Under the pieces are notes generated by a model. That model was given only the letters and a program-made list of their open reading frames with translations, was not told the origin of the DNA and did no database searches. A stretch of 55,471 bases of DNA, counting the filler, from Sphacelaria rigidula (Eukaryota): NCBI GenBank assembly GCA_964200075.2. It is 6 parts of 6 records of this genome, joined end to end, with 100 filler letters (N's around TTAATTAATTAA, not from the genome) between each part and the next. Parts side by side here need not be neighbours in the genome. Positions count along the whole stretch, not along the records: positions 9,266 to 18,427 come from CAXNAA020009150.1; 5 more parts are not named here. One strand, written 5' to 3'. A program made the position numbers and the translations under genes. Of the stretch, positions 1 through 55,471 are shown one piece after another. Positions within the stretch are counted from its first letter, which is position 1. The number at the start of each line of letters is the position of its first letter.

Positions 1-871
1 GTGGGCGGCTCTCAGTAGTGCCGGTTTAATAGTGCCAACGACCTATATAATGCCGGTAAAATCTCCGGGCACAGCCAGAGCTCGCAGCAGTGCCACCCGG
101 CAGTACTGACAGATAACCCTCAGTAGTGCCGGTTTGAACGGTTTTGTACCCTCAACAAAGCCGGTTCCGGACACGCTCACGCACGCCGTACCCCCCACAA
201 ACCAAGCACTAGTAGGGGTACAGCGGGGAGGAGTCGTGTCTAGTTTGCTGCATCGGTGTTTTTTTTTCTCGAGGTCCGTTTGTTTCTCTCTCTTATTGTC
301 TCGGTAGCCGGTAGGAAGTGAAAAGGGGTGTGGTTCACTCTTTCTTGCTCACTCCTTTTGGTGGGCGGTGTACTCTTTCGTGAGTTTTTTTCCACACCAG
401 ATGCCGCACTTTCATAGTTGCGGTGGGTGCAGATGTTTCCTTGTTTTTCTTGTCGGGAAGGTCTTTCGGCATGAGCAACTTTTGTGGACGTACTGCTGCT
501 GTTGTGCTAGTAGGGAAGGAAATGATCAACCTGTGAACAGGATCAATCAAGTTGAAGGTAAAAAACAAAAAAATATCGGGTCTAGTTCTGCTACCCCGAA
601 ACCTTACGTGACGTATCCTATGGAAACCCCTTGAAACAAAGGTCCTCGTCCGTTTTGTGCTTCCGTTGGTCCCACGGAGGGCAAGCGTAGCACTGTACGA
701 ACGGACGGTCGTCAGTAGTGCCAGAACCGGCACTACTGAGGTATTCAGAGCCCTCAATTGCACCTGTTTTGACACTTTTCAGAGTAGTGCCGGGCTCTCT
801 GAGTAGCGCCGGTGTCCATGGTGGGCACATACCGGCACTACTGAGAGCCCACCATGAAAAAACGTTCAGTG
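1..871. mobile_element. Non-autonomous CACTA/EnSpm-like (CACTG) DNA transposon, left terminus cut off by contig start
   Basis: The start (gtggg..ctctcagtagtgccggt) is the reverse complement of 831-853. The right end reads ...aacgttCAGTG at 867-871 (CACTG on the other strand). An AGTAGTGCCG-like subterminal motif recurs in both orientations near both ends (e.g. ~13, 121, 713, 727, 783, 831). Confidence 0.55.
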
Positions 872-2944
872 TGATATGGCGGACCGTTTCAGCATGATAT
901 CGGTGATCAGTCTCATGCGAGAGAGCAACAAAGGAGGATCAATCAACCTGCAAACAAGTGAGGATGAGCTTCCTGTATGATGATAGCCACGTATACCTAT
1001 GGCACGAAACCAGAAGGGAAAATAGTCATTCCAGTGTGTCAGATACGCATTTGATATAACATTGATTGAGGGCTATACACGCCTTTGGCTGGCGTCGCGA
1101 ACCACTCGTGTTTGTTGTTGGCGTGGGCATCTTCTTGGACTCTGTGTGGTCTTCTTCCTCACTTGGAGATATCTAAAACTTGTAATTTTCCCACCGGCGG
1201 GGGGTGGAGGGGTATCCGACATTCCAGGCTACGGGGGTACCTCCGGAATAACGAGTATCATGCGTAACAACTCTATCATACCGGTTCATCTGCCAGGGTC
1301 GAACTAAAAACGACCTCCTGAGCGACTGATGATGGTGGAAAACCAGTATCATGTGCAAATGACTGGGTCACATTCGCTCATTTGCCGGGTCGAAGTAGAC
1401 ACGGCGTTCCCAAACTAGTGTCGATGATTTTTGACGATCACCACATGAAAAATAACTAGGAAATATATTTTCATCTCTCAGGATCGACTAATGGACGATG
1501 TCCCCGAAGGACAGCCGGTGGTTCTCGGCGATTATCACGTGAACATGACCGGGTAAATTATTTTCCCCCGCGAGGCGCGAATCTCGGTTCATGTTCCTTT
1601 CATCTGCAAGACGCTCACTGAAAATGGTGGTTATACAGGAATGCTGATGGTGGACCAAGATCGAACTATGTGAAACGCAGGGAAATGGGCATGATCATAG
1701 ACGTGTTGAAGGGTCACGACAAATCCGAAATACTTTCAAAAAGAAAACAACAAACCAAGAACGACAACCACTACGTCCACCCAATCACGGCCACCACGTG
1801 ACCACCCGGCCACCACGTGATCACCCACACTGCGTCTCACCCACAGAAAGCACACACCGACAACGATAGAAGGCACTCCCTCCCAGCGGCCATCTCCCCC
1901 CGCCACTGTAACGCGCCCTATTAAGTATTTTGCTGCTCGAGTACCGCACGCAAGGGGACTACATCAATCCGCCCAAAGCGGTCGAACACTCGCATCAAGA
2001 GAAAGCAGCAAAAGTACCGTCCGCGGATCCAGATGTCAAATGCGCAGACCGTAGATGCCCCTCCCTTGCTGTGGTGCTCACTATTTCGTGCGATCCTAGT
2101 AATGGTTTCACTATGGTCGGCCCCGTTGCGTATCTCGTGAATGGCTCGTAGAGAGTAAGTCAAGACCTCTAGTGTCATGTTGGATAGCGTCCGGACGTGC
2201 AGAGTCAAAAGGAAATTGTCTTGTTCGTGGGGGTTAGGATTGACGCCGCTAACTTCGAGGCATTGAGACAAACCAGCGTACTTTCGCCTGCAGTCGGCGT
2301 CATGGTTCTTTTCGTATGGACCATCGGGTCCGATATACATCCCGCTCGAGCAACCCGTGTGGGAGTGGGGGCGACGCCGACCGTTACAGGTGTGCGTGTG
2401 GCCATCGTTGGCCGTGTCGTGGAATTTTATTCCGGAGCCTGCGACCTTGGAGTCCTGCCCGGCGCCGTCATACGGAAGAACGTTCGGGGCCAGCGCTATT
2501 TGTAGAGACTTGACCGAGGCAACATTTCGGCTAAAGCCGATACCACTGCGTACGGCGCGCTCTGGAACATGGCGAGGGACGAGCATGAACGACGGTCGAA
2601 CCCGCAGGCAACACTGACCGTTAGTGCGTTTCGCGCTTGTCGATGCATGATTGTGAAGCAGTGTAGTACATGGACTACCTCGTGTGGGCTACACCGGGAA
2701 ACTGGAGTACATTGGCTCGCACATTGGGAAATTTCAGCGTGCGCGTGTGGCAGCGCGCATGGGGAATCTGTGACTGCGGGACTTAATGCTACGAGCACGC
2801 ACGACGAACTGACTCACCGGCTCTCATCCGTTCTTCCGGGCCAGTAGAGTGCAGGCCTTCCACAACGAACCAGACCTTGGCCTGCGCGACGCACAGTAAA
2901 TGAAAAAGCTCACGGTTGAGGATATTGACGAATAGAAACTAAGT

Positions 2945-3490
2945 AAGTAGCTCGTGGTGGGAGAAAAAATTACTCGAGCAAACGAGCCATCGCTCATGGT
3001 GGAAAAAAGAAATTACTCGAGCAAACGAGTCAGTGCTCGTGGTTAAAAAAAAAATAGCTTGAGTAGTCACGTCACTACTCGTGGTGGAGAAAGAGATGAC
3101 TCCAGCCCACGAGTCACCGTTCGTGGTCAAAAAATGTTTATGACCTGAGGAAACTAGCCATTGCTCGTGGTTCAAAAAATGAATAGCTCGAGCACTCGTG
3201 TCATTGCTCGTGGAAACAAAAAAAAATCTCGAGTACACGAGGCAGTGCTCGTGATTCAAAAAACGAATAGCTCGAACACTCGAGTCATTGCTCGCGGGGG
3301 GGGAAGTCAAAATTTTCGAGTACACGGGTAAGTGCTCATGGTTAAAAAATGAACAGCTCGAGTCATTACTCGTGGGAACAAAAATAGAAGACTCTAGTAC
3401 ACGAGTCAGTGCGCGTGGTAAAAAAATCTAGTAGCTTGAGCAGTCGAGTCATTATTCGTGGTAAAGAAATAGATTACTCCAGCCCACGCG
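2945..3490 (-). repeat. Degenerate ~55-60 bp tandem array, related to the subterminal repeats of the element at 31643-33406
   Basis: Repeated ctcgagca..cgagtcattgctcgtgg-A-run units; reverse complement of the caacgagcaatgactcgagtgctcg units at 31700-32000 and 33040-33390. Confidence 0.75.
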
Positions 3491-3583
3491 TCTTTTTGGG
3501 AGAGAGATTAGGGCGTTCTCGGGGAAAACGGTCTCTACCATACTCAACGTCCGAGACCGATGAAACAAAACTGACTCACTTTC

Positions 3584-4004
3584 AACAGCGGATTCTCAAA
3601 AATGGGGTTGAAAAAAATGAGGTGTGACTCGAAGGCCGTGCTTTCTCTGACCTAAATTCATGACAAATGACTCTCATATTGACGGCCTCATCCCTCCCGA
3701 CGTCCCTAGAACTATTTCGGGGGGTTTCTAGTCTCCCGTTCTTCCAAAGGGTATGCGCGAAAGCACTCTTTTGCCTCGATTTCGGGGTGAAAAAAGGACT
3801 TCTTTTGGGCCGAAAATCGTGCTTTTGCTCATACCCTTTGGGTGAACGGAAGGCTAGAAATCCCCCGAAATAGTTTTAGGCACGTCGGGAGGGATGGGGT
3901 CGTCCATATGAAAGGCGTTTGTAGTGAATTTAGGTTAGGGAAAGCACGGCTTTTGAGTTAAACCTCATTTTTTGTTTCAACCCCATTTTCGAGAATCCAC
4001 TGTT
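3584..4004. mobile_element. Foldback/MITE with ~190 bp inverted arms (family copy 1)
   Basis: aacagcggattctcaaaaatggggttgaaa pairs with tttcaaccccattttcgagaatccactgtt, and pairing continues inward. The central ttttgcctcgat..gggg.gaaaaa.ggac core is shared with 49195-49572. Confidence 0.75.
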
Positions 4005-4124
4005 TTTCTTGCTACATGCCCTAGCGAGGTCCCACACAAAATTCGAACGCACGAGTACTAAACCTGGGTCGGTAAGTGGCCCGCAATATACTGTTCCAAA
4101 TTTCGATCGGCCCGGTTTCCAAAC

Positions 4125-4392
4125 GGCCCATCCGCAGCACAATTGTTTTAGTTGGACCTTAAAATTTGGTATGGACAACGAATAGGCCATGATACAAAAA
4201 ACGCATGCAAAGGCCCAAAGCTTTGTTTTTCTTTCATAGTTGAAAACAATAATCAGTTTTCAGGTATAGTAAAATGCCGTTAACTCATGGAGAAACAGCC
4301 TTGGGTCCACGCATACGTCTTTTAATCGTGGCCTATTCATTGTTCATATCAAACTTAAGGTCCAACTCTAAATATTGAGCTGCGAATGAGCC
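4125..4392. mobile_element. Palindromic MITE-like element
   Basis: tagttggaccttaaaatttggtatggacaacgaataggccatgat pairs with atcgtggcctattcattgttcatatcaaacttaaggtccaact. Confidence 0.6.
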
Positions 4393-5369
4393 TGCAAACT
4401 ACAAAATCCGCTTCTAGGCTGGCCCGACTCGTATCGAGCATCACATCCACCAATCTAGCATGAATCGACCATTCTTTTTTCTTTGAAGCTATTTCAATTG
4501 GGGCATAATATCTACAAAGCGAGCACTGCTTTCGGTGAGGTTACGAGTATGAAATGACGACTACACGAGTGTGATTAGAAGAACCCTACATTGTGCGGCA
4601 GCACGAGAACGTTCATTAGTCCAAAAATAGCAATGTCAACAGACGCCAGGCTTACCAAATGCTACCTTCCGTACTGAAAGAGATGGGGGCGCGTGGGTGG
4701 AGGGGCTCGGAGGGGTACGGCGTGATAAAACGTACAAATTTCATCACCCCACATCAGTATTCAGCTGAAAAGCTTCAACATCTACTACTTCCTGCATATT
4801 TTTTGTGGTACCAGACAAGAGGTTGCACATCTATGAGTACAGTAAAAAACGTTGGCTTCGATCCTGAAATATTTACTACACGGTCGTTTTTAGAGTTTGC
4901 GGTTCATGTGTGTCGTATCCACCGTCATCTCCTTCGACCGCCTAGAGCTATTCCACTTGGAAATTAGGCTAAGCCTAACATCGATACATCGCACGCATGT
5001 ACTCACACGGGAACATTCTGACACCGAAACACAAGGATCAGCGATATGGGAGTAAATTGCACTTTACCAGTCACGGGCTCACTTTTGGCATTCGCAAAAC
5101 TGGCATATGTTCTTGTCGCATCGGCAGCACTTGGCGTTGAGGTCACGGGTAAAACTCTTATAGCAACCGCTGCAAGCTCATTACCTGCACTTGCCGTTGC
5201 CAAGGCAAGAATTTCCTCCGCGTTCCCATCACGAACACTGCGGAGTTGCCCTAGCCGTGGCATATAGAGCAGTGAATATTTCAAGCTCCTGCTTCGCTGC
5301 GCCTGCCTTGACCACCTTTACCTGGGATGCGCCACGCAGCAGTAGCTCGACGACCTCCCGTCGGCGCTC

Positions 5370-5770
5370 GTCCAGATTAGTCTCCGCCACCCGCAAGCGG
5401 CGCCCGCCCAATCCCTTCTCGGCCGCCTCCCGCCGACGCTCGGTCGAGCGAGTCTATCCCACCTGCCAGCGGGGCCCGCCCAGACCAACATCGGCCGCCT
5501 CCCGCCGGCGCTCGACCGCATGAGTGCCTGCCAAGTGTCACGGGTGCCCGTCCTCCCGCCGGCGCTCGGCCACCCCCCGCGGACGCTCGGCCGAACGAGT
5601 CCGTCCCAACTGTCACCGGTGCCCGCCCACTTCCTTCTCGGCCACCTCCCGCCGGCGCTCGGCCGAGCGAGTCTCTCTCGTGTGCCAGCTGCGCCCACCC
5701 AAACCAACGTTGGCCGGCTCCCGCCGACACTCGACCGCCCCCCGCCGACACTCGACCGAACGAGTCGTTG
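5370..5770. repeat. GC-rich degenerate tandem repeat (~65-70 bp)
   Basis: Recurring cctcccgccggcgctcggccgagcgagtc-like units. Confidence 0.75.
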
Positions 5771-6000
5771 CTAATGATCACCGGCGCCTGCCCAACCACA
5801 CCTCGATCGCGTTCCGCCAGCCCTGGCCCAAATGAATCTACACCACCTGCCACCGGCGCCAGCCCAACGCCTATTCGAGCGTCTCCTGCAGTCGCTCGCC
5901 AAGGCGAGTCTCCACCGGCTTCCGCCGACGCACTTCTGCTCCCTTGTCGGGGTGACGTACCTCGACGAGGGGCCGGTCTTGCCGTCCCGACAGACCGCAC

Positions 6001-6369
6001 AACACGGGATTTCACAAATTGGGGATGGAGTTTTTTATTGAGGATGAGAAATCCCGATAATCAAAATTTTCGTATCCACACGCAATGTTCGAATATGGTT
6101 CCCTTTCTTCACTTACTGATAGCTATTGACAAGTACTACACGCCATACTAATATGGATTTCGATACCCGAAATGTTGGGGTTCTAGATGTAAAACCAATT
6201 TTGGGGGATTTCGGCGATCTGATCGGATCATCAAAGTTCCCCAAAATTGTTTTTCACCTAGGACCTCAACCTGTCGGTTATCAGGATCCAAATTTGTATG
6301 GCGTGTAGTAGTTGTCGATAGCTACACACAAACAAAAAAATCCATCCCCAATTTGTAAAATCCCGTGTT
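6001..6369. mobile_element. MITE with ~29 bp TIRs
   Basis: aacacgggatttcacaaattggggatgga pairs with tccatccccaatttgtaaaatcccgtgtt. The AT-rich interior sits in GC-rich flanks. TSD is ambiguous. Confidence 0.8.
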
Positions 6370-6687
6370 ATACACCAGGCACAGACAGTGACTGTGTTAG
6401 GATGACGGCTGTAGCTGGAGTCGTCGTGCGCGATGAAGTTGGTCGCGACTTTGCAGCTGCACATGCAAGTGCGGCCGCTAGCTGGCGCGTTGGCGGAAGG
6501 GTTCTTCTTTTCGAAGATGTCCATGACGGACTAATCGCGCCATGTGCAGCAGAAGCACGGTTGGTGCTGCTCATGGTTGCGCGCTAGGTCAGCGTGGAAC
6601 GCACTAACCGCACCTGCACCTGCTCTGTGCCAACCTTCCAGAGCTCCAGCTACTAGCCCGTGTAGCGCGGGCTGCGCACAGGTATCA

Positions 6688-6855
6688 AACGGCTGTATCT
6701 CCGTGAAGTTGCGTACACTATAACAGTCTATTGTCATATGATGCGGTACTCTACTGAACATATCCCGTATCATAACGGCTGTATCTTCGTGAAGCTACCT
6801 ACACTGCAATACATTCTGTTGTCACACGGTGCGATACTGTACTATACGTATCATA
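6688..6855 (+). repeat. Diverged ~86 bp tandem duplication
   Basis: aacggctgtatct(c/t)cgtgaag...cgtatcat occurs twice in succession. Confidence 0.65.
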
Positions 6856-7389
6856 CTCCACGGTGATTTCCGGTCGGTAATAATGTGCGATCGGTTTCAA
6901 AAACGAGTCTCTATAAACAGTATAATAACTACGACAAAACGGTAAAGGCTACTGAAGCAAAGTGGGTCCAGTTGATTTTTGTTTTCACTGGTTAAGGGCG
7001 TTTTAGTATGGAAACGACCATGTCTCACGAGAAAACCCAAACCTCTCCCCCCCAGAAAAATTGAGGGCCCCTTTTTTTGTTTTATTCAGCATACCCCTGT
7101 GGTTCTTTATCCTGAGTTTCAAATCACAGTTAAAAAAATTCAGCTGAAAAATTGAGATAAGGCCCAAGAGCAGTGTTCATTTCTCTTCAGAAACTGTCTT
7201 AAAGACGGGAAAGAATGGGAAAAGCTATTTTTGTTAGCTTCATTACGCACCATCGCTTCTCCACACTGAATTTCATAGCATAAGTCTCAAAATCTGAGAC
7301 GCGATATCCAGATTCGACTCAGTTCATCTAGCAATATGATGTCGGAGTGATAGGATTGCTACTTGATCGTGGCGGGTTGCTCACCACAC

Positions 7390-7769
7390 GCCCCGGTGCA
7401 CTAGTTGGTAACCTCGACACCTTCTGAAGGTTGGGTTGTGGGTTCGAATTTCGGAGCGATTTGGGATTTTTCCTCACACCGTGCCCAACAGTGGAGAGCG
7501 ATTATGTCGTGGGTACACAACATTCGACTTTTCGCTCGACGAGGGAAGGGGTCCGCTGAACCCCTTTCGCGATAAAAAATAGAGGCAAGCACCGCAGAAG
7601 GAAGGTGGAGTATTAAGAACAAATAAAACAGAAAAAACTCCTGTGTTCACCTTCCTCCTGTGTGACCCCGGCTGGTGCGCCCACAAAGATCGGAAGGTGT
7701 AGACTGGCGTCCAGAATAGATGGGACGACAACACACACGCACACACACGCACACACACACACACACACA
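7390..7769 (+). mobile_element. tRNA-derived SINE with (CA)n tail
   Basis: Head GCCCCGGTGCACTAGTTGGTAA...CCTTCTGA...TTGTGGGTTCGAAT has A-box-like and B-box (GGTTCGAAT, 7441) Pol III motifs. It ends in a (CA)n tract. Its 3' half recurs inverted at 9645-9820. Confidence 0.75.
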
Positions 7770-8024
7770 GTTCCTCTGCTCGTAATATATTGATTTCAGT
7801 ATGGAAGCTTATGTTCGCCATATCTCGAGATAGATAACGAATTAGGTGAAGGTGAGGGTATCTATCGTCTCCCCGTGCTCCAGGGAATATGTCCACACCA
7901 AAAATCGTCGTCATCCGCTGAATGCATCGATCGGGGTTGATATAGATTTTAGTGTGGACGCTATCTCCGTTAGGTACTCAGGCTGGTTCACGTTTATCAC
8001 CCAAAACACACTCATCGGCAAAAT

Positions 8025-8690
8025 CTCACGCCGTTTGAGGGAGTTAGACCTTGAAAATTTGCAAGAATGTTCCATGGGTAATTACGCAACTTTCGAAGGT
8101 CGAGGTTTTCGTACTTGTTGACTTTTTTCACCGTTTTTCGGGGATCCCAGTTTTATTGGGGAAACCTCGACCCAATCGGACCCCCGTAAAACGGTAACAA
8201 TAAATAAATAAATAAAACTCGTCCATCCGAAGTTGCGTAATGTCCCAGAGCACAGTTGTGCAAAATTTCAGGGTGTAACTCCTTAAAACGGCGTGAGGCT
8301 CTTGGCCTTTGTGCGATGAACTTTGCCGTACCGCGGAGAAACCGCGAAGTACTTGATTTTAGTACCAAAACGGCGTTTTCGGGCCTTCTTTGACGTGAAC
8401 ATGGAAATTCAAGCATCAGTTGATCGATTTTTGGGACGAAAATTGGTGGAGCCCATCTTTGGGTTATGCAAAGGCAGATAGTTGGCGAAAAAATGGAAAA
8501 CAATTATCGTAGTGCCGTTTTTCTGGGGTCCCAGAATGGAGCCTACTTCGAAAAACGACTTCGATCTCGTCGGACCCCGAAAAACGGTGAAAAACTCAAG
8601 TACAAGAAACATCGTCCGTAGAAAGTTGCATAATGATACAAACCATATTTATGCGAAGTTTTAGGATCGAACTCCTAATGACGGCGTGAA
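8025..8690. mobile_element. Foldback-type element: inverted arms 8025-8297 plus a third arm copy at ~8570-8690
   Basis: ctcacgccgtttgagggagtta pairs with taactccttaaaacggcgtgag. The cggacccc..aaaacggt...aagttgc.taatg...aactcct..acggcgtga arm is repeated downstream. Confidence 0.6.
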
Positions 8691-9165
8691 AGTTTGCGCG
8701 TTTGTGGAGGACGTGAGCTTGAAACGTGCGACTCCTAACTACTTGGTTTTAGTATGGAAACGTATTTTGGGGAGAATTTGACGTCAATGCAAGAAAAACT
8801 GTAAGAGGTTTTCGAGTTTCCCCACCAAACTTTGTACATGTGTTCCTTGGACTCTTCCGGGACGCCTCATTTCGCTATTTTTGTTTCAGAGCATTCTGTA
8901 CCGCCTTCCAGGGGTCTTCACGCTGGGACCCCCGGAAGCCGGTAGAGAACGGAGAAACCATGACATATTGCCAAGAATACATTTTTTTTTCATTTTGAGC
9001 ATCAATACCTACGGAACTGCCGAGTTTGAGGGCGATCTGAGCTTTTCTGCAACAGATATTGGGGACACCATCACGAGGCTCCCTGGGTCTTTCGTGTGTA
9101 TCATTAGTGGAAATTAGACGACGTCAACACCCGACATCACCGAAACATCACGGTTTCGGGTATAA

Positions 9166-9265
9166 NNNNNNNNNNNNNNNNNNNNNNNNNNNNNNNNNNN
9201 NNNNNNNNNTTAATTAATTAANNNNNNNNNNNNNNNNNNNNNNNNNNNNNNNNNNNNNNNNNNNN
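9166..9265. other. Artificial contig spacer
   Basis: N44 + TTAATTAATTAA (stops in all six frames) + N44. Confidence 0.98.
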
Positions 9266-9319
9266 ACCCTGCACCAAACGAACGCAAAGACCTCCCCCCC
9301 CCCCCCCCCCTCCCCCTCT

Positions 9320-10084
9320 CCAAAAAAATAGGTCCATTGTACTCACGTAAAAAAGCCCAGCCCCCAACTCTCACTTGTTGTGAATTCTCCCAGGCAGTGG
9401 CTATTGTTTGAGTCACGTTGAAGTTCTATGTGATCTCACCGTGAGGTCTTTGCCCCCGTCCCTGCTTGCTTGCGTTTTTCTCGCGGTGACCGTGATGGTG
9501 GTCAAGCTACATCATATTGTGGGGGGATGGAGAACCTCCACTCCGCGCGAAGGATATGATCGTACTACGTAGTGTTTAAATGGTGAGATACCCAAGAGGC
9601 AGGCAGTGTGTAAACCGTGACTGTCTCTGGAAGTGGCGATACTGGGTATGTGTGTGTTGTCGCCCCATCTATTCTGGGCGCCGGTCTACACCTTTCGGTA
9701 TATATGGGCGCACCAGCCGGGGTCACACAGGAGGAAGGCCAACACAGGAAATTTTTGTTTTTTTGTTATTTAAATTCTCCACCTCCCTTCTGCGGTGCTT
9801 GACTTTACTTTTTATTGCGACATACTGTACCAGAAAGTGAAGCAACTCATGGTAGGCTGTCATCCGTACGCGATATGACCAGTACGCTTCGGACCGAACA
9901 CTTTTATCAGGATGCAGCTCATCCTTCAAGGGACTCGCCGAGTACTTCACACTGTGCTTCGCGCTTGGTGATCGATTGCGAGCCTGATCCGGCGAAAAAA
10001 ACCGGCGTGCTCCGTCCAGGCTTTGTAGGGGTGCGAGGTCAATGGCCATATGACTACGGCATGCAATATCATGAGTACACCCCT
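9320..10084 (+). mobile_element. Non-autonomous retroelement (SINE-like) sharing its 3' end with the LINE; copy A, interrupted by a SINE fragment
   Basis: Aligns with copy B (10085-10610) over roughly 400 bp. Ends gctccgtc...ggtcaatggccatatgactacggcatgcaatatcatgagtacaCCCCC, similar to the LINE 3' terminus at 11810-11889. Preceded by a C-run at ~9291-9316; the 5' boundary is approximate. Confidence 0.6.
9645..9820 (-). mobile_element. 5'-truncated copy of the (CA)n-tailed SINE nested in copy A
   Basis: Reverse complement of ~7570-7745; possible atactg target duplication on both sides; absent from copy B and from the copy at 27790-27928. Confidence 0.75.
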
Positions 10085-10610
10085 TTCTGTCGAGGTTGGA
10101 GTCGGTCGGCAACGACGTCGTGAACCATGCCATTCACTGTGTACCTCAGGCAACTAGGCAATCCTTTTGTACTGTTGCGTTTGTGTTTTTTTTCTGCGGT
10201 AACCATGAATGGTGGTCGAGCGATTATCATATTGTGCGGGGTGGAGACACCTCAACTTCGAGCAAAGGGGATGATCGCAACACGTAGCGTTGAAATGGTG
10301 AGACACCCACGAGGCAATGTGCAATCCGTGACTGTCTCTGGAGGTGGCAGGACCAAAGGACGAAGCGACTCATTCGAGGCTGTCATCCAAACGTAAGATA
10401 ACAGTACGCCTCGGCCCGAGCGATCTTAGTATAATGCAGCTTGCCCTTCATACGACTCGCCGAGCACATGACGACGCTCCACGCTCGGTGATTGCGAGTC
10501 TGATCGGGCGAAAATCCGGCGCCCTCCGTCCCAGCTTTGCACGGATGCTAGGTCAATGGTCGTATCACTACGGCATACAGAACCATGAGTATACCCCCCT
10601 CCCCCCACCC
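10085..10610 (+). mobile_element. Non-autonomous retroelement copy B, oligo(C)-tailed
   Basis: Paralogous to copy A; ends ggtcaatggtcgtatcactacggcatacagaaccatgagtataCCCCCCtCCCCCC. Confidence 0.6.
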
Positions 10611-10620
10611 ACCCCCAACC

Positions 10621-11889
10621 CAAGAATCGTCTAGGATCAAGAGATGTATCCTGATGAACGTGATCGTACCAAAGCTGAAATATGCAGGAGAAGTATGGGA
10701 GGGGAACGCGAAGTTGATGGGGAGGTTGGAAACAGTACAGATGGCAGCAGCTAAGAAGATACTTGGATGCTCGAAAATGACGAATAATACACTTTTGAGA
10801 GCAGAGTTGGGGATGTACTCACTTGAAACAAACAGAGACATGAGGAGATTGCGATGGCAGTATAACGTAAAGAACATGCAGAGAAAGAGATTGCCAGCTA
10901 TAGTTGATCGGGCTGTATGGAAGAAAAGTACGAGAGGGCGTGCTATAAGGTGGGGCAGAGAAGTCGAGAAAGTGTGGAAAGAGATAGGCGGAATCCAAGA
11001 CGAAATACTGTCCATAGATGAAGACGCGGGGGACAAGACAAAAGTAAGAGACATGACAAAAATAAGGGGAGAGGGAGCGCTCAGACGCAAGGTAAACGAG
11101 GAAGAAGACCTGAAGACATACGGGTGGTCGAGAGAGGGGATGGGAATGAGTGCATATTTGCATGGTCCAATGGACGCTGCGAAAAATATGAAACTGCGAT
11201 TTCGGGTGGGGGACCTAGACCTGCCAGAAAGAAGAAAGAGATATACCAGTCGTCGAAAGGAGGTGGACGTAGATAGACAGAACTGCCTCTGTGACAAAGG
11301 AATAGAGAGCAGAAGTCATATAGTGACAGAATTTGAACTATGAAAGGAGGAACGGGACGTGCTAGAGGGAGGAATGCGGGACGTGAACGAAGGTGGCATG
11401 AAATTAGACAGTAGGGAGAAAACGATGGCTATACTAGGAGATAGATGGTGGCCAGAGACGGCGAAACATGACGGGGATAAGATGTGTAAAAGGTTTTTGT
11501 GTCATGTATGGAATAAACGTAATGAGCTATGGAAGAGACGTAATGAGCGCCCGAATGTTGGAGGTGTCTGTATCAGGAGTAGGACGGCGCTCCGCCGTGA
11601 AAGGGATGCGTGAACGAAGGTGGCATAAAATCATTTGATGCATCAGACAGTAGCAAAACGAATAATGGCTACACTCGGAAATAAATGGTGGCCAGAGACG
11701 GCGAAACAGGATGGGGATAAGACATGTGAGAAAGGTTTTCGTGTAGTATATGGAAGACACGTAATGGCCACCTAAATGTTGGAAATATCTCTATGAGGAG
11801 TAGGAACGGTGCTCTGTCTCGAAAGGGATGCGTGGTCAATGGTCAAACGACTAAGGCAAGCAACAAATGAGTACCCCCCCCCCCCCCCC
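10621..11889 (+). mobile_element. 5'-truncated LINE: ORF2 C-terminal region plus 3' end with oligo(C) tail
   Basis: Translation ILMNVIVPKLKYAGEVW...LETVQMAAAKKILG..TNNTLLRAELG..SLE..R..RRLRW matches the post-RT (thumb) region. QNCLCDKGIESRSHIVTE is a degenerate C-terminal zinc knuckle. The 3' ~250 bp is tandemly duplicated and ends atgagta-C-run. Confidence 0.85.
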
Positions 11890-12943
11890 AATATAACACG
11901 TACTATAGCGCCTGGACCCCGGCATGCAACCAGAAATGCACTCGTCGTATGGTGTATTGAGTGAATACAAGGGGAGATTCCTCGGTCCCGCTTCTACCTG
12001 TCTGTTTTCCTCTACCGCGGGATTTCTCGGTTTGCGCCACCGCAACCGCTGGTCTCGGACAAGGGACTTGAAGAGATGTCGTGCACGAACAAACTAAGAA
12101 ACTGAGTCGATCGACCCTGACCGCATCTGCTGCAGTAGCAAGCTAAGCAACGCCCCACTTGGACCGTATAGCTGCAAAGAGCAACAAAATATCACCTGTA
12201 AAGGGTTCGTTTGTACCTGCAAGTATGCATCAGACTGCAGGTCGTCCGCACCAACCGGTAGCTCGTACATCATGGGCGAGTATTGCCCTTCACCGCTACA
12301 TACCTCCTCTAAACCAGCCCAAGGCTATCTACAGCTCACAAGACACTGGAGCCCGATACAGTGAGCGCGATCCGCATGCGTTTGGCGGGAACACGAAACG
12401 GCACTACGATCAAAATCCCCACAACAACGCACAACGACCCACATACTCACGTGTTTACAACGATACATAGACTCTTGGACGAGTTGGTGGGGGGTTGCAA
12501 CAATACGTCAATGGGACAGTGCCAGGACGAGCCCGTTGCCGTCGAGCGCGAGGTCTCGAGGCGTTGTGGTTGTTCAATGAGATGGCCCGTATTATCCATT
12601 CGATATACTCACAATGTTCAATCAACACCTTCCACGATAGCAGCTTGGCAGAACTATCGCTTTTCCGTCGATGAACGCATTGCTGCACACTGAATTCGCT
12701 ACGGCTGCATTATGTCTCACCCGCATTGTGCCCTGCAGTGTTGTTGAAGAAAGTCACATCGCCAGTGATGGAGACGTCGCCGTCACCCACAAAAACAGCA
12801 CCTGTGGCGAGAACACGGACACACAGCAGTCAAATGCGCGTGGGCGACTCGTTGGTATACATCTGAAACACGTAACAGCTGCAATGCGTCTCGTGACGTG
12901 GGGTAGTCTACGACGACATTCCTTGCCTCTCGATTCTCCTACC

Positions 12944-13194
12944 GAGCCATCCCACGATAGGGAGGGGGGTATTTTGGGCCATTTTTTGCACGAAATTCCA
13001 GGTCAAATCGTCGTTAAAGGCAGCAACGGCTGCTCGGATAAGCTTGGTATAGATACGTGACGCTCATTCATGCCGATTAACATCGTTTCGAACCAAATAC
13101 AAGCGCACCGCGAGTGTGGTAGGTCGTCTGACACACTTATAAGCCTCTTTTTTCGTGCAACCGAATACCCCCCCCCCCTATCGTAGGATGACTC
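12944..13194. mobile_element. Complete MITE with GAG...CTC termini and 4-bp TSD (Sola2-like)
   Basis: TIRs gagccatcccacgatagggagggggtatt and aataccccccccccctatcgtaggatgactc; TACC on both sides (12940-12943, 13195-13198); second copy at 45913. Confidence 0.8.
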
Positions 13195-14009
13195 TACCTG
13201 CCCACCCATTCGGTCTTGGCGGCAGATGGCAGCGCAATACCGAGCAAAGCACAAAGGAATGCAAATGTTCCCGCGTTGAACACGCGATGGATATTTCGAA
13301 GCTCTGGAAAAGATTGGATCGAAGACAACGGGGTCGCCTCATCCACCGATGGCACTCTGATGTCTCTCTCTTTTGAGCTTCACTCAATCGGGGAGCACTA
13401 AGGCGTTTCCATCATAGTGCCGTTTGCGGTGTGGTGCACAGTAGCTAAGGTGCCGTGACTATATTTAGCAGGGTCCGCTGTCTTTGCGTGAAACGAGTAC
13501 CGAGATATGCGGCGTTCTGCTGTCCCCTTAATTCCCTATCGCGACGATGGATCGTCGGGCCGTCCTTAATGCGTCATGCTCTTTTAGGAGTACTGGGGGT
13601 CACGATTTATAGTAGGCCGATGGTGCATTGAGTTAGTCGTGTGGTTCAGAACTGGCATATTCCTAATGACTGGCGTTGTGCGTATTCGATAACGGGGTAG
13701 CATTGACTAGAACCCCGTCCCTCGTCGGAGGAACGGATGGAGCGCTGTCAAACCTTCTCAACAGGGACTATTGCGGCAGGACAACGGAATCACATGCACC
13801 AAGTCACCATCCCACATCTCTACGTCACTGATGCCTTTAAATATGGGATAGAAACGTTCAGGCGACGGAAGATCGCGTCCGAAAGATAAGTCATGATTCA
13901 TAGCACTCAACAACACCTCTGTGGAATGGGTTGGCTGCGGTCCAGGCATATAAAAATCCCCGCTGTTCTTCGTGCGGTTTCCCACAAGACGCTGCAATTA
14001 AGGCGTTTG

Positions 14010-14200
14010 TTTCAAGTCGCGACCTCGTGCACTCTGACGTTTGGACTACACGAAATATGCTATCATTGGAATCAACCCACAAACCTTCGATGCTTATAAC
14101 TTCGATATCATGAGATTAGTGGATGAGAATTGTCAAAGTGGCATCTTCCACAACCGTACTGTTGAAGATATTCAGGGCCTCTTTCCCAGATTGTCCATGC
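14010..14200 (+). repeat. Dispersed repeat, also at 18043-18255
   Basis: tttcaagtcgcg...tggactacacg..atg(c)tatcattggaatcaa...cttcgatgct...agattgtc(c/t)atgcc is shared between the two sites. Confidence 0.75.
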
Positions 14201-15949
14201 CAAGTGGCGACGGCGCTGTAAAACAAGCCACAAGAACGCAGACTTGAGTGTACAGACTGTCACCATACATATACCAGAGACCGCCACCAGACAGAACGGA
14301 TTTCCAAACCAACAGATGCACTAGACACGCAAAAACCCGAAGAGACAAAATTGATTCTCCGCAGTAGAACACAAACCCGGTATTCTCACGAAATAACGAA
14401 GCTGCCCAATTATTTCATGTGCATTGTCAAAACACAGCCCAGAGACATGAGACAACGCAGCTAACTGTTTATTCTTCCCTCCCCCCTTCAATACTATCAA
14501 TATGTTGTGAACATTTTTGAGCATGCTTTCCTCATGTTCTCTCTCATGTTTTGTGTGTATATATATATATATCAACCTTTCCATATGTAACTATTCGCGG
14601 TCACGTATTTGTGTTTTTTTCCCCTTTTGTTTCATATTTTGTATCTATATTTTCATATGCTTTGATATTTTTCCTTTTTCCTTTCCCTTCTTCTCCCTTT
14701 TCAATTGTTGTTTTCTTCCTTTATTCTCGTCACTTTCTTTTTCCTGTTTTCCTCTATTACTCTTTGTGAGATGCGCCACAAACGATACCGATTCCCCGCG
14801 GGTGGTGGAATCTCGTCAGACGTTTTCCTCGAACTCCCGACATCAGATGCACAAGCCTCCGATAAAGGGAAGGGGTGGAAAATGCATGACATGAATGTCA
14901 AGACCTACAGCGCCTATGAAACAAACACCTTACCGATGACCGACCACATGACCTACGAGAAGGAGCACTAAGCACGACGTAGTATCTTGGGATCTTGAAC
15001 GATAGAAGCAGACACAAAGTGCGGGGGAACTGTTGGCCAAGATTTCGGCAGCGAGGACCTACTCGGGAGCATTAGTAGAGTAGCGACCCATGGCGAACCG
15101 TACGGGACTTCCCGATGTGTGGGTAAGACCTTGTGTTATGCAACCTGACACGTAAAAATTATCTCCCTGCAGGAAAGTAAACAGTGCAGCAGTGGGACAA
15201 GATAGAAGACACGATCGTGAGACGCCTGGATGGTTTACCATGCAGATCGCCTGGCACAAACATAGGGTACTTGTGTCAAAGGTGTTGAACTTGGCTTCAG
15301 GCTACGAGCCCGTTCTCGAGACATTGTTCAGAGTCGATGAGTCAGCAAAAGAATCGAAAGACACCAGACCCCCATCAAGTACCATGATTGGGATACCCCA
15401 GTATATTGGCTACATCCCATCTCAATACTCAAAACAAACAAGCTGGAGGTGCTCTCGAAAGAGATCGAGAGAGACGTGAGGAAGAGTGGGTGGAGAAGTA
15501 AATAGTGGACAGGTGAAGGACTCGTAGTTCTGGCATTTGGAGTACGTAAGGATATCACGAGAATAGAGTTTAAGCGGGAATACGATGAGGTGGGACTGTA
15601 TTGTTTCTTCAACAATAGCAAAAAACTAGAAAGGGGGGAAGTACACTTCCAAGTCAAGCAAAAAACAGAGTGTGAGCAAGAAATGGAAAAGGATAGAGAC
15701 ACATAAGGTGTCGGCAATGGTTAGAAGGGTATCACGGAGGACATGCATACGAACAGTAAACCTAAGACGTTGTCCGAGGGTAAATGGAGGAAAGGAAAAG
15801 AAGACACAAGTAAACGCCCGGACGGGGAACGGGAGGGTAAAGAGCGGCCCGAAGCAAAGAGAAAGATTCCAAACCGGAAATGGTAAGAGAGATCACGCAA
15901 CGAAGAATGAAAGTGAAAGGGGCGGAGGCAAAACAACATAAAAAAGGAG

Positions 15950-17342
15950 GATGGACAATGATTCAGAAAGAGAGTTGGGAAGGGGATCGTGAACCGTGTG
16001 TGGATTCGTCACGGAAGAGCTCAAAATAATGGAGATAGCCGACCCACGAAGTAACCGCGACTTGGATAAAAATGGACATCCAAGAGTCATCGGAGAAAAA
16101 TGGGGCGGAAATAGGATAGAAAGTTGGAGAGTATGCATGAATAAAGGGAAAGCGGAAGGGACAGAACTCCAAGAACAGGGGAGCGGGGGGAGCAGGGTTC
16201 TCGGTCACGGAGTACCTGTGTGACGTCATATAATTGGTGAAGGTGCAAACGTCGACAAGAGATATTTGAATAAGAGTACCGGGGGAGCAGGGAACGAAAG
16301 CCTTTGTCGTAGGAACATTAATATGCCCCCAGAATCGAAGAGTACGGCATTTGATATACAGGGGAGGCTCGCAGAGATACCAGCAGATGCGCAGAAGTAT
16401 AAAAGGCAAGGAAAAGTACACTTAGAGGGAGATTTTGGTTCAAGGGTCGGAGAAGCAATTCAACCCGATGATTGGGCAATATTGCGGAAGAAGAATGCGA
16501 ACAGGATAGAGATGTTGAAGTTCCTTGGAAAGAACGGGATGGCGCGGAAAGATAGAGCACAAAAGTCAACGTCGCAATAGACATGAACGAGGCAACGCAC
16601 TGAGAAAAAGACAGGAAGCTCCAGTCTTGACTGTATAGTGGTAGAATATGGAAATAGTAAGATAATGGAAGGACATGCCTGTACAGAGGACGTGGGAACC
16701 ACGGATCAGTGCTGAATATGAACAGGTATATAAATAGGCGGGGTAGAAAGTTGTACAAATGACGGATAGATAGACCATAAATTGACGAAAAACGGCAAGA
16801 GTTTCAGGAAGAGATTATCAAATATGCGGTGAAATTGCGGTGAAATTTTCCGAATTGTTGCAAAGCGTGAATACAGCTAGTACCAAACTGGAAAGGGATC
16901 AGGCAGGCGCGGAAATTAAACAAGAATGAGAGCAATTGATGAAGACCACAGGAAGTAAGGTCACACGGAAGAAAATGATCATATGCAACAAAGCAGTGAA
17001 ATAGTGGAGTGAAGAAGCAGAAGAGGCTACAGGATTAAGGAGAGAGGTCCACGCAAGATGTATATCGAGTAAAGTTACGGGAGGATGGCAGGAGTATGAT
17101 GAAGCTCGAAAGGAGGTAGAAAATATCGTACTGCGTGAAAAAAGGGAATACGGGAAAATGCAGTGAATAAAATATATGACGATTTACACGGCGGGATGAA
17201 GCAAATGTGGGTAGAAAAAAAGAGGGTAGTGGGAAATTAGGCAGAAAAAATAGACAAGGGGGTAGCCACACTAACGATGAAGAACGGTAAAATGGCTAGT
17301 GGTTTGAAAGGGAAGCGAGGATCACTACCGGAGCACTATAGA
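15950..17342 (+). pseudogene. Decayed LINE ORF2 5' part: APE endonuclease and linker
   Basis: Fragments such as GVGFLVTEYL-like, NINMPPES, GKVHLEGDFGSRVG (GDFN motif), NANRIEMLKFL, SSLDCIVV and GTTDQC (SDH-like), with many stops and frameshifts. Purine-rich sense strand. ORF1 remnants may extend upstream to ~14800. Confidence 0.75.
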
Positions 17343-18043
17343 TCTCAGGTCCCCTCTGATTCCAGGTTCCCACAACGTTTGTCACAGCCCATTTCTCCAT
17401 ACTCTGTCACAGGCCCCCTGTATGTCTAGGAAGAAGCAGTACGCTATTAGCCCGGCGTCGTTTCTACCTTAAATATCCTACCTGATGTGCACACAACGTC
17501 TACGCAACTACGGTTTGGGCTAAATTTTGCTTGATCCTCGCTAATATTTTCTTTTTTCTCTAGCATCGTTGCCACTCTATCGTTCAGAACCTTACATAAT
17601 GTTTTTCCTATGGTGCTCAGTAGCGGTATTCCTCGGAAGAAACCTGAGTCAGCCTTGTCTCCGTCCTTGAGAAAGTTATCTCCCACTCCTTACCTCCGCC
17701 TTGTAAACAGGTGTACTGCTACTTTTTCTCTCCACCTCTCGGGTGCGTACTCATTTTCCCATATCCAGCATAACCATCATGCCAACCATTCCCTCACATC
17801 ATTGCCGTCATGGTAAGCATTTCCTGTTTCCCCGTGCTTGGAAAAACCAATCAATCCTCCGTTACACCCCTGTTGCCTTTCTGTTCTTGAGTTCAGCTAT
17901 ACACTCCTTCACTTCCTCTCTTGTGAGCCCTCTCCGTCAATCCTCCGTTTTGACGCCTGTACATTTGCATTTGCCCACGTTGATTCTCTTTCTCGAATTC
18001 CGTGTCGAAGCGCTACTTCATTGCTGGTGTCCCTGGTTTACGT
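17343..18043 (-). pseudogene. LINE reverse transcriptase N-terminal region, inverted relative to the upstream APE part
   Basis: FLKDGDKADSGFFRGIPLLSTIGKTLCKVLNDRV...ISEDQAKFSPNRSCVD and YCFFLDIQGACDRVWRNGL are recognisable non-LTR RT N-terminal motifs. Confidence 0.85.
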
Positions 18044-18265
18044 TTCAAGTCGCGGCATCCTGCACTCCAAATTTTGGACTACACGGAAGATGCCATCATT
18101 GGAATCAATATTCAAAACTTCGATGCTAACCGCTTCGATATATGCGATTGGTGGAAGACAAATGGCGAAGGGGTAATTTCTACATCTGTACTATCGAAAA
18201 GACCCATTTGTACTAGTGAATACACGCACGATTTCATTTTCAGATTGTCTATGCCCCCCCCCCCC

Positions 18266-18427
18266 GTAAGGGGATACGGTATGTTGAAGGGTTTGCGGAA
18301 TGTATGAATTGACGTAACGAGGACCAAAATGTTGGAGTTGGGTCCATTAGGAGTAGGAACGGTGCTCCGTCTCGAAAGGGGTGCATGATCAATGGTCAAA
18401 CGACTAAGGCAAGCAACAAATGAGGAC
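18266..18427 (+). mobile_element. Short 3' fragment of the oligo(C)-associated LINE
   Basis: Matches 11710-11875. Begins immediately after C12 (18254-18265), and the contig ends where the C tail is expected. Confidence 0.8.
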
Positions 18428-18527
18428 NNNNNNNNNNNNNNNNNNNNNNNNNNNNNNNNNNNNNNNNNNNNTTAATTAATTAANNNNNNNNNNNNNNNNN
18501 NNNNNNNNNNNNNNNNNNNNNNNNNNN
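18428..18527. other. Artificial contig spacer
   Basis: N44-TTAATTAATTAA-N44. Confidence 0.98.
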
Positions 18528-19008
18528 CACTTTTGTGGCCTTGGACATTGTCCCCATCACCTTGCCACACAGCCCTTTGTGGTCGGGGTGGGCCGGCAGG
18601 AAATGCAGTTATTCTGGAAAGGACTCAACGAGTAGAGCAAGTCATTCGAAGGCGTCAACAGTCATTCGAAGGCGTCAACATCCGCCTAGCCCTCTCGTCA
18701 CTGCTAAATCGACGGCAAAGGGCAAAACAGGCAGTTCTGAACAATATTTTCGAACAGCTCCCATTTTAACCGGTCTCAGACGCAGCCATGTCAACCTGTT
18801 TTAGACTCGAACGAATGCGGTCGAATCGAGTTGGTCCTTACGAGGTCGTATCTAATACGTCCACGTGATCAATGTTCGTAGATGGATTGAAGTCCATCCT
18901 ATACTAAGTCACGCACTACGGGCAGGGTCCAATACACAACAGCTCAGCATTTTCGGTCGAGGGCGGCGGAATGATCAAAGGAGCACCTGACTGAAACATT
19001 GCAGACAA

Positions 19009-19124
19009 CCATACGACCTACCACCCTATAAGAAAAACTATGCAAACCCTACCAACATTGTGCCTTCCATACGACCTACCACCCTATAAGAAAAACTATG
19101 TAAACCCTACCAACATTGTGCCTT
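19009..19124 (+). repeat. Near-perfect 58 bp tandem duplication
   Basis: ccatacgacctaccaccctataagaaaaactatg(c/t)aaaccctaccaacattgtgcctt occurs twice. Confidence 0.9.
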
Positions 19125-20436
19125 ATAAGTGACAGTCGAACCTTGCACCATAAATCACGAATTGAGCACAGGGATGCATACTCTGCAGTATCAGGGAACC
19201 GACACCACCCTCTTGGCATGAAGCGTTCCTGTTCTGTCGGCGATAACTCGGGCGTCTGATACTGTGGTGGGTTCGACCGACGGAGTTGCGTGTTATTGTG
19301 GTGGGCGGCCGTATTGCGACACGCTCGTGCAAAACTGTACTCATTTCAAATCTTTTCACGTCCTGTATGAAGAGGAAGGAGTCATAGAGATTCGCCTCGA
19401 CTTCAGAGAAACTGTGATGGGAGTCGTCGAAAACCCATTCCGAAGAATGCGTCGTGGGCGCTTTCCGTTGTGACATTCGGAAAGAGGGTTAGGCGGACGC
19501 CGACGCCTTGTTATGACTTTGCACTTCCGGATGGCCGCAGTTGTATTTTTGGCCCAACAAGCGTTTGCGAAAAAAAAAAAATCGGTGTACAAAAAGAAAA
19601 AAAACAGAGCGAAAATTGCCACTTCCTTCGCGAGCATACAAGCAACTTCGTAGCTGCTGCCCACCGTGCGAACTATAACTTCTTCACCAACTTCTCCACC
19701 GTCCCTGCATTAACAGGATAGGGGGAGGAAGCGTTCTGCCACCGAGACAGCAGATGGCACAGGAGAAACGATGAGGATGAGGGAGTTTGCGACGCGTCAT
19801 CAGATGGCGTGGAGGCCGATACTCCCACCGACGAAGACCCCCCAGCAAGATGAAGGAGAGAAGCTGTCGTTTGCGGACGCGTGCCTGATGCCGGTTTCCG
19901 TTGCCCACAGGATTAGAGTGGCAGAACACGTTTGGGATAAGATTACGCATAACTATTCTCTCGCTCAGGTCATAAATATCTACGAGTATGGAGTGAGACT
20001 GACGAGATTGATCGATCCCACCGAACGTCCCGACGGGAAGCAGCCCGGGTTGCTCACCACGGAGCCGCCAAGCACAGAAACCACCCAGAGTAAGGTACAA
20101 GACGACAGTCCGACTCACCAGCAGCACATTGCAGACGTATCGCTCGCACCATTGGTGCTTATATACCCTTTGAATTCAACTGAAGGTGTCGGAATGAGTG
20201 CGAACATGAGTGATGCGTGACGCTGGAAATGCCCGTGTTGAGCGGCAGGTCAAACTCACGGGGAGGATCGTGGTGTCGGATCGGATCGATCGTGATTGTT
20301 TTTCTCGTTTGGATTCGAATACCCCTTCGCCTAAAATGATCCCTTGGCGCACAGACAGTCCATGGAAATATCATCAACGGCGATGCACCCCTGCCCGATG
20401 AAAGTTCGAGTTCGGAGGGCGGAGGGTAGCCGAAGC

Positions 20437-20475
<39 letters not shown>

Positions 20476-21244
20476 CTCGCCCACCCACAAAGCACCACCA
20501 ACCCCCCCCCCCCCCCCCNNNNNNNNNNTCCCTGGAAATTTCATCCACGGGCATGCCCCCCCGCCCGATGAAAGTTCGAGTGCGGGGGGGGGGGGGTAGC
20601 CGAACCCCCCCCCCCCCCCCCCGACCCCACCCCCCGTGGCGTGCACAACAGATGAACGATGAAACCCCACCCACCCGACCGCCCCCGGAACGTTACCGAT
20701 TGTGACAGAAGGGGAACTGCGACGCCCTTGTACGAGGAGCACGCTTGAAACAACTCGCATACTTCACCGCTGGATTCATCGGCGAGAATAAGACAGTGGT
20801 TCCTTCGTACGGAGGTGTGAAGCTGGACAAAAACGTCTTCTACCGGATGTCTTATCTGTACTTACCTAGGCGGTCCAACGACGACCAGCACCACGAGAGT
20901 AAGCAGAACCATGTAGATGTATCGTACTGCGTTCCATGCATGCGGTGGACATACGGTGGGGTAGGAATGGCGAACGTGAGGGCTGCGTACACGGAACGCA
21001 AACGTCGTTGACACCGCGCTGTCAATCGTATAGACCGGCACCGACGACAAAAGTGAGATTAAAGCCGAAGACGGTGCTTTACCCGACGTAGACAGCGCCG
21101 GTGTCGAATGGTTTCGTTGCTGGGCTAATCCCCCTCGACGGCGCACATATCTTCTACACGCCTTTTACGGACTGCATGCGCCCGCACCGCCGACCCAAAC
21201 CGTCATTTTCGCCCATTTCCGTCGCTGGGGAGAGGGAGTGGGAT

Positions 21245-21485
21245 GGAGGGGGGGAGGGGGGTACTCCTTTGCTGCTTGCCCCAGTCGCTTGACCGTTGAC
21301 CACGCACCCCTTCGAGCCGGAACACCGTTCGTACTACAATCAGAGACGAGACACGCACAACGTTTGGGCGCTCATGACGTTTGCTCCGTACACAACACAA
21401 ACAAATTGAGATACGCTATCGCCGCCCTGTTTCCCCGTCCATGGCCACCATCTCACTCGAAATATAGCCACATGACTGCTCATCA
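21245..21485 (-). mobile_element. Diverged 3' fragment of the oligo(C)-tailed LINE
   Basis: Reverse complement reads ...cgaaggggtgcgtggtcaacggtcaagcgactggggcaagcagcaaaggagtaCCCCCCtCCCCCCC. Confidence 0.75.
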
Positions 21486-24253
21486 CCCGACGGTCCGCAA
21501 CAGGGCGGTGCTGCAATAAAGTGGATAGGCTCGTGAAATATTAAACCACAGTGATCCCCGCCGTTGACCGCCGCTGAACCCCGCTGTTGTTCCGGCGCAG
21601 GGGATGTGAAGAATTTGTGCAGATCATACCGCAGCGATCTCACTACAAAAATCAGGGCAGCATGCGGCAAGATCTTTATGACCCTACTAGCAGAGATGGA
21701 TGAGAGGGACATCGAGATCAGCGGCAGTAATGTTCTGGAGGACCTGCACACCGAGGTGTCCAGGAAGAGGTTCCCGCCATCGTCGGAGGTAGGCCAGTTC
21801 GACGCGAAGTTCTGTTAGAGTAAGGCAGGCGTGCTTATTCTCAGTGATGTAGAAGGATGTACTCGGGTGATGTAGGCACACGCAGTACCTCTAACAAAGC
21901 GCCGTGCTCTTGTGCACACGCAGCAAGAAACAGAAAGGAAAACGGTGATTGTTTTGCGGAAACATGGGCGATGAAAGAAAATTGTACCCCTGTTGGTATT
22001 GCAGGTTGGTAATTGGATACATTTCTCTCCAAACTTACAAGATCCGTGTCGATTGCAGCGATCGTCGCTCACGTGACGCAAGTTCGGCACGCGTTTTGCC
22101 AGTAGCCAACTCACCAGCACATTCCGACGCTCGCTGCAAGCGACGTCAGACGTGATCTGTGCCCGCTGTGCAGAACCGCGTCATTCCTGATATATGTTAT
22201 GCTTTTTCTGCCGCGCGGTCACCGCAGGCGATGAAGACTTTCGTCAAGGATGTCTTCGACTATGGCATGGCGGGACATAGGTCGATGTACAACGGCTCCT
22301 ACAAGGATATCTCCATCAACGACGTATACGGAGATATCTTCACCACTTTCGGGGAGATGAGGAAGCCCCCACGAAGGTGCCGGGTGGCGTTGTCTAGGAG
22401 GGGATTTGAAGTTTCGAGCCCACCCTGACCTCGATTTTTCGAGTTGCACCCTGAGGTTTGCTATGTGCGGTAAATAGGGCGTTTTGGAAGCAAGAGTTTG
22501 ACCGGTCGGGAGATCTTTCTGTGGATTCAACGGCGTTATACTGAGACCTGCACAGTGATGATCGCCCCAGAGCCCTGAATAAAATGTTATGGACGGTGTT
22601 TCTTTTCTTAAATATGCCCCCTATTCACTGCGCTTGAACGGATGCGGGGTGTAATCAACGACGCGAAGTCACCCACAACCAGTCTTCTGCACGTTGCCCA
22701 ACGCCAGCGTAAGGGCGGGGCGACATTCGCAGCGTTGACAACTAACTGCTGAAGAGACGTGGCTGATGGCGAATCGTAACGGCTTGCCTTACAGTCTACT
22801 TCTCGGTCGTAGGTGTGAGCGCCCCTGTTTGTTCAACACTTTCCTTGAGTTCGATTTCATGTTTTTTTGCGCTTCTTCTGGGTCGAGGTGATGTCGAGGG
22901 GGGAAAAATAGCATCATGAAAATATTGACGACCTCGGTTTATCCCTCACAATCAAACGAAAAACATCTTACCACCCACGTTCAACAATGTCACGGGAAAT
23001 ACGCCAGGACAAGGATGAAGTGGCGCAGTATTTTGGTGGCCACTCAACGGCCCATGTTTCGTGCAAATAGAAAGATATGTTGTGTAGGGCCTCGGTAGGG
23101 GCACATGAACGAAAGGGACGGGTCACGAGGGTAAGTATCCATTAATGAGAGTGATTTACGGCGTTTTAGTTTGGCAACGGCCAGTTTCGGGCGCAAACGC
23201 TCGATCCTCTCAAGAAAGAGGAATGTGTTACCCGTATTGTTTTTGAGGACACGTCTCCGGCGCTCCATGCCAACATCCAAATCATGGATTAAAAATCGAG
23301 TCAGATGAACCGAGATGAGGCCCAAGTGCAATGTTCATTTCTCATGGAAACTCACCAGAAGTGGGGAAGAGAAACAAGGAAATTGAATAATGCCCGAAGC
23401 CTCCTAATTTTCACAAATGATTATGCATGGGGGGTTCTTCATACGAAGTTGTATCCTATGTCGGGTAACTCCTTACGCCCAGGTCTATGTTGCACCCCGA
23501 ACGATGTTTTTTGCGGATGACGACGAATTTTGGTGTGGACATCGGACGTCCGTTACCTCAATCATCTCGTGTCCCTGTTCGCCCGCTACCCCGGCGAGCG
23601 TTGTAGTTATTGTCTTGAGGTTCACTACGCGTACCATGTAGAGCCGGCAAAACATGCAGCCCGCCGCCCGATGTGTCCCTGAGAGACGAGGTCGCTGACG
23701 TTGTCCCAACCCTGTATCACATCCCATGGTATCTGCCGACAGCGTTCGTTATGCACGACGCCCACGCACCCATCCCGGCAACGAACATCATGACGTTGTC
23801 GCGTGCTCTGTACCAGGCAGCAATACGCATTCTGCGGGGGGCCTTGAGTATAGTCGAGGCTGATCATAATGACGTGGGGGAAGTTCCAGGCGAGGTGGAG
23901 AACAGGACGGCTGTCAACATCAAATACCGAGTAGGTGCTTGGGCCGCCAACTGGGCTCCCTGAAAGGAAGCCGACGACCCTAAGGAATCGAGGAAGCAAG
24001 ATACGAAGGGCAAAGCGTGGAAATGCGAGTGAGCACAAGACCGTAACGCGGAGGGGTCCTCCGCCGACGGTTGGCCCGTATAAGTGCAAGTATTAGCATA
24101 TGCTACCACTCGGGAAATGTTAGCAGGCGGAGACACCTTGATTCAAGAGTCCAACCAAACGACAGGCATTGAAAGACGAACAGGACCAGGATAGACCTTA
24201 ACTCCTCCTGCGATCGCCGAAAGAGCAAAAGAAGCGAAACGCCGTTTTGTATT

Positions 24254-24778
24254 CCGTTTTAGACCGCTTTTTACAGACTCAGAAATGATTCTCTCAGAAG
24301 TGCCCTCTTTGAGCCTTTTCTCCCGGATTTTTTGCGGAATACGAGCCTTGGCGGATTTGCCTTCCTCGTAAAGATTTGCTCTGCTTTTCACGAGGATTCT
24401 AGCGCACTTTCCCGCTATTTTCGACACCTAGTTCTGCTCTTGGCCAGATTCTGGATTTTTTACCGTCACTTGAAAAGTCATTCAGTTGCTGGAGGAAAGA
24501 CGGTCTTTTCTCCGACAACTGGATGGTTTTTGTCTTTTCTCCGACAACTGGATGACTTTTCAAGTGAGTGTAAAGACCCAGAATCTGGCCAGGAACAGAA
24601 CTACGTGTCCCAATTATCGGAGAAGTGAGCTTGAATCCTCGTGAAAAGCAGAGCAAATCTTTACAAGGAAGGCAAATCCGCCAAGACTCGTATTCCGCAA
24701 AAAATCCGGGAGAAAGGGCTCGAAAAGGGCACTTCTGAGGGAATCATCTCTGAGTCTGTAAAAAGCGGTCTAAAACGG
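24254..24778. mobile_element. Large foldback element (~525 bp palindrome)
   Basis: ccgttttagaccgctttttacagactcaga pairs with tctgagtctgtaaaaagcggtctaaaacgg. The ~245 bp arms pair almost to the centre, which holds a duplicated gtcttttctccgacaactggatg. Confidence 0.85.
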
Positions 24779-27114
24779 CCGTGAAAAGTAAAGCAGGAAA
24801 AACGAAATATGTTGCAGATTTTGAAAAAACACCGCAGATTCAATGGGCCTTGACTCCTGCTGCGATCGCAGAAGCAGCATAATCCCCTTCTTGTCCAAAA
24901 AAAGGGCCATGGAAAAAAAAATAGAAGAAGATCCAAAGTATGTCACAAAATCATATAAAAAACAGCAGACATTTCAGGCGAAAAAGTAAGCCAGACTAGT
25001 ACCACGGCGGGGGACGGGGATCTCGTGGGAAGCCCCGTTCCTAAGTCAAGTAAAATCAGGGCCACACACGTGGCCCCCCGCCACAACCCCAACCATAGCT
25101 TCACGTTCTCCCTCCATCTAAACATGATCTCAACCGCTTGGGGCTCGTTTGTTTTGTGCATGAAAAGGGGCAGTAAAAGGAGAGGGAGGTGTAGAAGTGA
25201 AACGAAGGCACAGATAAGCGCGCGGGGGGGGGAACGCTGGAAGAAATAACCTATTAGCGCAGAAATTGGGCGAACGAATTAGGATATGTAGTCAAAGTGT
25301 AGACCAGACTGCTTCACGCGTATTGCTCAAAATTGTTTCATGAAGGAATAACTGACGCTAACCCTACCCCAATAAGCGCGATATATATGAATTTGCGTTC
25401 AAGGCCATCAATGTGGAGCCAGGGCGAGAAGGTAACTCGACCAATCAGTGGCCTTCAAATTTAAACTCACGTAATATCGCCATGCTTCAAAACCACTGTA
25501 ACCGCCATGACGACGGGAAATCCAACGATGATTTCTGCAACGATGCTGTCCGGATGGTACGAAATTTTGCATGACGGAAGAGAAAAGGAGCACTTGCGAT
25601 TGTTCACGTTATACCTGTCTTTGAAAAGCTGAAGAAAAAGGCAAAAATGAAGACCCCACGGAGCTTGTCCCAGCATCAACCGCGACGCAGAAGCAGTGCA
25701 CAAGGCGAACTGACCTCGCGTCGCGGGCACACTCCTGAAGACTTCAGCCCCGGGCATCAACGCCTACACTTCCACGAACATGTCTCCAGAATTTGGCCCG
25801 CTGCCAACGTGAGGTCCCCAGCATCCAACTACCTCCCAGCATTGTTTCGGCGCCAGTTCACGGCCAAAATATTCAACAATAAAGTCGCGTCGATTCATAG
25901 TAGCTTGGCCAAGTCGTGCAGTATGACGACGCCGTCTGCTTCCCCGATCCACGGTGTTTTCTCCACCGCGCGCCCATGTCCGCAGGACCTTCGAGTTGAT
26001 CTTGAAGACCATATGTGCGACAGGACGGCCTGGGTGCAAGATCATGGCCATGAAAGACATGGCCGTGCATCTGACCACGGCGATTATCCAGTCAGCCGTA
26101 ACTCCGTACACGTAATAACAGGTACGAAAACGCCTGCAGGTGGGGTTGCTTCGAGCTGCGTTTTCGGCCCGAGGGGGGAGGGGTCGGGCAGAGAGGGGTA
26201 CCGAACGTTGATGATATGGGTTGGGGTACAGGACCGCGAGCGTCCCGTTGGTGCCGGGCGTCTCAATTAGGTCACGACAGACTGTATCAGAGAACCTTGT
26301 CGCATCTGTCAAGCGTGTGCGACAACTGCGTTGCCGAGGGGACCGATAACACCGAATAGTTGGGACGGCCGTGCCCTGCGATCCCGTATGAACCCCGTAA
26401 CGATGCCATTTGTCGGCCCCGTGTTTACATTACCGACTCACAAACGTGCGGACAGGACGGAAAATGCGCGACGAGCCCGTGGATGAAAGCAGCGGAGGTC
26501 AGGCCCGGCGGGTCGCCATTTGGCGTCGACTGCCATGACGTCAAACGGGCGATGGCTCACTTGCAGCACCCAAAAAGCTCGGAGTGCCCATCCCACTTTT
26601 GTTAGGTTCTATACTTGTCGGCGTTTCGCAGCCACTCGATGTGCGCGGAGTGTTGTGTCCCAAAGTACGTTAATGTCGGCACTACAAAGGAGGAGGACCA
26701 CGTATCTGACCAGAACTGATATCACACGTGCTTCCGCCGATATTGTTTTTTTGGGATGTGCGGGATGGTTTTTCGCTGTAGAGTGGCGGCACAGAGGAGT
26801 GGCCTTATCGTTGCTGTCAGGTTGTGTGAACTGATGGCGTATCGCGGTCGCCTGGTGTGCGGCGTGTTCTTGTTGGTATGAGGGCTAATATAGGGTCAAC
26901 TGAGGCCATCGGCCGTAGCTAGCATCTATGTCACGCGTGTTTACCACCGGTTGTAGTATCTCACACCGTATAAGCGATATGTTTGTCCCACTTGCGGTAG
27001 TCCTACTTCCGTGGATTTTCTGAGAGAAACGCGTGCGGGGCAGGGGCCCTGACCGGGGTGCGATGGATGCGGCCGTATTTGTATACGGATACCGGTTTCT
27101 CGTGTGGTGGGTGC

Positions 27115-27580
27115 GCTATGCCATGGTATGAGCTTTACTCCCCCCTTGGAGATAGGTTCATGTTATTGCTCCGATAGCTGCAACCACGGTTCCTCTTCAG
27201 AGCTGAGATTGGCGGATGGTTCATACCACAGGCACTTGCATGTAACAAACTCGTCGTTTGAAACCTGTTCTCCTTTGATGCATCTTGGACATTTCCCGAG
27301 CGGCGGATGATTATTGTCGCAGGAACGCTGAGTGCTATGCCGGGGCATGAGTTTTCGTCCTCCTTTGGAGACCGGAACATGTTGCTCACATCGCTGTAAC
27401 CACGGTTACTCTTGAGATTTGAGATTGGTGGGTGGGTGATACCATAGTCACTTGCATGTAACAAGATGATTGTTTCAAAGCGGTTCTCCTTTAATGGATC
27501 ATTTTCCAAAGTCCCACGTCTATACTTTGTATATTTTTCCCGAGCGCCGGATGATTCTTGTCGCAGGAGCGCGCTAAGTG
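27115..27580. repeat. Diverged ~220-245 bp tandem duplication
   Basis: gctatgcc...ttggaga...aaccacggtt..tctt...tgagattgg...cacttgcatgtaacaa...tttcccgagcg.cggatgatt.ttgtcgcagga occurs twice. Confidence 0.75.
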
Positions 27581-27689
27581 TTGATGATGAGGTCGTCTCA
27601 TAACTCTGCCTCAGGCTTCAAACAGCGGATCATCTATGTTGAGGATGGAGATTTTCATTGAGGATGAGACCCCGGAGGATTAAAATCTT

Positions 27690-27789
27690 NNNNNNNNNNN
27701 NNNNNNNNNNNNNNNNNNNNNNNNNNNNNNNNNTTAATTAATTAANNNNNNNNNNNNNNNNNNNNNNNNNNNNNNNNNNNNNNNNNNNN
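27690..27789. other. Artificial contig spacer
   Basis: N44-TTAATTAATTAA-N44. Confidence 0.98.
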
Positions 27790-27928
27790 AGATTATTCGG
27801 CCCGAAGCGTACTGGTTCTCTTGCATTTGAATGACAGCCAACAATGAGTTGCTTTATTCTGTGGTATCGCCACTTCCAGAGACAGCCATGGCTTTGACAC
27901 TGCCTCATGGGTGTCTAACCATAGGCGG
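27790..27928 (-). mobile_element. 5'-truncated copy of the non-autonomous oligo(C)-associated retroelement
   Basis: Reverse complement (atggttagacaccc...tgtctctggaagtggcgatacc..aagcaactcat...ccagtacgcttcgg) matches copies A and B. The 5' junction abuts a G11 run (27929-27939, C-run on the element strand). Confidence 0.7.
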
Positions 27929-29456
27929 CGGGGGGGGGGTGTCGACCCGTTGAATGCCCGGGCCCCCAGTTGGGTGCTTATAGGACAGCCTTCTGGTGTG
28001 TCCGTAGGGGCGGGGTCGGAATATTTAGTAGAGAGACCACGACACCCCCAAAAGGCATTGCCACGCGTAAATGTGCCGTACGTTATACTCACTTGCGCAC
28101 AAACCATGATCAGCAGCACTTTGCTGTCTCAGGACGAAGAGTAAAACCATCGCGCGGATTGCAGTATGTTCCATGCACATGGTTGTTGACACAAACAGCT
28201 GTTGTCGGTGAGCAGCTGAGCGGCGTGGCGTGTTTACTTGCAGAGGAGTGGGGGTATGCGTGCTATTGCAGCGGCTCGTGCGGGTGTAATTGGGGTAGTG
28301 TTTTGATTTGAGCCCGTTGTTCAAGGGAAAATTCCGCCCGACCTCCAATAGCCAACTGAGCAGGATGAGCACAAACTTACAGACAGACAGACAGACAGAC
28401 ACGAGCAACGATACAGTAAGTAGCACGGAACCGCACCGGTCAGCTTGTCGCCGTCATCAACCCCTGTGTAGGTAGGTCGTGTGGCGGGGGTATCTATCCA
28501 TCGCCCCCAGCATTGCTGAGCCCGACAGTACTCGCAGTTGAATGATGTACAGAGCGCGAAAAAGGTGCACCCGCCTCGCTCAACAAACCATGGCAACAAA
28601 TTTGCTGAATACCTTTTGATCAGGATTTTTTTTCGCGTCACTTCTGCCAAGAGCCCGTGTTCTCCTAGCACAGCGTCCATCTACACCTACGAAGACCATC
28701 CTCCCGAAATTTGCGGGACTATCAGAAGACGAAATCTCGGAATAAAATCTCACGGCCGCGTTCTAACGGTAAGCCCCCCCCCCCCCCTCCCCCGCGCGCG
28801 AATATCGAGATTGAAAGTAGATGCGGTGCTGTAAATGGCCCGCTGCCCCAAACCGCAACCGTGCTGGTCTCCAAATTTTCAGCCCTATCTAGTAAGATTC
28901 CAAAGCTTGTCTGGAGTCGTGAAGTTGGAACGCGGTTTACAGAAAAGCTACATAAAAGGACCGGAAAGGAGCATAGACAGATGCCGACTGGCAGGTGTCG
29001 ATGCCTCAATAAATAACTGTTGCACGTTCCTCTGCGTTCGGGTATCGGGTCAATTAGGTTGGCTGAGATCTTCGTTGTTCGGAAATGTGACGTTTTCAAC
29101 GAGCCCAATTCGACATTATCGAAATCAAAACTCATTTCCGATTTGATTTCAATTTCAACGTCAAGTTGTTTCTTCTTCATTTGTCAAAGACACGCCCCGA
29201 CTGATAAAAAAGCCTTCTTGAGATGAAAGGGACGGTTCCAGAAGGACTACGAGCATCGTAACGGATAAAACGCCCCCACCCCGATGAGTTTCCTCTGAGG
29301 GCCTCGACAGCATGTTGTTCGCTGGCACCCAAAAACATGACACGGACACGTACAGTATATGTATGTATGCATACAAACAACAGGTGCGCGCAGATTTTTG
29401 TTGATTGCTTGAGAAACGATTCCGAGGCGATTGATTCCCCTCATATACAAACACAC

Positions 29457-30300
29457 CTCTCGACCAGACGCCCACGATCTGCGCCGGATCTATCGTCAGC
29501 AATTCCCCCGCCATTGTGCGCACCCACAGACCACGCCCCGACGGCATCGGCTTCTCGTAGTTGCACATCACGAGCGCCTTATGATACCAGATCTCGAGCA
29601 CAACCTCAGGACACAGCATCACACTGTCGCTGGTCGATGGTCGTTCAGTGCTGCCGCCGCCGTCACCGCCCCGCATGGTCATCGCCAATTTCCCCGCACT
29701 GCAATCGTGGATATCGGAGGCTGCTGACATTAAGGGACGCGCGGTGATGGTGTCGGGAGAGAAAATACCTCTCCTGTTGTTGGTCCTGATAGCAGTGGGT
29801 GTGCTGGTTTTCGTTGGCCATGCTCTCTCCTCTCCACAAGACGTTACTTGTCGTGCATGCATGACCTCGCCGACGAAGCTTGCACCGGTCCGACCGAGTG
29901 CACTACTGCTGCTGCTACTGCTACTACTACTACTGCGAGTGTTACATGTTGTAACGGGCCCGCTGCGACTTCTTACCGACCACTGTGATACTATTACCGA
30001 CTGGAAGGCAGGGCGCGGCCCCAACAATTGCCGTGCGGGGGAGAGAGTGAAGCCCTCGACGATGCAGCAGAAGTTGGATAGCTTGGCCATAGCCAGAGCA
30101 GCGGCGGCCGCGCCGGCCATCACAGCAGAAGGATATACGCTGCTGTTGCTGTTGCTGCTGCTGCGTCGTCTTCGTTGAACCGTCCGTTCACTGCGTTTCG
30201 TCGTAGTATCATGATGTCGAGGAACATGAGGTATGCTTCCTGACTGTTGTTGTGGGGTGGTTGTGCGAGTGCTGTGACTTCTCTGCATTTTCGAGACCAT
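29457..30300 (-). CDS. First exon of a probably plastid-targeted protein; start of mature domain weakly resembles plastid/cyanobacterial RNase II (RNB) N-terminus
   Basis: Open frame from ATG at 30300 (or 30120). Signal-like MAGAAAAALAMAKLSNFCCIVEG|FTL has the ASAFAP-type Phe, followed by a Ser/Thr/Arg-rich transit region and then VVLEIW...LWVRTMAGELLTIDPAQIVGVW. Donor AG|GTGTGT at 29457/29456. The product assignment is an inference. Confidence 0.65.
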
Positions 30301-30795
30301 CAAAAGTCCTTCTTTCGTAGGAAAGTAAGGCACTGAGACACACCGCGTGTACTGTTCACTCAGGCACCTTGAAATTGCTAGGTGGAATTAAACAAGGGGT
30401 GGATGGTGTTATCCCCCGTACAATAGATTATAACAAACATGTACCTCGCATTTTCGGAATAATATCATGATTCACGCCGATTCTGTCTGCTGCTTGCTGT
30501 GTGTACTCAACTACAGCTGGGCAGGGTGGCGTTGCAATAAGATGCGCTTCCTCGTTCTGAAAGCTTCCGTTGCTATACTGGGCATGTGCAGCGTTGAGGC
30601 GTTTCTACCTCCGACTACTCGGTAAGTGCCCACAAAACTCGCACGAGTTCGATGTGTTTTTTCAAACGTTTGAACTAAATTTGCCGACGAAGCTATTTCA
30701 TGCTAAACTGTACTGTTGTCTGTGTGCTGTACCAGGTACTATACTCATAGCTGTCATGTTGAAGTATCTCTCATGGTACCAAACCACATGTTTCC

Positions 30796-31219
30796 ATCTC
30801 GCGACGGGGTGAGGGCTGCCCCTCGGCCAACCGCTCCATCGTAGCGACATCGTATCTAGTTGGCCCATGACGCTCGGGGTGGGTGTAAATTGCGTTTCCT
30901 CGACAGCATGGAGCTCCACCGCTCCTTCGCTCAGCGCTTAGCCGGCGGAGCTCCATGCTGCCGAGGAAACACAATTTACACCCACCCCGAGCGTCATGGG
31001 CCGATTAGATACGATGTTCGACCATCTCGCCGCGATGAAGCGGTTGGCCGAGGGGCAAGCTAAGCGCTAAGCTGAGCCAAGGAGCGGCGGAGCTCCATGC
31101 TGTCGAGGAACGACGATTTACACCCACCCCGCGCGTCATGGGCCAACTGATACGATGTTCGACCATCTCGCTGCGATGGAGCGGTTGGCCGATGGACAGC
31201 CCTCACTCCGTCGCGAGAT
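30796..31219. mobile_element. Foldback MITE with duplicated right arm
   Basis: atctcgcgacggggtgagggctg pairs with cagccctcactccgtcgcgagat. There is one left arm and two right-arm copies (~30943-31056, ~31075-31219). Confidence 0.75.
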
Positions 31220-31642
31220 TTGAAGACGATAATGCAGGAGGCTTTCTGGAAAAGACCGAGCACGGCGTGGAGATTCATGAGATTGATGGTAGTGGTGGAT
31301 CCCGGAACAGTCGGAAACCGAATGATCGAAGGCGTCTCAGAAGCACATAGTACAGATAAATCAACGAGTTCCGGTCACAGGGGCAGAGAAAGTCTTGGCC
31401 AGCCCTCGGGAAACAACCCATGTACACATTGAGATACCAGCAGGTGCGAAAAAGAACATCGAGGACCGTGCCCGAGAGAGTAAGGGATGAACCGAGTCAC
31501 CAAGCGATCGAGCTAAGAAGAGAAACGAAAATCGATATGATCAACTCAGACGTGTAAAGGCGGAATGGATACAACAGCCGCGGGTAGTGCACCCACAGAT
31601 TCACCCCATACTATTTGACGAGAAGAGTGGGCGTGAAGATAC

Positions 31643-33406
31643 CACACGTCGGACGAGTCATTACTCGTCGAAACGAGTGCACTCGTGGATGTTTTTTGAA
31701 AACACAACGGGCATGACTCGTGTGCTCGAGTCATTACTTTTTCTTTGCAACGAGCAATGACTCGTGCGCTCGAGTCATTACTTTTTTTACAACGAGCAAT
31801 GACTCGTGCGCTCGAGTCATTGCTGTTTCTTACAACGAGCAATGACTCGAGTGCTTGCCCTTTTATGATTTTTTTTCCACAACGAGCAATGACTCGAGCG
31901 CTTGCCCTATTAATTTATTTCCACAATGAGCAATGACTCGAGTGCTCGCCCCGTTAGTTTGTTTCCACAACGAGCAATGACTCGATTGTTCGCCCTATCA
32001 ATCCTTTTGGGACCGACCCCGGGGTTGACCATGTGTTGGTGAAAAAACCACAAATGAGTCAGAGAGCGACCTGCCCAATCACGGCGAGGCGAAATTTATC
32101 GACCAGACCCGAACGATCAGCGCGGGGACTGTTGCCGAGTGTGATGTCACTGGAAACATCGTGTGGGGGGCCTATCCCTGGCCCAGATAAGCCTTCCCAG
32201 GTTTCCAAAGCCAGGATGCTCGGAGCATGGCTCATCGTATTACTTGCATTTAGTATAGCGTTCCCGAGATTTCCCAGCAGTTTTGTCGGGTCGCCATCCT
32301 ATACTAAGACGTAGTAATTACACTAACACAGGGCGGAGTGGGAAAAACCGGGAAGGAGTGTACATGCCACAATGTGGTCATTTTCACGAGGCACTAGACC
32401 CAGGTGGACCGTGGAAAGACAAAGGGAGCTACCGTCATGATTCTGCTCATCCCTCTGCCGATGACTTGCAGAACACTGTGAATATGTATGTATGTAGTGG
32501 GCGAGGATGAACAAGCTATGTATAGACAGCTGATCTCCGTCGCTGAGAACTGCCCAGAACGTGCAAGGGAGTATGCAACGGTAGCTGCTGTTGCGGTCGG
32601 AGAGGCGTACTGCACTGTTGTACTGTACTGTATGAATGTGCGCCGCAACGCTGATACCCTTCGAAGAGAATTTGTCGCATGCAACAAAGAGGGAAATGGC
32701 GGCCCACCCAGACCACAAAGAGCTGTGTGGAAAGGTGATGGGGCACTAATATCATCCAAAGCCACGAGTGGCGGGCGGCCCGCCGGTCACCGCATCCTGT
32801 TGAAAGCTCTCTAGGGCGACACAAACTGCTTGCTACATCAGATGTACATTGCCTAATGCGCACCCTGCACCTGAGAATAGTTTGGATGCAACTTTCGGTC
32901 TTCCTCATAACCCTGCGGTTACATACGCGGATTTCACCAACATGCCACTGTTTCGTGCAGACGCCAGACACATCATTCCTACAGGTAACGAGCCTCATTG
33001 GTCGTTGTAGAGGCCCGGTCAATAGGGGTTAATTTATTCAACAACGAGCAATGACTCAAGCGTTCGCCCTATCGATTTTTTTCCACAACGAGCAATGACT
33101 CGAGCGCTCGCCCCATTGATTTTTTTCCACAACGAGCAATGACTCGAGTGCTCGCCCAATTAATTTTTTCCCACAATGAGCAGTGACTCGAGTGCTCGCC
33201 CTATAAACTTTTCTCACAGCGAGCAATGACTCGAGTGCTCGCCTCATTAGTTTGTTCCACAACGAGCAATGACTTGAGTGCTCGCCCTATTAATTTTTTC
33301 CACAACGAGCAATGACACGAGTGCTCGCCCTATTAGTTTTTACGGCCAACGAGCAGCTCAACGAGTGCGAGTGCCACGAGTCACACTCGTGCTCGTCCGA
33401 CGTATG
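31643..33406. mobile_element. Complete 1764 bp non-autonomous DNA transposon, 8-bp TSD (hAT- or P-like)
   Basis: TIRs CACACGTCGGACGAG and CTCGTCCGACGTATG (14/15 match). TSD GAAGATAC at 31635-31642 and 33407-33414. ~43 bp subterminal tandem arrays at both ends. Confidence 0.9.
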
Positions 33407-36400
33407 GAAGATACACTATAATACGAAGGATCATTTAACAGGAAGTTCTACATATAGCCGTGACTGTCAAGTAAGAGTGATATATGAGTGCCGCACGTAG
33501 CCAGTTCTTCATTGATCATCGGTTCCTACTCACCGAGATGTGCTGTTGACACCAAGGGAGGAAACACTCGGCTTACGTCTCCACACGAGGAAGTGGACAC
33601 ACCAGCCCACGCGGCTGGTGCACTCACAGATTCATCCCATACTAATTGACGAGAAGAGTGGGCATGAAGATACACTGGTATCTCTCATGGCACTAACCTA
33701 CATGGCGTAGCAACGTTGCCGTTGAACTTAGTTCCATGTTGATACGACGAGGTTTTGTCATCTCAAACGATTTGTGTATTGTGGGGTCTGATGAGTGGCT
33801 GCCAGGGAGACAATAACGGTCTCTGATTGGATCGACGCTTGGTGGCCGCCGGCGGCGGCCGCCGCCGTCGAGGGGGCTCTTTACGAGCTGTAATGCGTAA
33901 TGACGTCGTATGACGTCATCATGACCCAACCCATCCCGGCCCAATCCTAACCCTTTAGTCGTGATCCTAACTCTCGGGCAAAGTTGGCTCCGCACAGGGG
34001 ACAGACACAGTACCCCTCGGGTGGGCCAACTTTTATGCGCGACGATTTGGGCTGATCAAGGATCCTGGACTTGAGACCAATGGTGAAACTGTACTGTTAT
34101 GGGAGTGAATGGGGCCCGATTTTGGGCACTATATATAGGTAAAATGGACCGACCGACCACTATCCACTGCAGAAAAAATGACCCGTAATCGAGCCAATCG
34201 TATCAATCACAAATACACACATCATCCCCAAATAACGACCTCGCTCATATGAAATGTAGTCTAAATTCAGTACATATTTACAAGCCTGTGAGTGGTCGGT
34301 GTCGCGGAAATGTAGTTGCTCCGGCGACTGCACTGATATTGTTGTGTGCTTGTATCGTTTAGCTCTTGCACTCGGGAAGTACACGCCCACTACATTTCAT
34401 CCCACATTCACCGTCCTTCTCAACATCAGCAGTCAAGAACACGAAAAGTGGCAGCAGTTGCGGCCGTCACCCACAACACCGAACCCACTCAACCCTTTTA
34501 CTCACATACCGCAAAAACGAAGCAGCACAGAATATTCAGACAAATAGCACAAGTGTCGAGTATCGTGGAACCAGTGATAATGATGTAGACGGTGTTGACG
34601 AAGATGAAGCGATTCACGCTGTGCTTGGGCTGCTCATTGCATACCCCGCACCTTTCTGTGATGGCGGCCTGGAGAGCAATTAGTTCATGGGCCCCATGGG
34701 CTCAGGGTCGTGGCACGAGTGGAAGGAATCACTTTTGTGTTCTCCACTCCTGAAAGCAAACCGTCAACGGCAAACTCCACCTCTGCGACACGAGACACAA
34801 GACGTCTGGAGCTATCAGTGTTGAACCGTCATGTTGCCTTTTATATCATGCCGACCACCACGGCAGCGCAAAAGGAGCGCTGCGTAATCAAGACCCCCAC
34901 ATATCCATTTCACATTACATCGGCACAGAGCAAGAGCTGGAATGCGCTTGTCGGCACAAATACCCTTGCTCATTTTTGCTTTGTAGTACATAGTCCTGAA
35001 ACCAAGCATTCGATCGAAACTGCAACTTGCCAATCGCGATGTTTACATATTGTTGTTAGTAGTGTACACAGGCGGCAGTGGCAACAAACGTCATGGCTGC
35101 TGCTATTATTCAGTGAAGTACGGTACACCGACGATGGTCAAAACCGCTTTTCACACGTGGGTTTCTGTGCTTGATCCGTCCGACGTACGCTCAGGCAACT
35201 TTCATGCGTGACCTTGCCCACTGCAATTCGAGAGGTGGCGGGTACTTGCTGTTGTAACGCGAGGTCGCTTTGCACAGCCACACAGAGGAAACCAGCACAT
35301 AGCTTGTTATCAATGTGCACAGGCAGTAGTGACAGCACATTTTCTCCAATTTGTTGGGAGAATGAATAGCTCACCTCCCACAGATAGGGGTAACTCAAAG
35401 TGAATTTAAATATCTTCGCGCGAAGCGCGATTATGGCCGAGCGTTTGAAAATTGCCATTGGGCAAAAATCGAGGACCCACCCGAAATCAGGGGAAGAACT
35501 ATCGAATGGGACATGTCCTGTACCACTGTGCTGTAGCACAAACACACTTATGCTCTGTCTTGTGTGCTGTAGGTGTCGCTGCGCTGTGGCGTCTTCAGAC
35601 CTTTGTGGAGGCGGCTTGATCTCCGCTGGGAGTGCCCGAGTTGCTTTATATTGTCATTCCGCTCGTCTCTATGAAAAATACTGTTGGCACGCAGTGCTCT
35701 CTACACACCGTTGAAACGTCCACGATGTGTTGGCTGTTTCGTCTCGAGTCAAAGGAATAAGGCGCTCCCCAAACCCATCATTTCTATACTGTAGTTCTCG
35801 CTGTGCTGTTGGGCATCTAAGCACTCTACGACGATCACGGTGCGATGTGCACTGGAGAGTGCCTGAGCAGTTGTACTGCTGCATGCCGTGTTTCGGGTTG
35901 CACAGAATTGGGGTGGGATCAAGGTGCTGTCGAAACGAAGAAAGGTCGAAACATTCGTCACGTGACGGCTGTACAGCTGTCTGTTGAGTCTTCTCTGGTA
36001 CTTCAGTTATAGTCGGGTGCTGTGATCGGGGAAGACACGCCAAGCGGGTGCGTGCAGGTTGGTACAAACAAACTGAGCCAGCACGGAGCTGCTGTATCCT
36101 CGTTTATTGCCGGTAGCAGCTGTGTGTGTCGCAGCGGCGCAATGTGTGGACCAATCAAAGCTGCTTTTTGACTCATCTCCTACTCATATCTCTCATCTGA
36201 TTGAAGGAAGGTCGCCGCATTTTGGTGTATTCAAAGACTCTGATTGGTCGAGAAACCTTGCCACTCATAAATCTTGCCCCTATCTGTGGGCCCAGTGCCA
36301 AATGAATTGCCCCTTGTACACAAGCGCATACAAGAAATAAGTACCACATGGCAGGACGGAAGATACATGCACATCTTGCCCCATGTTGCATTGTTCACAT

Positions 36401-36401
<1 letters not shown>

Positions 36402-36432
<31 letters not shown>
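36402..36432. repeat. (TTG)n microsatellite
   Basis: Direct reading. Confidence 0.95.
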
Positions 36433-36950
36433 CTTCACATTAAAAAAGAAAACGGTCCGATATCTGCCCGGTACATGCGTACTGGGCATCTGATGCGGAC
36501 GCCTTCCGTGGTCACAGGCTAGCAAAAAACCCAAAAAACCAAAATAGACCCGGGTGAAAAGTCACAAAACGCGATACATGCGAAACAGGGATAAATAGTA
36601 AAGAAGAAGAGAGTACATATGGCTAACCTCAGAAGATCCGGTGCCGCAGGTGGCCATTCGGACCTCAGGGGGTGGCACCTGGCTTTCCAACTCGACGCGC
36701 GACGCCAAGTAGGAACTAACACAGGATCTGACTACGGGCGAGACTCGAGGGCCCAAATACCGCCAACCAAAGAACTAAGAATCGCAAGGTTCCATCTTTC
36801 GGCCTCTCGAGGGACAGCCATACGTACAAGCAGACCAGGTATATCAAGACAAGCACTGCATGACGTAACGACACCCCTCATCGGGGGGGTTCACACCCCA
36901 CCCCCCCTTCTCTGGACCGTCGTTATTGCTGTGCTATTTGGGCTTCGTTG

Positions 36951-37050
36951 NNNNNNNNNNNNNNNNNNNNNNNNNNNNNNNNNNNNNNNNNNNNTTAATT
37001 AATTAANNNNNNNNNNNNNNNNNNNNNNNNNNNNNNNNNNNNNNNNNNNN
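36951..37050. other. Artificial contig spacer
   Basis: N44-TTAATTAATTAA-N44. Confidence 0.98.
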
Positions 37051-37545
37051 AGACAGATATGCCACTTCAGCCCCATATTTTGTATGAACCCCAAAATATA
37101 AAATCGGCTGTTTTGTGAAGTTGGGACACTGCGGCGTATTCGCCTCAAGAAGTACTGCACAGGTCGTTAAATCCCGTGAGGGACCCTGTGCGCTGTAAAT
37201 GACACGGTGTACAGCGATTTCGACGCGAAAAACACTGCACAGGGTGACTGAACCCTGTTAACGCGCCTCACACGTGTGTCATGTGTCCTCGTGTGACAAA
37301 ATACCCCCTACACCATCAAGAGAAAAGTGGATAATATTGGGGTAAGAATAGAACCTTCAGTAGCGTCGGTCCATCGGCGAACCGACTACTTCAGTACATA
37401 TACCTTTGGCCAGCGCGTGCAACATGTGCCCGTCGTGCCTGTATGCACGTGTCGATAGTGCACGTTAGCGCACGCCCGCATACTCCGCGTCGAACCTGAA
37501 CGTCAAAGTCATAATCGGTGGCATCATCCATCACCTGTCGGATGT

Positions 37546-40500
37546 TTAAGGGGGCAAACTAGACACTTCTAGCTCCGACTTCACGTTCGAATTCGCCTCT
37601 TTAGCATGCACATAATCGAACACCCCAAGGCAACCAGGTACCACGGCTGACGACTCAAAGGGCCATCTCGCACCCACACCGCTACCATTTCTCCAGGAGC
37701 TACTACTACCGCCCACGCTGCCCGAACCACGTGGACACGCAGCCTGCTCCTTATACTCTCTGGCCCTAGCGCCACAGGGCGCTGATAAAGGGGCAGCCGG
37801 CTCCACCTTTATTCCCGCCACTGGCCCTGCCTCTGATGACACCACAACCTCAGCCCCTGAGGGTTTTTGCGCTGAGAGTAACGGCAATGCGGTACCATCT
37901 CGTCTGGAACTGGGGCACACACCTCGGCGAGTGCCGACAACGGAACTTGAGCCAGAGCCCGAGCAAGCTACGTGTTTGCGTTCCATGCCAATCACAGCAG
38001 CAACGCTTCTTCCACCGTTCTTCGTCGGGCTACGGTCGGAGGTGGCCACCCTCGTGTTGAGTTCTGCGGTGTGGCACACAGCAGCTGTGTTGTGTGCTGT
38101 AGCATGCTGTCGGAAGAACTGTGCCTCATCAACGTTGTGCCTCTTGAGAACATCAAGCTCGAAGCATCCTTTGTTGCAAGAGTTCTCATAATCTCCATTC
38201 ACCATCCCCACCCTGCCATACTCAAGGCCAAACTCCACATTCATTGTCCCCACCAGACCATGCGATGGTTGCTTGAGACAGCCCTCGTCGCCGCACCTCT
38301 CCTCCACATTCTTCAACCCCGATCTGGAGTGCTCAAAGCAGACCTTAGCCTTCTTGCTTCCTGGTACATCAGACGACGGTTGCTCGAGCGAGCCTTCGTC
38401 GCCGCACCTCTTCTTCACCACATTTACCATTCTCGCCCTGGCGTGCTCACCGCAGGGCTCCTCCTTCCTGTTTCCTGCTAGGACATACGATGGTTGCTTG
38501 AGACAGTTCTCGTCGCCGCACCTCCTATTTGCCACAATTACCATGCCAGCGCTTGCGTGCTCAGCGCAGAACTTCGCCGTCTTGCTCCCTGCTACACCAT
38601 ACGACGGTTGCTCGAGACACCCCTCGTCGTCGCATCTCTTGTTCAACACATCCTTCGTACCCTTCCTTTCGTGCTCAGCGCAGAACTCCGCATCGTTGCT
38701 TCCTGCTACACCATACGACCGTTGCTTCAGACAGCGCTCGTCGCTGCACATCTTGTTCACGATATACACCGTTCCCCCCCTGGCGTGCTCGGGGTAGAAC
38801 TTCGCTGCTACGGCATACGACGGGCGCTTGGGATAGCTCTGGTCGCCGCACCTCTTGCTCACCACATCTATCATCCCGTCCTTGGCGTGCTGAGCGCGGA
38901 ACTTCGCCGTCTTGCCTCCTGCTACGCCGTAGGACGGTTGCTCGAGGCAGCCCTCGTCGCCGCACCTCTTCCTCACCACATTCACCATCCTCTCCCTAGC
39001 GTGCTGAGCGCAGAACTCCGCCTTCTTGCTTCCTGCTACGCCGTAGGACGGTTGCTTGAGACAGCCCTCGTCGCCGCACCTCTTCCTCACCACATTCACC
39101 ATTCCCTCCCTAGCGTGCTCGGCGCAGAATTCCGCCTTCTTTTTTCTTGCTACGCCAAACGACGGTTGCTTGGGACAGCCCTTGGCTCCGCACCTCTTGT
39201 TCAACACATCCATCATTCCCTCCCTGGCGTGCTCAGCGCAGAACTCCGCCTTCTTGCTTCCTGCAACACCGTATGACGGTCGCTTGAGACAGCCCTCGAC
39301 GTCGCATCTCTTGTGCAACAGACTCACCATTCCCTCTCTCGCGTGCTCGAAGCAAAATTCTGCCTTCTTGTTTCCTGATACGCCATATGACGGTTGCTTG
39401 AGACATCCCTCGGCTCCGCACGTCTTGTTCAACACGTTCATCATTCCCTCCCTTGCGTGCTCGGAGCAGAACTCCGCCTTGTTTCCTGGTACGCCATAGG
39501 ACGGTTGCTTGGGACATCCCTTGGCTCCGCACCTCTTGTTCACCACATCCACCATTCCCTCCCTCGCGTGCTGAGCGCAGGACTCCGCCTTCTTGCTTCC
39601 TGCTACGCCATACGACGGTTGCTTGGGACATCCCTTGGCTACGCACCTCTTGCTCAACACATCTATCAATCCCTCCCTCGCGTGCTCAGAGCAGAATTCC
39701 GCCTTCTTACTTCCTGCTACGCCGTAGGACGGTTGCTTGAGACAGCCCTCGTCGCCGCACCTCTTCCTCACCACATTCACCATTCCCTCCCTAGCGTGCT
39801 GAGCGCAGAACTCCGCCTTTATACTTCTGCTGAATGACGGTTGCTTCAGACAGCCGTCGTCGCTGCACCTCTCCTTTTCAATTACCATACCCGCTCTAGC
39901 GTGCTCGGAGTACAACTTCGCCTTGCCTACTGCTGCGCCGTACGACGGGCGCTCGAAATGGCCCTCGTCGCTGCATCTCTTCAGCACATTTACCATTCCC
40001 TCTCCCGCGTGCTCGGAACAATATTCGGTCTTCCTGCTTCCTGCAACACCATACGACTGTTGCTTGGGACAGCCCTTGTGGCCGCACCTTTTGTTCACCA
40101 CGTCTATCATCCCGTTCTTGGCATGCTGAGCGCCGAACTCCGCCTTGCTTCCTGCTACGCCATGTGACGGTTGCTTGGGACAGCCCTTGGCTCCGCACCT
40201 CTTGCTCACCACATTCACCATTTCTTCTCCGGCGTGCTTAGCGCAGAACTCCGGCTTCGTGCTTCCTGCTACACCATACGACGGTTGCTTGGGACAGCCC
40301 TTGGCTCCGCACCTCTTGTTCAACACATCCATCATTCCCTCCCTAGCGTGCTCAGAGCAGAACTCCGCCTTCTTGTTTCCTGCTATACCATATGACGGTT
40401 GCTTGGGACAGCCCTTGGCTCCGCACCTCTTGCTCACTACATTCACCATTTCTTTTCCGGCGTGCTTAGCGCAGAACTCCGCCTTCGTGCTTCCTGCTAC

Positions 40501-41583
40501 GCCATACGATGGGCGCTTGAGACATCCCTCGTCGCCGCACCTCTTGTTCACAACATCTACCATTCCCACCTTGGCGTGCTGAGCGCAGTACTCCGTCTTC
40601 TTGCTTCCTGCTACACCATATGACGGTTGCTTGGGACATCCCGTGGCTCCGCACCTCTTGTTCGCCACATTCACCATCCCGTCCCTAGCGTGCTGAGCGC
40701 AGAACTCCGCCTTCGTGCTTCCTGCTACGCCATATGACGGTTGCTTGAGACATCCCTCGTCGCCGCACCTCTTCTTCGCCAAATTTACCATTCCCTCCCT
40801 CGCGTGCTCAGCGCAGAATTCCGCCTTCTTGATTCCTGCTACGCCATATGACGGTTGCTTGAGACATCCCGTGGCTCCGCACGTCTTGTTCGCCACATTC
40901 ACCATCCCGTCCCTAGCGTGCTGGGCGCAGAACTCCGCCTTCTTGCTTCCTGCTACGCCATATGACGGTTGCTTGAGACATCCGTCGTCGCCGCACCTCT
41001 TCTTCGCCAAATTTACCATTCCCTCCCTTGCGTGCTCAGCGCAGAATTCCGCCTTCTTGATTCCTGTTAAGCCATACGACGGTTGCTTGGGACATCCCTT
41101 GGCTCCGCACGTCTTGTTCAACACATTCACCATTGCCTCCCTGGCGTGCTCAGAGCAGAACTCCGCCTTCTTGCTTCCTGCTACGCCATATGACAGTTGC
41201 TTGCGGCAGCCGTTGTCGCTGCACCTCTTCGTGTCGGAAATCGCACCCGCTCTGGCGTGCTCAGCGCACAACTCCGTCTTCTTGCTTCCTGCTACGCCAT
41301 CCGACAGTTGCTTGAGACAGCCCTCGTCGCCGCATCGCTTGTTCAGCACATCTACCATCCCCTTTCTAGCATCCTCAAAGCAAACTTCTGCCTTCCTACT
41401 TCCTGCTACACCATACGATGGTTGCTTGATACAGCCCTTGTCACCACACGTCTTCTTCACCCCATCAAGCACTCCCTCTCTGGCATGCTCAAAGCAGAAC
41501 TCCGCATCTTGCTTCCTGCTACACCATGCGATGGATCCTTGAAACAGCCCTCGCCGCCAGACTTGATCACCACATTTTACCAA
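37546..41583 (-). CDS. EsV-1-7 cysteine-rich repeat protein (IMMEDIATE UPRIGHT-related domain family), ~30 tandem repeats; true start uncertain
   Basis: 1345-codon open frame of KRCGxxGCxKQPSYGVAGSKKAEFCxxHAREGMVxVx units (C-x4-C-x16-C-x2-H, 38 aa/114 bp) followed by a ~180 aa non-repeat tail. The listed start is TTG, not ATG. A further degenerate unit with an in-frame TAG lies upstream to ~41690. Confidence 0.9.
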   Translation of the reverse strand: MVKCGDQVWRRGLFQGSIAWCSRKQDAEFCFEHAREGVLDGVKKTCGDKGCIKQPSYGVAGSRKAEVCFEDARKGMVDVLNKRCGDEGCLKQLSDGVAGSKKTELCAEHARAGAISDTKRCSDNGCRKQLSYGVAGSKKAEFCSEHAREAMVNVLNKTCGAKGCPKQPSYGLTGIKKAEFCAEHAREGMVNLAKKRCGDDGCLKQPSYGVAGSKKAEFCAQHARDGMVNVANKTCGATGCLKQPSYGVAGIKKAEFCAEHAREGMVNLAKKRCGDEGCLKQPSYGVAGSTKAEFCAQHARDGMVNVANKRCGATGCPKQPSYGVAGSKKTEYCAQHAKVGMVDVVNKRCGDEGCLKRPSYGVAGSTKAEFCAKHAGKEMVNVVSKRCGAKGCPKQPSYGIAGNKKAEFCSEHAREGMMDVLNKRCGAKGCPKQPSYGVAGSTKPEFCAKHAGEEMVNVVSKRCGAKGCPKQPSHGVAGSKAEFGAQHAKNGMIDVVNKRCGHKGCPKQQSYGVAGSRKTEYCSEHAGEGMVNVLKRCSDEGHFERPSYGAAVGKAKLYSEHARAGMVIEKERCSDDGCLKQPSFSRSIKAEFCAQHAREGMVNVVRKRCGDEGCLKQPSYGVAGSKKAEFCSEHAREGLIDVLSKRCVAKGCPKQPSYGVAGSKKAESCAQHAREGMVDVVNKRCGAKGCPKQPSYGVPGNKAEFCSEHAREGMMNVLNKTCGAEGCLKQPSYGVSGNKKAEFCFEHAREGMVSLLHKRCDVEGCLKRPSYGVAGSKKAEFCAEHAREGMMDVLNKRCGAKGCPKQPSFGVARKKKAEFCAEHAREGMVNVVRKRCGDEGCLKQPSYGVAGSKKAEFCAQHARERMVNVVRKRCGDEGCLEQPSYGVAGGKTAKFRAQHAKDGMIDVVSKRCGDQSYPKRPSYAVAAKFYPEHARGGTVYIVNKMCSDERCLKQRSYGVAGSNDAEFCAEHERKGTKDVLNKRCDDEGCLEQPSYGVAGSKTAKFCAEHASAGMVIVANRRCGDENCLKQPSYVLAGNRKEEPCGEHARARMVNVVKKRCGDEGSLEQPSSDVPGSKKAKVCFEHSRSGLKNVEERCGDEGCLKQPSHGLVGTMNVEFGLEYGRVGMVNGDYENSCNKGCFELDVLKRHNVDEAQFFRQHATAHNTAAVCHTAELNTRVATSDRSPTKNGGRSVAAVIGMERKHVACSGSGSSSVVGTRRGVCPSSRRDGTALPLLSAQKPSGAEVVVSSEAGPVAGIKVEPAAPLSAPCGARAREYKEQAACPRGSGSVGGSSSSWRNGSGVGARWPFESSAVVPGCLGVFDYVHAKEANSNVKSELEVSSLPP

Positions 41584-44500
41584 TCTCGTCCTGCTGTGCT
41601 AGGAGCAGGAGTTCGCCTTATGGGTTTTTTTACCGTAGCATGACACCTTGGAGCAGCCCTCGTTGATGCAATGTATCGTCGTGACATTGACCGTCAGCTC
41701 CCTATCCGCGCCGTCCTCCCCCGACAATCAACCTCTGCGGGCAGCACGATCGCCAAAACGTCGGAACGTTGTTCGTGAGTAACACCTGGCAACGGGGTCA
41801 TTTGACTTGTAGAAACAATAGCATTGCACTTACTGCACACAACTCTGAAGAGCACGAGAAATCTGCATCCACCTGACGACTCCATATACATTGACCTACG
41901 GCCAAAGGGTATTCGGTGGAGAAAGAACGTCCTCTACACTACGGTAGTGCGCATGAAAAACAACTATGGGATCGGTACAGTATGAACGCAATTACAGGTG
42001 CCACAGAGACATTCACTAGCCACAATTCCAATGCGAACTCGTGCTTGGTCGTAAGAACAAACTCGTGATTGATCGTAAAAGCAGGACCGGGTAGGATGAG
42101 GCATTGCATGTCACAGATATCTGGGCTTGCGTAACACCTGCCAACGCTTGCGGAGGTTGCTTTTCACGTCTGAGATACTTGACAACGTTGGGGGAAGCTG
42201 TTCTATACTCACGAACATCTGTACACGTTTGGGATAACCCTTCTGAAGTCGGAGGTACCTGGTAATTTTTCGAACTACTGATTTGCTCTGATCCCGTTCT
42301 ATGTGATGGCCGGAAATAGAATAGAGCTGCCCTGTTTCCTCGACAGCGCTTCAAGTGATCTTCGGAAGCCAGGTTTTTCAATACTCGTGTTGAACCTGAC
42401 ATGTGCACACGCGTATAGAAACATGTCTGCCGAATCTCGATGCACACGCGCGCGCACGGCGTCCCGTATCCATACGTTTCGTTTTCGAGCCAAATACGTT
42501 TGGAGAAAAACACGATGACAACGATCAGCTATCGTCCAAAACTACAGTACGTTTCTGTTTAAGTTGCCAATCGACCTAAAATGGGTGTTCATTGTTGGTG
42601 TTACTGGTTCTGTGTATGAATCCGGGTACTGCTCGTATCGTGTCTACACGATGCGCATCGTGATTCCATACTTTCGTGCGCCGGGTCGAAGTGTCAATTC
42701 AGGGAAGCGCTCAAAGTTGAGCGAAACGCAAGGTGGGGGAAGGGGCATGAACACTTTCAGGATCGTACATTTCGAACGCGGTGGTTAGCTACATCCCTGT
42801 GCACAATAGCTACGAATATTCTGCATAACATAAAAAAGAAGACGATCGTCGCTGTAGACATCGTGATTTCTAAAACGTTTCTGAAAATACCTGAGTTAAC
42901 CCGAGGATATGTCGAAAAAATATTTCGAGGCACGTAGACCCCGAGGTCGGTAATTCGAGTTTTTGAGGGGGGTGGGGAGAACACCCGGCCTGCTGTCCCC
43001 TAGTTTATTGCCGGGGCGTTGGCGGATGCGGTCAGCTGACGTGTACAGAGATCCTTGGCTTGGAGACCGCTGAGATGACGGACACACCGCCCCTCCAAGC
43101 TCATCACCCAACATGATTACATATATGGGTCTCTGTCTCGTGTCGTGTGCCTCGACTATCTACCATTAGTCCAGGCAAATTCGGCGAGGCGTGAGATAGT
43201 GTTGCTGCTTTGGCTACAGGCTGTCGCTACCGTGCGCTCGTGTATTGTACAAACATGTGTGTGAGCATTGCCGGCATTCGGGGTTATCGAGACAGGGCGG
43301 GCAAGGAGCAGAAGCAAATATACGAATCTCGCAAAGCCCGCTAGATTTTCGTTTTTTTCCGGAGTTTGTTGACCAATTTCTTTCGACAATATCATTGAAA
43401 AGTGCGAAAAATAACAAATACTCAAAAACGAGATGAAACAGCATGAAAGTTCTCGAAAAAATGCCCTGCGGGAGGGGGGGGGGGGGGAGGCTCCGTGTCT
43501 GAATCGTTCCTCTCGACAGACCCTTCGTGAACCTCAAAAATATGGAAAACGTTCGAAATCATTGCTGCAAACCGGCAGATCTTTGACAGCATTCAGGACA
43601 GTTAATCTAAGGTCAAAGATATCTGACAAAGTTGGAGGAACTGGATTCGAAGAAGCAGGTACCTGCCGATGTTCCGAAAGGTACTCCTCGCCTGATGAAA
43701 CAGCTGCACGGAATGAAAAAAGTCTTTGTGGAGCAAAGGAGGAATGCTACGCGTTTTGCACATGTAACGTCCTAGGGTGAACATCTTCTCGTATTCCTTA
43801 CGCGTGATGTGATGTGGTGGTGGCGGTTACAACGCCAGCACAGGGGCTTGATACGAAATCATGCGACCTACGCCTACACGGGATGAAGATCGGCAGTCTA
43901 AATTACGTAACTGTGACATCGTTCCAATGGTTTATCGTTGTAAGGGTCTTCTCCATTATCAAGGTTGGGCGAGACACCCATCGTCCCTGGACCACCCCTT
44001 CACCGTGCTCCCGCTGTGTCGCGTGCAAAGGTGCGTGTGCAATCAACGAGTACAGCTGCAGACGCTCATCAGTGCTCGGCATCCATCCTGAAGAATGACG
44101 AATCTCGATCCATGGTTAGTTAGAATGCCGAACTCCACCGTTTCAATTGTCTTGTGTATGCAGTTTAAAGAGGTGTATCGTTAAGGGGCGAGAAAAAAGA
44201 CAAACAGCACACCCAATACACAATGCTCGAGGATCTTGATTCGCAGCGCGGGTGTTACGAGTACGTTCAAAAGCTGAGACGCTGTGCACGCGTGAGGCAC
44301 GTGAGCAAGATACTGTAATTTGCCCAGATGCTCGCCAACGATTCTCTGCGTGGAATGACGTGGTGTGCCGTGCTGCTTCATAGTCAGCTACTGAGCGTGC
44401 GTAGTCCCCTCAGGCCTACCACATCTGGGGTTTACTGAACTAAGTCTCGAGAAGCATTGAACCCAGCAAGATTGTTTTGTGGGCACGGCATGCTCTTACC

Positions 44501-45912
44501 TGGCCATCTTTCAGCCCGAAAACAAGTCTCACATGATCATCCGTAAAAGGGAAGGCAAAAGCGAACATGTCACGTGACCATTTTCGAATACGGCACGAGC
44601 CTCAGATGGCTATCATGGACACGCTCGAGAAAGGTGGACGCCTAGGGGAGAGGAGAACCATCCCACACCCTGGGCAATAGGTGGTCAATAGTTGCAGCAG
44701 GCCATGCCTCACGCCGTACCCTTGAGTTATGTTGAAAGTTTTGACCGCCTATTGCACAGTGCGTAGACAAGACCTGACGGATGAAAAAGCACTGATCATT
44801 AATAAGCAAATATATTTCTTCCTGCAGCGTGCGAAGCAATAGCGAAAAGAAGAAACGAAGTCTGAAAGTGCGGGCATATGATACCCGAAGGGGAACGCCG
44901 AAGACGAGATGCATCGCGTTCGCCGTGCACGTACGTCGCGTGCCGACATGGAATAACATGCTTCCAAACCTCTGAATATATATATATATATATAATCCTT
45001 CCTCGTTGTTCGCCCACGATTCGTTCAGGTACGACGACTGCAAAGTACAGTTCTTGCCTGCTGACATTTAGCAATCCCCAATACGTGATATATGCTGTAG
45101 TGAAACATACAGCAAACATAAGAACCGGACGTGCAGCATGACGCTGAGACCTTGGTTTCACCAGCAGGAGCCATGTGCGGCAAGATTGCGCTCTCTGGTC
45201 ACACACAACCCCAGAAAGCTGTCGCGTGAAGATTCAATACTGCCCTTTTATCATGTGATGATATGTGCCATTTTTTCTCAGGTTTGCTCATACTCGCTGT
45301 GGACTGTACCAGTAGTTGGCTCAGACACGATATTGATCAACGGTGAGGTCGACGGCCCGGGAACCCGTGATATTCGTCATAATCGAAGAAATTACGAAAG
45401 GGTTATAACCGCAGTACAGCGCCGACCTTCATTTCTTCTTACTGCTCTGGCAGTAGAAACTCCTGTGCTGTTGTAGATCATGGCAAATGTCGCAGGTTTT
45501 CGGCTTTTATTATGCGCACGCGATCTCTTTTTCTTCAGGGTGAAATACAGCAAGTAGCGAGTGTAGCTCATTTGTGAACGCCTTTGAAATACTTTGCACA
45601 CGTGAGGGGAATATTATACGAGCCGGGCCAGCAGTAAATCCCGCACTTGCTTTCCACCCCACAACTTCCCAAGTTTTCCAAATCAGCGCGACTTGGGTAT
45701 GTAGCTGTCAAGTGCCGACCAACCTAGTAACACATGGCACCACCGCTGGATAAAGAAGCAAAATGAAGAAGAGTGTACTGCGTAATATATACGGACGAAA
45801 AAGAAAGAGAATATATCGGGATTCGGACTCATGACCCCCGTATGTGGAGTCTCCTGTATCACTTGAATGAAAAGGGGCGCGGCCGTGCCACACGAAGAAG
45901 TGCGATGCCGCT

Positions 45913-46151
45913 GAGTCATCCAACGATAGGGGGGGGGGGGTATTTTGGGCCACTTCTTGACGAAATTTCGAGTCAAATCGTCTTTAAAAGCAGCAGCGGT
46001 TGTTCGAACGAGCTTGTTGTGGATTGATAACGCTCATCCATACTGCCTGCCACCGTTTGACATCAACTACAAGCGCAACGCAAGTGTGGCAGGTCGTCTG
46101 ACACACCTATGGGCCTCTTTTTTCGTGCAACCAAATACCCCCCCCCCCCCC
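45913..46151. mobile_element. Second copy of the Sola2-like MITE, right TIR interrupted
   Basis: Colinear with 12944-13194. After aata-C14 (46138-46151) the expected tatcg..gatgactc is replaced by other sequence. Confidence 0.8.
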
Positions 46152-46211
46152 ACGAGCCCCGTCCGGCGAAAACCCCCCGCGCTCCGTCCCGGCCTTCTAA
46201 GGATTGTGGGG
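46152..46211 (+). mobile_element. 3'-region fragment of the non-autonomous oligo(C)-associated retroelement
   Basis: cgagcc..tccggcgaaaa...cgcgctccgtcccggcctt resembles 9979-10025 and 10495-10540; cut off by the contig end. Confidence 0.6.
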
Positions 46212-46311
46212 NNNNNNNNNNNNNNNNNNNNNNNNNNNNNNNNNNNNNNNNNNNNTTAATTAATTAANNNNNNNNNNNNNNNNNNNNNNNNNNNNNNNNN
46301 NNNNNNNNNNN
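46212..46311. other. Artificial contig spacer
   Basis: N44-TTAATTAATTAA-N44. Confidence 0.98.
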
Positions 46312-46388
46312 CTCCGTCTCGAAAGGGATGCGTGGTCAATGGTCAAACGACTAAGGCAGCCGACCAATGAGTACGCCCCCCTCCCTCC
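46312..46388 (+). mobile_element. LINE 3' terminus with C-rich tail
   Basis: ctccgtctcgaaagggatgcgtggtcaatggtcaaacgactaaggcag...atgagtacgCCCCCCtCCCtCC. Confidence 0.85.
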
Positions 46389-49194
46389 TTTCCAACCACT
46401 CGACGTCCACTAGACCGTGGACGGTGTGGTACAGTCGAATGAGAGCGACAAACGATAGAATGCAAGATTCATCAACAACGTAAGTCCATCTTGTCTGACA
46501 ACGCACCAGGCAATTTATTGCGTGATATTTTTCGAGAGAGGTTGTGGATACGCTGGGTCAGTCACTCACTTTCCAACGTTTTTCACACTATAAACAACGT
46601 GTTCGTGAGATTGAGAGTAGAGCGCTGATTGAGAGTGGCTTTGATCATTTTCTTTGACTTGGCCATTTTTTTATTCCATGTGTGCTTTTCTTTGCTTCCA
46701 TCACTTGCGTGTACTTACAGCTACACGTCGATATCGTACTCAGGGATATCAAGGGCCTCAGTAGCCAGCTATTACAGAAAGCATATTGGACCTCGTGAAG
46801 AGGCACTTCGGAACTGAAACGATTCACTCACTAATTGACCGCTTTTCACTCTCAATCGTATCCTCCACTATCAATCTCACGAAAACATTGTTTATACCCG
46901 TCTGACATAAAACCGGTTTCATACCAACTAGGCACAGTACCTGACGCCCGGTACAATAATGCCAGCCGATATGAGATCGATTGAACTGGCGAAAGCACGA
47001 TTGTGAATTAGCAGCACACCTCATTGAGTTGACAATCGCCCGCTTCAGCATTTATTCATGCTGGATGGAAAAGATAACGAGTATGTTAGATCCAACCGGC
47101 GTTCTTCTTCTCCAAACAAGCGCAGCGCACTGAAACGACTGCAACGCGCTGCGACACACGGCATTGGGCCTACTGTACCACGGTAGTAGTAACGCCCTCT
47201 CTCTTTCTGAGGCACCAGCGTACAAACCAGAGTATCCCGACTAATCTCTCGCGTCCGACATCCACTTCTCCAACTACTTGCTACAAAAGTTCGGATGTCA
47301 CTCTGGTGACCCATTCTCTGACAATGAGCCCTCTACTGGCCGTGGTGTTGCTCATTCACGGCTGTCAGACCGTGTCTTGTCAGGATGGTAGCATCGCGAT
47401 GGAAGCAATTAAGACCCCACGCTCCGGGAGCGGTCACCGGAGCAGCACCCCCCGATACCAGCAAGCCCGTAAAAATGTTGTGTACATTTGTCGCGGCGAC
47501 AATCTGTCATCCTTCAACGTGTTTTTCGCGATTCGAACAAGTTCGTAAAGACTTGTTGAAACCACGGTGGTCTGTCCGTAGGCCACGGTTGCTTCTAAGT
47601 GAACGAAAAGGTACCGACCACGGACGGCGTATGCGCTAATGTGACACAACTCTATGTATAGCGCAACCGCCCACAGCCCGTCATCATGATAGCCCCCGCT
47701 CCCCTCCAACCAAGACTCTCCGCCGTAGCTGTTGATCAACTGAACAATGTGAGCGTGATTTAAGTCGAATCACTTCAAAATTGAGTCATTTCCTATTATT
47801 ATTTCGTTTCGAGCAAGTGTCGAACCAATGCACACTCAGCAAAGTTTCGTGCACGCGCATGGTCGCCCCTTCTCTAATACTCAGCGTCTCCCCGCTAGAC
47901 AAAGACTGCTTTATATAGGTGAGCAAGGGCTAGCACCGGAGCTAATGCACCTGCGCTGCGGGCGTCTGTGAGGGCTTGTCTTAGGCTCTGCCTTAGGTTT
48001 TGTATCACAGGCTGCGGAATGCTTCATATCATTGTCGGATTTCTTCTTGGCAATGTGCAAAAAAATATCAACACAGCAACATACCCCTTATCCCTGGCGC
48101 AGTCCCCCCTTTTTGTTTGGTCCATGTATACCGTTTCCAATTAAATCACCTCGCGTACGGAGTACTGTAAACGACTGCTCCTGCACAGAATATTCGGAAC
48201 TTTTCGTGGTCAACGGGTTCACCCGAAACAACTTAGGCTCAACTGTTCGAACCTACATCCACCATTGCCAATCACCATCGCGGGGGGAGTATGCCAAAGC
48301 ATTGGACGTGCTACTCTATCTGTTGCCTTCTAAGATTATATAGGCTGAGCACAGAAATCCACCACGACAGTTCCCACCCCCGTCAGGATTGGGCGGCTTT
48401 TGTTTTCATTGGTACTCGCTAGGAAGCTCGGGGTACACATAGTATTTGGGGAGGAGATCTCTCCGGGTACAGGAATTTTGACAATCCCGACTCGCCACAA
48501 CATAGGAGCAACAGGAATGTACATTCTCGATATGAGGGCAAGCAACCCTGACATTTGAGTAGCGTTTCAACAAGAATCTGCGGGAGTACTGCTTACATCG
48601 CCTGTGCTAGTGCGAGGGGGAGGGAGAGGGGCAATGGGAAGAGCGAGGGGGGCAGCACCCCACTTCGCTACCGATGTTCGGAATAGCTGAACAGCGTTCG
48701 ACTTCCGGATAGCCAACCAACTGCATCGCTTTGTCGTCAACGTCGGCACCGTTCACAGTAGCCGAGGACATTGGTCCCTGACACAGGCGGATGTGAGGAT
48801 CGCCACGCCAGTATACTGTTGCATCGCACCATTTTGTCGACAGCGACTCGCTGCCGCGCACAGAGCGATCTCCCGTCAACTGCACTACAGTACAACCTCC
48901 GACGGGCGTACACCTACCGGAGAGATACTTGTGTGTCCTCGCATATTCCTGGGTTGGTACTGGACACGAATACAGAGGGTAGCTGACGAAAGCAGCACGG
49001 ACTACTCTTAATGGTCTGCGAGAATGACTCCCATGGTAAAGACGGAAGTGTACGGACAACGCGGAAGTCGCGATAGACAACGGCAGGACAACCAACTGCT
49101 GGATACACTGGAAACGTCAGTACAGCCATGTAAAATAAGCTGCACGGACGTGGAAAGACAGCCTCGAGACGAGATAAAACAGCCTGGGTCCGTT

Positions 49195-49572
49195 TTTGAG
49201 GTTCAACATTTGGGTGAGGTACAACTCGACAACAGTGCTTCCCCTGACCCATAGTCATGATCACTGAATTTCATATGGACGACCTCATGCCCCCCAACCT
49301 CTTTAAAACTATTTTTGGGGGTTGCCCGTGTTCCATGCCCTCCAAGCGTATGTGCGAAAGCACCCTTTTGCCTCGATATGGGGGCGAAAAAGGGGACGTT
49401 TTTAGCCCGAAATTGGTGCTTCCGCACATACGCTTTGGGGGCACGGAAGACGGGCAACCCCCCAAAATAGTTTTAAGGAGGTCGGGGGGCATGAGGTCGC
49501 CCATATGAAGTTCATTGGTCCTGAGAGAGCACTGTTTTCGAGTTGAACCCCACCCAAACGTTGAACCTCAAA
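49195..49572. mobile_element. Foldback/MITE (family copy 2, related to 3584-4004)
   Basis: tttgaggttcaac pairs with gttgaacctcaaa, with long inner arm pairing and the same central core. A 19 bp direct repeat aaagacagcctcgagacga lies at 49154 and 49570. Confidence 0.8.
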
Positions 49573-51531
49573 GACAGCCTCGAGACGACATAATAAGGAC
49601 ACCTTACTCGCGCTCAACAGTGAAATGTGGGCAATATTTGCCAGGGGAAAGCAACGAGGTCGACACGGACAATGGACGCGAACGGAAGAAAATCAAGTGG
49701 GCGAGATAGCGATGAACAAGGAAAGCTATCACAAGGTATCTGCGACAGTTCACGGAAAGTTTGTAGCTGGAAACTATGCCATCCACGGCGAAAATTCTAT
49801 CATTTTATACTAGACAGGCGGTTTGAGGCCATGCCAGCGGCTGGAATGTTCGAGACGGATATCGCAAAGTTTGGAGGCGTAAGTACCGACAGCGCGCAGA
49901 GTCGAACAAGTTCCCTGCAGTAAAGGCTAGCAGGCAGGGCGGAGGCGTACAAGAGAACGGGATAGTTGCGACATTCAACAACATCGCAGCCAATCTATTA
50001 ACAACCACAATCGAGTTCGAACAAGAAGTCAGGAATAGCACACATGCTACAACCCAAGTGAGATTCGGGTTGATCAAGGGGAAGACCTCATCTCAGTATC
50101 ATCCAGCTTACAGGCGAGGCGAGCTCGCCAAGTTCAAGGCTTCCTTTTTCGTGTCTCGCCGAATGAGGAGAGTAACCACCGTATGTAGTGGCGAATATAT
50201 ACGGTACGGCTGGAGCATACTGGACCCAGCGGCGGCTCGTCGCAGAGGAGATTGACATTTTATCAGAGAAAGCATGGGGGGCAGGCTCAAAGCTTAGTTG
50301 AGAAGTCGACATTTCATTACTTGCCGCGGCGCCCCGGTGGTGTAAATTAAAATGATCCAACTGACGTCATTATCATTAGGGTGGAAATAATGCGTGTTCG
50401 ATTCCCGCCAGATGCGTTCGGGTACCTTTTTAGAAGTACCTGATCTCCGTTGTTGAAAACGTGAGGACGTACGTGAGTGCGGACGTGCGTGGCTAGCAAA
50501 AAGAGGTAGTTCGACTGACTTTGTTTAACGAGAGTCCGCGCGGTGTGGGAGTGCTTGGTCATGGTCCAATTTGCGATAGACACCAAAACGCAAGACGTGC
50601 AGTCGGGGAGGAAATGGGTTCATCAATCCCTTGACACCACGGAGTCGGCCCAAGGAAGGGAAGGGGTTGAGAGTGTGACGGATTGTTTTTTCTTTCCCGA
50701 AACGTGCTGACAGGGTATTCGTGCAGTCACCGTAAGGGATAGCGTCACGAGACCAATATTCGTCTTCTCCCTGCCGGCGTAAACGGCATCGACGGCGGTA
50801 TAAACCATCGGTACAGATGCTCTCCGTGGCCTGATGCCATGTGTTTGATGGGTGCTTAGGCCTTGTACATGAAAGATGTGTGACTTGATGTTGAGTTTTT
50901 GCACATGATGGGTGAGTAGAGGAGAGCGCGGCACACGTTGTGTTTGTTGTTGGTGGGTAGCAAACACGTCGTCCAAATATTGAAAAACTCAACATGTATG
51001 CTCACGCAGAAACGCTCGTCACGACATAAGACAAAACAACCGCTCTAAGTGACACCTGGGGATCGAAAAGGGGGCGAGGGAGTTCCAGGAGGCGGAGGCG
51101 GAGCGACACAAAGACCTCCGCCAATCAGACCTAGGTTGTGGCGTCAAGAGCCGCCGACGGGACACAGGTGGACATTTTGCTCTCGCCGTAGGATACATGA
51201 AGGCGGCACATTGTAGAGGGTGTGTAGCAAGATCGCCACAGGGGTTTTTGGATCTTTAGAGGGTCGCCATAGTGTCTCACCCTCGGAAGGTGTTCCGGCG
51301 GTGTAGCAAAGTGTTCCTCTGTGGAGAGCTGCTAAAGTACCACTGTTACAGTAACGGCAGCACTTGGCGAGGAATACAAGACGAAAACGACCGAGAGAGT
51401 GGCACGCTTTGTGACTGAGAATAAGGGGGAGAAGGAGGGACTAAAATGGAAACTGCCATCGCTGCCCCATCATCTCGGTTTTGGCCTTCCCTCCCGGGCT
51501 TATGACTCCAGCGATGCACGCTAGTTTTTCT

Positions 51532-51573
51532 TTTCGTTCTTTCTTTTCGTTCGTTCGTTCGTTCGTTCATTCC

Positions 51574-51619
<46 letters not shown>
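51532..51619. repeat. (TTCG)n/(CT)n microsatellite
   Basis: Direct reading. Confidence 0.95.
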
Positions 51620-51622
<3 letters not shown>

Positions 51623-52854
51623 ATTTTTTCTTTTCTCCTGCTTTCATTTCTTCCCTTTCTTCTTTTTTCTCTCCCTTTCTGAGCTGCACAGTATCAGCGT
51701 TCGTGACTCCGTCCTGCAGACTCGTCGACTGAAGGTTGCTCTCCTGTCAGTGTCGTCCCCACATAGTCGTAGCTGAGTGGCTACCTGCTTGAACGACCTT
51801 CCTTTTCTCAAGTCTTCCTTATCTGAACCTTCGGCAGGGGGCTGTCGGGACGTCTTCGGAATCGGTCCTAGTTCTTAGTCATGCGCTGTTTGCTCGTCTT
51901 GTTTCCTTTTGTCGCTCTTTTTGTTCTTCCCCCCTTTCCCGTCTTTCCTTCACTGAGTGCGTACGTATTGCTTGCCTGGGGCGCATCTATCTCACGATGA
52001 CGGGTGGATTAACAACGGATCAGTTGATTGGGCGACAATCGATCAATCGAACAACCAATTTATCTTCTTAAGATATCGAAGCAAGGGTCAGGCAGAGGGA
52101 GCATGAACGACCGCATGGCGAGCGCTGAGTATTGTAAACCTAGCACCTATAAACCCGTGGGAATTCTCGAGGGGTTAGTAATAAGCACAGGATCGCAGCC
52201 GGGTTTGGTTTGTGGGCGATACCCTGTCAGCTGATGGCGATCTGCTCGCCGGCCTTGTATTATTATCTGGTGAAAGGAGGAGTACCTCGCTTCCCATGCG
52301 CTTGCGGCCAGGATTTGCATGTATTACATTTGGCCGTTTTTTTTCGTCATGTGACAGATTTCGAGGTCCATCTCTCCGACCGATTTTCTTCCTTGATTAA
52401 ATGTTCATCTACCCTAACCCGAATGTTTGTGTCTTGATGGTGGAGGCCATGTCTATCCCGCCGCAAACGACACCGAACAACTCTACCAGAGCCAATAGAT
52501 CTTGGATAGCGTTAACCTCAACTGAAACAAATTGCGTCATGAACTGAATTGCTGAATAGAGCTCAAGATGCCTTTTCCTCGCGCGAAGAAGATACCGTGC
52601 ACCTGCTATCGTCATCACATTTTTTAAATACAATGTATTCCATTCTGCTAGCGTCGAAGAGTATAGAAATCGAAAAATGAGGTAACCTGCGAGCACTATC
52701 TACTCAAAATGACTGAGAAGGTAGATGGGTTATTCAGTATACAGTAGTTGGTGGTGACCATCAGTATCCAGTAGATCATGACCCTTTCTCGAGGGCGGAA
52801 GCGAACTACGGTCGTAAAACTGTGCATCTCTTCATCCATGTGTGCTGCGGGCAG

Positions 52855-52981
52855 ATTCGAGATGAGATTATATCATCGGAGCTGACGTACGTGAAGGAAC
52901 TGAAGACACTTGTCATGGTCTTTCTTCGTCCGCTCGAGCGCTGGATAGTGGAGGACATGAGTGGAACGCCTCTCGCGGTCG
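52855..52981 (+). CDS. RhoGEF Dbl-homology domain, exon 1 of 3 visible
   Basis: cag|IRDEIISSELTYVKELKTLVMVFLRPL...G|gtaagg; DH conserved region 1 (E-x3-[ST]E-x2-YV-x2-L); ends in phase 1. Confidence 0.85.
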
Positions 52982-53184
52982 GTAAGGCCAAAGATACAGA
53001 GACCTAGCGTTTTTACTTCTTCCTCTCACTATTATCATTTTTACTGTTGTTACTAGTGGTAGATCTCTACTAGTTCATTATTATTTTGCCATAGTTTCTG
53101 TTGTTTTGATATTATGAATATTGTCACAATTAGTGTTGTTTTTGTTGTTATTATTCTAATTATTGCCACAATTATTGTTGTATT

Positions 53185-53234
53185 TGTCGTCGTCGACGTC
53201 GTCGTCGTCATCGTTGTTGTTGTTGTCGTTATCG

Positions 53235-53274
<40 letters not shown>
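53185..53274. repeat. Intronic (GTC)n/(GTT)n microsatellite
   Basis: Direct reading. Confidence 0.95.
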
Positions 53275-53275
<1 letters not shown>

Positions 53276-53346
53276 AATTCAAATGTTTGTATGTAATGAT
53301 CAGATCTCCGGATCGACTCGACATCTCCGCTCAACATTTGTTGCAG

Positions 53347-53527
53347 ATGGAGTGTCCGATGTTTTCGGTAACGCGGAGAATCTCCTGGAGTTCAACAGCC
53401 ACTTCCTGCGAAATCTGAAGGAGGAGTGTCAGAACAAAAGTCACATTGGAGCAACGTTCAAGGGGGCCGGACTACTGTTGGAGACATACTCTGTCTACGT
53501 CAAGAATTACTCCAAGGCCTTGAAAAG
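53347..53527 (+). CDS. RhoGEF DH domain, exon 2
   Basis: ttgcag|(D)GVSDVFGNAENLLEFNSHFLRNLKEE...IGATF...YSVYVKNYSKALK(R)|gttggt; phase compatible with exon 1. Confidence 0.85.
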
Positions 53528-53776
53528 GTTGGTACCCGAGGATATCGATCGTTCTAGTCGTTAATCGACCACCGGGGGGGGAGGTAACATGTCGGGGTAT
53601 CGCTCATCAGTGTTCATCCCGAAAGCAACTTTTTCGTTCTTCCGCTTCAGCTACGCTGTCGGTATTTTTGCTATCCACACTGTTGTGCCGCCCTGTAGCA
53701 CCGTGTCATCAAGAAGAATTCGAATTACTGTACGAAGTTTTCACACCCTGTACAACTACAATAGTTGGTGGTTATT

Positions 53777-54080
53777 TCTGAAACAACTAACTGCTCAGAA
53801 TCGTGTGCAACTACTTGTTTCCAAACAACTAAATATTCAGAATCGTGCGCCACTGGTTGTTTCCAAACAACTAGTTGTTCAGAATCGTGTGCAACTACTT
53901 GTTTCCAAACAACTAACTGTTCAGAAACGTGTGCAACCAGTTGTTTCCAAACAACTAACTGTTCAGAATCGTGTGCAACCAGTTGTTTCCAAACAACTAC
54001 TCTTTCAGAATCGTGTGCAACTAGTAGTTTCCAAACAACGAATCTCTCAAAATCGTGCGCAACTAGTTGCTTGGAAACAA
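53777..54080 (+). repeat. Intronic 42 bp minisatellite, ~7 copies
   Basis: Units of tcagaatcgtgtgcaac(t/c)a(c/g)ttgtttccaaacaactaactgt. Confidence 0.9.
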
Positions 54081-55020
54081 GTAGCCGGTAGTTGGTTGGT
54101 CGACGAACAACTAACTATTAGTTGTTAGTCACAATTGTACAGGATGTGAAAGTTTCACCGATGGGGGGCAGAGTACCATTATCCACAGGTAAGTGGTCAC
54201 TTATGAATATGCTCGCGATCGTCGCTACCCTACTGTTGCACGACTCTGTTGGGTTACTAGAAATACCACCTACCGGAACAATCCCTCCGATTGCGTAGAT
54301 TCTGGGATCTTCAATGCAGGATAATATGTACACCGAAACAAAGTAATGAGTATCGGTAGGGTCGGCGCTCATCTCAACATAGACTCGAAGCCACAATGTC
54401 GCTCCATACTCTGAGGCCTCAGCAGAGCTCCTCCTATTAATTAACGTACGGCGGAACTGGGAGTGTATACGTTGAACAACAGCAACCGTACTTCAACTCG
54501 AAAACATTTCACACCAAAAGGTACAGAAAGCCGGCAGTCAGTGTGGTAATTCGTGTGCCGGTTGACTCCTCCTACTACCACGTGGTGCAGTGTTGGCCAG
54601 GTACTGGAAGAGTAAGAGACAGAGAGAGGTCCGAGGTTGGCTGTACTCGTGGGGAGTTAGCATACCGGGGCATTTTTTATCCTCAAACCTTGAATTTTCC
54701 GTATGTTTCGGATTTCTTTAAATGCTCCTAGAATAAAATGATGGTAACTTCGATTTTAATTTTCGTCTAATGGCCAATCATCTCAAGAGAGCACGCTAGT
54801 GGAGAGCAGCCATCACGTGATACGGCCTACTCACGGCCACCGCCCACAGATATTGAGGCTAGCTCACCATTCGGAGGGGCTTCTGGAAACCGTGTACGTG
54901 AATTTGGGGGAGGTGTGAACGTCGGAAAACGAGGATTTTTGCTAAATACATCTGATGACACACATACGTGTGTAATCGATTACACTTCGTGTTTGTTTTG
55001 TGTTCACGTCCCGATTGAAG

Positions 55021-55107
55021 ACTTAAGGCATGCGAGAGCTTCCCGGAGTTTAAGGTCTTCGTTCGGGCGTGTGAGCTGCAAGAGGCTTGCCATGGTCTGG
55101 ACCTCAG
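55021..55107 (+). CDS. RhoGEF DH domain, exon 3 (not in the supplied ORF track)
   Basis: After a pyrimidine tract, gaag|a-LKACESFPEFKVFVRACELQEACHGLDL-ag|gtggag. Phase 2 is compatible with exon 2 and it matches the DH segment preceding L-x-PVQR. Confidence 0.8.
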
Positions 55108-55397
55108 GTGGAGATATGTTCTAAAGGACACAGGGTGCAAAGGGGTGGCAAGAACAATACGGTCTGTGGTACACAGAGAGAGAGACGAGAATTGCTGTTG
55201 GAGACCTGAGGCCCCTCCTCGTTTGACCTGATATAGGGTAGGGGTGAGAGCAGTGCAAGGAACTAGAACCAGGGCCCCCATCATTGTCTCGATGGGGAGG
55301 CGGTTAACGAAGTCACAGTTACACTTGTGCTACGAAGTCCATGCTTCATACATTATGTACGATTTCAACATGATAAGATCTGCACGCGATTGTCATC

Positions 55398-55455
<58 letters not shown>

Positions 55456-55471
55456 CGGGCGCGGCCCCCCC

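Follow-up and report, generated by a model that had tools for sequence, protein, structure and literature searches.

RTE-like LINEs carry a single open reading frame (ORF) for an APE endonuclease and a reverse transcriptase (RT), have a very short 3′ UTR, and end in a short repeat instead of poly(A); an extension of ~370 amino acids (aa) with a CCHC motif behind the RT is not typical of classical RTE. The microsatellite-specific LINEs Waldo, Mino, Kibi, Koshi, and Dong belong to the Tx1, R1, and R4 clades. Zepp of Chlorella has poly(A) tails, and its clusters arise from new copies that insert into older tails. Microsatellite-specific LINEs of the APE type named in one review are Waldo at (ACAY)n, Mino at (AC)n, Kibi at (TC)n, Koshi at (TTC)n, and Dong at (TAA)n (PMC3812793). 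Non-A repeats also occur at the 3′ ends of stringent LINE/SINE systems, with (TGTAA)n in the eel pair UnaL2/UnaSINE1 and (TAA)n in the I factor (PMC3747384). The passages on LINE tails in these two reviews name poly(A) or A-rich ends and mixed short repeats, and a homopolymer of C in neither (PMC3812793, PMC3747384). In Ectocarpus, the RTE-X LINEs RTEX-1/RTEX-2_Ec32 and a non-autonomous element of ~600 bp, RTEX-N1_Ec32, have been described (PMC12477816, Genome Biol 2025), and the LINEs listed there are only CRE, RTE, RTE-X, and "Unknown". The main text of that paper makes no mention of an oligo(C) tail or of insertion at C tracts; a record of the tail may exist in its Fig. 1C ("terminal motifs") or Supplementary Material 3. 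Our literature search on polyC or oligo-C tails of LINEs and retrotransposons, outside of which the figures and supplements of PMC12477816 lay, gave no description of a C-tailed LINE among the matches listed, and a search on mononucleotide SSRs of brown algae gave nothing relevant among the matches listed.

We analyzed a window of 55,471 nucleotides from the brown alga Sphacelaria rigidula, made up of six equal pieces of ~9.16 kb joined by linkers (N44-TTAATTAATTAA-N44). Because the pieces are joined in this way, the element copies at 18427, 27796, 46211, and 46312 are cut by piece ends. The window holds 14 C/G runs of at least 10 nt against two A/T runs of at least 10 nt, and by our own arithmetic fewer than one such C/G run would be expected in a random 55-kb sequence of the same composition; the oligo(C) tail described below is therefore more than a product of chance. 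C/G runs without an adjoining LINE module lie at 9294, 20438, 20502, 20584, 20605, 28774, 43474, and 55399, so other routes must also make or keep C runs in this genome. An attempt to assign these eight runs to a family failed, as their flanks matched no other C-run flanks except within a local repeat at 20.4-20.6 kb. Very long pure runs lie at or near gaps, with C37 and C17 beside an N10 gap (20438-20528) and C55 at 55399.

The LINE is an APE+RT element with a single ORF of ~1360 aa. An intact relative in another assembly (L004) has one ORF of 1360 aa (1068-5144), followed by TGA, GTACG, and C13, which leaves a 3′ UTR of 5 nt before the C run. Across the family the 3′ UTR measures only 3-5 nt, in the arrangement ...AAA TGA GTA(CG) + C(n), and in the window copy the stop codon TGA at 11868-11870 is followed by GTA and C16. 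The ATGAGTA-like motif that the first-pass annotation had placed at the end of the element does precede the C run; it is the end of the ORF with its stop codon TGA and not a motif of the UTR. The ORF runs from an N-terminal region through the APE endonuclease and the RT to a C-terminal CCHC region. A Pfam scan of P0004 and P0006, two full-length relatives, gave matches in both to Exo_endo_phos (E 3e-12 and 8e-15, respectively) and to RVT_1 (E 1e-30 and 2e-32, respectively); Exo_endo_phos_2 was above the cut-off in P0004 only. In P0004 these domains span aa 170-392 (PF03372, E 3.4e-12), aa 279-414 (PF14529, E 3.3e-07), and aa 740-989 (PF00078, E 9.8e-31). The best PDB sequence matches of the RT were to LINE-1 ORF2p (E 7e-21) and R2 (E 9e-20).

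An APE-like endonuclease N-terminal to the RT within one ORF places the element among the APE-type non-LTR retrotransposons, and the combination of one APE+RT ORF, a 3′ UTR of 3-5 nt, and a repeat end other than poly(A), as in L004, is the RTE-like layout. Behind the RT the ORF continues for ~370 aa with a CCHC motif. The closest named homologues of the window ORF in a protein search were from Ectocarpus sp.; protein and Atlas searches with this ORF otherwise gave unnamed clusters and matches without clade names. Going by the LINEs listed for Ectocarpus in PMC12477816, the element is most likely an RTE-X LINE.

Copies of the LINE in the window are truncated or degenerate. The copy at 10621..11873 (+), delimited by tblastn of P0004, translation, and self-BLAST, is 5′-truncated and degenerate, is homologous to aa 1024-1360 of the ORF from ~10630 onward, and contains an internal duplication of 227 nt (11382-11612 matching 11609-11834 in self-BLAST); its oligo(C) tail, C16 at 11874..11889 (+), is longer in contigs of four public sequencing runs. 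Other LINE copies extend upstream of 10631, where a loose end was found in 118, 95, and 46 contigs of runs X1, X3, and X4. A long degenerate copy at 14760..17983 (+, with an inverted part), recognized by tblastn and by BLAST to the 5′ UTRs of L002 and L004, comprises a 5′ UTR at ~14760-15475, aa 1-626 at 15476-17342 (+), and an inverted segment with aa 646-843 at 17346-17983 (-); its 5′ junction was not identifiable in the sequence. At 18254..18427 (+), C12 (18254-18265) and 4 nt precede a 5′-truncated copy (aa ~1325-1360) that breaks off at ...AAATGAGGAC, where piece 2 ends. On the minus strand, self-BLAST and tblastn delimit a 5′-truncated copy at 21226..21485, with its body at ~21262-21485 and a decayed C-rich tail at 21226-21261 (in sense orientation C6 T C7 T CC A T CCC...). 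The LINE module at 46312..46388 (+, self-BLAST), cut by the start of piece 6, ends in ...CAATGAGTACG + C6 T C3 T C2. The 5′ starts of LINE copies thus vary (aa 1, 108 at a contig end, 1024, ~1269, ~1294, and ~1325), and every copy that reaches its 3′ end stops at TGAGTA(CG).

The first-pass annotation had treated these sequences as one LINE family. They are an autonomous LINE and a dependent partner that share the last ~57-64 nt. This partner, family A, is a non-autonomous element of ~430-600 nt that has only this terminal stretch of the LINE in common with it; in three copies (two in the window, one in L006), family A and the LINE matched only over the last ~57 nt, at 73-82% identity. Family A copy 1 lies at 9468..10084 (+; 5′ limit approximate, self-BLAST), is split by an unrelated repeat at 9650-9820, and ends in ...CATGAGTA-CACCCC, a short decayed tail. 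Copy 2, at 10180..10620 (+; 5′ limit approximate, from sequence, self-BLAST, and BLAST), has a C-rich tail of 35 nt at 10586-10620 (C7 T C6 A C3 A C5 AA C3). By self-BLAST, 9475-9637 and 9839-10083 of copy 1 match 10189-10348 and 10362-10597 of copy 2, and contig joints from 9642 to 10362..10368 reveal the uninterrupted form. A minus-strand fragment at 27796..27939 (body 27796-27922), which breaks off where piece 4 begins, has C10 (27930-27939) and 7 nt in front of it in element sense. A further copy, 46152-46211, 5′-truncated and cut by the end of piece 5, directly follows C14 (46138-46151) of a foldback element, X, so that the C14 run and the copy together occupy 46138..46211 (+); L006 2693-2732 corresponds to 46204-46165.

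The shared 64-nt terminal module (11810..11873, +; TGCTCYGTCTCG...AACAAATGAGTA), defined by alignment, BLAST, and contig joints, comprises the last ~20 codons of the LINE and is common to both elements; the 3′ terminal sequence of the LINE is thus present in family A, as in a stringent-type pair. Its start is also the commonest start of extremely truncated copies (joints ending at 11810/11816). We note that this sharp start of the short copies at 11810 is unlike what random 5′ truncation would produce. The folds of five tails were no better than those of shuffled sequences (MFE z 0.08-0.58), and no compensatory pairs were seen by eye in the module alignment; a conserved 3′ stem-loop in the module was dropped as a candidate on these grounds. 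Across the whole window, the head of family A matched no Rfam family at the gathering score and no tRNA, so that family A does not qualify as a SINE in the strict sense, with a pol III head. We therefore class it as a non-autonomous element that depends on the LINE, in line with the usage of PMC12477816 for RTEX-N1.

Thirteen 3′ ends were visible, five in the window and eight in contigs or loci of other assemblies. Further copies had been sought in a metagenome scan (three loci) and in two scans of genome contigs (two stretches each, one of them a repeat); a scan of viral contigs yielded none, and three bins with algal contigs added two modules in a decayed state, along with several internal fragments that lack ends. 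None of the 13 ends carries poly(A) or another repeat. The first-pass annotation had proposed that the family ends in oligo(C) and not in poly(A); all its coordinates for 3′ ends and 5′ sides hold in the sequence, and hundreds of contigs in the four runs agree with a C end. Six of the 13 have tails of C8-C16 (window 11874, L001, L002, L003, L004, and L006), with C8 in L001, C10 in L002, C11 in L003, C13 in L004, and C10TC9 in L006. The other seven (10079, 10586, 21261, 46373, the L006 partner, L010, and L011) are older and have decayed, interrupted C-rich tracts whose longest run is 4-7. In the window, the ends read TGA GTA + C16 (11868-11889), ...GAGTATA + C7 at the start of 10586-10620, GGAGTAC + C6 T C7 T..., decayed, at 21226-21264 (-), TGAGTACG + C6 T C3 T C2 (46367-46388), and CATGAGTACACCCC with only C4 (10071-10084). 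Over copies and run contigs together, tail length ranges from C8 to ~C29 or more. An oligo(C) tail is almost certainly a property of the family.

The 5′ sides of the copies bear on where they insert. Nine 5′ junctions were readable in the window and L006. Four of them (10621, 18266, 27928, and 46152) follow a C run or C-rich tail at a distance of 0-10 nt, and this run is always C in the sense of the element. The start of the LINE at ~10621-10631 adjoins the C-rich tail of the upstream family A copy, and the spacing to the truncated copy is 4 nt from C12 (18254-18265), 7 nt from C10 (27930-27939), and 0-1 nt from C14 (46138-46151); the earlier statement that truncated copies begin right after C runs thus holds for the four sites it named, with the spacing widened to 0-10 nt. 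The remaining five (~21485, L006:349, the L006 partner at ~2870, ~9468, and ~10180) have no C run, and among them the first-pass annotation had already recorded the copy at 21245-21485, whose 5′ side near 21485 we confirm. Among these five are a clean 5′-truncated copy in L006 and the two partner copies that seem to be full-length. No full-length LINE shows its 5′ junction: L002 and L004 run off their contigs, and the boundary of the long window copy is unrecognizable. No target-site duplication was readable at any copy, window 10621-11889, window 21226-21485, and L006 349-703 among them; C runs on both sides of a copy hide the limits that a duplication would have.

The foldback, MITE-like element X offers a closer view of one insertion. 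Its intact copy at 12944..13194 has the form GAGCCATCCCACGATA-G run-TATT...~190 nt...AATA-C11-TATCGTAGGATGACTC, with AATA-C11-TIR at 13168-13194, and its second copy (45913-46151) reaches AATA-C14 and gives way to the partner element at 46152. In this comparison, the intact X may stand in, as a paralogue, for the unoccupied ("empty") site of the copy that begins at 46152. In L002, the C10 tail of the LINE is followed by TTATCATCGTAGGATGG, an X-like TIR motif. Element X is itself high-copy, with a summed depth of 779,742 in run X1 for the bin 12938-13243 against ~75-105 in neighboring unique bins.

We aligned contigs of four public runs (X1, X3, X4, and X6; three studies) to piece 2 and considered the best 15 of 2248 joints and the 24 loose ends listed of 5385. 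With 166,402 contigs aligned in X1, the summed depth in that run was 2.3-4.7 million in LINE bins versus 75-105 in the unique bins 12020-12937, values that are not copy numbers; in abundance, the LINE family far exceeds every other repeat of the runs examined. Loose ends behind 11889 were found in 528 (X1), 461 (X3), 73 (X4), and 40 (X6) contigs, and their consensus continues for ~13-16 more C before agreement falls to 0.41-0.54, so the flanks past the C run are unique. In X6, 36 contigs open with C10 behind the partner end at 10083. Ten of the best 15 of 2248 joints connect a C run or tail to a 5′-truncated copy: five lead from the C17 run (9313-9316) to 11810/11816, three from the partner tail (10082/10083) to 11810 or 10295, and two from the LINE tail (11886/11891) back to 11810. 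In 12 contigs (X6), ...CCTCCCCCCCCCCCCTCCACCC precedes 11812. Head-to-tail arrays may also form by RT template jumping or by unequal crossing-over. None of the best 15 of 2248 joints in piece 2 skips exactly one insertion in the four runs, and no orthologous or allelic empty site was found among them, the comparison at element X being paralogous. The proposal that the family targets C tracts has partial support from four of nine junctions, the X paralogue, the L002 tail that runs into an X-like TIR motif, and ten of the best 15 joints, and is weakened by five junctions without a C run and by the lack of an orthologous empty site and of a target-site duplication. We consider it probable that a bias of integration to C tracts is real.

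Taken together, these data lead us to favor, with some reserve, an explanation in which an APE-type LINE with an oligo(C) end, a partner mobilized in trans, and integration biased to C tracts act together. The last 64 nt would be the recognition module, which family A would have copied and through which the LINE would mobilize it in trans, in a "stringent" LINE/SINE-type relationship. We infer that the RNA bears a C run that the donor copy encodes and that slippage probably extends. During target-primed reverse transcription, this oligo(C) tail would anneal to a dG run at the nick, and the annealing would bias integration to existing C/G homopolymers, with C tracts chosen at the endonuclease or priming step. 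Older tails would be among the targets, as would the C runs within the terminal repeats of element X; head-to-tail arrays would result, and C runs would spread through the genome. For priming by annealing in just this form, we regard the chances as even.

An unlikely alternative that still deserves weight is that the C tail is real and comes without any target preference, through reiterative copying, by slippage, of a short C template in the RNA, with arrays produced by unequal crossing-over between tails or by an RT that jumps from the 5′ end of one template onto the C tail of a second RNA. Slippage on 3′ repeats has been described for UnaL2 and its TGTAA repeats (PMC3747384), and the spread of tail lengths from C8 to ~C29 or more would fit it, as would the five of nine 5′ junctions that lack a C run. 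Many of the listed joints consist of a tail plus the 64-nt unit from 11810, like a discrete repeated product and unlike a set of independent random truncations, and the 227-nt tandem duplication in the window LINE copy shows that such rearrangements occur. However, for three of the four C runs at 5′ junctions, the run is not the tail of an element with the module: C14 at 46138 belongs to element X and has its counterpart as C11 in the intact paralogue, and C12 at 18254 and C10 at 27930 follow unrelated sequence. These runs, and the LINE tail in L002 that is continuous with an X-type TIR, are not explained by template jumping between element RNAs. Improbable to a greater degree is a strictly site-specific element whose RNA ends in GUACG and whose endonuclease cuts within C/G homopolymers, such that the C runs on both sides are target, as in the microsatellite-specific LINEs. 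C-rich sequence at 13/13 3′ ends, the stop of element sequence at a fixed GTA(CG), and C runs on both sides of four copies are as this model predicts, but most 5′ junctions should then have a C run and only 4/9 do, the flanks past the tail are unrelated (agreement 0.41-0.54), and the tails of young copies are alike in length (8-13 C), as for a transmitted tail. That the C runs are sequencing or assembly artefacts (two-colour poly-G calls) or chance homopolymers can be practically dismissed: C37 and C17 by the N10 gap (20438-20528) and C55 at 55399 could be partly artefactual, but tails sit at one fixed position after TGAGTA(CG) with unique sequence on both sides, recur in five contigs of other assemblies as well as in those of the four runs (three studies), and appear as mutated C tracts in old copies, as in real DNA.

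A LINE with a transmitted C tail and a leaning to C tracts would have consequences beyond this locus. If the tail does prime on dG runs, nature would offer here a test of how far integration is steered by pairing of the RNA tail with the nicked target, as against endonuclease specificity. Such priming would also explain a genome-wide feature, the 14 C/G runs of at least 10 nt per 55 kb. The site choice of the most abundant repeat shapes the architecture of a brown-alga genome, and C/G homopolymers of great length cause breaks in assemblies and may fold into G-quadruplex or i-motif structures. It is possible, and we suggest it tentatively, that this is the first LINE/partner system in which the same C/G homopolymer is both tail and preferred target, with self-reinforcing landing pads and head-to-tail arrays of 64-nt units that largely account for the unusual wealth of long C/G runs. 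Priming of the oligo(C) RNA on dG runs would then leave a fresh C run with each insertion, to which the following copy could be drawn.

As in Zepp, new copies are found in the tails of older ones, although the tail here is C and not poly(A). The clade, probably RTE-X, differs from the Tx1, R1, and R4 clades of the microsatellite-specific LINEs, and with a C run at four of nine 5′ junctions the specificity amounts at most to a preference. The likeness to Waldo, Mino, Kibi, Koshi, and Dong lies in the APE-type enzyme, a tail repeat that is also the suspected target, and copies with the repeat on both sides; the C homopolymer is absent from the list in that review (PMC3812793). As in UnaL2/UnaSINE1 (PMC3747384), the partner carries the 3′ module of the LINE, and a non-poly(A) tail of variable length fits slippage. 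In contrast to that pair, C alone forms the repeat unit, the module is located in the coding region and not in the 3′ UTR, and no conserved stem-loop was found in the folds of five tails or in the alignment by eye. The Ectocarpus RTE-X elements, to which our system is likened by description and not by reference sequence, share with it a brown-alga host, an APE+RT LINE that leads all repeat classes in abundance, copies that are often truncated at the 5′ end, and derivatives of very small size; as in RTEX-N1, the short partner shares the 3′ end of the LINE only, and the origin of its 5′ part is unexplained. The LINE and family A probably correspond to the RTE-X LINE and its partner RTEX-N1, as reported from Ectocarpus in 2025 (PMC12477816).

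Every readable 3′ end of the LINE, and of the shorter elements that accompany it, runs into C. In the window, these ends (10071-10084, 10586-10620, 11868-11889, 21226-21264 on the minus strand, and 46367-46388) all share the ending ...GAGTA(C/T)(G/A), after which C or C-rich sequence begins, with a pure tail of C16 at 11874-11889, C6-C7 blocks elsewhere, and C4 only at the 10079-10084 end. Additional copies were taken from scans of public contigs in other assemblies. The 3′ ends were TGAGTACG-C8 at locus L001, TGAGTACG-C10 at L002, TGACTACG-C11 at L003, TGAGTACG-C13 at L004, and TGAGTA-C10TC9 at L006, and in all five loci unrelated sequence lies beyond the tail. A second copy in L006, belonging to the shorter element, ends GAGTACA-C5, and L010 and L011 hold two decayed modules (the terminal 64-nt unit of the LINE), each followed by C-rich remnants. 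Poly(A) was seen in 0 of 13 visible 3′ ends; the tail was C8-C16 in six and an interrupted C-rich tract in seven. This bears out the first-pass annotation, which had described a family ending in C rather than poly(A) and whose coordinates were all correct on re-reading. Since the ORFs of independent LINE loci are 75-98% identical to P0004, a full-length relative of the LINE protein, the C tail is conserved across diverged subfamilies.

The translation of 10621-11343 corresponds to the C-terminal portion of the LINE protein. Its full-length relatives, P0004 and P0006, are 1328-1360 aa long; an APE endonuclease spans aa ∼170-414 and a reverse transcriptase aa ∼740-989, and the ∼370 aa that remain contain a CCHC motif. 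Named homologues come from Ectocarpus sp. only. The LINE ORF ends in ...NGQMTKASNK, and its TGA stop lies within the "ATGAGTA" that had been noted as the end of the family. In the window, TGA (11868-11870) is followed by GTA and C16; L004, an intact copy, has its ORF at 1068-5144, then TGA, GTACG, and C13. Apart from the C run, the LINE 3′ UTR is thus 3-5 nt long. Full-length copies have a 5′ UTR of 1 kb or more, which in L004 opens with ∼90-nt tandem repeats; the UTR sequence at the start of the contigs (L004 1-290, L002 1-120) breaks off before the 5′ junction, and a full-length LINE 5′ junction was absent from every locus recovered. Of five LINE fragments in the window, four lie at 10621-11889 (plus strand), 18266-18427, 21226-21485 (minus strand), and 46312-46388. 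The fifth, a long, degenerate copy at 14760-17983, has one segment inverted: 15476-17983 encodes aa 1-626 on the plus strand and then aa 646-843 inverted, with the remaining ORF absent, which may reflect inversion/deletion or a twin-priming-like event.

The 55,471-nt window is made up of six equal pieces of ∼9,160 nt (1-9165, 9266-18427, 18528-27689, 27790-36950, 37051-46211, and 46312-55471), separated by N44-TTAATTAATTAA-N44 linkers (9166-9265, 18428-18527, 27690-27789, 36951-37050, and 46212-46311); it does not represent a single locus, and adjoining pieces are not contiguous in the genome. Repeat copies touching the piece ends at 18427, 27790, 46211, and 46312 are therefore artificially cut. 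A 1350-aa open frame at 37546-41598 (minus strand) is built from 27 EsV-1-7 cysteine-rich repeats (PF19114, 1204 bits), a repeat protein of brown-alga/phaeovirus type. With the Ectocarpus sp. homologues of the LINE protein and the algae-metagenome label of one run carrying the sequence, it places the host among brown algae or their close relatives.

The annotation had treated all C-ended copies as one LINE family; there are instead two, the LINE and a non-autonomous partner. Partner copies at ∼9468-10084, ∼10180-10620, 27796-27922 (minus strand), and 46152-46211 resemble one another, and BLAST and alignment matched them to the last ∼57 nt of the LINE only, so we rejected them as LINE fragments. 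The common module starts at GCTCCGTC (11811), and the partner head gave no tRNA or Rfam-type match. The partner is a LINE-dependent non-autonomous element exploiting the 3′ module of the LINE. A separate repeat family, with an (AC)n/(CA)n microsatellite at its end, occurs at 7567-7770 (plus strand) and at 9650-9820 (minus strand), the latter as an insertion within the first partner copy; a G8/C8 run adjoins other copies of this repeat in contigs of run X6 (loose end before 9649).

We next consider the 5′ junctions. Truncated copies had been said to begin right after C runs, which holds for four of nine readable junctions, at spacings of 0-10 nt: 10621 (behind the upstream copy's C-rich tail of 35 nt and ∼10 nt of filler), 18266 (C12, 4 nt), 27928 on the minus strand (C10, 7 nt), and 46152 (C14, 0-1 nt). 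In all four the run reads C, not G, in the element sense, and in three of them it is not the tail of an element bearing the module. The other five junctions have no C run: the copy ending at ∼21485, as already stated in the annotation, L006:349, the L006 partner copy, and two apparently full-length partner copies.

The C14 at 46138-46151 belongs to element X (45913-46151), a high-copy foldback/MITE-like element with the homopolymer inside its terminal inverted repeats (TIRs), and a truncated partner copy abuts it directly. The layout of element X is GAGTCATCCWACGATA-G12-TATT ... AATA-C11-TATCGTAGGATGACTC; its intact paralogue at 12944-13194, which may be flanked by a 4-bp TACC duplication, reads ...AATA-C11-TATCGTAGGATGACTC with no partner insertion. 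At the complementary junction in L002, the C10 tail of the LINE passes into TTATCATCGTAGGATGG, the element X terminal motif (L002 5008-5024), which is also found in L010. A DNA-type element with G/C runs in its TIRs is unusual in itself. One contig of run X1 has telomere-repeat-like letters, TAGGCTTAGGGTTAGGT, between the element X TIR and a LINE fragment (joint 13189 to 11693).

Window piece 2 was aligned to contigs of four public sequencing runs from three studies (at least 90% likeness); one run carrying the sequence is labelled algae metagenome. The LINE family is enormously abundant: 166,402 contigs of X1 matched piece 2, with a summed depth, which is not a copy number, of 2.3-4.7 million in LINE bins versus 75-105 in adjoining unique bins. 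Contigs continuing past the C16 (528 in X1, 461 in X3, 73 in X4, and 40 in X6) gave a consensus of ∼13-16 extra C and then no agreement, indicating many copies with ∼30-C tails and unique flanks. Past the partner end at 10083, C10 opens 36 contigs in X6. Among the best 15 of 2248 contig joints, a C17 run leads to 11810/11816 in five, a partner tail to 11810 or 10295 in three, and the LINE tail back to 11810 in two; a C-rich run also lies immediately upstream of 11812 in 12 X6 contigs. In very many contigs a copy starts at precisely 11810/11816 and consists of a 64-nt unit with its C run, frequently lying immediately behind another C run (going back 77/82). This discrete start is unlike the product of random 5′ truncation and could represent a minimal mobile unit, a reverse transcriptase (RT) stop, or a tandem array. 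Two genome bins labelled bacteria, G002 and G003 (the latter the source of L006, L009-L011, L014, and L017-L022), include several contigs that bear fragments of the brown-alga LINE, indicating host contamination of these bins.

The window holds 14 C/G runs of 10 or more versus two such A/T runs, where by our own arithmetic fewer than one long run is expected by chance; eight long C/G runs have no LINE module adjoining. Units of the form GATGAAAGTTCGAGT..TAGCCGAA are repeated in a local cluster at 20380-20650, where C37, C17, G13, and C18 lie around an N10 assembly gap. At the extreme end of the window, C55 (55399-55453), which may partly be an assembly effect, gives way to GGCGGGCGCGG and then further C, again with no module adjoining.

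Taken together, these data partly support the earlier interpretation that C tracts are targeted. The four junctions, the element X paralogue, the complementary L002 junction, and the contig joints argue for an apparent preference of the LINE and partner for C tracts. Against it stand the five junctions free of a C run, the failure to recover a full-length LINE 5′ junction, and the eight C/G runs away from any module; moreover, no target-site duplication was readable at the copies inspected, and the best 15 of 2248 contig joints included no orthologous empty site. The data fit target-primed reverse transcription best, in which the oligo(C) tail of the RNA would be encoded by the donor copy, probably lengthened through slippage, and would anneal to a run of dG where the target is nicked; we infer that such pairing could bias integration to existing C/G homopolymers and so yield head-to-tail arrays. 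The main rival accepts the C tail as real and ascribes the arrays to RT template jumping or unequal crossing-over, but leaves unaccounted for the insertions at the C run that element X itself carries. A strictly site-specific element whose tail is target DNA only fits poorly with the five of nine 5′ junctions that have no C run. An artefact is excluded, as the C tails lie at a fixed position between unique flanks, recur in independent assemblies, and, where old, have decayed.

The family belongs to a known kind of element and has probably been catalogued already. The 2025 Ectocarpus mobilome study (PMC12477816) describes the RTE-X LINEs RTEX-1 and RTEX-2_Ec32 and the ∼600-bp non-autonomous RTEX-N1_Ec32, which has their 3′ end in common and is the most abundant family in that genome. 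Judged by its description, the window LINE and partner are very probably of this RTE-X/RTEX-N1 kind. The main text of that study makes no mention of a C tail or C-tract insertion, though its Fig. 1C ("terminal motifs") and Supplementary Material 3 may record the tail, and the literature searched yielded nothing relevant on a C-tailed LINE. The pair shows the "stringent" arrangement outlined in one review (PMC3747384). The microsatellite targets of LINEs covered in another (PMC3812793) are (ACAY)n, (AC)n, (TC)n, (TTC)n, and (TAA)n, whereas the suspected target here is a C homopolymer, absent from that set. Within the literature searched, the oligo(C) tail combined with an apparent C-tract preference represents an undescribed variant of this kind of element.
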